Virus record (IMG/VR): IMGVR_UViG_3300032236_000985
Coordinates: 1 to 55,398 of that record
Source: a virus
Taxonomy: Duplodnaviria; Caudoviricetes
Length of the DNA stretch: 55,398 nt
Strand: one strand, 5' to 3'
Shown: in pieces, positions 1 to 55,398 of the stretch
Layout: each line of letters starts with the position of its first letter
How positions within the stretch are numbered: position 1 is the stretch's first letter
The notes under the pieces: model-generated
Database searches by the model: none
What the model saw: the letters and a program-made list of their open reading frames with translations, nothing else
Told to the model about the DNA's origin: nothing
Translations under genes and position numbers: made by a program

Positions 1-297
1 AAAATCAAAAAATTTAGTACTGGTCAATCGATCACCTTCAAACATTACATTTGATGACGTTTCGCCAACAAATTTGATTGCTTCTGGCATAACTGCCATT
101 GACAATCTATCAGTACCCGCAAATACTTCGCCTTCTTCATATTTCCCGATAATATGAAGATTCAATTCTTCAGAGTATTTTGTATTTACCAATTTAACAG
201 GTTCTTGATCTTCCCAATCGTAAAAATCCATAAAATTACGGAAAATAGTCGTTTTACCAACTCCAGGCTCGCCAATCACGCAAATAATTTTTCTCAT
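1..297 (-). CDS. P-loop nucleotide kinase of DNA-modification loci (5' part; runs off the window edge)
   Basis: Not in the ORF track. Hand translation from ATG at 297: MRKIICVIGEPGVGKTTIF...GKYEEGEVFAGTDRLS...NVMFEGDRL. Walker A GEPGVGKT plus GTDRLS/EGDRL motifs. Open to position 1 and starts 7 nt after the upstream stop. Confidence 0.8.
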   Translation of the reverse strand, partial: MRKIICVIGEPGVGKTTIFRNFMDFYDWEDQEPVKLVNTKYSEELNLHIIGKYEEGEVFAGTDRLSMAVMPEAIKFVGETSSNVMFEGDRLTSTKFFDF

Positions 298-304
298 AAT
301 TATC

Positions 305-1339
305 TCAAAAAAATGAATCAATAGTATTAGTTTTAATGGAAGCTAAAGCTTCGGGTTCGTTTCCTATCCATCCATGACGTAACCACCATTTACATATTTC
401 CGGAGGTATTCCAACTATACCATGCATCTCGCCTAATAAAATTTCAGGATACATTTTTTTCCGTATATCGTAACACTCTTTCCAAAGACTTTCTTTATGC
501 GGAGCAATCAATTCAAATTCTCTAAGATATTTGAGTTGACGATAATGATGATATCCTCCTCCTCGTTTACCTTTGAAACAATTTCTAAAACTACAAATTT
601 TAGTTACGAATAGAGGGACATCGATTTCTTTATCCGGAAATTTATTTTCGTAAATCTCCTTTACCCACAGAATTTTATCATGGAGTAAGTCGGATTCATA
701 TTTCGTTATCTTCTTAGTCTTATCCCACTCATCAGCACGATCATCCATATAAATTATGTTGAACATACCGGAAGTTAAATTATCGCCTTCGTAAAAATTT
801 ATACTTTCATCCGAACGTAATTTTTTACTTAATCTTTCATTTTTATTAAATATCATTAATATTTCGTTAAAAAGATCGCAAGCAAATCTACCGTATTCTG
901 GACAAACTCTTATAGACTTTTGAACATTATCATATACCTCTCTTTCCGTATCCCCAATTGCTATAGTATCGAACCACGAGGATACTGAATTTTCTGTATT
1001 ATTTACAAACCAATTTAACGTTTTCTTTGATCTTTCGTTATAACGCTGCCATTTTCTAGCCGTTCCGTAGACGATTCTATCGTTCCATTGATCAAAAAAC
1101 GAATTGACTTGATTAGAAGTAGGAAGTTTCATATCCCATTCTTCAAAAGCGAATATAGCCGTTAATTCGGAATAAAAATTACCCATAAGGAACGCTAAAA
1201 AAATACATTGGTCTTCCGACAAATTTCTTCTATTAGAATATTCCCAAAAAAACGATTGATGGATCGGAGGAACAAAATTCGCGTATTCTACGAATTTATT
1301 AGCTCTCCAATCCCCTCCTTTATCATTAGGTATAATCAT
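305..1339 (-). CDS. Amino acid:DNA transferase-like protein (aGPT-Pplase2/ADDT, HhH-glycosylase fold)
   Basis: YGRFACDLFNE resembles the family GR..F..E motif, followed by TKICSFRNCFKGKRGGGY. Lies between a TET/JBP gene and a P-loop kinase. Ends TIDSFF. Confidence 0.65.
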   Translation of the reverse strand: MIIPNDKGGDWRANKFVEYANFVPPIHQSFFWEYSNRRNLSEDQCIFLAFLMGNFYSELTAIFAFEEWDMKLPTSNQVNSFFDQWNDRIVYGTARKWQRYNERSKKTLNWFVNNTENSVSSWFDTIAIGDTEREVYDNVQKSIRVCPEYGRFACDLFNEILMIFNKNERLSKKLRSDESINFYEGDNLTSGMFNIIYMDDRADEWDKTKKITKYESDLLHDKILWVKEIYENKFPDKEIDVPLFVTKICSFRNCFKGKRGGGYHHYRQLKYLREFELIAPHKESLWKECYDIRKKMYPEILLGEMHGIVGIPPEICKWWLRHGWIGNEPEALASIKTNTIDSFF

Positions 1340-1344
1340 AATTA

Positions 1345-2694
1345 TTAAAAAAACGCATCTAAAGTAAATGATTTTTGAACGCTTTCTGGATGATACTTAA
1401 TTAGCGCATCCTTTCCTAATTCTTTCTCAAGAAAAGCATACCATTCATCAGAAGTCCACATACCAGGAGATGTTCCATTCCACATTGAACGCCATTCTGG
1501 ATGATCTTTATCAGTTCGCCTAGATTCAACAAAATTAAATCTAGCATCTTCGTATACTTTCTCACCAAGTTCTAGCATTTTTTCTCGAAAATAACAAACA
1601 ACAGAATAACGTTCTGCATCATCTTCCTCAAGAACAATAGGGGTATTTCCATGAATGCCGCCATGATTATTGATCAACAATAGATCGCCGGGACGAACAT
1701 TAACTGCAACCCTAAATTCCGGTAGAACTAGCATACCTCCAGAATATTTCTTACCATTTGTAAGAACAGATAAATTAGAAAACCCTTCATGCAAGTCACC
1801 GGCATCTCTATGCGCCGCAGTCCTAAATGATTTATTTACAGTAATAGTCGTAAATACTGTATCCGGTACATGAAATGCTTGGTCAATTTTTTCTATGCAA
1901 GATTTCTGAAAAGCCCATCGTCTAGGTAAAAGTTTAGAAAAAGCAGCAGATAGTTTTTGTAAAAACGGAAAAGCAAGAGCAAACTTCTCTGGATTCTTTT
2001 CAGTGTAGGAAGTTGCTCTACCATAAGGAATTCTTGGATATCTATCATACCAACCAGCAACTCCTGAATGTACTGCCCCAGCATAATTCGTATTAGAAAT
2101 ATATTTAGATTTTACCAGTTCAGCTTCTACCTCTTGTTCCGAGAAGGTTAATTTCTTAGTATTTTCGACCCAAACATCAAAATCAAACCCATCAGCTTTT
2201 ACTTTACTTGGTAACCAAACAAATCCTCTGGGAGAAGGGATATAGTTTGCATTCGCATAAGTTTCGTAAATATTTGCAACATTGTCTTCATTAAACAAAT
2301 TACCATAAGGGTTTGAAAAATAATCAAGAATAGACATTTGTAAATCAGATACCCAATCCCTATCAGAATCCGTTTCATTTCTAGGACCAGCTGCTAACCC
2401 TCTGTTAAAAGAGATAGAAGCTGCCCCTTTCAATCCTTCTAAGGCATTGAGTTGTTCATCTTCGGTGAAGAAGTTCTTTCGTAGAATAAAAATCACTGTA
2501 TCTTCATCAATACCTTTTGGACAGGTTGTACAATCAGTATCGTCGCAGTCGTTCCTCTCTATAAGACCGCAAGAAGGAGGTCCGAAAAAGTTACAATCTT
2601 CGTCAATAATCGTATCAAAATGACTTTCGTCTAAAAATTGTCCAAGTAAATATTCGCAATTTAATTTTTTATCAGCAACAATTGTTCTAACCAT
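1345..2694 (-). CDS. TET/JBP-family 2-oxoglutarate/Fe(II) dioxygenase (5-methylpyrimidine oxidase)
   Basis: FTTITVNKSFRTAAHRDAGD (HxD), IHGNT (distal His), RYSVVCYFRE (2OG-binding Arg). Ends TLDAFF. Confidence 0.88.
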   Translation of the reverse strand: MVRTIVADKKLNCEYLLGQFLDESHFDTIIDEDCNFFGPPSCGLIERNDCDDTDCTTCPKGIDEDTVIFILRKNFFTEDEQLNALEGLKGAASISFNRGLAAGPRNETDSDRDWVSDLQMSILDYFSNPYGNLFNEDNVANIYETYANANYIPSPRGFVWLPSKVKADGFDFDVWVENTKKLTFSEQEVEAELVKSKYISNTNYAGAVHSGVAGWYDRYPRIPYGRATSYTEKNPEKFALAFPFLQKLSAAFSKLLPRRWAFQKSCIEKIDQAFHVPDTVFTTITVNKSFRTAAHRDAGDLHEGFSNLSVLTNGKKYSGGMLVLPEFRVAVNVRPGDLLLINNHGGIHGNTPIVLEEDDAERYSVVCYFREKMLELGEKVYEDARFNFVESRRTDKDHPEWRSMWNGTSPGMWTSDEWYAFLEKELGKDALIKYHPESVQKSFTLDAFF

Positions 2695-2728
2695 AATAAC
2701 GCCTTTTATTTTCGATATTTAATTGTAA

Positions 2729-2736
2729 TATAAATA
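2729..2736 (+). promoter_or_regulatory. T4-type late promoter (gp55-dependent)
   Basis: Exact TATAAATA 22 nt upstream of the gp3-like ATG. Confidence 0.8.
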
Positions 2737-2758
2737 GTTTTATTTAGCAAGTTTTTTT

Positions 2759-3289
2759 ATGACAGCGCTTACACGAAATCCGTCAAACACCAGTTATTTA
2801 CAATCAAGTAAATATCAAGTTATGTTTCCTAGAATCAGTACGGTATCGTATTTTTGCCAGAAAGTAAATATCCCGCAAATTTCTACATCGGCTCCCTATC
2901 AGGCATCGCCTTTAGCTAATATACCAAGACCAGGTGATAAATTAGTATTCAGCGAATTTCAAATGACATTTATCGTTGACGAAGAGATGTGGAATTGGCA
3001 AATCATTTATGATTGGATAAGAGGGATGACTTTCCCTTGTAATTTTGATGAGTACAAAAATCTATACAGAGAATCAATTTACACATTACATTCTCAACAT
3101 CCGCAATACTCAGAAGGATATTTGAATATTTTATCGGGTATAAACGTACCTAAGCTGAAAATAAATTTCGAAGCTATGTTTCCAATATCATTATCCGATA
3201 TATGGATGGATACAACAGTAAGTTCAGAACAAGTTGTATTGGCAACTGCAGTGTTTAAATATCATATCTATTCCATAGAAAGATTTTAA
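2759..3289 (+). CDS. 3: Tail completion/sheath stabiliser, gp3-like
   Basis: YFCQKVNIP, GDKLVFSEFQMTFIVDE, FPISLS motifs. Conserved gp3-uvsY-uvsW synteny and a late promoter. Confidence 0.8.
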   Translation: MTALTRNPSNTSYLQSSKYQVMFPRISTVSYFCQKVNIPQISTSAPYQASPLANIPRPGDKLVFSEFQMTFIVDEEMWNWQIIYDWIRGMTFPCNFDEYKNLYRESIYTLHSQHPQYSEGYLNILSGINVPKLKINFEAMFPISLSDIWMDTTVSSEQVVLATAVFKYHIYSIERF

Positions 3290-3448
3290 ATCGTTTTTTT
3301 GGATATGCCTTTATTCCAAGCAGTAATTCCTTTTCTGTTTTCCGACATAATAAGGCGTTCCTTTTTTGGCGATTTCCGAATCTTTTGAACGAAGATAAAA
3401 ATAGACATAAAATCCTTCTGGGGGATTTTTCTTTGAATAAATACTCAT
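3286..3448 (-). pseudogene. Internally deleted GIY-YIG (Seg-like) homing endonuclease relic
   Basis: 3448-3311 reads MSIYSKKNPPEGFYVYFYLRSKDSEIAKKGTPYYVGK then goes out of frame. A second frame gives SENRKGITAWNKGISKKTI* (NUMOD3-like), ending at 3286. AGGA SD upstream. Confidence 0.72.
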
Positions 3449-3509
3449 GCTGATATTCCTATATAATATTAGATTCCTTGGGTTTTCATAGAACCGCGAA
3501 GGATATATA

Positions 3510-3517
3510 TATTTATA
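3510..3517 (-). promoter_or_regulatory. T4-type late promoter for the endonuclease relic
   Basis: tatttata on + is TATAAATA on the minus strand, about 60 nt upstream of ATG 3448, with an imperfect hairpin (3476-3502) in between. Confidence 0.6.
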
Positions 3518-3538
3518 AAAAATTTAGGCGACTATATC

Positions 3539-3976
3539 ATGCATAAACTTGATGAAATACTTGACATGTGGAACGAAGATGCTAATGTTAACGATACTCA
3601 AATAAGCACGGAAATTTTAAAAGTTCCAAAGCTTCATTCCAAATATCTAAAAATACTTAATGAACATAAAATGGCTTCGCTTAAAGCCAAATTTGAATAT
3701 GATAAATTCAAAACCATAAAAACTGAATATTATCTTGGTCACTTAGATCAAGAAACTTTAGAAAAATACGGTTGGGAACAATTCGATATCAAAGTCAGTA
3801 AAGGAGGAGCTGAACGTTACCTTAATTCTGACGACCAATTAATCAAACTACTTCATAAAAAAACTTATCACGATCAAGCAATTTCTGTATGTGAATCCAT
3901 TTTAAAAGAACTTGGGAATAGAACTTGGCAACTGAAAGTACACGTTGATTATATGAAATTTTTATCTGGTGCATAA
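3539..3976 (+). CDS. uvsY: Recombination mediator UvsY
   Basis: VPKLHSKYL, EYYLG, NRTWQLK; position before uvsW. Confidence 0.9.
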   Translation: MHKLDEILDMWNEDANVNDTQISTEILKVPKLHSKYLKILNEHKMASLKAKFEYDKFKTIKTEYYLGHLDQETLEKYGWEQFDIKVSKGGAERYLNSDDQLIKLLHKKTYHDQAISVCESILKELGNRTWQLKVHVDYMKFLSGA

Positions 3977-5478
3977 TGGCTGATATTTTACTTGAAAAAG
4001 CTAACGAGACATACATAAAAATAAACGCTGAGGAATACATCCTCAGGGAATTACAAGACAAATTCAGTTTTTACGCTGATGGATACAAATTCAATCCTAA
4101 GTTCAGGGCCAAACTTTGGAATGGTAAAATCATTCTTCTTAGAATTGTATCTAGAAACATAGGACTGATTTATACAGGATTATTGTTACAAGTTATTAGT
4201 TATTTCAAGAAATCAGGATATACTTTTGAAATTGATGAAAGTTTAAAATACAAAGACGTTCCGTCAGAAGATTCGTTAAAAGAATACCTTAAAGAATTGA
4301 AACCTGCATCGAAAGGCCAACTTCTTACTCCAAGAAACTATCAAGAAAAAGGGTTTATCGACGCAATACAAAGAAAACGTCAATTACTTCTTTCAGTAAC
4401 AGCATCTGGCAAGAGTCTTATAATCTATAGTATATTAAGATACTTGTTAGATCAAGATAAAAAAGGATTGATCATTGTACCAAATGTAACATTGGAACAT
4501 CAATTATACAACGACTTCGATGATTATTCTTCTATAAACCAATGGGATGTTGCTGAAAATATCCATAAAATCTATTCTGGGCAAGAAAAAATAACTGACA
4601 AACCTTTGTCAATATCAACTTGGCAAAGTTTGATGAACATCGGATCGACTGCATTTTTCGAACAATATGATTTCGTATTAATTGATGAAGCGCATGGAAT
4701 AAAAGGAAAAGAATTAACCAAGATTTTAGAAAAATGTGTAAATTGCGATTACAGAATAGGCTTGACTGGAACAACAGATAACTGTAAAGCAAACATCAAT
4801 ACAATCATTGGATTAACCGGAGAAATCAACAGATTAAACACAACTACTGAATTGGTTGATAAAGGAGAAATTTCCAATTTCGATATTAAATGTTTAGTCC
4901 TAAAATATGACAATGAAACTTGTAATCTTCTTAAAAAAGCAAAATATCAAGAAGAACTGTCATATTTCGTAACAAATAATAAAAGAAACGCTTTTATAAA
5001 AAATCTAGCCATTTCAACAAAAACAAATACCATTGTTTTATTCGAATACGTGGAAAAACATGGAAAAGTCTTGTATGATTTGATAAGAAATTCTAAAAGA
5101 TTAGAAGATGGTAGAAAAGTGTTTTTCATTCATGGAGGAATTGAAGGCGAAGAAAGAGAAAAGATTAGACAACTTCTTGAAAAAGAAGATAATGCAATCT
5201 TGATTGCTTCTGTTAAAATTATGGGAACTGGAACTTCAATAAAAAATCTTCATAATATAATTTTCGCAGTTAATGGTAAATCATCCATAAGAATTCTTCA
5301 ATCAATAGGAAGATCGTTAAGACTACACCATACCAAAGAAAAAGCCACTATATATGATATAGTCGATGACGTTTCCATAAAAAACCATCAAAATTTCTTG
5401 TTAAAACACTTTATAGAAAGAGTAAAAATTTATAACAAAGAAAGTTTTAATTACAAAATAACTAAAATTGACATTTAA
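3976..5478 (+). CDS. uvsW: SF2 RNA-DNA/DNA helicase UvsW
   Basis: TASGKS, DEAH, GLTGT, QSIGR; 500 aa. Confidence 0.95.
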   Translation: MADILLEKANETYIKINAEEYILRELQDKFSFYADGYKFNPKFRAKLWNGKIILLRIVSRNIGLIYTGLLLQVISYFKKSGYTFEIDESLKYKDVPSEDSLKEYLKELKPASKGQLLTPRNYQEKGFIDAIQRKRQLLLSVTASGKSLIIYSILRYLLDQDKKGLIIVPNVTLEHQLYNDFDDYSSINQWDVAENIHKIYSGQEKITDKPLSISTWQSLMNIGSTAFFEQYDFVLIDEAHGIKGKELTKILEKCVNCDYRIGLTGTTDNCKANINTIIGLTGEINRLNTTTELVDKGEISNFDIKCLVLKYDNETCNLLKKAKYQEELSYFVTNNKRNAFIKNLAISTKTNTIVLFEYVEKHGKVLYDLIRNSKRLEDGRKVFFIHGGIEGEEREKIRQLLEKEDNAILIASVKIMGTGTSIKNLHNIIFAVNGKSSIRILQSIGRSLRLHHTKEKATIYDIVDDVSIKNHQNFLLKHFIERVKIYNKESFNYKITKIDI

Positions 5479-5483
5479 TAATT

Positions 5484-5834
5484 ATGAAAGAAGTAAAAAT
5501 TATAAGACTTAAAAATAACGACGATATCATCTGTCTATGCGAAACTAAAGAAGGTTATATAGACGTAGAACATCCGTATTTGATAAAAATAGAAATTGAA
5601 GTAAAAAAATCAACTCAAATATTGGTACTTAAACATTGGCTTCCTATTAATTTAGTAGAAGAAAATAAAACATGTTTATTCCTTGAAAATGTCATGTTGA
5701 CTCTTTCTCCTAAAATAGATATCGAAGAATACTATCTAAATATGTTGTTAATTAAAGAAGATTCTTCATCTAAAGATGATATTAAAGTCTTATTAGAGAA
5801 TATAGATGCTAAAGTTAATAACAAGATACATTAA
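5484..5834 (+). CDS. Conserved T4-like hypothetical protein (Sm-like N-terminus)
   Basis: VKIIRLKNNDDIIC...WLP pattern; usual position between uvsW and gp55. Confidence 0.6.
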   Translation: MKEVKIIRLKNNDDIICLCETKEGYIDVEHPYLIKIEIEVKKSTQILVLKHWLPINLVEENKTCLFLENVMLTLSPKIDIEEYYLNMLLIKEDSSSKDDIKVLLENIDAKVNNKIH

Positions 5835-5888
5835 GATATTCTTTATACTATAGAGTAATTAAATCTATCATCAACAGGGTACATACTT

Positions 5889-5917
5889 AATGTATCGCTG
5901 TCCGAATCAGAAGTCAA
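5889..5917 (-). promoter_or_regulatory. sigma70-type promoter, antisense orientation
   Basis: Minus strand TTGACT-17 nt-TACATT. Confidence 0.5.
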
Positions 5918-5943
5918 GCTTTTTTTATTATAAAAAAAATTAC

Positions 5944-5971
5944 TTTACTTCTGACGGTTTTGTAGTATACT
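5944..5971 (+). promoter_or_regulatory. sigma70-type promoter for the gp55-47-46 operon
   Basis: TTTACT-16 nt-TATACT. Confidence 0.55.
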
Positions 5972-6010
5972 TTATATTATAATGGATATAATTATAACAA
6001 TGAGGAAGCA

Positions 6011-6553
6011 ATGAAAGTAGTTGTAAATTACATTGATAACGAAGAGTTTACGAAGCATTTAATAGAACATAAAAATAAAGTCTTGGAACATAAAGCGAAA
6101 GGGCTTCCAAAGCCCAGAGCATCCGACTACATCGGTGATTGTTTTCTTAAAATTGCTAACAATTTAGCAAAACGTCCGAACTTTTATCAATATACATTTC
6201 GCGAAGAAATGGTCTCAGATGCAATAGAAAATTGTATCATGTATTTCGAAAATTTCGATCCAGCTAAATCAAACAAACCTTTTGCGTATTTTACTAAAAT
6301 TTGTTGGTACGCATTTGTCCGTCGAATTGCTAAAGAAAAGAAACAGCAATATATCAAATATAAAGCAACCGAAAGTTTTGGCGTTTTAGGCGAAGATGAG
6401 CTTGAGGATTTAGATGATGCTACAAGAGCGCAGATACAGATATATGATAATATGTATGAATTCATTTCTGCATATGAAGAAAAAAATATTGTAAAGAAAG
6501 AACAACCACCAAAAGAAACCCCAAAAGGATTAGAGAATTTTTTTGATGAGTAA
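6011..6553 (+). CDS. 55: Late transcription sigma factor gp55
   Basis: NYIDN, YIGDCFLKIA, RPNF..YTFREEM, FAYFT.IC.YAF.RRI.KEKKQ; C-tail GLENFFDE. Confidence 0.95.
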   Translation: MKVVVNYIDNEEFTKHLIEHKNKVLEHKAKGLPKPRASDYIGDCFLKIANNLAKRPNFYQYTFREEMVSDAIENCIMYFENFDPAKSNKPFAYFTKICWYAFVRRIAKEKKQQYIKYKATESFGVLGEDELEDLDDATRAQIQIYDNMYEFISAYEEKNIVKKEQPPKETPKGLENFFDE

Positions 6554-7616
6554 GATAGTAATACTTGGTGATACGCATTTCGCTATACGATCTGGATCTA
6601 AACTTTTTAGCGATTATTTTGAAAAGTTTTATGAAAATGTTCTCCTTCCTTATTTGAAGGAAAATGCTATTACTACAATTGTTCAGACTGGTGATCTTTT
6701 CGATGAAAGAAAACGAGTAAACAATTTTGGTCTTTATGAATCTAGGCGATATTTTTTTGATAGACTTCAAGAAGAAGGAATAACTTTACATGTTCTTCTT
6801 GGGAATCATGATATTGCATATAAAGATACGTTGAGAGTGAATTCTCCTTCTTTGTTATTGAATGATTATCCTAATATCAATATCATTGATAAACCATCAA
6901 CGATTGAAATTGATGATAAAGGGATTTGTTTTATTCCTTGGATCTGTAGAGAAAACGAAGAAGCGTGTTTAAATGAATTAAGAACCAGTCGATCAAATAT
7001 TTGTTTTGGACATTTTGAAATTTCTGGTTTTGCTATGTACAAGGGGATAGTTGGTCATGGAGGTATGGATAGTTCCTTATTTGATAGGTTTGAATACGCC
7101 TTTAGTGGACATTATCATCATCGCTCAACCAAACGTAATATTCATTACGTTGGTACACCATATGAAATGACCTGGTCTGATCACGGTGATCCTAAAGGGT
7201 TTCATGTATTTGATCTAGAAACTCAGAAGTTAGATTTTGTTAAGAATCCTTACAGAATGTATAACAAAATTTTTTATGATGATACTGACGAAGATTCTGT
7301 AAATGAAACGCTTTCCAATCTACATAAATTGGAATTGACAAACACCTATGTTAAATTAGTTGTAAAAAATAAAGAAAACGTTTATCTGTTTGATAAGTTC
7401 GTTGAAAGTTTGGAAAAAGAAGAACCTTTTGATTTAAACATCATTGAAGATACGCAAGATGTTTTCACAGAAGAAATGCTTGATATTGACGAAAGCGAAG
7501 ATACCTTAACTACGATATATAAATTCGTTGATATTTCTCCAAACAAAGATTATGATTCAAATAGAGTCAAAAAAATTCTTAGCGAATTATATAGCGAAGC
7601 AGTGGCAATTCAGTAA
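6546..7616 (+). CDS. 47: Recombination nuclease gp47 (Mre11/SbcD-like)
   Basis: GDTH, GDLFD, GNHD, GHFE, SGHYH. Confidence 0.95.
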   Translation: MSKIVILGDTHFAIRSGSKLFSDYFEKFYENVLLPYLKENAITTIVQTGDLFDERKRVNNFGLYESRRYFFDRLQEEGITLHVLLGNHDIAYKDTLRVNSPSLLLNDYPNINIIDKPSTIEIDDKGICFIPWICRENEEACLNELRTSRSNICFGHFEISGFAMYKGIVGHGGMDSSLFDRFEYAFSGHYHHRSTKRNIHYVGTPYEMTWSDHGDPKGFHVFDLETQKLDFVKNPYRMYNKIFYDDTDEDSVNETLSNLHKLELTNTYVKLVVKNKENVYLFDKFVESLEKEEPFDLNIIEDTQDVFTEEMLDIDESEDTLTTIYKFVDISPNKDYDSNRVKKILSELYSEAVAIQ

Positions 7617-9337
7617 TGTTGATCGTTTTTAAAAAAGTAAGAATGAAAAATTTCTTCTCAGTGGGTAATAATTTCATTGAGATTGATTTGAATTCATATA
7701 AAAGGAATCTTGTTGTTGGTGCAAACGGAAGTAGTAAAACTTCTTGTATCGTTGATTCGATAGTATTTGCGTTATATGGAAAACCATTCAGAAAGACTAA
7801 CAAACCAAACATCATCAATTCTATTAACAAGTCTAATCTTGTTGTTGAAATTGAGTTTGATATTGGATCAAAATCTTACAAGATCATTAGGGGATTAAAA
7901 CCTAATGTCTTCGAAATTTATTGTGATGATGTTCTAATAAATCAAGACGCGAGTGCTAGGGACTATCAAGAATATCTTGAGAAAAATATCCTGCGAATGA
8001 ATCATAAATCATTTGTCAATGTAGTTGTTCTTGGTTCAGCCAGATACAATCCATTCATGCAAATGTCTGCTGCCGACAGACGATCAATTGTTGAAGACCT
8101 TCTTGATATTCAAATTTTCTCTTCAATGAATCTTTTGGTAAAGGATAAACTTTCTAAATTAAAAGAAGAAGAAAAAGACCTTAGTTATAAATTTGAATTG
8201 ACCAAAGAAAAGATAAAATTACAAAAAGAGAATATCAATAATCAGAAAAGAAATAACGATGAATTGATATCATTTAAACTTACTGAGATAAAAACCAGCG
8301 AAGAACAGGTTGGAAAATTCACCAATGATATTGTTCTTATAGAAAAACACGTAGAAGTTCTTAATGGTAAAATATCAGATAAAGAATCTGCTGAAAAGAA
8401 ACAAAAGAATTTGGTATCAATAGAAAGTAAGATTGAGGACAATCTCAAAAAAATAAAGACCGAAAACTCTTTCTATGAAAATAATGATTCGTGTCCTACT
8501 TGTAAACAAACAATTGATGAACAGTTTAAAACAGATAAACTAACTTCTATAAAGAAGAAAGAATCTGAATTGAAAGTCGGTATGGATAAACTTGAAGATG
8601 AATATAATAAACTAAAAGTACGATTAGATGAGATCAAGACTATTAGTAAAAATATCATAGATCATCAGACTGAAATCATTAGAATTAATGCTTCTATCAG
8701 AGAAATTCAAAAGACGATCATAAAAGAGAATAAATTTATCGAAGACCTTAAAAATAAAAACGTTGAGGTTGATGATGTTGAATTAAAGAAACTGTTGAAA
8801 GATTATAAAGAGTTTGACGCCAATCTGAAAAGCGTATCTGAAGATAAATCCTATTATGAATACTCAGCTTCTTTGTTAAAGGATGGTGGAATTAAGACAA
8901 GAATCATAAAACAATATCTTCCTGTTTTAAACAAATTAATTAACTTATATCTTTCTAAACTGAATTTTTTTGTTAACTTTAATATTAATGAAAATTTTGA
9001 AGAAGTGATAAAGAGTAGACATAGAGATGAATTTACGTACATGAACTTCTCAGAAGGCGAGAAGACAAAAATTGATTTATCCATTCTGTTTGCATTTAGA
9101 CAAGTTGCAAAAATGAAAAATTCAGTAAACACTAATCTTTTATTGATGGATGAAATCTTGGGAGGAAGTCTTGATAAAGACAGTGTTGAATTGTTTTTAG
9201 ATTTGATTTCTGGATTTGATGATGATATGCGAATTTTTATTATAGGACATAATGAAGGTAAAGAAGAAAGGTTCGATAGAGTTTTGAAGTTTGAAAAGAA
9301 AAAGAATTTTACAAGATTAACAGAGGTTACATTATGA
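7616..9337 (+). CDS. 46: Recombination ATPase gp46 (Rad50/SbcC-like)
   Basis: Walker A GANGSSKT, coiled coil with CPTC hook, FSEGE signature, LLMDE. Confidence 0.95.
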   Translation: MLIVFKKVRMKNFFSVGNNFIEIDLNSYKRNLVVGANGSSKTSCIVDSIVFALYGKPFRKTNKPNIINSINKSNLVVEIEFDIGSKSYKIIRGLKPNVFEIYCDDVLINQDASARDYQEYLEKNILRMNHKSFVNVVVLGSARYNPFMQMSAADRRSIVEDLLDIQIFSSMNLLVKDKLSKLKEEEKDLSYKFELTKEKIKLQKENINNQKRNNDELISFKLTEIKTSEEQVGKFTNDIVLIEKHVEVLNGKISDKESAEKKQKNLVSIESKIEDNLKKIKTENSFYENNDSCPTCKQTIDEQFKTDKLTSIKKKESELKVGMDKLEDEYNKLKVRLDEIKTISKNIIDHQTEIIRINASIREIQKTIIKENKFIEDLKNKNVEVDDVELKKLLKDYKEFDANLKSVSEDKSYYEYSASLLKDGGIKTRIIKQYLPVLNKLINLYLSKLNFFVNFNINENFEEVIKSRHRDEFTYMNFSEGEKTKIDLSILFAFRQVAKMKNSVNTNLLLMDEILGGSLDKDSVELFLDLISGFDDDMRIFIIGHNEGKEERFDRVLKFEKKKNFTRLTEVTL

Positions 9338-9933
9338 GTGATATGATTACTATTGATACTGGTTCGTCAGAATCAATTAGCGTCAAATTTAAACCATATG
9401 AATTGGTTTATGAAACTGATCCAATTCTTTCAGAAGTAATGCCAGAATTTGATTTTAATTCTGACGTTGATGTTACTGAATTGAGCGGTCGTTTAGTAAA
9501 GACCCTAGAAACAACAAAGGGGTTTGGTCTTGCTGCTCCACAATGCGGTTTACGATACAAAGTATTTGTTATGGGAGCAGAAGGAAATTATAAGGTACTT
9601 TTCAACCCAACTATTACATATAAGTCTGATGCTACTCTTCATATGGAAGAAGGGTGTTTGAGTTTTCCTTTCCTAACGCTTTCTATTACAAGACCAGAAT
9701 CAATCATAGTTTCGTACCAAGACGAAAATGGCGATCTTAGACAAGCTGAATACAACGGATTGACTGCTAGAATCGCTCAGCATGAAATTGATCACCTTAA
9801 TGGAACTACTTTTAATAAAGTAGCTAAACCTCTTGCGTTAAAGACTGCGTTAAAAAGACGCGAAAAGAATACTGCAAAATACGCAAAAAGAATGATGTCA
9901 TACAGGAAAATAATCGATGCGCAATCCAGCTGA
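9334..9933 (+). CDS. def: Peptide deformylase
   Basis: GLAAPQ, EGCLS, HEIDH. Confidence 0.93.
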   Translation: MSDMITIDTGSSESISVKFKPYELVYETDPILSEVMPEFDFNSDVDVTELSGRLVKTLETTKGFGLAAPQCGLRYKVFVMGAEGNYKVLFNPTITYKSDATLHMEEGCLSFPFLTLSITRPESIIVSYQDENGDLRQAEYNGLTARIAQHEIDHLNGTTFNKVAKPLALKTALKRREKNTAKYAKRMMSYRKIIDAQSS

Positions 9934-11230
9934 TATAATTGTTGAATTGGAATCCGATAATAGCAGACTCTTTAAAGAGTCTGTTATCATTAGGGAGATG
10001 GAAGCTAATAATACTGTATTTTTCGAAGGAATACGGTTAGCTTGTGATAATCTTATTACCTTTGGAGTTAGTGGAAAAACTGTACCGAAAACTGCAGTAA
10101 ATAATTCTTTAGATTGTTTGGATTGCGACTCTTTTTACGTTGCAATTAAAGATTTGATTGAAAGAAAATCTACCGGAAACGATGCAAAGAATCTTCTTGA
10201 TTTTTTAGTTATGAATTCAACTCCTCATATGTGGGAAAATTGGTATCTTAGAATTCTATTAAAGGATTTGAGGTGCGGCGTTGATGTTAAAACAATAAAC
10301 AAATGCGCTAAGAAAGTTAATCGACCTGAATTTTCTGTTCCGGTATTTTCTTGTCAACTTGCTAATAATTCAGTAGATCATCAAAACAAATTGATTGGTG
10401 AAAAAATTATAGAATGTAAGTTAGATGGTGCCAGAGTTATTTCTATTGTATATCCAGACGGTAGGGTTGATCAATTTTCTCGTAACGGTAAAGAACTTTT
10501 AAATTTTGATGTTATACGAGACCAATTAAGTAAAACGGGATTAGATGATCCAATTGTATTGGATGGCGAAGTAATGAGCGAATCTTTCCAGGATTTGATG
10601 AAACAAATCCGTAGAAAAGAAAACGTCCAAACAAATGATTCTGTTCTTCATGTGTTTGATATTATTCCATTAGAATATTTTTCAAAAGGTATTTGTAATA
10701 TACCTCAATCAGAAAGAAGCCAACTATTACAAATATGGTATGCAGTTAATAAAGAATATTTACATAATGTTCAAATATTAGATCAAGAAATGGTTGACTT
10801 AGATACTGATATAGGCTTAAATAGGTATAAGGAAATAAATAGATTAGCAATTGAAGGCGGGTATGAGGGTATAATGATAAAAGACCCTAATGCGCCTTAT
10901 GAAAACAAAAGGTCAAATTCTTGGTTAAAATTAAAACCTTTTATAACAGTTGATCTTGAGATTGTAGAGTTACAAGAAGGCGAAGATAAGTATGTCGGAA
11001 TGCTTGGTGCCTTTATTTGTAGAGGATTTGAAGGCGATAAAGAAATTTTAGTAAACGTTGGATCTGGATTCTCTGATAGGCAAAGAGAAGAGTATTGGGA
11101 TTTATCCGTTGTTGGTCGTATTGTTGAGATAAAAGCAGACGCAATAACACAGAATCAAAATGGAACATATTCTCTAAGATTTCCAGTTTTCATGCGTTTT
11201 AGAGGATTTGAAACTGGTGAAAAAATTTAA
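9917..11230 (+). CDS. 30: ATP-dependent DNA ligase
   Basis: KLDGAR, LDGE, EGIMIK, WLKLK, SLRFPVF. Confidence 0.93.
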   Translation: MRNPADIIVELESDNSRLFKESVIIREMEANNTVFFEGIRLACDNLITFGVSGKTVPKTAVNNSLDCLDCDSFYVAIKDLIERKSTGNDAKNLLDFLVMNSTPHMWENWYLRILLKDLRCGVDVKTINKCAKKVNRPEFSVPVFSCQLANNSVDHQNKLIGEKIIECKLDGARVISIVYPDGRVDQFSRNGKELLNFDVIRDQLSKTGLDDPIVLDGEVMSESFQDLMKQIRRKENVQTNDSVLHVFDIIPLEYFSKGICNIPQSERSQLLQIWYAVNKEYLHNVQILDQEMVDLDTDIGLNRYKEINRLAIEGGYEGIMIKDPNAPYENKRSNSWLKLKPFITVDLEIVELQEGEDKYVGMLGAFICRGFEGDKEILVNVGSGFSDRQREEYWDLSVVGRIVEIKADAITQNQNGTYSLRFPVFMRFRGFETGEKI

Positions 11231-11248
11231 ATAACATGGATTAAATAT

Positions 11249-12325
11249 ATGTGGACTAAAGATGATTGTATAAACGCAATCAGGGATTTAGCGGATCAAT
11301 TCCCTGATGCTGTGATAACTAGGAATTTTTTTAGAAACAATTCAGATTGTTCTGAATACTGGTGGTCTAAATATTTTGGCACTTTTTCAGAATTTAAAAA
11401 ATATTCTGGACTTGATAGAACCAGAGATCAAACTAAGCTTCTTGGACAAGTAGCTAAACACGCTTCTAAAGATACCGCTAGAGAATTTAATAAAGAAAAA
11501 GCCGAATACGAAGGAAAGTATTTGCGCCCAGATTCAAAAAGATTCCAAACAATTGTTACTATATCTGATACGCACGATATTAGTTTTGATCCGTTTACTA
11601 AACGAGTTTATTTGGATACATTAAAGCGTATTCAACCAGAAGTTATTGTATTTGGCGGAGACCATTTTGATCTTCCTGAATTTAGTAAATATTTCAACGA
11701 TCCCAGAAGTTTTAATGTAATTGAACGTATCAATTCCGTGCATGATTTTTTACGAGATATTAGGGAAATTGTTCCTGACGCAGAATTTAATTGGATTTCT
11801 GCAAACCACGAAATGCGTTTACTAAAGCATTTATCAGAAGCTAGTCCTAATATGATGGTACTATTATCTGATCTACATGGATTTACTATCTCTAAATTAT
11901 TAGGTCTTGATGAATTTGAGATTAACTATATTTCAAGAGAAGATTTAGGCGTATTTAATGAATCTGATTTTAAAAAAGAACTTGGTAAAAATTATCTAGT
12001 TAAATTTGATTCCGTAATGTTCCACCATTATCCAGAAGGTAAACATTATGGTATACCAGGTATGAATGGCCATCACCATAAACATAAAAGCGATTCCCTA
12101 CATAATTTAGCTTTTGGATCGTATGAATGGCATCAATTAGGCGCTGGACATATCAGAAGGGCAAATTATTGCGATGCGCAAAAATGGTCTACGGGATTCA
12201 TGATTAGTCATCATGATATATATAATAAGACTACCGTTTTCGAATACGTAGATACAACAAGAGATTTTGCTGTTGTTGGAGGAAAATGGTATCAAAGAAC
12301 TGATGAAGAAATTTATAAAGTATAA
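11249..12325 (+). CDS. Calcineurin-like metallophosphoesterase with N-terminal helical (HTH-like) module
   Basis: SDTH, GGDHFD, ANHE, FHH, GHHH. N-terminal WTKDDCI...YFGTFSEFKKYSGL resembles homing-endonuclease-associated repeats. Confidence 0.75.
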   Translation: MWTKDDCINAIRDLADQFPDAVITRNFFRNNSDCSEYWWSKYFGTFSEFKKYSGLDRTRDQTKLLGQVAKHASKDTAREFNKEKAEYEGKYLRPDSKRFQTIVTISDTHDISFDPFTKRVYLDTLKRIQPEVIVFGGDHFDLPEFSKYFNDPRSFNVIERINSVHDFLRDIREIVPDAEFNWISANHEMRLLKHLSEASPNMMVLLSDLHGFTISKLLGLDEFEINYISREDLGVFNESDFKKELGKNYLVKFDSVMFHHYPEGKHYGIPGMNGHHHKHKSDSLHNLAFGSYEWHQLGAGHIRRANYCDAQKWSTGFMISHHDIYNKTTVFEYVDTTRDFAVVGGKWYQRTDEEIYKV

Positions 12326-12342
12326 TGAGGTGAAAATATAAA

Positions 12343-13140
12343 ATGCAAATTCAAATTTCTAGAGAAGAACTAGCCCAGAAGAAGTTGTTTATTGGTATGC
12401 CTACTTATGGTGGTATGATGACCACTCTAACGGCAAAGTCATTGATTGATCTTAACTCTCTAATGGCGCAATATGGCGTTGAGGTTAAGTTTAGTTTCCT
12501 AATGAATGAAAGTCTTATTCAAAGAGCGAGAAATTATATCACAGACGAATTCCTTAATCGTAGCGATTGCACGCACTTAATGTTTATTGATGCGGATATC
12601 GTATTCAATCCACAAGACATTATCGCTATGCTTGCGCTAGACAAGGAAATTGTTGGTGGCCCTTATCCGAAGAAGAGTCTTGATTGGAATCAGCTTAATA
12701 AGGCAATCAAGAAGAATCCAGAACTACCCCCTTCCGAATATGAAAAGTTGACTGGTTCAATTGTATTCAATCCAGTTGGCGGTACAACAAAGTTCAGTAT
12801 TCAAGAACCTCTTGAAATCATGGATCTTGGTACTGGTTTTATGCTGATTAGACGTGACGTGCTAGAAAAGTATCAAGCAGCATATCCTGAAAAGATGTAT
12901 AAGCCAGATCACGTTGGTCAAGCGCATTTTGACGGTTCCAGAGAAATCTGCGCTTTCTTTGACTGCGTAATTGATCCAGATTCTAAGCGTTATCTATCTG
13001 AAGATTATTTCTTCACTCAACAGTGTAGAAAGATTGGTATTAAGACTTGGCTTGCTCCTTGGATTAATCTTGGACATATGGGTTCTTATTTGTTCCAAGG
13101 TTCTCTACCCCATGTTGCCACTCATATTGGCGAACTCTAA
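12343..13140 (+). CDS. GT-A fold glycosyltransferase-like protein
   Basis: ESLIQRARN, HLMFIDADI (DxD), GTGFMLI, YLSEDYFF. Confidence 0.7.
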   Translation: MQIQISREELAQKKLFIGMPTYGGMMTTLTAKSLIDLNSLMAQYGVEVKFSFLMNESLIQRARNYITDEFLNRSDCTHLMFIDADIVFNPQDIIAMLALDKEIVGGPYPKKSLDWNQLNKAIKKNPELPPSEYEKLTGSIVFNPVGGTTKFSIQEPLEIMDLGTGFMLIRRDVLEKYQAAYPEKMYKPDHVGQAHFDGSREICAFFDCVIDPDSKRYLSEDYFFTQQCRKIGIKTWLAPWINLGHMGSYLFQGSLPHVATHIGEL

Positions 13141-13451
13141 TGGTTAAAGAGAAATTTTCTCATTACTATAAAAAAGTACCTGGAGAATACATTGATGTAT
13201 ATCGTGTTCTCCAGTTATTTGAAGTAACTGATCCTTGTATACAACACGCTATAAAGAAACTATTGGTTGGCGGAAAGCGTGGAGTAAAGGATGTACAAAA
13301 AGATATCAAAGAAGCCATCGTTTCATTGGAGCGATGGCAAGAAATGAGGGAAGAAGAAAAACTTGAAGAAGAATTTCAAAAAGAGTTTGAAAAAGCATGG
13401 GAAACTATGATGTTGGATGACGAGATTTTCGATGAAAACTCGATTGACTAA
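13140..13451 (+). CDS. Small phage protein (DUF3310-like)
   Basis: HY...IDVY...HAIKKLL..GKRG.KD...DIKEA pattern. Confidence 0.5.
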   Translation: MVKEKFSHYYKKVPGEYIDVYRVLQLFEVTDPCIQHAIKKLLVGGKRGVKDVQKDIKEAIVSLERWQEMREEEKLEEEFQKEFEKAWETMMLDDEIFDENSID

Positions 13452-13471
13452 TATAACAATTGTTATATAAT
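13444..13471 (+). promoter_or_regulatory. sigma70-type promoter for the gp45 operon
   Basis: TTGACT-16 nt-TATAAT; AGGTG SD before ATG 13501. Confidence 0.65.
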
Positions 13472-13500
13472 ATAATATTACTTAATGAAAAAGGTGAAAT

Positions 13501-14181
13501 ATGAAAATATCCGAAAGAACTTTACAAATACTGAAAAATTTCTCTACTATTAATCCTAGTATTGCTCTTAAAGAAGGAAATGCTATTGCAACAGTAGCGC
13601 ATAATAGGAATATTATAGTAGATGCTAAAATTGAAGAAACTATTCCAAAGGATTTTTGTATATATGATTTGAATAATTTTCTAAGTCTTCTGAGTTTGTT
13701 TAAAGACGGTGCTGAGCTTGAATTTGATGATGATCACGTATTGATTGTTGGTATGGATGGACGTAGTAAAGTTAAGTACAGGACTGCTAGTCCGAATACT
13801 ATTGTTGCTGCGCCTGATAAGAGACCAACTCTTCCATTTGTTGATGTTACTTTTAATCTTACTGCAAAAGACTTTACTTGGTTAATACGAACTGCTAGTG
13901 TACTTGGTTCTCCAAATTTTGCTATCGAAAGCGATGGCTCTAAAGTAACATTAAAAACTTTTGATTTATTAGATGATTCTGCACATACCAATACTTTAAC
14001 GCTTGATACTATTGATCCAGAAGGACTTTCGTATACGCTTATTTTTAAGACTGAAAATTTAAAGATTATTCCAAGCGAATATGTTGTTGAAATTTGTTCA
14101 AAGGGTCTTGCTAAATTCACAGATAACAATAATGAATTGATTTATTACGTCAGTATTGAAACTGCTTCTGTTTACAATTAA
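13501..14181 (+). CDS. 45: Sliding clamp gp45
   Basis: MKIS..T..ILKNFSTINPSI, FCIYDLNNFL. Confidence 0.95.
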   Translation: MKISERTLQILKNFSTINPSIALKEGNAIATVAHNRNIIVDAKIEETIPKDFCIYDLNNFLSLLSLFKDGAELEFDDDHVLIVGMDGRSKVKYRTASPNTIVAAPDKRPTLPFVDVTFNLTAKDFTWLIRTASVLGSPNFAIESDGSKVTLKTFDLLDDSAHTNTLTLDTIDPEGLSYTLIFKTENLKIIPSEYVVEICSKGLAKFTDNNNELIYYVSIETASVYN

Positions 14182-14190
14182 GGATATATT

Positions 14191-14472
14191 ATGACTACTA
14201 AAACTGTTGCATCTACTTTTGGTAATTTTGACGAAGAGCAATTGAAGACTTTAAAGGGCGGTCTTAAAGAACTATCTGATGTATTTACTATGCAAGAATC
14301 GCAGAAAGAAGTTGTTAAAGACATTGTTTCTTCGCTTCATGAAGAATTAAAAATCCCAAAGAAGTTGATTAATAAGCTTGCCCGTACATACCATAAAAGG
14401 AATTATTCAGAAGTTGTTGCTGAACAAGAAGAATTTGAGCTTCTGTTCGAAGGTATTGTTGAAGAAAATTAA
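14191..14472 (+). CDS. dsbA: DsbA-like double-stranded DNA-binding protein
   Basis: EELKIPKKLINKLARTYHKRN..E...E.EEFELLF parallels the T4 DsbA C-terminal pattern. Confidence 0.6.
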   Translation: MTTKTVASTFGNFDEEQLKTLKGGLKELSDVFTMQESQKEVVKDIVSSLHEELKIPKKLINKLARTYHKRNYSEVVAEQEEFELLFEGIVEEN

Positions 14473-14481
14473 TTTGTAATT

Positions 14482-14499
14482 GCCAAGGATGGCTTTTTT
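14482..14499 (+). terminator. Short hairpin plus U-tract between the dsbA-like gene and gp44
   Basis: GCCA-AGGA-TGGC-TTTTTT. Confidence 0.4.
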
Positions 14500-14510
14500 G
14501 AGATTATATT

Positions 14511-15452
14511 ATGATTGATATTAGCGAATTTGCTTGGGAAGAGAAGTATCGACCAAAATCGGTAGAAGAGTGTATTCTTCCTGAAAGTACAAAAAATCTT
14601 TTCAAAACTTATGTTGATAATAGTAACATACCTAATTTATTGTTGGCTGGTCAACATGGTAGCGGAAAAACCACTTCTGCTCTTGCGATGTGTAAAGAGA
14701 TAGGTTGTGATTATTTATTCATTAACGGTAGTTCCGAAAATGGTATTGATATATTCCGTAATAAAATTACGAATTATGCATCATCTATGTCTTTATCAGG
14801 AGGAAAGAAGGTAATTATTATTGATGAAGCAGATAGATTATCTCCTAATGCTTTCGATGCATTAAAAGCTGGTACAGAAGCATTTCATATGAATTGTACT
14901 TTTATCATGACCAGTAATCATAGGAACAGAATTCCTGCTCCTATTCTTTCTAGATTTACTGAAGTGGAATTTACAATTTCTAAAAATGAAAAGTTACCGC
15001 TTATCACTAAGTTTTTTAAGCGTATTTGTACGATTCTTGAAAAAGAAAATATTGAATATGATAAGGAAGTTCTTGCAGTATTGATAAATAAGTTCTTTCC
15101 TGATTATAGGAAAACTCTTGTTGAATTACAAAAATATTCTATTAATGGTAAAATCGATTCAGGTATCCTTTCGCAAGTAGGCGATATACAATTAAGAGAT
15201 TTGATTAAATACTTAAAGGATAAAGATTACACAAAGACCAGGGCTTGGGTAGTATCTAATATAGACACAGACCCAAATACCATCTATAGAAAGATTTATG
15301 ACGCATTATATGATTTTGTTAAGCCATCATCAATCCCTAATATTATTTTGATTATGGCAAGGTATCAATACCAGACGAGTTTTGTTATTGATCCTGAGAT
15401 TCAATTACTTTCGTTTCTTACTGAAGTGATGTTAGAAGGAGAATTTCTGTGA
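14511..15452 (+). CDS. 44: Clamp loader ATPase gp44
   Basis: WEEKYRP, GQHGSGKTT, IIIDEAD, SRF. Confidence 0.95.
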   Translation: MIDISEFAWEEKYRPKSVEECILPESTKNLFKTYVDNSNIPNLLLAGQHGSGKTTSALAMCKEIGCDYLFINGSSENGIDIFRNKITNYASSMSLSGGKKVIIIDEADRLSPNAFDALKAGTEAFHMNCTFIMTSNHRNRIPAPILSRFTEVEFTISKNEKLPLITKFFKRICTILEKENIEYDKEVLAVLINKFFPDYRKTLVELQKYSINGKIDSGILSQVGDIQLRDLIKYLKDKDYTKTRAWVVSNIDTDPNTIYRKIYDALYDFVKPSSIPNIILIMARYQYQTSFVIDPEIQLLSFLTEVMLEGEFL

Positions 15453-15847
15453 GTTTGGATTTATTTAAGGAAATAATTCCTTCGATTTTACAAAAGAAGA
15501 ATTATGTCCTGACAAACGAAACAGAAAAAGATTATGTCCCCTTCATTATAAATAAGGCGTTATCGCAACATATGGATTGTTTGTATCACGCAAACATGAT
15601 GAATTTAAACGGACATTTAGACAAAAAATTACAATATGATTATTTGTTTCATTCGGTTAGGGGATATAAAAGACCCTATCAAAAGTGGTTAAAGAATGAA
15701 AATTCAGGAGAATTGAACACAATTATGGAATACTATAATTGTTCTTCTGAAAAAGCAAAAACAATTTTATCAGTTTTAACGCAAGAACAAGTTAAAATTC
15801 TTGAAAAAAGACTAGATAAAGGTGGAAATTCTAAAACTACTAAATAG
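15449..15847 (+). CDS. 62: Clamp loader subunit gp62
   Basis: YVPFIINKALS, AN.MN, QYDY, KGG; GTG start overlapping the gp44 stop. Confidence 0.9.
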   Translation: MSLDLFKEIIPSILQKKNYVLTNETEKDYVPFIINKALSQHMDCLYHANMMNLNGHLDKKLQYDYLFHSVRGYKRPYQKWLKNENSGELNTIMEYYNCSSEKAKTILSVLTQEQVKILEKRLDKGGNSKTTK

Positions 15848-15882
15848 TTGTAATGTAACAATTATTTTGGAGTTTTATAGTT

Positions 15883-16287
15883 ATGACAGATGATGTTTTT
15901 AAAGGATATGGAATTCGCGTCTTATTAGAAGATGATGATGCATTTCTAAAAATTAAAGAAACTTTAACCAGAATTGGTATTTCTTCTAAAAAGGATAAGA
16001 TTCTTTACCCTAGTTGTTATATTCTTCATAAAAGAGGGGAATATGCAATAATGCATTTCAAAGAATTATTTTCTTTGGATGGAAAACATTCAGACATTTC
16101 GGATAATGATTTAGCAAGACGAAATACAATTGCTTTACTTTTAGAAGATTGGGAATTGTTAAAGATTACCGATAAACCTCCTGTAGAAGAAAATACTGTT
16201 GATATGAACCAAATCAAAATCCTATCATATAAGGATAAAGAAAATTGGGAAATCTCGCATAAGTATTCAATTGGTTCTAGAAAATAA
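15883..16287 (+). CDS. regA: Translational repressor RegA
   Basis: FLKIKETLTRIGI, ILHKRG.Y.I.HFKELF.LDG, RRNTIA.LL..W. Confidence 0.95.
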   Translation: MTDDVFKGYGIRVLLEDDDAFLKIKETLTRIGISSKKDKILYPSCYILHKRGEYAIMHFKELFSLDGKHSDISDNDLARRNTIALLLEDWELLKITDKPPVEENTVDMNQIKILSYKDKENWEISHKYSIGSRK

Positions 16288-16340
16288 CCCATCGGGATGG
16301 GCTTGGTTTAAGAGTTGCAAGTAAATTAACTCTTATTTAA

Positions 16341-16368
16341 AAAGGGGATTAATTTCCCCTTTATTTTT
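16341..16368 (+). terminator. Rho-independent terminator after regA
   Basis: AAAGGGGA-ttaatt-TCCCCTTT followed by ATTTTT. Confidence 0.7.
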
Positions 16369-16408
16369 GCTTGCAAATAATATATACTATATTTTTGGAG
16401 TAAATATT

Positions 16409-16594
16409 ATGAACAAAAAATCCGAAAAGATTGTTAAAGTAAAAAGTATTTTCAATAACGATTACTATTATTCCAGTCCATCCTTTCCTTCAAAAGAAAT
16501 TGATGGTCAGATGTTTATTGGCGTTAAGAAAAATAAAAACGATATTGAAACCTTTTTTATGAAGAAAGACAATCTTGAAATTTGTAGAGATTGA
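16409..16594 (+). CDS. Small hypothetical protein
   Basis: ATG 16409 with GGAG SD; ...KEIDGQMFIGV... Confidence 0.55.
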   Translation: MNKKSEKIVKVKSIFNNDYYYSSPSFPSKEIDGQMFIGVKKNKNDIETFFMKKDNLEICRD

Positions 16595-16595
16595 A

Positions 16596-17027
16596 ATGAA
16601 ACCTAAACTAATTGATTTTTATATGGATGTTGCTAGAAGAACTTCTCAACTATCGTATGCAGAAAAATTGAAAGTAGGCGCAATCCTGGTAAAGAATGAT
16701 AACATAGTTTCATTTTCTTGGAATGGTACTCCTAGAGGGTGGGATAATGTTTGCGAAGATAAGATTTATATTGATTCTGGTGAATACTCTTTAAAAACTA
16801 AACCTTGCGTTACTCACGCAGAAGAAGCATTGTTAATGAAGATTGCGGCTTCTAATGAATCGGCTGAAGGTTCAACTTTATTCTGTACTCATTCTTGTTG
16901 TATGAGTTGCGCTAAATTAATATATGGTGCAAAGATTAAAGAGTTTTATTATGCCAATGAATATAGAAGTAGAGAAGGAATAGAATTCCTTGAAAAGTGT
17001 GGAATAAAGGTTTTCAAGATCGGTTAA
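16596..17027 (+). CDS. cd: dCMP deaminase
   Basis: KVGAIL, WNGTPRG, HAE, CMSCAKLI. Confidence 0.88.
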   Translation: MKPKLIDFYMDVARRTSQLSYAEKLKVGAILVKNDNIVSFSWNGTPRGWDNVCEDKIYIDSGEYSLKTKPCVTHAEEALLMKIAASNESAEGSTLFCTHSCCMSCAKLIYGAKIKEFYYANEYRSREGIEFLEKCGIKVFKIG

Positions 17028-17065
17028 TAAATAATACTTTCACGTTGTTAATTAGGGAGAATGCT

Positions 17066-17425
17066 ATGACAGAAAGTAGTTGGGGGTATCATTTAATTCT
17101 TGATGTAAAAGGTTGTGATCTAGTAAAATCTAAAGATCCAATCTATATTGCCGATTTCGTAAAAGAACTTGTTAACCGTATTGATATGGTTCCTTATGGC
17201 GAACCGCAAGTGATCCATTTTGGCGAAGGTGAATTAACTGGTTGGACTGTTTTACAATTCATCCAAACTTCAAACATCATTGCCCACTTTATGGACCATA
17301 ATGGTGATTTGTATTTCGATGTTTTTTCTTGTAAAAATTTCGATAAGCAGATTGTTTTAGATATGTTAGCGGAGTATTTCTCTCCCGAAAACGTTAAACA
17401 TGAATTTTTGATTAGACAAGCATGA
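17066..17425 (+). CDS. speD: Pyruvoyl-dependent S-adenosylmethionine decarboxylase-family proenzyme
   Basis: WGYHLILD, QFIQTSNIIAHF (self-cleavage Ser), DVFSCK. Confidence 0.8.
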   Translation: MTESSWGYHLILDVKGCDLVKSKDPIYIADFVKELVNRIDMVPYGEPQVIHFGEGELTGWTVLQFIQTSNIIAHFMDHNGDLYFDVFSCKNFDKQIVLDMLAEYFSPENVKHEFLIRQA

Positions 17426-17432
17426 GGCTATT

Positions 17433-17741
17433 ATGAGTGCGAATATTAAGTGTGTTAGATTAGTTACTGGCGAAGATATTATTTGTGATCTGGTTGAAAA
17501 TACCGATTCATATACTTTCAATAATCCAGTGCAATTAGGTATGGTTCCTTCGCAGACTACTGGGCAACCAACCTTTGGGTTTGTTCCTTTCCCAGTATAT
17601 GGTAAGGATAAGAAAGATTTTTCTATGGAGATTTCAAAGCGTCACGTTGTATTCGTAACGGAAGCTGTCGATGAATTTATTACCCAGTATAGGTCTATGA
17701 ATTCGGGTATCGTTACTCCTTCGCAGGGACTTATTGTTTAA
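17433..17741 (+). CDS. Conserved T4-like hypothetical protein (Sm-like)
   Basis: IKCVRLVTGEDII...SGIVTP; typical gene upstream of gp43. Confidence 0.6.
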   Translation: MSANIKCVRLVTGEDIICDLVENTDSYTFNNPVQLGMVPSQTTGQPTFGFVPFPVYGKDKKDFSMEISKRHVVFVTEAVDEFITQYRSMNSGIVTPSQGLIV

Positions 17742-17759
17742 GTCTTTGCGGAGATACAA

Positions 17760-20321
17760 ATGAGTGATGATTTTTATCTGAGCGCCAAAGTTTATGGCGA
17801 CAACATTTTGTATCGCGGATGGAGAAACGGAAAGAAGATTAGTTCTAAAATTCCGTATTCTCCCTCTATTTTCATTCCAACAAATGAAGAAACAAAATAC
17901 AAAACTCTGTACAACGAACCTCTGAAGAAGATTAAGCCAGGTTCTATTAAAAAGACTAGAGAATATGTGAAGAAGTATGAGTCTGTAGAGAATTTCAAAA
18001 TCTACGGAAATACTAAATTTGAGTATTGTCTTATATCCGATCTTTTCCCAGATACCATCAACTGGGATATTAAAAAGATCAGAATAGGGATTGTGGATAT
18101 CGAAGTAAATTCAGATCCAGAAACTGGAGGATTTTCTAAACCGCATGATCCATTCCAGCCTATTATTTCTATTGCATATAAAATTCTTGGCGAAAACAAG
18201 ACTTATCTTTTAGGATATGATGATTTCGATCCTGCTGAAAATGTAGTGTATATTAAATGCAGAGACGAATATGATCTTTCAAAGAAATTTATTGATGTTT
18301 GGAGTCTAGATTATCCAGATGTTATTTCTGGTTGGAATAGCGATAATTTCGACTTAACCTATATGATCAATAGATTCAATAAGATCATTGGCGAAAAGGA
18401 AACGAGGAGAATGTCTCCTTGGGGAATTATTACAAATAGAGTTGTAAAAAGATACAATCCAAAATTTAACAGATTTGAGGAAGATAATTTCTATAATATC
18501 TATGGGGTTGCTTCGCTTGATTATCTTGAAGTATTCAAAAAGTATCATCCTGATGGAAAATCCCAAGAGCAATATAAGTTAGACTTTATTGCAGAAACTC
18601 AGATTGGCCAGAGAAAGGTTGAGTATGAAGGAACTCTGCATCAGCTTTATACTAGAGATAAACAAAAGTTTTACGAATATAACATTCAAGATGTTAATCT
18701 GATTGAACAGTTAGATAATAAATTTAATCTATTTTATCTCGTATTGGCACTTGCGTTTTATACTAAGACAAATTTCGAAGATCCATATCATCAAACCAGA
18801 TTGGGTGATGCTCTTTGTTATAATAACTTAAAAGCAAAGAATATTCAGGTTCCTAATTTTAACGATAATGAGGCTTTGGAATATGCTGGAGGATTTGTAA
18901 AGAAACCTTTACTTGGATTCTATAAATGGCCAGCAACTGTTGACGCAACAAGCCTATATCCTTCTGTAATTAATGGATTCAATATTAGTCCCGAGACTAT
19001 TGTTAATCCTAAAGATTATACGGATAATATGCGTAGAATATTATCACAAGGATTATCTGTTGATTCGATTTTGAATAAACAAGTTGATCTAACGGGACTT
19101 GTTGAAGATAAAGTTTGTTTGGCTCCAAATGGTCAATTCTTTAGGACGGATATCAGAGGGTTTATTCCTGACATCGTTGAAGACCTCTTCAATAAAAGAA
19201 GAGAATATAAAAAGACAATGTTGGATTATGAAAAAGACCTTGAAGTAGCTAAAAAGAATGGAACAGATACGAAGGAATTATTGAACAATATTGCAAAATA
19301 TAATGCGTTACAAACAGCAACTAAGTTGGTTGCTAACTCAGTATATGGAGCGTTGGGTAGTAAGTATTTCAGATTCTATGATTCTAAGCTAGCAGAAGCA
19401 ATTACTTTGTCTGGACAACTAGCGAATAAATGGACAGCTAAGAATTTAAATGATTTCTTTAATACGTTATTGAAATCTGATAAGGATTATATTCTGTTTA
19501 TGGATACCGATTCTTGCGGAATTTATATGGGTGAATTGGTAGATAAATTTATTCCAAAAGAAAAGACGAGAGAAGAAATAGTACGAATTCTTTATAGAAT
19601 GATTACTGAAAAGATTCAGCCAAAGATCGATGATTTCTGTTCTGAACTTGGTACGCTACTAAACGTCTATAAGAATACTATTTCTTACAAATTGGAAAAG
19701 ATTTGTTCTTCTGGTATCTTTGTCGCTAAGAAGAGATACGCTCTAAACGTATTTGCTAATGAAGGCGTATTTTACAACGAACCTAAGATCAAGGTAACGG
19801 GGTTAGAAATTGTTAAATCTTCAACCCCTGCTATTGTAAGAGATGCCTTGAAGAATTGTATTAAAATTATTCTGGACGGTACTGAAGACGATTTAAAAGA
19901 ATACTTACTTGAGTTTAAATCTACGTTTAACAGTATGCCAATTGAGAAAATATCTTTTCCAAGAGGCGTAAAGGGTATGGACAAATATTATAGTTCTTCC
20001 TTTATATATGGCGATAAAACCCCAATTCATGTGCGAGGAAGTTTATTATTTAACCATTATCTTGAAGAAAAAGGATTACACGCTACTTACGAGCAGATTA
20101 AGGAATCCGATAAGATAAAATATTGTTATCTTAAACTTCCTAATCCAATTAGAGAAGATGTTATCTCTTTTCCTGAAAAACTACCAAAAGAATTTGGTTT
20201 AGATCCATATATCGATTATGATACAATGTGGAATAAAACATTTGTCGAACCTATCAGTTCAGTAACTGAACTCATTGGTTGGGAACTTGAAAAACGTAAT
20301 AAAATAGATGATTTCTTTTAA
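17760..20321 (+). CDS. 43: Family B DNA polymerase gp43
   Basis: DIE, GWN...FD, YNIQDV, DATSLYPS, K...NS.YG, DTDS, KKRY; C-tail KIDDFF. Confidence 0.97.
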   Translation: MSDDFYLSAKVYGDNILYRGWRNGKKISSKIPYSPSIFIPTNEETKYKTLYNEPLKKIKPGSIKKTREYVKKYESVENFKIYGNTKFEYCLISDLFPDTINWDIKKIRIGIVDIEVNSDPETGGFSKPHDPFQPIISIAYKILGENKTYLLGYDDFDPAENVVYIKCRDEYDLSKKFIDVWSLDYPDVISGWNSDNFDLTYMINRFNKIIGEKETRRMSPWGIITNRVVKRYNPKFNRFEEDNFYNIYGVASLDYLEVFKKYHPDGKSQEQYKLDFIAETQIGQRKVEYEGTLHQLYTRDKQKFYEYNIQDVNLIEQLDNKFNLFYLVLALAFYTKTNFEDPYHQTRLGDALCYNNLKAKNIQVPNFNDNEALEYAGGFVKKPLLGFYKWPATVDATSLYPSVINGFNISPETIVNPKDYTDNMRRILSQGLSVDSILNKQVDLTGLVEDKVCLAPNGQFFRTDIRGFIPDIVEDLFNKRREYKKTMLDYEKDLEVAKKNGTDTKELLNNIAKYNALQTATKLVANSVYGALGSKYFRFYDSKLAEAITLSGQLANKWTAKNLNDFFNTLLKSDKDYILFMDTDSCGIYMGELVDKFIPKEKTREEIVRILYRMITEKIQPKIDDFCSELGTLLNVYKNTISYKLEKICSSGIFVAKKRYALNVFANEGVFYNEPKIKVTGLEIVKSSTPAIVRDALKNCIKIILDGTEDDLKEYLLEFKSTFNSMPIEKISFPRGVKGMDKYYSSSFIYGDKTPIHVRGSLLFNHYLEEKGLHATYEQIKESDKIKYCYLKLPNPIREDVISFPEKLPKEFGLDPYIDYDTMWNKTFVEPISSVTELIGWELEKRNKIDDFF

Positions 20322-20332
20322 TTGGTGTAGAT

Positions 20333-20731
20333 ATGAATGATGATATGATTGCGAATTGGTCCTGTTTTGGTATTAATAAATTAGGAATATCTCTTGTTAA
20401 ATATACTCTTGATGATAGTGATGTATATAACGCTCAGATTACTTTTTTCTTAGATGATGCTAAAGAATATAAGAGTATTGAAGATAGGAAATCTATAAGT
20501 TTCCTTACAGATATGGTTATGTCATGTCCTAAATGTTTAGCAATGACTCTTGTTGATATGTATTCTACAATGTTCAGCGAAGCGACTATTGCGGCTATTG
20601 TTAGTATTTTTGATTCTGAAGGTAAACATATTGAATCTCTTAATCTAAATGAAGATTTTGATGATCATGTATCTGATAGTGAACTTGATGATGAAGATTT
20701 AAAAATTCCTGAGAATAGAACATTACATTGA
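20333..20731 (+). CDS. Acidic hypothetical protein
   Basis: 132 aa ORF with GGTG SD, in operon orientation. Confidence 0.55.
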   Translation: MNDDMIANWSCFGINKLGISLVKYTLDDSDVYNAQITFFLDDAKEYKSIEDRKSISFLTDMVMSCPKCLAMTLVDMYSTMFSEATIAAIVSIFDSEGKHIESLNLNEDFDDHVSDSELDDEDLKIPENRTLH

Positions 20732-20765
20732 TATAAGTATAGATGAGAGGGGTAGTTCCCCTCAT
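20732..20765 (+). promoter_or_regulatory. Late-promoter variant plus leader hairpin upstream of uvsX
   Basis: TATAAGTA (one mismatch to TATAAATA) followed by hairpin ATGAGAGGGG-tagtt-CCCCTCAT. Confidence 0.4.
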
Positions 20766-20794
20766 TAAAACAATCAACAAACAAAAGGTGTAAA

Positions 20795-21877
20795 ATGAGT
20801 AAACTAATGGATAAGTTAAAATCCGCTGGGTCTATTAAACAGACCTCAATTCTTTCCGAATCGTTGTTTTTCAACGAAAAGGAAACCGTACCAACCGAAG
20901 TTCCTATTATTAACATTGGTCTATCAAGTAGACTTGATGGCGGATTATCTTCTGGTCTGACATTCCTTGCTGGTCCGTCAAAGCATTTCAAGTCTCTTCT
21001 TGGGTTGCTATTGGTTAAGTCATATCTAGACAAGTACAAAGACGCTATCTGTCTTTTCTATGACTCTGAATTTGGTATCACGCCAGATTATATTACTGCT
21101 AACGGTATTGATACAAATAGAGTTCTACATATTCCTATTGAGCATTTAGAACAATTTAAATTTGATATCTCTAAACGTCTTGAAGAAATTGAACGAGGCG
21201 ATAAGGTTATCATTTTCGTAGACTCTGTAGGTAATCTTGCTTCAAAGAAAGAAGTCGAAGATGCCCTTGATGAGAAGTCTGTTGCAGATATGTCAAGAGC
21301 AAAGGTCATGAAGTCTCTTTGGAGAATCGTAACTCCTCATTTGACTACGAAGGATATTCCTTGCGTTGCTGTAAATCATACTTACCAAACAATGGAAATG
21401 TATTCTAAGACAATTATGTCTGGCGGTACTGGCGGTATGTATTCAGCAAATCAAGTTCTTGTTATTGGAAAGTCGCAAGAAAAGGATGGTACTGAATTAT
21501 CGGGATTTAATTTCACAATTAATATCGAAAAATCTAGATTTGTTAGAGAAAAGTCAAAGTTTACTTTTACCGTAACTTTTGAAGGTGGTATTAATAAGTG
21601 GTCAGGATTAATGGATATTGCTCTTGATCTTGGTTTCTGCGCTAAACCAAAACAAGGTTGGTATGCTAAGGTTGATTTGGATTCTGGTGAAATTGAAGAA
21701 AAGAATTACAGATTAAAAGATACGAATAATAAAGAATTCTGGGGACCAATTCTTGCATCAAAGGCATTTAATGATGCCGTACATAACAAGTATGGGGTTT
21801 CTAGTGGAACTTTATTGACTTCTGATGATATTAATAATGAATATGATGATGAAGATGGAGGCGAAGATTATGTATGA
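20795..21877 (+). CDS. uvsX: RecA-like recombinase UvsX
   Basis: AGPSKHFKS, FYDSEFG, DSVGNLAS, GGTG. Confidence 0.96.
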   Translation: MSKLMDKLKSAGSIKQTSILSESLFFNEKETVPTEVPIINIGLSSRLDGGLSSGLTFLAGPSKHFKSLLGLLLVKSYLDKYKDAICLFYDSEFGITPDYITANGIDTNRVLHIPIEHLEQFKFDISKRLEEIERGDKVIIFVDSVGNLASKKEVEDALDEKSVADMSRAKVMKSLWRIVTPHLTTKDIPCVAVNHTYQTMEMYSKTIMSGGTGGMYSANQVLVIGKSQEKDGTELSGFNFTINIEKSRFVREKSKFTFTVTFEGGINKWSGLMDIALDLGFCAKPKQGWYAKVDLDSGEIEEKNYRLKDTNNKEFWGPILASKAFNDAVHNKYGVSSGTLLTSDDINNEYDDEDGGEDYV

Positions 21878-22172
21878 AGCTAATTATGAATTGAAAGAAG
21901 ATGTTGATTATGAATTCGTTTACAGCGAAGAAGAACCAGAAGCAGCTGTTAAGTTTATTACTGGCGATTTTCCTGGCGTTTCGGTAAGATTCGGAAACGT
22001 ATCCTTAAAGGAAGATGAAGGCGAAGCGTATTTAGATTTTAAGTTTTCTGTTGTTGATAATAATGGTTCTTTGTTTTTGGAAGAAAATGAAGAGTTTAAG
22101 AACTACTTGGGGGATGTATTGACTTCTATTATATGGAATAATATTATTAAAGAACAGTCAGAAACCAAGTAA
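21870..22172 (+). CDS. Conserved hypothetical protein in the gp40 position
   Basis: Lies between uvsX and gp41; GGAGG SD before ATG 21870. Confidence 0.5.
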   Translation: MYEANYELKEDVDYEFVYSEEEPEAAVKFITGDFPGVSVRFGNVSLKEDEGEAYLDFKFSVVDNNGSLFLEENEEFKNYLGDVLTSIIWNNIIKEQSETK

Positions 22173-22181
22173 GAGGTAATC

Positions 22182-23558
22182 GTGAGAATTGAACATGTTA
22201 TTTTGAAATCTTTGATCTTTAATGAAGATTATACAAGAAAAGTACTGCCTTTTTTGAAAGAAGACTATTTTGGCGATAGAGTTGAGCGATTGGTATTTAA
22301 TGAGATTGATTCTTACGTATCGAAATACAACTCTACTCCAACATATGAATCTTTAGTTATTGAAGTTAATAATAAAAAAATAACTGATGATGAGTATAGA
22401 GAATCAATCGAATTATTAAATGAGTTTAATGATCATAAATCAGAAACAAGTAAAGAAGATTGGTTGATTACTGAAACTGAAAAGTTTTGTCAAGATAGAG
22501 CCATTCTTAATGGCGTCAGAGAAGCAATTACCATCCTTGATGGTAAAAGTAAAACTCATGACAAGGGAGCGATTCCTGATATCTTGACTAAAGCTTTATC
22601 AGTTAGTTTTGATAGTAATATCGGTCACGATTATATTGATGACTTTGAATCTAGGTATGATTTCTATCACAAACAAGAAGAAAAGATTCCATTTGATTTA
22701 GATTATCTTAATAAGATAACTAAGGGAGGACTTCCGAAGAAGAGTCTTAACATTATTCTTGCGGGTCCAGGGGTTGGTAAGAGTCTTTTGATGTGTCACC
22801 ATTCTGCTACTTGTTTAATGCAGGGACGTAATGTTTTATACATTACTATGGAAATGGCAGAAGAAAGAATTGCAGAAAGAATTGATGCTAATCTATTAAA
22901 CGTCACCGTTGATGATTTACAGAAACTTGGGAAAGATGATTATTCGAAACGAGTTTCCAAATTAAAGACTGGTAAAATTGGTAAGTTAATTATAAAGGAA
23001 TATCCAACAGCTTCTGCAAGCGTTAACCATTTCAGAGCATTATTAAATGAACTTAATCTGAAAAAGAACTTTAGACCAGAAATTCTAGTAATTGATTATA
23101 TGAATATCTGTGCTTCTGCTAGGTTGAAGATGGGCGCAACGGTTAATTCTTATGCGTTTGTTAAAAGTATTGCAGAAGAATTAAGAGGATTAGCTGTAGA
23201 GTTTAATGTACCAATCCTTACTGCTTCTCAGTTAACCCGAAGCGGAGCGGCAAGTTCTGATCCCGGTATGGATGATGTTTCTGAATCTTTTGGCGTTGCA
23301 GCAACTGCTGATATGATGTTTGCTCTTATTTCTACTGAAGAACTTGAACAACTTAACCAGATAATGATTAAGCAAATTAAGAATAGATATTATGATCCGA
23401 CTAAGAATAAGCGATTTGTTATTGGCGTCGATAGATCTAAAATGAAACTTTATGATGCCGAAGCTTCTGCTCAACATGGTATTGTAGATTCTGGACAACC
23501 AGAAATGGATAATAAACAAAAGTTCAATAAGAAATCATTTGACGAATTCAAGTTCTAG
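22182..23558 (+). CDS. 41: Replicative helicase gp41
   Basis: AGPGVGKS, YITMEMAEE, IKEYPT, IDY, SESFG, KNRY. Confidence 0.96.
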   Translation: MRIEHVILKSLIFNEDYTRKVLPFLKEDYFGDRVERLVFNEIDSYVSKYNSTPTYESLVIEVNNKKITDDEYRESIELLNEFNDHKSETSKEDWLITETEKFCQDRAILNGVREAITILDGKSKTHDKGAIPDILTKALSVSFDSNIGHDYIDDFESRYDFYHKQEEKIPFDLDYLNKITKGGLPKKSLNIILAGPGVGKSLLMCHHSATCLMQGRNVLYITMEMAEERIAERIDANLLNVTVDDLQKLGKDDYSKRVSKLKTGKIGKLIIKEYPTASASVNHFRALLNELNLKKNFRPEILVIDYMNICASARLKMGATVNSYAFVKSIAEELRGLAVEFNVPILTASQLTRSGAASSDPGMDDVSESFGVAATADMMFALISTEELEQLNQIMIKQIKNRYYDPTKNKRFVIGVDRSKMKLYDAEASAQHGIVDSGQPEMDNKQKFNKKSFDEFKF

Positions 23559-23567
23559 TTATATACT
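23539..23567 (+). promoter_or_regulatory. sigma70-type promoter at the head of the deaminase/glycan island
   Basis: TTGACG-17 nt-TATACT. Confidence 0.55.
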
Positions 23568-23573
23568 AGGATA

Positions 23574-23990
23574 ATGAAAATAGATTTGAAAATTATTGAA
23601 AATTTGAAAATTCTCACAAGGACGTCAACTCATCCGTCGGTATGGGTTGCGTCCTGTCTTGTTCATAGGAATAAAATAATTTCCTATGGCATTAATTGTA
23701 TGAAATCGCATCCTTATCAAAAAAAGTACGGTAGGAATGAAGAGGCCATATACTTTCACGCTGAAACCTTGGCAATATATACTGCAGACAAAAAACTTGG
23801 ATTCGATAAGTTTGAGAATTCAATCCTTTATGTTTGTAGATTAAAATATGAATCCACCGAGAAACTATCTTTGGTGAATGGAATGGCAAAGCCTTGCGAT
23901 GGCTGCATGCGTTGTATACAAGATTATCGCATTAAATCTGTGATATATACGATGGATGAACAAGATAATTATGGAGTTATGGTGATATGA
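23574..23990 (+). CDS. Zn-dependent cytidine deaminase-superfamily protein
   Basis: FHAE...AKPCDGC. Confidence 0.78.
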   Translation: MKIDLKIIENLKILTRTSTHPSVWVASCLVHRNKIISYGINCMKSHPYQKKYGRNEEAIYFHAETLAIYTADKKLGFDKFENSILYVCRLKYESTEKLSLVNGMAKPCDGCMRCIQDYRIKSVIYTMDEQDNYGVMVI

Positions 23991-24724
23991 AACAAGCAGC
24001 AATTATTATTCCTACTACTGGAAACTCTAAGGTTGAGTATGCAGTCGAATCTGCGTTAAAACAAACCTATAAAAATACTAAAGTCTATCTGATTATTGAT
24101 GGATCGGAACATTCTTATAAAGTAGATAGGACTGATTGGGATTTGGATCTTGATTATGAACAACGCGATAGGTTATTAATCTATGAATTGGAAGAAAATA
24201 CTGGCGCCAATGGTCAAAACGGACATAGAATCTATTCTGCTATGTCTTTCTTATCAAATGCAGATTATCTTTTTTATCTAGATCAAGATTGTTGGTTTGA
24301 TGAAAATCATGTAGAATCTTGTATTAAATTACTTGAAACAAAAGATTTGGATTGGGTATATTCTTTACGAAAAATTCATTCAAAATCTGCTGGATATTTA
24401 TGTAATGATGACTGCGAGAGTCTAGGAATGTATGCTCCAGTATTCGATTACCAATTAGTTGATACAAATTGTTATTGTATTAAACGAGAAGTTGCTATGA
24501 TGGTTGCTCCTTATTTTGTAGGAGGTTGGGGACATGATAGAAGATATTTACAAGTCCTTGCTACAAACTTTAAGAAGTTTGACTGTACTGGAAAATATAC
24601 TACTAATTACAGATTAGGTGGCGATAATAATTTGACTGGTGCATTTTGGGAAGCAGGAAACGCAAAAGTGGAAGAATTATATAAAGATAAAGAATTTCCT
24701 TGGAGAAAAAATAGTGAAATGTGA
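23987..24724 (+). CDS. Glycosyltransferase family 2
   Basis: IIIPT, AVESAL.QTY, IIDG, YLDQD. Confidence 0.85.
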   Translation: MKQAAIIIPTTGNSKVEYAVESALKQTYKNTKVYLIIDGSEHSYKVDRTDWDLDLDYEQRDRLLIYELEENTGANGQNGHRIYSAMSFLSNADYLFYLDQDCWFDENHVESCIKLLETKDLDWVYSLRKIHSKSAGYLCNDDCESLGMYAPVFDYQLVDTNCYCIKREVAMMVAPYFVGGWGHDRRYLQVLATNFKKFDCTGKYTTNYRLGGDNNLTGAFWEAGNAKVEELYKDKEFPWRKNSEM

Positions 24725-25094
24725 ATTAGAAGGCGAAATTAAAAAGGTAACTTATAAAAAGAATAAGATGATTGTTGAAGGTGACTTGACAGTAACTGAT
24801 ACATATCACTCATTTGATGAATTGTACGCTCACAGAATTATGCTTTTCATCGCCGTTATGAAAAATAATAAAGAACTTTCTTGGCGTTCAAGGCAACATA
24901 GTGACGGAAGTTCTTTTGATGATTGGTTTATTGCTGGAATGCGTTTACCTACTGGTGATGTCACTTATCATATTCCTGATAGATTTTGGGGTATGCTAGA
25001 TGATATTACTACTGAAGAAAAGTCTCCAGATTGGGACGGACATACCGCTGATGATGTTGTTATCAGATTGAATAATTGGGTACATACGCTATGA
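24714..25094 (+). CDS. Conserved phage protein with WDGH motif
   Basis: GTG 24714 with GGAG SD; YHSFDELYAHR, WRSRQHSDG, TYH, WDGH. Confidence 0.6.
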   Translation: MKCELEGEIKKVTYKKNKMIVEGDLTVTDTYHSFDELYAHRIMLFIAVMKNNKELSWRSRQHSDGSSFDDWFIAGMRLPTGDVTYHIPDRFWGMLDDITTEEKSPDWDGHTADDVVIRLNNWVHTL

Positions 25095-25837
25095 AAATTT
25101 TATACTTCATTTTCTCTTGGAGAGGGCAATTCGATAACGCTGTATTACTAGAACAGGCTCTTCTACCTTTTGGTAATGTTGTAGTTATCAATTCAGATGA
25201 TTCATATGAACTAGATGACTGGGTTAACATTGGTAATGATTGTTACTTTTCTGATCAATTTAAGAAAGCGTTAGAAATAGCTTCTAAGGATGAATATGAC
25301 GTATTCTGTCACATTCAAGCAGATGCGTCTTGTTCTGATATTGCACCAATTATTGAATCTGCTAAGTCTTCTTTTGAAAAGTATAATTGGGGAGTTTATG
25401 CTCCTAATGTTGATGATACTTTTTATATTCCAGAAAGAACTGATGTATTACCTCTTGAGGATGGATTAAAGGTTGTTGCAACTACAGATAATACATTCTG
25501 GTTTATTCATAAGGATATGATTGATGATATGATTAATAACCTTTCTCTTATGAAAGATAATCAACTTGGTTGGGGATGGGATTTATTGATCTGTGCCTTT
25601 GCACATAAGAAGCAAAGGAAAGTTATCAGAGATTATAATTACACGATTGATCATCCTGCTTCCACAGGATATAAGAAAGAACAGGCTGAGCAAGAGATGC
25701 AAGACATGTTCGCAAAGTGTCCAAATGATATTAAAGAAATAATCTATTACATAAAGATGCAGCCTAAGTCTCTTGCTAAGTATTATGGCAAACAAGATGA
25801 TATCATCACTTATGATACTGCGAGAGGTTTATTTTGA
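25091..25837 (+). CDS. Putative glycosyltransferase (GT-A-like)
   Basis: HIQADA, GVYAP, GWGWD; glycan-locus context. Confidence 0.5.
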   Translation: MKILYFIFSWRGQFDNAVLLEQALLPFGNVVVINSDDSYELDDWVNIGNDCYFSDQFKKALEIASKDEYDVFCHIQADASCSDIAPIIESAKSSFEKYNWGVYAPNVDDTFYIPERTDVLPLEDGLKVVATTDNTFWFIHKDMIDDMINNLSLMKDNQLGWGWDLLICAFAHKKQRKVIRDYNYTIDHPASTGYKKEQAEQEMQDMFAKCPNDIKEIIYYIKMQPKSLAKYYGKQDDIITYDTARGLF

Positions 25838-26691
25838 AAATTTGTTATCTTGATTTTTGGCCTGGATTTGATATTAAGTCTAACTGGTTCAATCTAGTCT
25901 TTAGGGAATATTTCGAGAACAAAGATTTGATTTTTTCAAACGATCCAACAGACGCAGACGTTATTGTTGCGTCTAGTTTTGGAAAAGAGCGTTTCAAGTA
26001 TAATGATTTAAAGGCAATTAAAATATTCTATACTGGAGAGAACGAAAGAGCGGAATTAGATTGGGCTGATTATTCTTTGAGTTTTGATTATGATACTCAT
26101 GGAGGAAGAAATCTAAGACTTGCTCATTGGTATTTGTACGTTAATTGGTGGAATGAACCTGATTTTAAACACGCACAGATATCACTAGATCAATTCAATC
26201 GTAAATGGGATCCAGAAGAACTTTGTAATAGACAAGGATTCTGTTCTATAATGATTGGAAATCCAGTACCCAATAGATTGCATGTTGCTAATATTGTAGA
26301 TTCCAATTTTGGACCAGTACACGCGTATGGTAAAGTTTTTGGTAATTATTATGATGGCGATAAAGTTAAACTGCTTGAGAATTATAAATTCAATATTTGT
26401 TTCGAGAATTCAATCACAGAAGGATATGTAACGGAGAAGTTACTTCAAGCAAAGGTTGCTGGATGTATTCCTATCTATTATGGACATTCTTCCTTTATGA
26501 AAGATTTTAATCCTTCTTGCGTTATAAATTATACCGATTTCGAAGACGATGCCGCTTTTATGACCGAAATGTATTCTCTTCAGAATAAAGATACTTTTAT
26601 CCTAAAAGCAAAGGAACCATTATTCCATAAGATGCCTAATCTAGATTTCTTGTATGAATTCTTGGATACGATTTTTAAAGGAAAGTTATGA
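25834..26691 (+). CDS. GT10 alpha-1,3/4-fucosyltransferase
   Basis: IFYTGEN and YKFNICFENSITEGYVTEKL..A..AGCIPIYYG (alpha-1,3-FucT motif). Confidence 0.9.
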   Translation: MKICYLDFWPGFDIKSNWFNLVFREYFENKDLIFSNDPTDADVIVASSFGKERFKYNDLKAIKIFYTGENERAELDWADYSLSFDYDTHGGRNLRLAHWYLYVNWWNEPDFKHAQISLDQFNRKWDPEELCNRQGFCSIMIGNPVPNRLHVANIVDSNFGPVHAYGKVFGNYYDGDKVKLLENYKFNICFENSITEGYVTEKLLQAKVAGCIPIYYGHSSFMKDFNPSCVINYTDFEDDAAFMTEMYSLQNKDTFILKAKEPLFHKMPNLDFLYEFLDTIFKGKL

Positions 26692-27605
26692 TAAAGAATT
26701 TTTTTGAAGTAAATGATCTTATCGCTGATAAGTTACAAAGTAATGAACCGTTTTCTGTTTTGAGAATTGATAATACAGCAACATATGTTATTAATTGTTT
26801 AACAAAAGGTGAAAGACCAGTTCACCAATTCTATAATGAAAATACTATGATAGAAGGAGGCGTTATTCCTTCTAATCTGGATTATGCATTTTCAGTCGTA
26901 TATCCAAAAACCCTTGAGGTTATGAAATCTTGTGATATTCTTGGATTCGTTGACGTCTCAAATCAAACAAGAAACGATCAACCGTTTTTAAATTTGTTTC
27001 CAGATAAACCTTTATTCTTTGATGTTGAAGCTGTTGATCCAGGCGGATTGACTGGACGATCCGTTTTCGGTAAATTAGATAATCCTTGGACAAAGTATTT
27101 AAAAGGAAAGAAGGTATTAGTAATATCTTCTCATGCTAATACGATTAAAGAACAATGGAAAAAGATAGATCAGATTTGGGGAGATGAACGCGAGTTGATT
27201 GCTCCATTTGAACTTGTTGATTGTATTAAAACTCCTTTCCATCCCGCAGTTGATGATAGGCAATATCCAGATTGCCATTCTTTTGAAGACCTTATTCAGC
27301 GAACAAAGGATATCATTGATACATACGAATACGATGTACTTTTATCCGGAGTGACTACACAATCTCCCTTTTACGCAGAACATGCTAAAGAAAGAGGTAA
27401 AGTAGGTATTCAAACAGGAGGAATAGTTCAACTATTTTTCGGTATTATTGGAAAGCGTTGGGAAATTAATTACAAAGCATATTATCCAAATGGAAGTAAC
27501 ATGTTTAATGAACATTGGACATATCCTTTGAAGATAGACGAACCTCAGAAGATTAATGATATTAGACATCTTGAAACTTCATACGCATATTGGAGCGGTC
27601 AATAA
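26688..27605 (+). CDS. Glycan-locus conserved protein (possibly GT-D-like)
   Basis: WTKYLKGKKVLVIS, GG.VQLFFGI.GKRW; context only. Confidence 0.45.
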   Translation: MIKNFFEVNDLIADKLQSNEPFSVLRIDNTATYVINCLTKGERPVHQFYNENTMIEGGVIPSNLDYAFSVVYPKTLEVMKSCDILGFVDVSNQTRNDQPFLNLFPDKPLFFDVEAVDPGGLTGRSVFGKLDNPWTKYLKGKKVLVISSHANTIKEQWKKIDQIWGDERELIAPFELVDCIKTPFHPAVDDRQYPDCHSFEDLIQRTKDIIDTYEYDVLLSGVTTQSPFYAEHAKERGKVGIQTGGIVQLFFGIIGKRWEINYKAYYPNGSNMFNEHWTYPLKIDEPQKINDIRHLETSYAYWSGQ

Positions 27606-28933
27606 TGGATAAATTGAATACTATTTTGGATTTGGTAGAAGAATATATTAAAGAAAAGAACGAAAATAAGGTTTGGACTGCTGGGTTAGATTATGTTAAT
27701 TATGCAGGTCCATACTTTGATCATACAGAATTCACTTCTTCTGTAGAAACGCTACTCAACGGTTGGTTGGTAATGGGAACTGACTGTTTAAAGTTTGAAT
27801 ACAAATTCCCAAAGTATTTTGGGAAAGAATATGGTATTCTAACTAATAGTGGTTCTAGTTCTAATCTGTTGATGATGGCTAGTTTAACCAGTAAAAGAGG
27901 ATATGCTCTTCAAAAAGGTACAAAAGTTTTAACTCCAATTGCTGGATTTCCGACTACGCTAAATCCTATTTTACAGATGGGATTTGAACCTGTATTTGTT
28001 GATATTGAATTAAATTCATTGAATCTTGACCTTGATAAAGTAGAAGAAGCATTAAAGGATAATACAGATATTAAAGTAATCACCTTTGCTCATGTATTGG
28101 GAAATCCTCCTGACATGATTAGGTTGATGGAAATCGTAGATAGATATAATTTGATTCTTCTTGAAGATTGTTGCGATGCGTTAGGATCAACTTATGCAGG
28201 GCAACCATTAGGAAGTTTTGGCGAAATGGCATCTTGTAGTTTCTATCCTGCACACCACATCACTATGGGTGAAGGTGGATTTGTATCTTGTAATACCAAG
28301 GACCAAGAAACCATCCTTAGAAGCTTCAGAGAGTGGGGAAGAGGTTGCTATTGCGTAGGACCGAAGGCAAATACTTTAAAGTGCGGTACTTGTAAGAATA
28401 GATTCAGTAATTGGATTCCGTCTTTACCCGATGAAATCTTTGATCACAAATATGTGTATGATGAGATTGGTTATAATTTAAAGCCAATTGAATTACAGGG
28501 TTCTATGGGACTTCGACAGTTAGAAAAACTGGACAAGATTAAAGAATTACGAGTTCGTAATTATAACTTGTTGTTTGATATCTATAGTAAATATGAAGAA
28601 TATTTCCATTTACCAAGAGCAACAAATTTAAGTAGTCCTAGTTGGTTTGCGTTTCCTTTGACTGTTAAGAAAGATGCTCCGTTCAGTAGAAATGAATTTG
28701 TAAATTTCTTAGAAGACGCGAAGATCCAGACAAGACCTTATTTTGCCGGAAACATTATGTTACAACCCGCGTATTCTCATATAATGGATAAAGAAACCGC
28801 TGTAAGGGATTATCCTAACGCAACATTTACCACAACCAATACTTTTTTCCACGGAACCAGTCCAGTTATTACTCCTGAACAGATTTCGTATATCGGTTAT
28901 ATTGTAGATACGTTTATTTCAAAATATGAATGA
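27605..28933 (+). CDS. rfbH: RfbH/DdhC-like NDP-4-keto-6-deoxyglucose 3-dehydratase (E1)
   Basis: NSGSSSNL, FPTTLNP, EDCCDALGS, SFYPAHHITMGEGG (His at the PLP-Lys site), WGRGCYC...CGTC Fe-S loop, DHKY.Y..IGYNLK. Confidence 0.88.
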   Translation: MDKLNTILDLVEEYIKEKNENKVWTAGLDYVNYAGPYFDHTEFTSSVETLLNGWLVMGTDCLKFEYKFPKYFGKEYGILTNSGSSSNLLMMASLTSKRGYALQKGTKVLTPIAGFPTTLNPILQMGFEPVFVDIELNSLNLDLDKVEEALKDNTDIKVITFAHVLGNPPDMIRLMEIVDRYNLILLEDCCDALGSTYAGQPLGSFGEMASCSFYPAHHITMGEGGFVSCNTKDQETILRSFREWGRGCYCVGPKANTLKCGTCKNRFSNWIPSLPDEIFDHKYVYDEIGYNLKPIELQGSMGLRQLEKLDKIKELRVRNYNLLFDIYSKYEEYFHLPRATNLSSPSWFAFPLTVKKDAPFSRNEFVNFLEDAKIQTRPYFAGNIMLQPAYSHIMDKETAVRDYPNATFTTTNTFFHGTSPVITPEQISYIGYIVDTFISKYE

Positions 28934-29534
28934 ATTAGAAAGAAAAATTATTGATATTAGTTATAAGCATAAGATTGGACATTTAAGTTCCAATCTTACT
29001 GCTGTAAATATCATAGATGATATTTATGAAACTAAGAAGGTAGACGAACCTTTTGTATTAAGTTCCGGTCACGCTGGATTAGCGTTATATACTGTACTAG
29101 AAAAACATGAAGGAAGAGATGCTGAATATCTGTTTAATACATATGGCGTACATCCCCATAGAAGTATAGAAGACGGATTGTATTGTTCCACCGGAAGTCT
29201 AGGAATGGGATTAACCGTTGCTGTTGGTTATGCATTAGCAGATAGATCAAGAAACGTGTATTGTCTTATTTCTGACGGAGAAGCTGCAGAAGGATCAATT
29301 TGGGAAGCATTAAGATTCATTTATGAACAGAAATTAACCAATCTAAAAGTTTATGTTAACGTCAATGGCGTATGCGCATGCGACTATATTGATTCAATAT
29401 ATTTGGTTGATAGGCTGAAATCATTCCTACCTTCTATCAACATTTGTTATACTGAAATACCCAATTGGGATTTTGCTAAAGGAATTTTAACTCATTATTA
29501 TATTTTGAAAGATGAGGATATGGAAAAGTTATGA
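28926..29534 (+). CDS. Transketolase-like protein, N-terminal TPP-binding subunit
   Basis: GHLSS, LSSGH, TGSLGMG, SDGE..EG..WE. Confidence 0.87.
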   Translation: MNELERKIIDISYKHKIGHLSSNLTAVNIIDDIYETKKVDEPFVLSSGHAGLALYTVLEKHEGRDAEYLFNTYGVHPHRSIEDGLYCSTGSLGMGLTVAVGYALADRSRNVYCLISDGEAAEGSIWEALRFIYEQKLTNLKVYVNVNGVCACDYIDSIYLVDRLKSFLPSINICYTEIPNWDFAKGILTHYYILKDEDMEKL

Positions 29535-30010
29535 GGAAATTATTTGGGGAATTACTCGCTGACTATATGAAAAAAGACCAGAAAATCTGGACGTTAACAG
29601 GCGATCTTGGGTTTGGTATACTTAATAAAATCAAAGAAGATTTTCCAGATAGATACTATAACGTTGGAGCAGCAGAACAATTAATGGTTGGTACAGCTGT
29701 GGGACTTACGCATAACAAAATAATTCCTATTTGTTATAGTATAACTCCTTTTGTTATATTTCGGCCATATGAGTTTCTTAGAAACTATCTTGACCACGAA
29801 CTTGCTCCTGTTAAACTTGTAGGAACTGGAAGGGATTATGATTACGGCGATCTTGGATTTAGTCATTGGGCTATTGATGATGAATGCGCTTTGAAACCTT
29901 TCAGTAATATTCAAATATATAAGCCAAATAGCGATAATGAATTGATTGGTATTTTTGAAGAATTCCTATACAACGATAAACCATCATATTTGAATATTAA
30001 ACGATCATGA
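29531..30010 (+). CDS. Transketolase-like protein, pyrimidine-binding subunit
   Basis: LTGDLG, NVGAAEQ, F...RPYEF.R, G.SH. Confidence 0.87.
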   Translation: MRKLFGELLADYMKKDQKIWTLTGDLGFGILNKIKEDFPDRYYNVGAAEQLMVGTAVGLTHNKIIPICYSITPFVIFRPYEFLRNYLDHELAPVKLVGTGRDYDYGDLGFSHWAIDDECALKPFSNIQIYKPNSDNELIGIFEEFLYNDKPSYLNIKRS

Positions 30011-30786
30011 AAACATTATTACTTGGTGCAAATGGCTTTATTGGAAAATATCTTACTGATAATATGGATGTTATTCCTATTTCGAGAAAAGATTGTGATC
30101 TAACTGATAGAAATTCAGTAGTTACTTTGATTAAGTCCCATAGCCCAGATTTAGTCATTAATTGCGCTTCAAATCTGAATACTGATATTGAGCCTTTTAA
30201 TTATAGGTATTTTTTTGAAAATCTTAATATCTTTTATAACATCAACGCCGCAAAAGAATATTTCGATAAGTTCATTAATTTTGGATCTGGCGCGGAATTC
30301 GATAGAAGTAATAGTATTGATAATGTGGAAGAAGAATCAATTAAAAAAATTAAACCATTTGATCATTACGGTTTAAGTAAGAATCATATAGCAAATGCTT
30401 GTTTATCGATTCCTAATTTCTACACATTGAGATTGTTTGGTTGTTTCCACGAATCCGAAAAATCAAGCAGATTATTCAAGCGATTAATGACCGAAAAAGA
30501 AATTACAATACAAGATCGATATTTCGATTATTTCTGGCTTGGTGATTTACCTAAAGTAATTGACTATGTTGTAAAAGACGGTACAATAAAAGATATGAAT
30601 TTAGTATACAAGAACAAATATCTAATTAGCGAATTAGTATCTAAATTTATAGAGTCCCATGAATTAGATATTAATGTTACATATATTAAGAATAATAAAA
30701 ATTATACTGGTAATGCGGATAAGTTACTTGATCAAAATTTGGAGCTGTCTGGCATACGATATGGAATGGAGAATTATATAAAATGA
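30007..30786 (+). CDS. NAD-dependent NDP-sugar epimerase/reductase (extended SDR)
   Basis: GANGFIG, GSGAE, YGLSK. Confidence 0.85.
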   Translation: MKTLLLGANGFIGKYLTDNMDVIPISRKDCDLTDRNSVVTLIKSHSPDLVINCASNLNTDIEPFNYRYFFENLNIFYNINAAKEYFDKFINFGSGAEFDRSNSIDNVEEESIKKIKPFDHYGLSKNHIANACLSIPNFYTLRLFGCFHESEKSSRLFKRLMTEKEITIQDRYFDYFWLGDLPKVIDYVVKDGTIKDMNLVYKNKYLISELVSKFIESHELDINVTYIKNNKNYTGNADKLLDQNLELSGIRYGMENYIK

Positions 30787-31724
30787 AAATTGTTTATGTA
30801 ACTGGTTGTCTTGGATTTATTGGATCATACGTTACTTTAGCGTGTCTAAAGAAAGGTTGGTATGTTATTGGCGTTGATAAAATGACATATGCAGCTAGTC
30901 CCGAATTAATTGAAAAACTTTCTTGGTATCCAAGATTTAAGTTTATAAAATCTGATATTAATGATTTGGATTATTTGTATGATTGTGATTATATCATAAA
31001 TACCGCAGCAGAAACTCATGTCGATAATTCAATTGTTAGTTCTGAAGAATTCCTTCATAGCAATGTTAATGGCGTTCATCATCTTCTTGAACTGATTAAA
31101 CAAAAACATAAGTTCAAAATGCCTACATTTATTCATTTCAGTACAGATGAAGTGTATGGTGATATCGTTGATGGGGCGCATAAAGAGACTGATCTTCTGA
31201 AACCGTCTAATCCTTATTCTGCTACAAAAGCATCTGCTGACATGCTTGTGACTGCTTGGGGAAGAACTTTTAACGTACCTTATATTATTGTAAGGCCATC
31301 TAATAATTACGGTATCCGTCAGCATCCAGAAAAACTAATTCCGAAAGCGTGTAAGTATTTAAGTTTAGGGAGAGAGATTCCTGTACATGAGTATGGAAAA
31401 CCAGTTAGAACTTGGTTACACGCTTCTGATACTGCATCAGCTGTTATTCATATTATAGAATCTGGTGTAGTAAACGAGATATATAATATCGGCGGCAATT
31501 ATGAAGATAAAAACATTAATGTTCTTGAAAAGTTGATTTACAACTATAATGGCGATACAGATATAACCCAGTATGTCGATTTTAAATACAGCAGACCGGG
31601 ACAAGACGTAAGATATTCTATTGATGATTCTAAACTGAAAGCACTTGGTTGGGAACCAAAAGCAGATTTCGATACTGAATTAAAAAATATTGTTGAATAT
31701 TATATTAAAAATTTTATTTGGTAA
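30783..31724 (+). CDS. rmlB: dTDP-glucose 4,6-dehydratase
   Basis: [43 protein letters not shown]. Confidence 0.9.
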
Positions 31725-31735
31725 AGGTGAATATA

Positions 31736-32752
31736 ATGAAAAAAGCATTGATCTTTGGCGTAACAGGCCAAGACGGTTCGTATCTAGCAGAACTTCTTCT
31801 TGATAAGGGTTATGAGGTACATGGGGTAAAGCGTAGAAGTTCTTCATATAATACTTCAAGAGTTGATCATATCTTTAGTGATGCTAATTTTAAACTCCAC
31901 TATGGTGATGTTACTGATTCGTTGAACGTAACTTCTCTTATTCAAGAAATTAAGCCAGATGAAATTTATAATTTAGCTGCTCAATCCCATGTTAAAGTTT
32001 CTTTTGAAATTCCAGAATATACAGGGAATGTTGATGCTCTAGGTACTCTTCGTATTCTAGAATCCATTCGTCTTCTTGGTATGGAAGATAAAGTAAAGTT
32101 TTATCAAGCATCTACTTCTGAACTTTATGGATTGGTTCAAGAAATTCCACAATCAGAAACAACTCCTTTCTATCCTAGAAGTCCTTATGGTGTTGCTAAA
32201 CTCTATGGTTTCTGGATTCTTAAAAATTACAGAGAAGCGTATAACATATTTGCTTGTAATGGTATTTTATTTAATCACGAGAGTCCCCGTAGAGGCGAAA
32301 CATTTGTTACCCAAAAGATTGTAATGGGGTTATATGATATTCACAAGAATAAGTCTGATTGTTTATATCTGGGTAACTTGAATTCCTTACGTGATTGGGG
32401 ACATGCTAGAGATTACGTTGAGGCGATGTATTTGATGCTGCAACAGGATAAGGCAGATGATTATGTTATCGCAACTGGCGTACAATACTCTGTAAAACAA
32501 TTTGTCGAAGCTTGTTCTCCTTATTTCGGTATTCGTATTACTTGGCAAGGCGAAGGATTGGATGAAGTTGGTATTGATTCTCTAACTGGAAAAGTCGTAG
32601 TAAGAGTAGATCCAAAGTATTTTAGGCCAACTGAAGTTGAAACTCTTCTTGGCGATCCTACTAAAGCAAAAACAGTTCTTGGTTGGAAACCTAGTTATTC
32701 GTTTGAAGCATTAGTTGATGATATGTGTTCTTCTATTTTACGTAAAAAATAA
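31736..32752 (+). CDS. gmd: GDP-mannose 4,6-dehydratase
   Basis: [50 protein letters not shown]. Confidence 0.96.
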
Positions 32753-32753
32753 T

Positions 32754-33455
32754 ATGAATAAGATAATTTCTATGAGTGTATGGGGAAACGACCCCAGATA
32801 TATTGTTGGAGCAAAACGACAAATTGAACTTGCTAAAAAGTATTATCCTGATTGGAAGGTTAGGATTTACACAGATAACATTCTCAATTTTGAAGATCAA
32901 ACGGGAATTGAACTTCATTTAGTCGTTAATGGTATGTATGGAATGTTTTGGCGTTTCTTACCTATGTTCGAAGACCCAAGAAGTATTGTCATGGTAAGAG
33001 ATTCAGATAGCAGAATTACCATCAGAGAAGCAAGAGCAATTGAAGAATGGCTGGCTTCTGATAAGAACTTCCACGTATTCAGGGATCATGACGCGCATTT
33101 TGAATTTCCAATTATCGGATGCGCTTTTGCATACAAAGGTTGTTTTGGTACTAATCTTGAAGATTTTATGATCAAATACGCGACTGATAATAAATTCTAT
33201 CTAAGTGATCAATTCTTTTTACGAGACCATATCTACCCACTAGTCAAGAATAGTATGATGGTTCATTCTATGAATGATGATGGATGGTTTAAAGATACGA
33301 GAGAAAAATTAGTAAACAAATATTCATTCTGCGGTAATGGGTATGATGAAAATGATATGCCTCTTTACGCTGACTCATTAAAAGCGATGGAAGGATTTGA
33401 TCCTAAATGGGTTGCTGATGAATATAAATTTGATGAAGGTGTTTTAGATGAGTAA
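32754..33455 (+). CDS. Glycan-locus conserved protein, putative glycosyltransferase
   Basis: IISMSVWG, GMFWRF, VRDSDSR, RDH..H, DQFFL. Confidence 0.5.
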   Translation: MNKIISMSVWGNDPRYIVGAKRQIELAKKYYPDWKVRIYTDNILNFEDQTGIELHLVVNGMYGMFWRFLPMFEDPRSIVMVRDSDSRITIREARAIEEWLASDKNFHVFRDHDAHFEFPIIGCAFAYKGCFGTNLEDFMIKYATDNKFYLSDQFFLRDHIYPLVKNSMMVHSMNDDGWFKDTREKLVNKYSFCGNGYDENDMPLYADSLKAMEGFDPKWVADEYKFDEGVLDE

Positions 33456-34269
33456 ATCGTATTATATCCTTCCTACGCATAATAAAGAAGAATTGATTGA
33501 GAAGGTTCTTTATGGCATCTTAGATTCACACTCTAAAGAATCGTGTCCTCCAACAATAATCTGTATTTTGGATGGTTGTTTGGATAAGACAGAAGATAAA
33601 GTATATGACATTAAAGATAAATGTAAATTCCCAGAATTTTTTCATATCTTAAAAGCAAATGACGTTCATGAAATAGAATGTTTGAATATGGGATTAACCT
33701 ATATTCAGCATTATCTTTCTCCAAATGCTAATGATCTTGTATTCATGGTTCAGGATGACGTTATCTTAGACGAACCAGATATTGACAAGAAGTTTGAGGA
33801 ATTATTTAATTCTAGAGATGACTTAGGTTATGTTTCTATGAGACTTGGTGTTTCTGTATACCAACATAACGACGAATTGAAAGAAGAAAATTACATCGAA
33901 TCTGAGTTTGGACATTGGAACCAATTAGGATGGAATTTCCATAGAGTCGTTAAACATGGAGAATTCGTAGAATCTGAAATTGCTATTAGAAGTCCAACTT
34001 GTACTCAATGGAAACGTTATCACGAATATGGATTCTTTGATATTGCTTTAGCTCCTTGTGGATATGATTGTCATGACTTCAGCATAAGAATGAACGAAGC
34101 TGGACTTGTCAACGGAGTATATGGAATGAAATTCCGAAGCGATGTTGATTGGGGAAGTATGAGACAAAATAAACCAACTGAATACACAGAACAAAAAGTT
34201 GGTTATATATATGAAAGAAATAGAAAATATGTTGTTGAAAAACATCGTGAGTATTTTGGAGTTAAATAA
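33448..34269 (+). CDS. Glycosyltransferase family 2
   Basis: ILPTHN, LDGC.D.T, QDD. Confidence 0.75.
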   Translation: MSKSYYILPTHNKEELIEKVLYGILDSHSKESCPPTIICILDGCLDKTEDKVYDIKDKCKFPEFFHILKANDVHEIECLNMGLTYIQHYLSPNANDLVFMVQDDVILDEPDIDKKFEELFNSRDDLGYVSMRLGVSVYQHNDELKEENYIESEFGHWNQLGWNFHRVVKHGEFVESEIAIRSPTCTQWKRYHEYGFFDIALAPCGYDCHDFSIRMNEAGLVNGVYGMKFRSDVDWGSMRQNKPTEYTEQKVGYIYERNRKYVVEKHREYFGVK

Positions 34270-35207
34270 TGGAAAAAGATTCTAAGATTTATGTTGCTGG
34301 CCATACGGGACTTGTTGGTTCTGCTTTGGTAAGAGAATTGACTAAAAATGGTTATACTAATATCATTTGTCGTACAAGAGGAGAACTTGATTTAACTGAT
34401 CAGAAAGCAGTTGAAGAATTCTTCGTTTCAGAAAAACCTGAATATGTTTTTCTAGCCGCAGCTAAAGTTGGCGGTATCAATTATAATAAAACATATCCTG
34501 CAGATTTCATTACCGAAAATCTCGAAATCCAGACAAATGTTATCAAGTTCGCGCATGCTAATGAGTGTAAGAAACTTCTGTTTTTAGGAAGTGCTTGCAT
34601 CTATCCTAAGATCACACAGCAGCCAATCAAAGAAGATTATTTGATGACTGCTCCTCTTGAGCCTACTAATAATGCATATGCCATTGCTAAGATTGCCGGT
34701 CTTACAATGTGCCAAAAGTATACTCAACAGTATGGGTTCAATTGCATTAGCGTAATGCCTACAAACCTATATGGGATTTATGATCGTTTCAATATTGAAA
34801 ACGGACATGTTATTCCAGGTCTTATTAATAAATTTGTAACAGCTAAAGAGAACAATGATTCAACTATCACTTGTTGGGGAGATGGTTCGCCAACAAGAGA
34901 GTTCCTGTTTTCTGATGATTTAGCAGATGCTTGTATCTTCTTGATGAATAATTATGATTCTGATGAGATTATTAATGTGGGTATTGATAATGAAATTACA
35001 ATGAAAGATTTAGCGGAAAAGTTAAAGCAAATCATTGATTTCCAAGGAGAAATTATTTGGGACACTTCTAAACCAAATGGTACTCCTCGTCGTAAAGTTT
35101 GTAATGAGCGTATATATAATCTTGGATGGCGTCCAAAGTATGAATTGGACGAAGGATTAAAAATTACTATTGAATGGTTCATGAACAACAGAGGAATTTG
35201 TAAGTGA
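34269..35207 (+). CDS. fcl: GDP-L-fucose synthase / ColC-like epimerase-reductase
   Basis: AGHTGLVGSA, AAAKVGGI, FLGSACIYP, LEPTN..YAIAK, MPTNLYG, WGDGSPTREF. Confidence 0.93.
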   Translation: MEKDSKIYVAGHTGLVGSALVRELTKNGYTNIICRTRGELDLTDQKAVEEFFVSEKPEYVFLAAAKVGGINYNKTYPADFITENLEIQTNVIKFAHANECKKLLFLGSACIYPKITQQPIKEDYLMTAPLEPTNNAYAIAKIAGLTMCQKYTQQYGFNCISVMPTNLYGIYDRFNIENGHVIPGLINKFVTAKENNDSTITCWGDGSPTREFLFSDDLADACIFLMNNYDSDEIINVGIDNEITMKDLAEKLKQIIDFQGEIIWDTSKPNGTPRRKVCNERIYNLGWRPKYELDEGLKITIEWFMNNRGICK

Positions 35208-36385
35208 AATGGAAATTAATGGAAGATGCTATCTCGTTCAGAGATAAGTTTAAATTAGCAAAGTTTGTTTTAACAGCAAACCAATTCACCAACGGTCCAA
35301 AGGTTAAAGAACTTGAAGACGCTTGGAGTAGATGGTTAGGTTGTAATCATTCATTATTCGTGTCTTCTGGTAGCACAGCTAACTTTCTATTACTTGCTGC
35401 AGTAAAAGACTATTATGGATTAAAGGCAGGTGATAAGGTTTTACTACCTTCTTGCACGTGGATGACAAATGTTGCTCCAGTGATCCAGTTAGGACTACAG
35501 CCTATTTTTTGCGATATTCAATTATCAGATTTTAGTTTTGATGAAAATGAATTAGAAAAATTAGCAAAGAAGCATAAAGATATTAAATTAATTTTCGTAA
35601 CTCATCTTCTTGGATTTTCGTCAAAATCTAGAATAAACGGAAGATTAAACGAATTATTCCCAAAAGCTTATATAATGGACGATGTATGTGAATCGCATGG
35701 TTGTAAGTTATATAATGGTGAAAAGGTGGGTTCAGATAGAAGTTCTGTCGGGGCAACTTTTTCTACATATTTCGGACATCATCTGACTTCAATTGAAGGT
35801 GGGTTTGTTTCCACTAACAATTATGAATTGTATGATTTGATGAAAATGAAAAGAAGTCATGGAATGGCTAGAGAATCTATGTATTATGCTGAATATGCAG
35901 CACAATTTCCTAGCATTGATAAGCAATTTCTTTTCATCACAGATGGGTATAATTTCCGTAATACCGAATTGAACGCTGTATTGGGATTATCGCAATTAGA
36001 ACGATTAGATTCTTCTATCGAAATACGAAATAAGAATTATAAAAAGTTTTGTGACATTATCAATACATTCAGTGATCTGTTTTATCCCATAGAATATACA
36101 GAAACGTCTAGTAATTTCTGTTTACCATTTGTTTGTCTTTCTATGGAAATAAAGAAGAGATTGGTTGATGCGTTTATTGCCAATAATATCGAATATAGAC
36201 CAATTGTTTCTGGAAATCTTTTAAGACAACCGTTTTTACGAGATTACAGAATCGATACTAAAAAGACAGTAACCAACGCCGATATTATCCACACATTAGG
36301 ATTATACATTGGTAACAGTCAATTTGTAGGCGATAAGCATTTGGATTTGTTAGTTGATATTTTAGGTGATGTATGCAAGAATTAA
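35204..36385 (+). CDS. ColD-like GDP-4-keto-6-deoxymannose 3-dehydratase (DegT/DnrJ fold)
   Basis: VSSGSTAN, D.CESHG, FSTYFGHHLTSIEGG (His at the PLP-Lys site), RSHG, GYNFR, RPIVSGN. Confidence 0.75.
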   Translation: MKWKLMEDAISFRDKFKLAKFVLTANQFTNGPKVKELEDAWSRWLGCNHSLFVSSGSTANFLLLAAVKDYYGLKAGDKVLLPSCTWMTNVAPVIQLGLQPIFCDIQLSDFSFDENELEKLAKKHKDIKLIFVTHLLGFSSKSRINGRLNELFPKAYIMDDVCESHGCKLYNGEKVGSDRSSVGATFSTYFGHHLTSIEGGFVSTNNYELYDLMKMKRSHGMARESMYYAEYAAQFPSIDKQFLFITDGYNFRNTELNAVLGLSQLERLDSSIEIRNKNYKKFCDIINTFSDLFYPIEYTETSSNFCLPFVCLSMEIKKRLVDAFIANNIEYRPIVSGNLLRQPFLRDYRIDTKKTVTNADIIHTLGLYIGNSQFVGDKHLDLLVDILGDVCKN

Positions 36386-37167
36386 AGGAAATTACTAAAA
36401 ATTATTCAGTCGTATTTGTTGGGCCAGTTAGGAATTGCGCTCCTTTTTTACGGGATGTATTTAAAAATATAGAAAGAATTGGTAGCCTCTTTAAATCATA
36501 TTCTTGCGTATTTGTTGAAAGTGATTCTACAGATAATAGTTATGAACTCTTAGAAGAATATGCTAAGAAAAATCCTAATGTTTACGCAGTTACTTTGGGT
36601 AAACTAGAACCTCGAATAATGTCCAGAACAATGAGAATTGCTACTGCTAGAAACGCAGCTATTCAAATTTGCGAAGATAAAGGATTAATGGATTCTCACG
36701 ATTTCTATATCCAGATGTGTGTTGATGATGTAATGGCCCAAGAAATGGATCTTGATGGTATTTTAAGTTGTTTTAAATATGATCTATCGACTTGGGATGT
36801 TATGACAGCTAATCAAAATACCTATTATGATCTATGGACTCTTAGAAAAGAAGGTTGGTTGAATTACGATTGTTGGTATGAAGTACAACGTAGACCATCA
36901 TTCATGTCTTTGGAAGATGCTAAAAATATATTTGTTGGATCTAGATTCATCAAAATTCCTAAGAATTATGGATTGATTGAAGTAGACGCTGCTCATGGAG
37001 GATTTTCCATCTATAAGACATCAATTGCTAAAGGATGTAGATATAGAGGATTCAATCAACAAAATAATTTTGAAGAATCAGATATTATCTCTTTTTGCGA
37101 AGGAGTTAAGGCAAAAGGAGGAAAAATCTTTATAAATTCGGAACTTATCAACATTAGAGATAATTAA
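36373..37167 (+). CDS. Putative glycosyltransferase
   Basis: GPVRN, ESDSTD, A.ARN, YYDLWTLR, AHGGFSIYK. Confidence 0.65.
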   Translation: MQELKEITKNYSVVFVGPVRNCAPFLRDVFKNIERIGSLFKSYSCVFVESDSTDNSYELLEEYAKKNPNVYAVTLGKLEPRIMSRTMRIATARNAAIQICEDKGLMDSHDFYIQMCVDDVMAQEMDLDGILSCFKYDLSTWDVMTANQNTYYDLWTLRKEGWLNYDCWYEVQRRPSFMSLEDAKNIFVGSRFIKIPKNYGLIEVDAAHGGFSIYKTSIAKGCRYRGFNQQNNFEESDIISFCEGVKAKGGKIFINSELINIRDN

Positions 37168-37170
37168 ATA

Positions 37171-37178
37171 GATAAATA
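37171..37178 (+). promoter_or_regulatory. Late promoter variant
   Basis: GATAAATA (NATAAATA) at the boundary between the glycan island and the virion-protein cluster. Confidence 0.5.
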
Positions 37179-37206
37179 CTCTTATTGTTTAAATAAGGTA
37201 TTTTAC

Positions 37207-38253
37207 ATGAGCAATATATTATTTGTAGTAGGTGGCCCAGGTTCTGGGAAAGATATTATCATAAAAAATCTCAACGAACATTTCGTTCTGAAAGAATATA
37301 ATATAGAGCAAATTAAGGATACTGATGTATTGGCTGATGATTGTATTGTCTCAGCCAATGCATATAAGTTAGCTGATATATTGGCATTAAAAGAATCAAT
37401 AAATAAAGATAATAATATAGCATTAATATACGTTGATGTATATGATGCTGTTTCTAAAGCCAGATTATTGAATCGAAATATTAATGAATCTGTTAGAATG
37501 GACAGGCTCATTGATTCCAAACTCAATCTTCAGAAATTCAAAGAAGATTTCTCGGATGTATATTATTTCAATAATAGTTTTAATATAGAATCAAATAATA
37601 CCAAAGAACAATTAAGTGAATTAGCTGATGAATTAGCTAAAAGAACCAGTTTAGAAAATAAAAGAAAAGAAGGATTAGTTGCAGCTAAAAGGAATAGAAT
37701 TCTTTATAAAAAGAAAGTAGAGAAAGATGCGAAGGAAGTATCAAAAATGAATCCTCCTCAATTAGATAAACAAACTAAAGATTTTGTTGATTATCATTTA
37801 GGAAATAAATTGACGCACGATCTTAAAAAGGTTAAAGAAGATTCGGAATATTCGAATTTTAAAACGGATAAAGAAGTAAAAAAGCAAAAGAAAATTCCTG
37901 CGGAAAAGTTTTTAAAAGGAATTATTCCAAGGAAATCTTTGGGACCAACTTTTGATACAAGAGATACTGGCGATACTGCTCTCATACAGACGTATACCAC
38001 AAAAACTTTTGAAGATTATAGAAATTTAGACGATTTTTTGGATGAAGCTGTAGATTCTCCTAATGCTGCTGATACAGGATTATTTGGCGCAGTGAACAGT
38101 CCAAATGTTAATCAAACTAATGACAAACCTTTGTTTGGATATCAGGTCGCGAAAGAAAAGAACAAAAATAGAAAAAAGAATTTCGAAACCGATAAAGAAA
38201 TGAAGAAAGAATCGACATATAAAAAAGTAAAAAAGATATTTTTCAGAGGATAA
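37207..38253 (+). CDS. P-loop-containing protein, probably late/virion-associated
   Basis: VVGGPGSGKD Walker A; Lys-rich low-complexity C-terminal half. Confidence 0.55.
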   Translation: MSNILFVVGGPGSGKDIIIKNLNEHFVLKEYNIEQIKDTDVLADDCIVSANAYKLADILALKESINKDNNIALIYVDVYDAVSKARLLNRNINESVRMDRLIDSKLNLQKFKEDFSDVYYFNNSFNIESNNTKEQLSELADELAKRTSLENKRKEGLVAAKRNRILYKKKVEKDAKEVSKMNPPQLDKQTKDFVDYHLGNKLTHDLKKVKEDSEYSNFKTDKEVKKQKKIPAEKFLKGIIPRKSLGPTFDTRDTGDTALIQTYTTKTFEDYRNLDDFLDEAVDSPNAADTGLFGAVNSPNVNQTNDKPLFGYQVAKEKNKNRKKNFETDKEMKKESTYKKVKKIFFRG

Positions 38254-38257
38254 CTAA

Positions 38258-39085
38258 ATGTCATTAACGGTAAAATTATTACGAAAGTATTTGTCTGAAG
38301 AAGAACTTCAAAAAATTTCGGAAGAGAAAATGTCTCCTCTGAGAAAATATATAACATCTATAGGATTAGATTGGGCTAAACTATCAAGCGATCAGATTTA
38401 TAGAATTTCTTCTAGCCAAGCATATAAAGAGTTCAGAAAACTGAATAGCATAAAGTACAAATATAAAAAAACATCTCCTGTTTTGAATAGTTTACAGTAT
38501 AGAAGCGAAGCTCATATTCCAGGTCACGAACCTAAAGAATTCGAACCTAGTAAGAAATATAAACATTTAAATCCTACGCACGTTGCAAGACAACAATATT
38601 ATGCTGGTTTGGTAAATAAAGGATATTCAGCTTTGAGAACAGCCCCGTTATATAAGAGTGTTGGGCCATTAGGATATAAAGCTAGAAAACCAGATGTTAT
38701 CACTTTTAGAAAGAGTGGAGTAAGTCCTTCTGGTAAAACTACAACTGTCGCATCCATCACTAAGAGAGAGTTACAGAAAAAGAAGTTTTACAGCGGTAAA
38801 GCTGCTACTTATGAAAGTTTCAATGAAAACGATGATGCAAAGAAAAAAGCCATTCCCAAATTGAAACATATGAAGGAAATTAAACCCCAAGATGAAAAAC
38901 AATGTGAAAAGGAATTTGAAATCACTAAAACATTAACTGGGGAAAAATCTCCAGATACTATTCAAATCAATCCAAATATGAAAATTATCAGAAAATCTGA
39001 TAAGGATAAAGAGATTAAAAAGGAGCAGATCAAGAAACCTGCTGCTATGCAAAATAATGAAGCAAAGCCAACTAAAAATGATTAA
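38258..39085 (+). CDS. Basic hypothetical protein, possible internal virion protein
   Basis: Lys-rich; N-terminal ...KYLSE resembles a gp21 cleavage site. Confidence 0.45.
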   Translation: MSLTVKLLRKYLSEEELQKISEEKMSPLRKYITSIGLDWAKLSSDQIYRISSSQAYKEFRKLNSIKYKYKKTSPVLNSLQYRSEAHIPGHEPKEFEPSKKYKHLNPTHVARQQYYAGLVNKGYSALRTAPLYKSVGPLGYKARKPDVITFRKSGVSPSGKTTTVASITKRELQKKKFYSGKAATYESFNENDDAKKKAIPKLKHMKEIKPQDEKQCEKEFEITKTLTGEKSPDTIQINPNMKIIRKSDKDKEIKKEQIKKPAAMQNNEAKPTKND

Positions 39086-39569
39086 TTCTTCATTATTTGT
39101 TGATATGGATATGGTTCTAGTGGATTTAGATAAAGGGTTAAGAAAACTAGATCCAACATACCATATTAAAGATACTGCTCCTTTAATCAATCCAAAATTG
39201 AAACAAGTTATATTGGATACTCCCAATTTTTGGGCTAATCTTCCTAAGATGAGCGATTTCGATGATTTATGGGAAGTTGTTTCAAAGCTAAACCCAAAGA
39301 TATTGACTGCAAATACAATCTGGGATTCAAGAGCAAAATGCCAGAAATGGGAATGGATACAAAAGAATTGCGAAGTTCCTAACTATAATTTCTACTGCGT
39401 TTTACGCGATGAGAAACAATTGTTTGCTAAAACCAATGGACATTCTAATATATTGATAGATGATTATGATTTGAATTGTAAAGAATGGGAAGCTAAAGGA
39501 GGTATTGCGATACTACATAAAAGCGCAAAAAATACTATAAAAGAACTGAAATTACTATTAAATGTATAA
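39078..39569 (+). CDS. HAD-family 5'(3')-deoxyribonucleotidase-like protein
   Basis: FVDMDMVLVD, ILT, K..W, ILIDD, W...GG..ILH. Confidence 0.8.
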   Translation: MINSSLFVDMDMVLVDLDKGLRKLDPTYHIKDTAPLINPKLKQVILDTPNFWANLPKMSDFDDLWEVVSKLNPKILTANTIWDSRAKCQKWEWIQKNCEVPNYNFYCVLRDEKQLFAKTNGHSNILIDDYDLNCKEWEAKGGIAILHKSAKNTIKELKLLLNV

Positions 39570-39580
39570 TTTTGGTTTTT

Positions 39581-39588
39581 TATAAATA
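39581..39588 (+). promoter_or_regulatory. T4-type late promoter
   Basis: Exact TATAAATA 42 nt upstream of ATG 39631. Confidence 0.8.
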
Positions 39589-39630
39589 ATATTATAAATC
39601 CTTTAACAATTCAACTATAGGTAAACAAAT

Positions 39631-40458
39631 ATGTCAGCATGGGGAAATACCGACAATCAAATCTCTACGCCTAAATTCCCACTGGAAAGACGCGCAAGAG
39701 ATGTTAATCAATTTACAGTAAACGCAGTAACTATAGCTGGTTCTAATAGCGCAAATACTCTTTATATCGCTAACGCTAATACTTCTGGTATTACTACTGG
39801 TATGTACGTCAGCGGAAACAATCTTTATTTGAACAGTGCTGTTCCTGGGTTCTTCTTAGGAAACGTAACTGTTGTTTCTGTTAATTCTAGCGCAGTTGTT
39901 TTGTCAACAAATGTTACAGCTAATGTTAATATTGGCGATACTTTTGAAATTGATACTGCAATTGCTTATCCTGCTAATAAGCCAGTCGAAGTTTATTATA
40001 ATGCAAACACTTATCTAGTAGACGCAGGTAGAATTGCTAATGCTACTTTTGGTAATGGCGTAACTTTTGACAGTCCAGTTGCTCATACTGGTTGGAACAA
40101 AGTTTCACAAGGAAGAGGTTATGTATACGATATCGCGTTAGGAAACGTTAGTTCAAGTTTAACTTATTCTAATGCTTATATTACTTTTAGCGCACCAACT
40201 GGATCGCCTAATGCTTCTGCTGCTAATGGATATATTACTGCATATGGTAACGTTGTTACTGCAACATTAACTTCTAATGGCGCTTCGTATAATAATATTC
40301 CTACTGCAACCATTTCTGGCGCTAATAATTCTACGCTAACCGTAACAGTAATTCCTGGCGGAAGATTAGGTAGAATTCAAGCCGAAACTTTGGTTGCTTT
40401 GAGCACTCCTAACGTTACTAATGCGAACTCTGGCGGAACTTATTTCCCAGGTTTATAA
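39631..40458 (+). CDS. Virion structural protein (Asn/Ser/Thr/Gly-rich, beta-strand type)
   Basis: MSAWG...AHTGW...GR..R.QAETLVA framework of T4-like virion proteins; late promoter. Confidence 0.7.
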   Translation: MSAWGNTDNQISTPKFPLERRARDVNQFTVNAVTIAGSNSANTLYIANANTSGITTGMYVSGNNLYLNSAVPGFFLGNVTVVSVNSSAVVLSTNVTANVNIGDTFEIDTAIAYPANKPVEVYYNANTYLVDAGRIANATFGNGVTFDSPVAHTGWNKVSQGRGYVYDIALGNVSSSLTYSNAYITFSAPTGSPNASAANGYITAYGNVVTATLTSNGASYNNIPTATISGANNSTLTVTVIPGGRLGRIQAETLVALSTPNVTNANSGGTYFPGL

Positions 40459-40468
40459 TTGAGAAGTT

Positions 40469-40870
40469 ATGATGAAAACATATAAACAATTTATATCTGA
40501 GATGCAGGCCAATGTGCCTGTAGTCTCGATTGATAAGCAGTACAACAATATCAGAGATACTTCAGCTTTAGAAGAACTTAATAAAAATCTCAGTATTGAA
40601 GTATCTACTGGATTTTCTGATATGCGACAAGCATTCAATAAAATCAGAAAGATTCTTTCTATGTACGCTTTAAAAGCTGGGAGTATTGATGATTCTATGA
40701 TGGATAAGAAATCTGGTAAATTATCTATACCAGTTTCTTACGGAGATATTAGCGGAGCATCTTTACATAATTACATATCGCCAGGAACCAAAAGTCTTGG
40801 CGATTTTACTCTTGATGTAGATTTCTCTCAGGAAAATGGTGTTTATAACGTAAAGGCTTCAGTGAAGTAA
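40469..40870 (+). CDS. Putative internal head protein
   Basis: N-terminus MKTYKQFISE, close to the T4 IPII/IPIII capsid-targeting sequence MKTYQEFIAE. Confidence 0.6.
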   Translation: MMKTYKQFISEMQANVPVVSIDKQYNNIRDTSALEELNKNLSIEVSTGFSDMRQAFNKIRKILSMYALKAGSIDDSMMDKKSGKLSIPVSYGDISGASLHNYISPGTKSLGDFTLDVDFSQENGVYNVKASVK

Positions 40871-40878
40871 TATATTTA

Positions 40879-41265
40879 ATGTTTCGTAATTTGACTTCTG
40901 ATAATTTTATATTGTATGCGGCGAATAATTACATTTCGCCGCATTATATTGAAGATGAATTTTTTGATGATTTAAGGCGATTTAAATACATAAAAGGTTC
41001 TATACAAAAATACCATTTAAAAAATTCTATCAATGATAGATTGGTATTGAACAATATTATAATGAGTTACAATGTTTTTAATATTGATGCTTGTACAAGA
41101 ATGTTGTTTTTCAAAATAAAACCCGAGCAATATTCAATATTAAAAACGTTTTTAATTTACTTAAATTATATGCCAGAGACGGTTAAGTTAATCAATGGCG
41201 TTGATGTTATATCATCCGATATAGAAATACATACAGAACTAGCAAATCTACTTAGAAAAATATGA
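40879..41265 (+). CDS. Conserved T4-like hypothetical protein
   Basis: L...NF.LYA...Y, EF.DDL.RFKYIK, LNNII..YNVF, LKTFL.YLN; usual neighbour upstream of primase. Confidence 0.7.
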   Translation: MFRNLTSDNFILYAANNYISPHYIEDEFFDDLRRFKYIKGSIQKYHLKNSINDRLVLNNIIMSYNVFNIDACTRMLFFKIKPEQYSILKTFLIYLNYMPETVKLINGVDVISSDIEIHTELANLLRKI

Positions 41266-41495
41266 AAACATATAAGGATTTTATCAAAGGATTAAAAGAA
41301 GACGGTGGCGTTAGCGTAGGTGCTGGTATAACTGGCGGCGCATCGCCAACTAATGTGATTTCTGGGGGTAATATTGCTGGCGCACCGCCAGATTCTCCTC
41401 CTGTTAATTTAAAGAAAAGAAGGAAACGGAAAGATTTCCCAGGAACATCACCAGCAACTCCGGTTATGGGTACTGTAAAACGAAAAGCCCCATAA
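41262..41495 (+). CDS. Small Gly/Pro/basic putative internal head protein
   Basis: MKTYKDFIKGLKE N-terminus; PTN...GG.IAG; KKRRKRK. Confidence 0.6.
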   Translation: MKTYKDFIKGLKEDGGVSVGAGITGGASPTNVISGGNIAGAPPDSPPVNLKKRRKRKDFPGTSPATPVMGTVKRKAP

Positions 41496-41720
41496 ATGGA
41501 CGTTAAAGAATTGCCAAGTATATTGAATAATACTTTCAATTTACATTTTGATTATTATTTTGAAGAAGAATATTTATATTTGAAACTTTGCGGGTTGGAT
41601 TCAAGAAGTCTTAGAGATTACATAGAATTCACATATGATTTAAAAGCAATGTTACCTACAAAAAAATGCGTGTCAAGAATTAAAGTAAATAATCAATATA
41701 TAAAGATTTCGGAGAAATAA
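41496..41720 (+). CDS. Hypothetical protein
   Basis: 74 aa ORF abutting both neighbours exactly. Confidence 0.5.
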   Translation: MDVKELPSILNNTFNLHFDYYFEEEYLYLKLCGLDSRSLRDYIEFTYDLKAMLPTKKCVSRIKVNNQYIKISEK

Positions 41721-42134
41721 ATGAAAACGTATATAGAATTAAAGGAAGCATTAAATCAAAACAACTTAATGGGCGCTAAGATTAAAGCATCCGAGTTTTT
41801 TTCGCAGATTTATAGCGCAGTCGTTTCCATGCATTTTTTCCATTTGACAACAAGTTCATTTTCTGCTCATATGGCTAGTAATGAATTTTATACAGGATTG
41901 CCTCCATTATTAGATAACTTAATGGAGTCATTCAGCGGTAGGTATGGCAAATTGGAAACTCCCCCAAAACTCAAAGTTGTTTCTACTGACGGGCTAAGTA
42001 TAGCAGTTAATCTACTTCAATGGATTGATAGTAACAGAGCATTATTGTCAGATGATACAGAACTTCAAAATATAATTGATGAAATCACTAGTTTGATTAA
42101 TTCGACTATATATAAGTTACGAGAGTTAAAATAA
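41721..42134 (+). CDS. Dps/ferritin-like four-helix protein
   Basis: HFFHLTTSSFSAHMA..EFY..L..L.D...E...G.YG and LQNIIDEI..LI..T.YKL; N-terminus MKTYIELKE. Confidence 0.75.
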   Translation: MKTYIELKEALNQNNLMGAKIKASEFFSQIYSAVVSMHFFHLTTSSFSAHMASNEFYTGLPPLLDNLMESFSGRYGKLETPPKLKVVSTDGLSIAVNLLQWIDSNRALLSDDTELQNIIDEITSLINSTIYKLRELK

Positions 42135-42158
42135 CCAATAATACAAAAGGAATATCCT

Positions 42159-42584
42159 GTGCCTCCAAATAATAACAATCAGGATATTTGGTCTAAAATC
42201 TATGTTATAGAAAGGGAACTGCTTGAAAAAGAAAAATCCCTAGATAGATTAGATGATTCTCTATTGGATTTAAACAAGAAAATAGAGCAATTAAAAGATG
42301 ATTTGAGAAATCTCAGGGTAATTCCTGATCTTGAAGAAAGGATCAAATATCTAGAAGAACAAGTAGACGCCATTAGAATGGAACTGCCAGAAATACGGTT
42401 AATAAAGAAACTGTTCATGGGTCTTGTTGCATTTGTTTTGACAGCATTTTTGGGATTGATTTGGAATACTGTTGTTTTGAAATCTTCTCAAGACGTTTCA
42501 ATGAAATTGAATCCAACGTCAGAAGAACAGATAGGTGATATTGCGAAAAAAGTAATTAACGAATATCAAAAAGGTAACAAATAA
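42159..42584 (+). CDS. Coiled-coil protein with a single TM helix (holin/haemolysin-like topology)
   Basis: Heptad-rich N-terminal half, then LFMGLVAFVLTAFLGLIW. Confidence 0.45.
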   Translation: MPPNNNNQDIWSKIYVIERELLEKEKSLDRLDDSLLDLNKKIEQLKDDLRNLRVIPDLEERIKYLEEQVDAIRMELPEIRLIKKLFMGLVAFVLTAFLGLIWNTVVLKSSQDVSMKLNPTSEEQIGDIAKKVINEYQKGNK

Positions 42585-43120
42585 TGTCGATTGATGCTAC
42601 TAAAGTTAGTTTAAAAGATCAATTAAAACTATTTTGTACTGGAATATTAGTTGGTTGTATTTCAGGAATTCTTTGGCAAGAGTTATTATCTCCGATACAC
42701 ATAACTCCTAATATGACAGTTACCGAAGAATATAATATACTAAAATCCGACGCAGAAGATCGTCTATTGAAATATATTGAAGGAAGATGGCAATCATCAA
42801 TTGGAGATGTGGTTATCAACATATCAGATGGTGCTGTCAGTGGTAATTTTATTGTTATTGAAAATATATACCCAAATCCCAAAAAAGAAGAAAAGTATAA
42901 AATTACAAATATAGTTAAAGTTGATGGGTTATTAGGATTAGTAGCTTTAGAAGTTTGTAACGTGAATACAAATTGTACATTAGAAGATAGATTATTAGTT
43001 CAAGTAAATAAAGTATTCGGTATTGATAAGACAATAACGCTTACTTATGATACAAGATTGACATATTGCGTTCCTATTGACAATCATTGCACTAGAGCTT
43101 TCAAGGAAATAGACAAATAA
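42584..43120 (+). CDS. Membrane-anchored exported protein
   Basis: N-terminal hydrophobic LFCTGILVGCISGILW; two Cys pairs in the C-terminal domain. Confidence 0.45.
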   Translation: MSIDATKVSLKDQLKLFCTGILVGCISGILWQELLSPIHITPNMTVTEEYNILKSDAEDRLLKYIEGRWQSSIGDVVINISDGAVSGNFIVIENIYPNPKKEEKYKITNIVKVDGLLGLVALEVCNVNTNCTLEDRLLVQVNKVFGIDKTITLTYDTRLTYCVPIDNHCTRAFKEIDK

Positions 43121-43185
43121 GCTTTACTTGTAGAGACTTTTAAGTAATACTATACTTTTAGAATGATAAAAGTATAATTTATATT

Positions 43186-44202
43186 ATGAGTTTTTATATT
43201 GATGTTAAATATTTGAAGATGATTTCTTGTAAACTTGAAGGGTTTACTCAGAAGAATAATGATCTTTATACTTGCCGTTGCCCTTACTGTGGCGATTCTC
43301 AAAAAAAGAAATCTAAGAAAAGGGGATTTCTATTCCGTAAGAATAATGATATGTTCTTTCATTGCCATAATTGCGGCAAGGGAGCAACTTTCTATAAATT
43401 CTTAAATTTTGTAGATCCAATTCTAGCTAAAGAATATTCTTTTGAACGATATTCAAATGGAGAAACTGGTCATCATAACTATACAAAACCAAAATTCGAA
43501 TTTACAAAACCCGTATTCAATACAAAGGAAAAGTTAAATATTCCTTCTGTTAAAAGTTTATCTTCAGATGATCTGGCTAGAAAATACGTAGAAAACAGAA
43601 AGATTCCAGAATCATATTTTTCTGATCTTTATTATGCCGAGGATTTCAAAGCATTTCTAGATGATTTTTTTCCAGATCATGGTAAAGATTTGTTTAGTAA
43701 CGATAAACGTCTAGTGATACCTTTTAGAAATAAATTCAATAAGATAGTTGCGCTTCAAGGGAGAACCTTGGCGAATTCAAGTATTAGATATATAACAATA
43801 AAAATAGATGAGAATTTCGATAAGATTTATGGTTTAAATAGGACAGATTTGAATAAACATGTGTACGTTTGCGAAGGTCCAATTGATTCTATGTTTATAG
43901 ATAATTGTATAGCTACTGCTGATGCTAATCTTTCTTCGGCAAAAGGGGTCATTGAAAACAAGAATAACATGACACTTATATTTGATAATGAACCTAGAAA
44001 TCTTTCTTTGATTAAACGGATTGAAAAAGCGATTGATCAAAATTTCAAAGTTTGTTTATTTCCAGAAACCTTTGAATTCAAAGATATTAATGATGCAATA
44101 TTGTCTGGAATGACTTCTGAAGAAATTATTGATATTATAAATAAAAATACCTTCTCTGAACTGAGAGCCAAATTAGAAATTATTACGTGGAGAAAATGTT
44201 AA
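43186..44202 (+). CDS. 61: DNA primase gp61
   Basis: RCPYCGDS, CHNC, QGR, EGPIDS, DNEPRN, KDIND. Confidence 0.95.
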   Translation: MSFYIDVKYLKMISCKLEGFTQKNNDLYTCRCPYCGDSQKKKSKKRGFLFRKNNDMFFHCHNCGKGATFYKFLNFVDPILAKEYSFERYSNGETGHHNYTKPKFEFTKPVFNTKEKLNIPSVKSLSSDDLARKYVENRKIPESYFSDLYYAEDFKAFLDDFFPDHGKDLFSNDKRLVIPFRNKFNKIVALQGRTLANSSIRYITIKIDENFDKIYGLNRTDLNKHVYVCEGPIDSMFIDNCIATADANLSSAKGVIENKNNMTLIFDNEPRNLSLIKRIEKAIDQNFKVCLFPETFEFKDINDAILSGMTSEEIIDIINKNTFSELRAKLEIITWRKC

Positions 44203-44203
44203 T

Positions 44204-44857
44204 ATGAAAGTGACTTTGAAAAGTTGTACTCAAGACGTTGAGGGAAAGCGAAATTTACTTGAGCAAATTGCGTATGTAGCAAGGGTATCGAATCCTTCAA
44301 ATCAAAATAACGATGATACTGCAGAAAATCTAGTCAATTATCTTATTAAACATAATCATTGGTCTCCATTGGAAATGGTTGATGCTACTTTGGAAATTGA
44401 AACGACGAGAGATATTGCTAGGCAGATTCTTAGACATCGTTCTTTCGTGTTTCAAGAATTTAGTCAACGATATGCAGATCCAACTAAAGAACTTGGGTTT
44501 GTTACAAGAGATGCTAGATTACAAGATGAGAAAAACCGTCAAAACAGTATTGATTTTGATGATGATTTTATTAAAGCAGAATGGGAAAATTATCAAAGGT
44601 CAGTATTAAATCGTGCCGCTTCTGCTTATAAATGGGCTATCGAGAACGGAATTGCTAAAGAACAGGCAAGAGTTGTCCTTCCAGAAGGAATTACTGCGTC
44701 TAGAATGTATATGAAAGGTTCTATCCGTTCTTGGATCCACTATATACAAATACGAAGTGGAGTAGAAACGCAGAAAGAACATAGAGAAATTGCTATTGCT
44801 TGTGCTAATGCTCTTGAACCCATTTTCCCAATGATTAAACAATTTACAATGGAATAA
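44204..44857 (+). CDS. thyX: Flavin-dependent thymidylate synthase
   Basis: HWSPLE, RQILRHRSF.FQEFSQRY, EQAR.VLP, TQKEH. Confidence 0.95.
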   Translation: MKVTLKSCTQDVEGKRNLLEQIAYVARVSNPSNQNNDDTAENLVNYLIKHNHWSPLEMVDATLEIETTRDIARQILRHRSFVFQEFSQRYADPTKELGFVTRDARLQDEKNRQNSIDFDDDFIKAEWENYQRSVLNRAASAYKWAIENGIAKEQARVVLPEGITASRMYMKGSIRSWIHYIQIRSGVETQKEHREIAIACANALEPIFPMIKQFTME

Positions 44858-44859
44858 TT

Positions 44860-45453
44860 ATGATTACCACTAGAGATGATGTGCTTCGTTTTATGAATGC
44901 TGGTGACCAAACTAATTTTGGATTTGGAGATCAGTCTGATCTTTATTTGAAGTTAATTACCGAAGAATTGATTCACGAAACTTTAAAAGGATTTGACAAA
45001 AACGATATTGTTGAAATTGCTGATGGTATCGCTGACAGTATTTGGGTGATTGAAGGATTCGCTATTACCGTTAATGTTTCTCTTGAAAAGGTATGGAGAC
45101 AAATAGCGTATCTCAGGGATTGTATTGATGATGAGTGGTATGATGATCTTGATAATAATATCATTATCGAAGATATTGTTCGCGTCTACGCAAGTTTACG
45201 AGAATGTTATAGAATGATGGATACTGGTTATCTATTTTTCCCAATTGTTGATTTGATTAATGGACTTATCTCGTTAGCAATAACCTACGATATCCCTTTA
45301 CAAGAAATTTGGGATGAAGTATCTCGTTCTAATATGAGTAAGATTTCAGATAACGGTAAAGTGATCAAAAACGAATTTGGAAAAATTCAAAAACCTGCTA
45401 CGTTCAGCCCAGCAAATATCAGGGCAATTCTTGAAAAACATAATTTAGTATAA
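44860..45453 (+). CDS. MazG-like (all-alpha) NTP pyrophosphohydrolase
   Basis: LITEE...E, VEIADGIAD, EV.RSNMSK, GKIQKP. Confidence 0.82.
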   Translation: MITTRDDVLRFMNAGDQTNFGFGDQSDLYLKLITEELIHETLKGFDKNDIVEIADGIADSIWVIEGFAITVNVSLEKVWRQIAYLRDCIDDEWYDDLDNNIIIEDIVRVYASLRECYRMMDTGYLFFPIVDLINGLISLAITYDIPLQEIWDEVSRSNMSKISDNGKVIKNEFGKIQKPATFSPANIRAILEKHNLV

Positions 45454-45470
45454 TAATAAAAGGAAATTTT

Positions 45471-46487
45471 ATGGCCGAACCTAGACTATTACAACAAAAA
45501 TCAACGTATACGATTGATTACCCCCAAGCAATTGAATTTGCTAAAACCCAAAACGATATCTTTTGGACTGCCGATGAAATCGAAGTCGAGAAAGATTTAC
45601 ATGATATGAAAACGAATTTTACCGAAGCCGAATATCATGGCGTTATTACTACGTTAAAGTTATTTACGTTGTATGAGTTAGTTGTAGGAAACGAATATTG
45701 GTCTGGTAAGATTAAAAACTTATTCAAAAGACCAGATATTGAAAGAATGTCTAATTGTTTTGCCTTTTTTGAAATTAATGTTCACGCTCCTTTCTATAAT
45801 AAGTTAAATGAAGTTCTCGGGTTAAATACTGATGAATTTTACAATTCCTATGTAAATGATGATGAATTGTACAATAGAATTAATTGGATTCATAAAGTAA
45901 TTAACAAACCATCTGATAATCATTTCGATATTCTCAAGTCTCTTGCGGTATTTTCAATGATTGAAGGCGCAATCCTTTATTCAAACTTTGCCTTCCTTAA
46001 ACATTTCCAATCAGAAGGAAAGAATAAATTAGTTAATGTTACTGCAGGTATCAACTTCTCTGTACGAGATGAAAATCTTCATTCATTAGCTGGTGCTTGG
46101 TTATTCAAGACTCTTCTTAGTGAATGCGAATTACCTCCAGAAGAGGTAGAGAGATTGAAGAATGATATTTTAAAAACAGTAGAACATATCAGAGAACATG
46201 AAGATAGGATTATTGAAATGATCTTTGAAAGAGGTCATATCAAAGGAATCACTGATCATCAATTGAAAGCATTTATTCAACATAGATTAGATGTTTGTTT
46301 GGAACAATTAGGGTTCGAAAAGAAATATAATCCAACTTACAATCCAATCAAGTCTTGGTTCTATAAAAATATCAATGCTCCTCAATTACATGACTTTTTC
46401 TATAAGATAGGTAATCAATACAAAAGGGATTGGAACGAACAAGGATTTACTTGGAAAATTGAAGAAAAAACGGTAGAAGCAGCATGA
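45471..46487 (+). CDS. nrdB: Class I ribonucleotide reductase beta subunit
   Basis: FWTADEI, E...H...Y, IEG...YS.F, RDENLH, DFF. Confidence 0.93.
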   Translation: MAEPRLLQQKSTYTIDYPQAIEFAKTQNDIFWTADEIEVEKDLHDMKTNFTEAEYHGVITTLKLFTLYELVVGNEYWSGKIKNLFKRPDIERMSNCFAFFEINVHAPFYNKLNEVLGLNTDEFYNSYVNDDELYNRINWIHKVINKPSDNHFDILKSLAVFSMIEGAILYSNFAFLKHFQSEGKNKLVNVTAGINFSVRDENLHSLAGAWLFKTLLSECELPPEEVERLKNDILKTVEHIREHEDRIIEMIFERGHIKGITDHQLKAFIQHRLDVCLEQLGFEKKYNPTYNPIKSWFYKNINAPQLHDFFYKIGNQYKRDWNEQGFTWKIEEKTVEAA

Positions 46488-48178
46488 AGAGTATTTACGA
46501 AGAATTATCAGAAGAAAGAAAAGTATTACAAGAGAAAGGATTGCTTCCAGATTGGTTCACAACAACTGGTTGGCAATTGTTTTCTTCGAAATATCTAACT
46601 AAAAATGAAAAGGATTTCAAATCAGTAATTACAAGAATCAGTAAAACCGCAGCTAAATGGACTAATGATCCTGCTTATTGGGAAAAAAAGTTTCTAGAAG
46701 CGTTATGGAATGGCTGGTTATCGTGTTCAACTCCTGTATTAGCTAATATGGGTACAGATAGAGGTTGTCCAGTTTCTTGTTCTGGTGGTTATGTATCTGA
46801 TTCAGTATTTTCGTTTTATGATGCGCAAAAAGAAACTGCTGTTCTTTCTAAGAACGGGTTTGGTACTTCTGCTTACCTTGGTGCAATTAGACCAAGAGGA
46901 ACAGAAATCAAATCTGGTGGTAAAGCGTCTGGCGTTCTGCCTGTTTTAAAAGATTTTGTACAATTATCCAGAGACGTTTCACAAGGAAACACCAGAAGAG
47001 GTGCTTGGGCTGGATATGTTGAGATTGATCATAAAGATTTTTGGGAAATTGCCGATTTCGTAAGAACTAATCCAGATGATTGTAATATTGGTTGGAATGT
47101 TAGAAATGAATTCATTGACAGATTAGATTCTGGGGATAAGAAAGCACTTGCTAGATACCAGAGAGCATTAAAAACTAAACTTCTTACTGGTAAAGGGTAT
47201 TATTTCTTTCCAGATAAGGTCAATGAATTAAGTCCACAAGTTTACAAGGACAGAGGTCTTGAAGTTAAGGCATCAAATCTTTGTTGTGAAATTACTCTAT
47301 TCTCTGATGAAGAACATACGTTTACTTGTGTATTATCGTCTGTTAATCTTGCAAAATATGACGAATGGAAAGATACTGATCTAGTATTTACATCAACAGT
47401 ATTTCTTGATTGTGTTGCTTCTGAATTCATTGATATGGGTAAGAAGATTCCAGGTCTTGAAAAGGCTGTCAGATTCACTGAGAAGGGTAGAGCGTTAGGA
47501 TTAGGCGTAATGGGGTTCCATACCTATCTTCAACAGAAAGGCATTCCTTTTGAAAGCCTAGAAGCTCATTTTGAGAACATTAATATCTTTAAGCATCTTG
47601 ATGATGAATCTTTACGAGCAAGTAAGTGGATGGCAGAAGCTTTTGGTGAACCAGAATGGTGCGTAGGATATGGGATTAGGAATACTCACAGATTGTGTTG
47701 CCCTCCCACCCTGAGTACCGCTGAGATCATGGCTGGCGTTTCCCAAGGTATTGAGCCTGTTTATAAGAACGTCTACGTAAAGGGTTCTGCAGCAGGTGAA
47801 ATGAATAGGATCAATCCTGTTCTTCTTGAAGTTATGAAAGCCAAAGGCGTGTATAACGAAGCAACGATTAACGAAATCATTAATCATAATGGTTCTGTAC
47901 AATACGTTGACTGGTTGGACGAGACTGAAAAGAAAGTATTCAAGACTGCTTTTGAAATTGATCAGAAGGTAATTATTAGAATGGCTTCAACTCGACAGAA
48001 TTATATTGATCAAGCGCAATCTATTAATCTGTTCTTTTCAGCTGATGAATCAGAGGAATATATATCTGAGGTACACCAGATGGCATTTAAAGACCCAATG
48101 ATTAAATCTTTGTATTATATTAGGTCTGAGTCTGGAGTACAATCTAGTAAAGGCGAATGTGAATCTTGTTCGGGATAA
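46484..48178 (+). CDS. nrdA: Class I ribonucleotide reductase alpha subunit (short, no ATP cone)
   Basis: STPVLAN, PVSC, SNLCCEI, FTCVLSS, DQAQSIN, SLYY, C-terminal CESC; 564 aa. Confidence 0.94.
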   Translation: MKSIYEELSEERKVLQEKGLLPDWFTTTGWQLFSSKYLTKNEKDFKSVITRISKTAAKWTNDPAYWEKKFLEALWNGWLSCSTPVLANMGTDRGCPVSCSGGYVSDSVFSFYDAQKETAVLSKNGFGTSAYLGAIRPRGTEIKSGGKASGVLPVLKDFVQLSRDVSQGNTRRGAWAGYVEIDHKDFWEIADFVRTNPDDCNIGWNVRNEFIDRLDSGDKKALARYQRALKTKLLTGKGYYFFPDKVNELSPQVYKDRGLEVKASNLCCEITLFSDEEHTFTCVLSSVNLAKYDEWKDTDLVFTSTVFLDCVASEFIDMGKKIPGLEKAVRFTEKGRALGLGVMGFHTYLQQKGIPFESLEAHFENINIFKHLDDESLRASKWMAEAFGEPEWCVGYGIRNTHRLCCPPTLSTAEIMAGVSQGIEPVYKNVYVKGSAAGEMNRINPVLLEVMKAKGVYNEATINEIINHNGSVQYVDWLDETEKKVFKTAFEIDQKVIIRMASTRQNYIDQAQSINLFFSADESEEYISEVHQMAFKDPMIKSLYYIRSESGVQSSKGECESCSG

Positions 48179-48181
48179 TTT

Positions 48182-48532
48182 ATGGATAATGATAATTCAG
48201 AATTATTTGCTATATTGGATGCATTGGTAGGCGATAAACCGCCTACCAATAGCGTAGTAAATACTACAATATCACATTTCAGCGAATATACTACAAACGA
48301 GAATAAATTATCTGCCAGTTTACTTAAAGGTTTCAATAAACATTTATCTAAACCAACAGAAGAAGAATATGCAGAATATGCTATTAAGAGAGCAAAGGAA
48401 GAAGAACGAATTAGGATAGCGGTTGAGGAAGATATAAAACGTGGTCCAGCATTTCTTTCAGATGAATGGAGATGGGCTAGGATAGATGCCGAAGTCGAAC
48501 GATGTAGAGAATATATTAAAACTTATGGGTGA
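48182..48532 (+). CDS. Hypothetical protein
   Basis: ORF in operon orientation. Confidence 0.5.
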   Translation: MDNDNSELFAILDALVGDKPPTNSVVNTTISHFSEYTTNENKLSASLLKGFNKHLSKPTEEEYAEYAIKRAKEEERIRIAVEEDIKRGPAFLSDEWRWARIDAEVERCREYIKTYG

Positions 48533-48540
48533 TATTATAA

Positions 48541-48930
48541 ATGAAAGTAACGACGACATTAACATATGAAGAATACAAAGAAGCGAGAAAAGATTTTGAT
48601 GAACATGTTTTTGGTTCATATAGAGATTTCCCAGGAATTGATTTTTTAAGAAAGAAATTCAAACTGGAACATTTTATGAGTGGACCAGTAGCGGTATATG
48701 AAGGTAATCCATTACAAGCGCATACTAGAATTTTTAAAAATTTCGAAGAAGCCATTAAGGGTATTGAAGAATTCATAGAACAAGAAAAACAAATTTTTAT
48801 TTGGGATTTGGTCTATTATCCATCTTATCCTCAATATTCTGTATATAATACAGAAACATTTGAAGTTGAAATGTTTGATCTTCCAGTATTGACAGAAGCC
48901 AGATGGAAATTGAGATTAGCCCTATTGTAA
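48541..48930 (+). CDS. Hypothetical protein
   Basis: ORF in operon orientation with GGTG SD. Confidence 0.5.
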   Translation: MKVTTTLTYEEYKEARKDFDEHVFGSYRDFPGIDFLRKKFKLEHFMSGPVAVYEGNPLQAHTRIFKNFEEAIKGIEEFIEQEKQIFIWDLVYYPSYPQYSVYNTETFEVEMFDLPVLTEARWKLRLALL

Positions 48931-48939
48931 GGTAATGTT

Positions 48940-49266
48940 ATGAAAAAAGTCGCATTTCTAAAAGGAAGGTTTGATCCAATTTGTACAAAACATCTGGAAT
49001 TGTTTAAAGAAATAAAGGAATACATGGATTGTCTTGTTGTTCTTGTTGAATATGATGATTCTCCTCCGATTTTAAACCTCACAGGAAGATTAAAAATTCT
49101 AAATAGTTTAGATAGTGTTGATGAAGTTTCTGTTTTTTCTGATGATAATATGTCTTCATTGATGGAGAAATATAGAAAGCATTTTAAAGATTATACTTTA
49201 TTAAGTGATGGTGAAATCTATATGGAGCAGCCTGCAAATGTTGAATTTACATACATGAACGAATAA
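48940..49266 (+). CDS. Degenerate cytidylyltransferase-like (HxGH family) protein
   Basis: KGRFDPICTKH...D.LVV...R.KIL..L..VDEV..F. Confidence 0.6.
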   Translation: MKKVAFLKGRFDPICTKHLELFKEIKEYMDCLVVLVEYDDSPPILNLTGRLKILNSLDSVDEVSVFSDDNMSSLMEKYRKHFKDYTLLSDGEIYMEQPANVEFTYMNE

Positions 49267-49288
49267 AATAACAAACAAGGAGCAATTA

Positions 49289-49477
49289 ATGCTGAAAACA
49301 ATTAATATAATTTGCGATGACTGCGAATCTGAATTCGATTTAAACTTTAATGAGAAATTTGTTAAAGATTATGATGAAGTTTACTGTCCTTTTTGTAAGG
49401 AAGTTATTGAATCGTCTGATGAGAAAGAAGTGGATGATGAACCAGTTCCTTACCAAGAGGATATGTGGGAAGAATGA
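49289..49477 (+). CDS. Small acidic Zn-ribbon protein
   Basis: CDDC...YCPFC; AGGAG SD. Confidence 0.65.
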   Translation: MLKTINIICDDCESEFDLNFNEKFVKDYDEVYCPFCKEVIESSDEKEVDDEPVPYQEDMWEE

Positions 49478-49875
49478 AATCTTGGAAATATCTTGATGAA
49501 GAATTTACGGATCCAGGAAATGCTTGGGGATTTATCTACGAGATAATTGACTTATCCAATAACAAAAGATATATTGGTAAAAAACAATTTCTTTTCAAAC
49601 GTACAAAAACTGTAAAAGGAAAAAGAAAAAGAAGTTTAGTAGAGTCTGATTGGAAAGAATATTTTGGATCTAGTGATATATTGAAGAATGAAATAAACAT
49701 AAAAGGTGAAGATAATTTTGAAAGGATTATACTCCGTTTATGTTATTCTAAAAGCGAGTGTTCTTATTGGGAAGCAAAATATCAATTTGAATATGATGTT
49801 TTACTAAAACCGGAAGAATTTTATAATGAATGGATATCTTGTAAAGTAAGTAGACGTAATTTGGTGAAGAAGTGA
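49474..49875 (+). CDS. GIY-YIG endonuclease-domain protein
   Basis: GFIYEI...RYIGKK, ESDWK.Y.GS, F.R.IL, E...Q, FYN. Confidence 0.8.
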   Translation: MKSWKYLDEEFTDPGNAWGFIYEIIDLSNNKRYIGKKQFLFKRTKTVKGKRKRSLVESDWKEYFGSSDILKNEINIKGEDNFERIILRLCYSKSECSYWEAKYQFEYDVLLKPEEFYNEWISCKVSRRNLVKK

Positions 49876-49903
49876 TTTACTTTCCAAGATATTAGGATAT
49901 AAT
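49876..49903 (+). promoter_or_regulatory. sigma70-type promoter
   Basis: TTTACT-16 nt-TATAAT. Confidence 0.5.
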
Positions 49904-49909
49904 TAAAAT

Positions 49910-50275
49910 ATGAAAGAAATTATTAATGAAATTATGTGTAGGAAAGTGGATGGAATTTGTTTCAATCCAACTAACGATGAAGGGGATGTTGCTTTTAGCG
50001 GGTTCACTTACGATAAAAAATCTAAGTATGAAGTCGGTAACTTAGGTCATAGATATCATATACTTTTATATAAATTGTGTGATGAAGGATTTGTTATAAA
50101 GCTAGATTTATTTGAAGCCACTTTGACTGATCCTTCAATATACATTAGTAACTTGATTAAATGCGGATTCTATGGAGTGGTGTTAAAAAAGACTAAACGA
50201 TCTGTTAAGATCGCCAAAGATCTGTATAACCAATACGCGAAACTACAAAACGATGAAATTGAGAAACTCAGCTGA
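49910..50275 (+). CDS. Hypothetical protein
   Basis: ORF downstream of the promoter. Confidence 0.5.
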   Translation: MKEIINEIMCRKVDGICFNPTNDEGDVAFSGFTYDKKSKYEVGNLGHRYHILLYKLCDEGFVIKLDLFEATLTDPSIYISNLIKCGFYGVVLKKTKRSVKIAKDLYNQYAKLQNDEIEKLS

Positions 50276-51347
50276 AATTGAACTGAAGTTTATTGGCGGA
50301 GAACCAAGATGGGATTCGCCAAAAACTAATTTGGTAAATGCGTTATCTTGGTATGCTAATCAATATGGCCCCAAAGAATCTAAAAAATATACATTAGATT
50401 ATCTTAAAAAGAATAAATTTGATAAAGCAGTTATTGAAAAAATAGCTGATGTTGATGATTGGCGTTTTGGTAATCTTGGGTTTTGTTGCAGGGTCGTTAC
50501 TAATGGCGCTCAACTTAATGAAAATCAATTGGATTGGATTGAGGCAAAGATAAATCAACTTGCAGCTTCAACTGAAAAAGAATTAATTATTTCCGAATTT
50601 GAAAAACCAAAAGAATCCGTATCAATACAAGATAGAATTTATATTCAATGTAATTCATATATATCCGATATAGAAGATATTATCGACCAGTTAATTGCAA
50701 CAAAACGTAAAGTGGATTTCAATCCTTATGATTGGATGACTAAAAATGATATCAAAGCGGTTCATGCTAAACAGATAATCGAACATTTCATTCCAACAAA
50801 AGAAGAATTAGTATTAGCGATTTCTAAAAAAGACCCTGATCTTGTAGAAGGATATTCTAATTTCAAGAAAAATGAGTTGAAACTTTATCACGATCTAATT
50901 GAATCTATTATTGATGATTGCGATAAAATTATTAATAATAAGAAAATAACAAGAAAGCCAAAGAAAAAGAAAGCTGTTTCTTTAGATAAAAAGGTTAGTA
51001 AAGTACAATATAAGAAAGATGATATTGAATACAAACTCGCATCAATAAACCCAATTGATATAGTGGGAGCCAAACAGTTATGGGTTTTCAATACAAAAAC
51101 TAAGAAACTTGGTTTCTATCTTTCTAATGATGATACTGGATTTGGCGTAAAAGGAACAACTCTAGAGAATTATGATGAACTTTTGTCTATACAAAAGACT
51201 TTAAGAAAACCTCTAGACATTCTTCCAAATGTATTAAAAGCTAAGAAAACTGAATTGAAAAAAATCATGTCGGGAATTAATTCAAAAGAAGCGCCTCTAA
51301 ATGGTAGGATTAATTCCGATACAATATTATTGAAAGTTATAAAATAG
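50253..51347 (+). CDS. Conserved T4-like hypothetical protein upstream of rnh
   Basis: GGEP.W, L.EGYS, SI.P..IVGA..LWVFNTK..KL, VKGTT, KTLRKP, NGRIN. Confidence 0.7.
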   Translation: MKLRNSAEIELKFIGGEPRWDSPKTNLVNALSWYANQYGPKESKKYTLDYLKKNKFDKAVIEKIADVDDWRFGNLGFCCRVVTNGAQLNENQLDWIEAKINQLAASTEKELIISEFEKPKESVSIQDRIYIQCNSYISDIEDIIDQLIATKRKVDFNPYDWMTKNDIKAVHAKQIIEHFIPTKEELVLAISKKDPDLVEGYSNFKKNELKLYHDLIESIIDDCDKIINNKKITRKPKKKKAVSLDKKVSKVQYKKDDIEYKLASINPIDIVGAKQLWVFNTKTKKLGFYLSNDDTGFGVKGTTLENYDELLSIQKTLRKPLDILPNVLKAKKTELKKIMSGINSKEAPLNGRINSDTILLKVIK

Positions 51348-51356
51348 GATATTATA

Positions 51357-52196
51357 ATGGCTGTTTTAATTGACTCTAACCAGTTATTCATTTCTGGTAT
51401 AATGGCTAACTTATCGCCAAGAGATAAACTGGAAGAAGGTTTGGTTAGGCATATTGTCTTAAACACTTTGCGTTCTAACGTGAAAAAATTTAAAGACTAC
51501 GGCGAAATCATTGTCTGTTGTGATAATAAGAAGTATTGGAGAAAAGAATTCTTTCCTTATTACAAGGCGCACAGAACAAAGGATAGAGAAAAGTCTGATT
51601 GGGACTGGAATATGATCTTCAAGGTTCTAAATGGTCTTAGAGAAGACCTAAAGGAACATTTCCCATACAAAGTTATTGATGTTGATGGAGCAGAAGCTGA
51701 TGATGTCATTGGTACGCTAACTCCAAGATTAGCTTCTAATGAAAAGGTTTTGATTCTATCTTCAGATAAGGATTTTATACAGCTACAACGTTACGATAAT
51801 GTTAAGCAGTATAATCCAATGCTTAATATCTACGTAACTTCTACTGACCCAAAGAAAGATTTGAAAGAAAAGATTATCAAAGGAGATAGAGGTGATGGTA
51901 TTCCGTCTATCGTAAATCCTGATACGGTTATCGTAGAAGGGATTAGACAAAAACCAATATCAGCTAAGAAACTTGCTGCTTGGTTGGAAACAGATCCAAA
52001 AACTTTAGATGACGACATTTATAATAATTACATCAGAAATGATATATTGATTAATTTTGATAACATTCCTGAAGCCATTCGTGCGTCAATTGTTACTGAA
52101 TATGATAGTGTTAAAGCTGCTCCAAAACAGAAACTATATAATTACTTGGTAAATAATAAGTTAATATCATTACTTGAAGTAATTGATGAATTTTAA
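51357..52196 (+). CDS. rnh: T4-type RNase H (FEN-1 family 5' nuclease)
   Basis: YWR...FPYYK..R, AEADD, SSDKDF.QL, GD.GDGIP. Confidence 0.95.
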   Translation: MAVLIDSNQLFISGIMANLSPRDKLEEGLVRHIVLNTLRSNVKKFKDYGEIIVCCDNKKYWRKEFFPYYKAHRTKDREKSDWDWNMIFKVLNGLREDLKEHFPYKVIDVDGAEADDVIGTLTPRLASNEKVLILSSDKDFIQLQRYDNVKQYNPMLNIYVTSTDPKKDLKEKIIKGDRGDGIPSIVNPDTVIVEGIRQKPISAKKLAAWLETDPKTLDDDIYNNYIRNDILINFDNIPEAIRASIVTEYDSVKAAPKQKLYNYLVNNKLISLLEVIDEF

Positions 52197-52207
52197 GAGG
52201 AAATAAT

Positions 52208-52723
52208 ATGGAAGAAAAAGATTTTAGTTTTGTTATTGATATCATAGAAAAACATAATAACGCTTGCATTAAAGAAATCAAGAAATATCTAAACATCAAA
52301 CATATATCTGATTCTAATGCATTTAAGAAGAAACCAGATCATCTTGAATTACCAGAATCATTTAAAGAGTTAGAAGGATTCAAGGCATATACAGAAAAAT
52401 TGAACAACATAACAGAAGAAAAAAATATCATAGAATCTGTACGATCTTCTACCATATCTTATGATGACGCAAAAAAACTACTCATAAAATATTTGATTGA
52501 TCATGATCTAACGGATTTAAATTTGTTGTCTCGTTTGTTTGATACCGATCCTAAATCTATATTTTTTATTGCTTCTTATATTAGAACCGAAGAAGATTCT
52601 CCGGAATTAACTGAAACAATAATTAATAAAATTAGTTCTTATTTCAAAAATAAAGATTTACATAAAGAATTAGAAACAGAAATGGAAGAAAACTTAAAAT
52701 TAATTGAAGACGAAGAGTTATAA
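52208..52723 (+). CDS. Hypothetical protein
   Basis: ORF with GAGG SD. Confidence 0.5.
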   Translation: MEEKDFSFVIDIIEKHNNACIKEIKKYLNIKHISDSNAFKKKPDHLELPESFKELEGFKAYTEKLNNITEEKNIIESVRSSTISYDDAKKLLIKYLIDHDLTDLNLLSRLFDTDPKSIFFIASYIRTEEDSPELTETIINKISSYFKNKDLHKELETEMEENLKLIEDEEL

Positions 52724-52725
52724 AA

Positions 52726-53154
52726 ATGAAAAGATTTACATATGAGATTTTAGAAAAGATTGAAAACGCTTCTTCAAAAGAAGAACGTAAAAAGATTTTG
52801 GCAGAGAATGATTCTGCTTGGTTTAGAACGTACTTAAAGTGCGCGTTTGATCCAAACATTCAATTCTATGCTGAAAAATTCCCTGATCAGTATAAAGAAC
52901 CAAAGGACGTTTTACCTGGAATCAGTTATTCTGATATTCAATCAGAAATTAAAAGAGTATATCTATTCCAGAAAGGACATCCAACAGCAGATTCTTTGAC
53001 TGAATCTAAGAGGAATATTCTATTGATTCAAATGTTAGAAATGTTTGAACCAAGAGAAGCAGTTGCATTTTTCAAAATGCTTACCAAAGACCTTAAAACA
53101 AAAGGTTTAACTTATAAACTTGTAGAGGAAACTTTTCCAGGACTTTTACCCTAA
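52726..53154 (+). CDS. Conserved T4-like hypothetical protein downstream of rnh
   Basis: EIL...FDP...IQMLE...P.EA...K.L...LT..LV...FPGLLP. Confidence 0.7.
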   Translation: MKRFTYEILEKIENASSKEERKKILAENDSAWFRTYLKCAFDPNIQFYAEKFPDQYKEPKDVLPGISYSDIQSEIKRVYLFQKGHPTADSLTESKRNILLIQMLEMFEPREAVAFFKMLTKDLKTKGLTYKLVEETFPGLLP

Positions 53155-53156
53155 CG

Positions 53157-53297
53157 ATGAACAAGAGCAAACAACTTAAAGATTTTGATCCAATTGAATC
53201 AAAGAAGAGAAAAAAGAACAAGGAACTAGATAATAAATTCGATCCTTCCCGTAAAAACAAAAAATACTATTTACAGAAAAACCATGAATACGTCTAA
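53157..53297 (+). CDS. Small basic protein (46 aa)
   Basis: Below the track cutoff; MNKSKQLKDFDPIESKKRKK...EYV* fills the gap. Confidence 0.45.
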   Translation: MNKSKQLKDFDPIESKKRKKNKELDNKFDPSRKNKKYYLQKNHEYV

Positions 53298-53478
53298 AAC
53301 TATTTTTGAAATTTTCAACGATAAACCATTCTCTTATGGCGAAGCATTAGCAGTTATTTTAGAAAATAACGGTAAACCAATTTCTTCTATGCCAGAAGAA
53401 GACTTTGTTTTTCCAGATAAATCCGTTATCCGTTTGACTAATGAATCCATTAAAGTCGTTCAGTTACTTCAAGAATGA
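53284..53478 (+). CDS. Hypothetical protein
   Basis: 64 aa ORF; stop overlaps the next ATG (ATGA). Confidence 0.5.
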   Translation: MNTSKTIFEIFNDKPFSYGEALAVILENNGKPISSMPEEDFVFPDKSVIRLTNESIKVVQLLQE

Positions 53479-53642
53479 AAACTCTTAGTACCGTTTTATT
53501 TGATCTAATAATCTTAATTAGTTGGATTGCAGGGATTTATGTCACCCAACCGCTAATACTCAAATTTGTTGCCTTTGTTTTCCCGCCATATGCATGGTAT
53601 GAACTCATAGGCGCAATTATTACAAAATATAATCTACTTTAA
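53475..53642 (+). CDS. Small membrane protein (55 aa)
   Basis: Hand translation MKTLSTVLFDLIILISWIAGIYV...FVAFVFPPYAWYELIGAII...; ATGA coupling. Confidence 0.6.
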   Translation: MKTLSTVLFDLIILISWIAGIYVTQPLILKFVAFVFPPYAWYELIGAIITKYNLL

Positions 53643-53667
53643 TTGATTAATAATATTTTGTGTCACG

Positions 53668-53691
53668 GTGTCCATTCGCGAGGATGGACAC
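53668..53691 (+). promoter_or_regulatory. 10-bp GNRA-capped leader hairpin
   Basis: GTGTCCATTC-GCGA-GGATGGACAC, no U-tract, 12 nt before the AGGAG SD. Confidence 0.55.
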
Positions 53692-53716
53692 GCTTTAAAC
53701 TTTAGGAGAAAACTAA

Positions 53717-54121
53717 ATGAAGAAAATCATTGCTATTATTTTTGCAGTTGCTTTTGTAACTGGTTGTTCAACTGTTTCTGGTTATAAGCCAGTTGTTAAC
53801 GAACGCGCATATACAAAGGCAGTTAGTCAAGAAAAGATTTCTGGTGATCTTGATTATTGTAGTGGTCTTGCAGCTAATGCAGCTGGCTGGACAAAGGAAA
53901 CTGTTGGTGACGTTCTAGTAGCTTCATCTAGCGCAGCTGCTGTTGGTGCAATTTCTGGCGCTCTTATTCCCGGTGCCGTTAGTGCTGGTACTGGTGCCGT
54001 TATTGGTGCTCCAATTGGTGCTGTTGTAGGTCTGTATTATGGCGTATATGAAGCGGATGAAACCTATAAGCGTGCTTATAACAGTTGTATGAGCCAGCTA
54101 GGTCATCCAGTAGTCTGGTAA
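53717..54121 (+). CDS. Glycine-zipper lipoprotein
   Basis: Signal peptide with lipobox VTGC; GAxxGA repeats; DL.YC...CM...GH. Confidence 0.8.
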   Translation: MKKIIAIIFAVAFVTGCSTVSGYKPVVNERAYTKAVSQEKISGDLDYCSGLAANAAGWTKETVGDVLVASSSAAAVGAISGALIPGAVSAGTGAVIGAPIGAVVGLYYGVYEADETYKRAYNSCMSQLGHPVVW

Positions 54122-54139
54122 GCAATATTGCTTTGATAT

Positions 54140-54162
54140 AAAGGGGCTTCGGCCCCTTTTTT
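54140..54162 (+). terminator. Rho-independent terminator with cUUCGg loop
   Basis: AAAGGGGC-TTCG-GCCCCTTTTTT. Confidence 0.9.
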
Positions 54163-54180
54163 CGTTAAAAAATAAAAAAT

Positions 54181-54188
54181 AATAAATA
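54181..54188 (+). promoter_or_regulatory. Late promoter variant
   Basis: AATAAATA 36 nt upstream of ATG 54225; AT-rich surroundings weaken the call. Confidence 0.45.
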
Positions 54189-54224
54189 CTAATATTTACA
54201 ACAAACGAAATAGGTGTTAATGAA

Positions 54225-55223
54225 ATGCTATCATATAAACAATATATCTTAGACCTTATGTCAGAAGGGGTACACGAAGTTGGTTCATCGCTTTTTGATA
54301 AAAACGCAACTCCTGAGCAGGCTGCTGCTAATGATGCGAAAGTAGAAGAAATTCTAAACGCTCCAATTCCAGCTAGAAAACATCCCGATCACAACTCAGT
54401 TGTAAAAAGAAAAGGATCAGTGATGAAGCATATTCCCGTCGATCATCCTTTGTTTGCCAAGGCTATGGAACACGCTAAGGATCATTTTAATATGCATAAA
54501 AGAGCTATTCTGAATGATAATGCTCCAGATTCTCTCGTACTTGCTGGCCTTGAATCTAAAGACGGAGAACTCAGAGATAGAGCACTTGGCGTTGCTAATA
54601 AGAGAGGACTTTCTACTGGCGGAGTTAAACATTCTAGCGAAACCAGAGTATCAAGAGGTTCTACCTCAGGATCAGGAGCATCTTCTGCGCCAAGAGAACC
54701 TGATCATATCGCGGCCATTCATGCTTCTCATGCCGCTGGTTATTTAAGCGATGAAGACCGTGATGAAATGATCGCTATGCATCACGCAAACCAAAAACAA
54801 AAAGAAAACGAAGGTAAAAAAGCTCATTACGATTCTTTACTTGCCTCAGGAACAATCACCCCTGAAATGCACAAGAAAAAGCTTGCTGAGTTAGGAATGA
54901 GTCAAGAAGGCGAATCCGAAAAAAAAAATGAAGTAGAGACTGCTCCTAAAAAAGTAGCTAATCCTCAGAAAAAAGCAACTGCTCCAACTTCTAGTTCTTC
55001 TAAGGTTGAAGCAGTTTCTATTAGTCCAGAAAGTATTAAAGATTATAAAGGATCTCATAATAAAGTGACTAAGATTACTAAAAATGGAAAAACTGTTGGT
55101 CATGTAGCTACTACAAATGGAGGATTTCACGAGATTCATGACAAAGATGGAAATGCAGTAAAGCATTCTGCATCAACTCACGCAGAAGCGGTAGCTCAAG
55201 CTATTAAGCATTTCTCTGAATAA
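54225..55223 (+). CDS. His/Ala/Lys-rich putative internal virion protein
   Basis: N-terminus MLSYKQYILDLMSE resembles a capsid-targeting sequence; own late-type promoter and terminator. Confidence 0.55.
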   Translation: MLSYKQYILDLMSEGVHEVGSSLFDKNATPEQAAANDAKVEEILNAPIPARKHPDHNSVVKRKGSVMKHIPVDHPLFAKAMEHAKDHFNMHKRAILNDNAPDSLVLAGLESKDGELRDRALGVANKRGLSTGGVKHSSETRVSRGSTSGSGASSAPREPDHIAAIHASHAAGYLSDEDRDEMIAMHHANQKQKENEGKKAHYDSLLASGTITPEMHKKKLAELGMSQEGESEKKNEVETAPKKVANPQKKATAPTSSSSKVEAVSISPESIKDYKGSHNKVTKITKNGKTVGHVATTNGGFHEIHDKDGNAVKHSASTHAEAVAQAIKHFSE

Positions 55224-55242
55224 GAATCTTTCATACCGAGAG

Positions 55243-55271
55243 AAAAGCCAGGATTAATTCCTGGCTTTTTT
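55243..55271 (+). terminator. Rho-independent terminator
   Basis: AAAAGCCAGGA-ttaat-TCCTGGCTTTTTT. Confidence 0.88.
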
Positions 55272-55320
55272 ATGTCTCAATCATACTGGCAACTGAGGTA
55301 CGGATTGATTTAAAATAGAC

Positions 55321-55398
55321 CAGGTTCATTTCAGCAAATTAAACTTTAACTTCTATACGAAAGAAAAGGTGTTGGTTCGAATCCAACTGTCAATTTGG
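55321..55398 (+). ncRNA. tRNA-like element (anticodon arm plus T arm, no recognisable D arm); truncated by the window edge
   Basis: TTCT-ATACGAA-AGAA (7-nt loop, ACG at anticodon position), AAGGT, then GTTGG-TTCGAAT-CCAAC (canonical T arm). Confidence 0.55.

Follow-up and report, generated by a model that had tools for sequence, protein, structure and literature searches.

Polymerase-like C-terminal tails on two DNA-modifying enzymes of a T4-like phage are candidate sliding-clamp-binding motifs

The 55,398-nucleotide stretch of viral DNA analysed here (IMG/VR record IMGVR_UViG_3300032236_000985; Duplodnaviria, Caudoviricetes), referred to below as the window, encodes two DNA-modifying enzymes whose C-termini are of the same peptide type as the ends of the phage's own gp43 polymerase and gp55. 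The first, gene no. 1 of the cassette, is a TET/JBP-type 5-methylpyrimidine dioxygenase (5mYOX) of 449 aa (positions 1345-2694, minus strand), which in translation reads ...KSFTLDAFF before its stop codon. The second is a divergent amino-acid:DNA transferase (ADDT-like protein) of 344 aa (305-1339, minus strand), which ends ...KTNTIDSFF. The two tails, TLDAFF (1348-1365, minus strand) and TIDSFF (308-325, minus strand), are short peptides of hydrophobic and acidic residues at the extreme C-terminus, and the comparisons set out below make it likely that they serve as a portable sliding-clamp-binding motif that docks both enzymes on gp45.

The phage is T4-like. The sliding clamp gp45, on which the tails are proposed to dock, lies at 13501-14181 (plus strand; PF09116, E 2.4e-10; phrog_223, E 6e-67), and a 50-homologue profile matches gp45 structures of RB69 and T4 (1b77/1b8h, 1czd, 6drt) over the full length with E ~1e-40. 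The cognate loader is encoded in the window as well, as gp44 (14511-15452, plus strand) and gp62 (15449-15847, plus strand), both assigned with the clamp-loader Pfam set PF21328, PF00004 and PF16790. The family-B DNA polymerase gp43 (17760-20321, plus strand; PF00136, PF03104; phrog_262, E 5e-266) ends ...RNKIDDFF, with the tail KIDDFF at 20301-20318 (plus strand), and the late sigma factor gp55 (6011-6553, plus strand; phrog_234, E 5.9e-57) ends ...KGLENFFDE, with the tail GLENFFDE at 6527-6550 (plus strand).

Within a set of 75 greedy non-overlapping ORFs of at least 50 aa, a D-x-F-F end is found in just three, namely the dioxygenase, the ADDT-like protein and the polymerase. When the C-termini of the 74 other ORFs were scored for similarity to the polymerase end (mean 3.6, sd 5.4), the ADDT-like protein ranked first with a score of 21 and the dioxygenase second with 17. 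The original prediction had assigned the two enzymes a tail of the polymerase and gp55 type that no other plausible gene of the stretch possessed, and both statements hold in this ORF set, with the GLENFFDE end of gp55 alongside the three D-x-F-F ends.

The dioxygenase was identified with PF12851 (84.7 bits, gathering cut-off 34.9, E 5.4e-24) and phrog_24024 (E 2e-160), and the HxD...H iron triad (H295-x-D297 and H348), together with the 2OG arginine R362, is invariant in 45 homologues. A sequence search for solved relatives returned a marginal match to clavaminate synthase and nothing else. Its substrate is most likely thymine, which would be oxidised to 5-hmU, as suggested by the ADDT and P-loop kinase neighbours and by the failure to find a C5-methyltransferase, both in the 57 of 75 ORFs scanned in the window, which is part of a genome, and among representatives of the recurrent neighbour clusters. 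The kinase in question is a P-loop nucleotide kinase of the 5-hmdU DNA kinase type, which adjoins the ADDT-like gene and is represented by its N-terminal 107 aa (1-321, minus strand; PF18751, 28.2 bits, cut-off 27), the C-terminus lying beyond the window. The order ADDT then kinase recurs in relatives, e.g., L002. The ADDT-like protein itself scores under the cut-off of PF18724 (21.6 against 26.2 bits, E 2e-4). Alignment of its family by hhalign with a bona fide ADDT family, whose members match PF18724 at E 1e-15 to 1e-23, gives a probability of 99.1% (E 1.9e-18, 288 columns), and what had at first been described as transferase-like is thereby narrowed, by profile comparison, to a divergent branch of ADDT. 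Sequence searches found no solved relatives of the ADDT-like or the bona fide ADDT family.

Lack of conservation in homologues from gp45-encoding phages had been named in the original prediction as one observation that would speak against clamp docking, and the tail is conserved. In the best 120 of 2582 TET homologues found, the strict motif is present in 106 and a looser one in 114. An alignment of 45 of the TET homologues reveals a common layout, in which a conserved KYHPE is followed by a variable linker of 5-11 residues and then by the tail; the F-F pair is conserved in 100% and the L in 76%, and the linker is 10-40% conserved and contains indels. A divergent linker of variable length likewise precedes the clamp-binding epitope of T4 gp55 (PMC2988020). 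In the ADDT-like protein the fold ends ...EPEA, and a short linker leads from there to the tail. All 15 homologues at 62% identity or above carry the tail, whereas none of six at 35-40% identity does, their chains stopping at the last conserved block of the fold, and the strict motif occurs in just 3 of the 150 best representatives at 50% identity; the tail of the ADDT-like protein is thus a clade-specific add-on.

The distribution of the tail among protein families was surveyed in 1149 clustered ORFs from 82 related sequences, with family identities assigned by Pfam. The strict motif is found in 130 of the 203 ORFs of nine families, as opposed to one of the 946 other ORFs, and these nine comprise seven families of DNA-modifying enzymes besides the polymerase and gp55. 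The polymerase bears it in 22/23 cases, GNAT in 19/22, TAGT in 5/6 and gp55 in 5/15. For the remaining families a looser form was scored as well, with strict and loose counts of 57 and 79 out of 82 for TET, 17 and 37 out of 44 for ADDT, and 3 and 9 out of 9 for GT-B; the strict motif is also present in one GT4 and in the window's ADDT-like protein. If the tailed Dam methyltransferase of phage C48C1 is counted, the DNA-modifying families become eight. From the frequency of the core pattern [LIMV][DE]xF[FLIMYW], 9e-4 per residue position over the 1149 ORFs, about four C-terminal matches would be expected and 131 are seen, an enrichment of more than 30-fold. The tail does not extend to every enzyme of the cassette. 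It is absent from all 30 full-length relatives (about 180-200 aa) of the P-loop kinase at related loci, which implies that the pathway as a whole is not clamp-borne in the window's clade, and from all 53 glutamine amidotransferases, often part of the cassette, in that clade.

Selection acts on the peptide rather than on the DNA, as shown by synonymous variation in the tail codons, with eight codons at the [LIM] position, GAA, GAG or GAT at the acidic position and TTC or TTT at the F positions. Adjacent TET and GT-B genes with identical peptide tails share only 18-23 of 33 nucleotides. Since identical peptides are encoded by different codons, the shared tails cannot be ascribed to gene conversion, nor to a promoter, terminator or other signal at the DNA level.

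The motif by itself is not diagnostic. Baseplate proteins of the PF12322 family end GL[KN][DE]FF in C48C1, G004, Cr30, G017 and T4, and these ends do not track the class of the polymerase tail; the look-alike, whose end is kept whatever the lineage, was set aside as a feature intrinsic to the fold.

Covariation of the enzyme tails with the cognate gp43 tail had been proposed as a check, and it is seen across lineages. In Cr30 the polymerase ends DLSSLFD and the TAGT-like protein DLSKLF, and in L059 the corresponding ends are QVSLF and SVSLF (TAGT). In the Kuttervirus PhiSH19, VNLLSMMGKKG in the polymerase is accompanied by VSLLGLLSKG in the kinase and VNLMTLLKR in ADDT. In Vibrio phage D528 the polymerase ends ARKLW, the kinase TKKLW, ADDT TRKLW and the 5-hmdU-kinase helical-domain protein (PF18723) TKRLW. 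The observed level of match to the own polymerase over eight lineages was reached by 10 of 40320 permutations, in a lineage sample that is small and partly hand-picked and with enzymes chosen after their tails had been seen. When all ORF ends of a genome were ranked by similarity to its own polymerase end, modification enzymes held rank 1 in four of seven other genomes and ranks 2-3 in a fifth (the ranking for DLP6 being taken over all 862 raw ORFs), and the ADDT of PhiSH19 and the TET of Cr30 fell outside the top 12. Inside the FF clade, the tail similarity of polymerase and TET from the same genome was 5.22 of 8 versus 4.88 for shuffled pairs (p 0.011), with p 0.003 for ADDT, p 0.018 for GT-B, 0.098 for GNAT and no significance for TAGT and gp55, all of these tests being inflated by the relatedness of the loci. 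Residue-by-residue covariation is weak inside the FF clade, and it is in the comparison of lineages with different tail classes that the signal becomes clear.

These distributions bear on three other explanations. According to one of them, the tail docks on a different hub of the replisome, e.g., gp32, the clamp loader or the polymerase, and modification would still be coupled to replication. Helicase gp41 (SF[DE]GFKF) and UvsX carry conserved acidic-hydrophobic tails of a different type, so that these phages have more than one peptide-docking code side by side. However, the tail considered here is that of gp43 and gp55, whose T4 counterparts use it to bind gp45, the window encodes both gp45 and its loader, and the TET and ADDT homologues of five phages without a PF09116 (gp45) match, S-CBWM1, HTVC112P, P12024L, LysYB1 and Magpie, are tail-less; another hub is accordingly an improbable partner. 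We give slightly less credit still to a scheme in which the tails bind gp45 mainly as competitors or regulators that time the switch from replication to gp55-driven late transcription, or unload the polymerase, and do not aid catalysis. The gp45 trimer does offer three sites used in common by polymerase, ligase, gp55 and gp33, and clamp binding of the T4 alpha-glucosyltransferase did not account for its glucosylation share (PMC13216743), but the tail is limited to enzymes that modify DNA catalytically, by several chemistries, and is not a feature of small regulators; it is simpler to see in it a tether that concentrates these enzymes locally on DNA. The weakest proposal, in which the tail belongs to the fold or arose by chance and plays no part in docking, can draw on the lineage-independent baseplate ends and on the single motif among the 946 unrelated ORFs, but is very hard to reconcile with a tail that is borne behind a variable linker by seven DNA-modifying families, is absent from distant ADDT-like homologues with a complete fold, is enriched far beyond expectation, and, unlike that of the baseplate, shifts its class with the polymerase in Cr30, L059, PhiSH19 and D528.

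Docking on gp45 would then proceed as follows. The gp45-binding peptide would consist of roughly the final six residues, of the class [ST]-[LI]-[DE]-x-F-F and carried on a flexible linker. Its most likely seat is the hydrophobic pocket of trimeric gp45, which gp44/62 loads onto phage DNA. The docked enzymes would be held on phage DNA and allowed to track along it, so that phage DNA with a clamp on it would receive most of the base oxidation (most likely T to 5-hmU) and of the amino-acid transfer that comes later. Modification of phage DNA is probably performed by clamp-docked enzymes; that the tails physically bind gp45, that the enzymes work at the fork or behind it, and that thymine is the substrate are what we infer from the sequence comparisons.

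Whether copying of the polymerase tail amounts to a general, lineage-tracking recruitment code of gp45-encoding phages, with most post-replicative hypermodification enzymes hung on the clamp and the clamp serving as a self-mark, is a wider proposition that we regard as evenly balanced. Such a code would take in the dioxygenase, the amino-acid transferase, glycosyltransferases, the acetyltransferase and the Dam methylase and would extend, in Kuttervirus and the Vibrio phages, to the 5-hmdU kinases of the thymidine pathway that has been studied by experiment, and the self-mark would confine modification to freshly made phage DNA. If the code is real, clamp clients could be predicted by comparing the ORF ends of a phage with the end of its polymerase, a cheap way of finding new ones in uncultured phages, and the list of gp45 clients would grow from replication and transcription proteins to at least eight base-modifying families. 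The rationale for post-replicative modification has been called 'a mystery' (PMC13229309, PNAS 2026). For the puzzle of how hypermodification enzymes find phage DNA and cover it fully in time, a clamp tether would be a concrete answer open to testing: it would concentrate the enzymes locally, let them track along DNA and set phage DNA apart from host DNA. It should also be considered that in published assays the His tag of TET and glycosyltransferases was placed at the C-terminus (PMC8256090), where it would mask the tail of any enzyme that has one.

The closest known counterparts of the tails are the sliding-clamp-binding motifs (SCBM) of T4 and RB69, which fit the hydrophobic pocket of gp45 (PMC2988020, PMC7892883, PMC6212786). 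The tails of T4 gp43, gp55 and gp33 bind gp45 and are interchangeable (PMC2988020), and the three sites of the trimer are common to polymerase, ligase, gp55 and gp33 (PMC2988020, PMC7892883, PMC6212786). In line with the SLDFLF type named for these hydrophobic C-tails in the original prediction, gp43 ends ...ASLDFLFG and gp55 ...SLDFLYEAND in the T4 record. Like the T4 and RB69 motifs, the tails described here are short peptides of hydrophobic and acidic residues that close the chain after a divergent linker, and the window's gp55, like that of T4, has trailing acidic residues. The consensus differs, being L-[DE]-x-F-F in the candidate motifs here and L-D-F-L-F in T4. In T4 DNA ligase the motif LDFLF, whose peptide was solved in the gp45 pocket and binds with a Kd of ~10 uM (PMC6212786), is an internal loop, whereas the window tails are C-terminal. 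The candidate clients also differ, since the T4 and RB69 ones are replication and transcription proteins, and here they are TET/5mYOX and ADDT, joined in relatives by TAGT, GT-B, GT4, GNAT and Dam.

A phage DNA-modifying enzyme on the phage's own clamp, which is what we propose as a candidate here, has a precedent in the T4 alpha-glucosyltransferase, the one known modification enzyme for which gp45 binding has been measured, reportedly first described by Sommer et al. in 2004. The binding was seen again in a pull-down repeating earlier work (PMC13216743; see also PMC6024577), and the clamp-bound enzyme has been proposed to act straight after replication (PMC13216743, PMC6024577). The contact must be of another kind, as the T4 enzyme ends ...EQFDIITK in the T4 record and has no polymerase-like C-terminal tail; its fold is unrelated to TET and ADDT, its substrate is 5hmC made before replication, and a Pfam scan placed the window enzymes in other families, with no homology to it. 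According to the 2026 T4 study, the alpha/beta glucosylation share depends chiefly on something other than clamp binding (PMC13216743), and the functional weight of tethering may consequently be modest.

Phage post-replicative hypermodification has been described for 5mYOX T-dioxygenases (PMC13229309) and for TET/GT systems (PMC8256090), and so has the chemistry of the 5-hmdU kinase and the amino-acid:DNA transferase (PMC11472151). The window shares families and neighbourhoods with these systems (TET, kinase, amino-acid transferase, GT, GNAT). The main-text passages of the three papers on clamps, gp45 or C-termini describe no polymerase-like tail; clamps appear there only as ParB-type clamps or as gene neighbours, and one subclass relies on a ParB activator instead. 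Our literature search found no paper on such tails; for clamp binding by a phage DNA-modifying enzyme, the T4 alpha-glucosyltransferase is the published precedent.

Outside phages, the PIP box recruits the DNA-modifying enzyme DNMT1 to the replication clamp PCNA. The candidate arrangement described here is alike in joining a DNA-modifying enzyme to a replication clamp through a short peptide. The PCNA-DNMT1 system is eukaryotic, uses a motif that is internal or N-terminal and serves maintenance methylation, whereas in the phages considered here it is the tail of the polymerase that recurs on more than one enzyme of a single hypermodification pathway.

The 55.4-kb window is a piece of a T4-like myovirus (G+C 32.6%) whose gene set comprises UvsY, UvsW, gp55, gp46/47, ligase, gp45, DsbA, gp44/62, RegA, gp43, UvsX, gp41 and RNase H. 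Three tightly packed genes, all on the minus strand, occupy its left end: a TET/JBP dioxygenase (1345-2694), which scores above the Pfam threshold and in which the HxD...H triad and the arginine are intact; a 344-aa protein resembling amino-acid:DNA transferases (ADDT; 305-1339); and a P-loop nucleotide kinase, present up to residue 107 (1-321). Because the family of the 344-aa protein aligns to a bona fide ADDT family (profile alignment, probability 99.1%, E 1.9e-18) despite a Pfam score below threshold (21.6 bits vs 26.2), the cassette looks like thymidine-hypermodification chemistry, with oxidation, phosphorylation and displacement by an amino acid. Judging from family membership and neighbourhood, the dioxygenase would produce 5-hmU on DNA. 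The class-II glutamine amidotransferase gene (PF13522) that adjoins TET in most related loci (e.g., 3847-4536 in locus L024), and whose product has the semi-conserved end V[DE][YL]Q..., is absent from the window cassette. The window also carries ThyX (44204-44857) and, among its replication genes, two dCMP-deaminase-type genes and an S-adenosylmethionine decarboxylase (16575-17425, 23574-23990, +). A 13-kb sugar-nucleotide/glycosyltransferase block (25076-38253, +) contains GDP-mannose dehydratase, epimerases, two DegT aminotransferases, a split transketolase, and GT2, GT10 and GT-D-like transferases.

On sequence grounds, the C-terminal tail shared by the TET and ADDT-like enzymes is real, conserved and specific, and it is most likely a peptide for docking on the gp45 sliding clamp (13501-14181, +). 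The dioxygenase ends in TLDAFF and the transferase in TIDSFF, next to KIDDFF in gp43 and GLENFFDE in gp55. It had been claimed that no other gene shares this tail, and indeed these four stand alone among 75 window ORFs; none of the genes of the 25076-38253 block carries it. In a ranking of 74 window ORFs by how closely their ends resemble that of the polymerase, the transferase and the dioxygenase take the first two places, and the top seven comprise these two enzymes, four proteins of replication, recombination or late transcription, and an unannotated ORF 5′ of gp45. 

RNase H (51357-52196, +), ending in ...LLEVIDEF, is joint third in this ranking, with UvsW, gp55 and gp41 behind it. The gp41 helicase family (22182-23558, +, and 43 relatives) has a conserved end of its own, SF[DE]GFKF, of a class unlike the polymerase tail, which may be another docking peptide. 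The 103-aa ORF directly upstream of gp45 (13140-13451, +) belongs to phrog_2452, lacks a Pfam match and ends in ...LDDEIFDENSID; its product is a candidate for an additional clamp client or a factor of the gp33 kind.

The distribution of the tail was followed in 1149 clustered ORFs, taken from the neighbourhoods of TET relatives in 80 IMG/VR loci, from one DLP6 locus and from the window, using a strict motif, [LIMV][DE]xF[FLIMYW], at most 3 residues from the C-terminal end. The motif was found in 131 ORFs, with about 4 expected overall. Carriers are the polymerase (22/23), TET (57/82), ADDT (17/44), a 213-aa GNAT (19/22), gp55 (5/15), TAGT (5/6), GT-B (3/9, the remaining ends being ...LDDMFG or ...LEDLFG), one GT4 ORF and the ADDT-like protein of the window. 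Among all other ORFs it occurs in 1 of 946, and the sole match beyond the nine families is a homologue of the 103-aa ORF (99-356, - in locus L005; ...KLEEFFLL). LF variants were detected on a second small TAGT cluster. In phage C48C1, a D12-class N6-adenine DNA methyltransferase (Dam, PF02086; 3805-4689 in locus L094) ends in STLDAFFG and the adjoining polymerase in ATLEDFFG. The tail was found on 0/30 P-loop kinases of the related loci, and the FF tail on the glutamine amidotransferase in 0/53 loci.

Conservation in homologues, a part of the original prediction, was borne out for the dioxygenase: the strict motif is present in 106/120 and a looser one in 114/120 TET homologues (best 120 of 2582). 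In the alignment, a conserved KYHPE is followed by a low-conservation linker of 5-11 residues with indels and then by [ST]-L-[DE]-x-F-F, both F being 100% conserved. In the TET of locus L059 (9980-11371) the motif (GSIEEFE) is internal, and a cysteine-rich extension of 25 residues comes after it. In the ADDT-like family, the tail occurs in 15/15 homologues at ≥62% identity, whereas it occurs in 0/6 at 35-40% identity, where the proteins stop at the last block of the fold; a profile search of 1.8 billion proteins recovered the strict motif in 3 of the best 150 representatives. Thus, by sequence comparison, the tail of this family is the add-on of one clade.

The covariation of the tail with the cognate gp43 is clear across lineages with other polymerase ends, but slight within the FF clade, where same-genome tails are just slightly more alike than shuffled pairs (identical pairs removed first, e.g., 21 to 18). 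Cr30 pairs polymerase DLSSLFD with TAGT-like DLSKLF, and locus L059 pairs QVSLF with TAGT SVSLF. The thymidine-pathway enzymes of two further phages share lineage-specific ends with their own polymerase: ...NLL.MM.K. in Kuttervirus PhiSH19 (L105; polymerase VNLLSMMGKKG, kinase VSLLGLLSKG, ADDT VNLMTLLKR) and ...K[KR]LW in Vibrio phage D528 (L106; polymerase ARKLW, kinase TKKLW, ADDT TRKLW, 5-hmdU-kinase (HMUDK) helical protein TKRLW). Such ends are also seen on small unannotated ORFs (PhiSH19, 69 aa, 29107-29316; D528, 99 aa, 55591-55890). In an eight-lineage permutation test, 10/40320 permutations equalled the observed fit, for enzymes picked after the tails were seen. In an unbiased ranking, all ORFs of seven entire phage records were compared with the polymerase end of the same phage. 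ADDT, kinase and HMUDK-helical protein ranked 1, 2 and 4 of 205 in D528; TET and Dam 1 and 2 of 180 in C48C1; TAGT 1 of 184 in genome G017; TET and TAGT 2 and 3 of 861 raw ORFs in DLP6; and TET and GT-B 4-5 of 241 in genome G004. The TAGT-like protein of Cr30 ranked 1 of 245, with TET (end GATLF) outside the top 12, and in PhiSH19 the kinase was joint third (score 12), with ADDT outside the top 12.

A look-alike end, GL[KN][DE]FF, is present on PF12322 baseplate proteins of C48C1 (115098-115805), G004 (111638-112393) and T4 (115811-116428), as well as Cr30 and G017, and in T4, Cr30 and G017 it is constant, independent of the polymerase end. The motif by itself is therefore no proof of docking, and a search relying on it only would be misled by PF12322; at the sequence level, it is covariation that separates the enzyme tails from this look-alike. 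A source of the shared tails in gene conversion or a DNA signal is excluded, since the tail residues are written with many synonymous codons and adjacent TET and GT-B genes with identical tails have just 18-23/33 nucleotides in common.

The docking reading also tied the tail to gp45-encoding phages, and this agrees with what was found: TET/ADDT homologues of S-CBWM1, HTVC112P, P12024L, LysYB1 and Magpie, five phages in which no match to the clamp family PF09116 was found, have no such tail. A gp45 match is present in Cr30, DLP6, C48C1, Melnitz, G004 and D528; for G017 and PhiSH19 the match falls short of the cut-off. In the Nonlabens siphovirus P12024L, a DNA methyltransferase beside TET (4472-5107) ends in ...SQQTLF. 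This end resembles the bacterial beta-clamp motif, QxxLF, a possible sign that the host clamp is used.

No description of polymerase-like tails on TET/5mYOX, JBP or other hypermodification enzymes was found in the openly accessible main texts searched for a connection with a clamp or gp45. In the T4 record, gp43 ends in ...ASLDFLFG and gp55 in ...SLDFLYEAND; according to review and structure papers, hydrophobic-acidic ends of this type bind a gp45 pocket and are exchangeable (PMC2988020, PMC7892883, PMC6212786). The KYHPE-linker-tail layout of TET matches the linker-then-epitope architecture described for T4 gp55 (PMC2988020). T4 alpha-glucosyltransferase co-purifies with gp45 (PMC13216743, PMC6024577) and has no polymerase-like tail; how much of the glucosylation falls to this enzyme was judged to depend mainly on something other than clamp binding (PMC13216743). 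Clamp-binding tails and phage hypermodification pathways are both already known, and the finding presented here is a variant of both.
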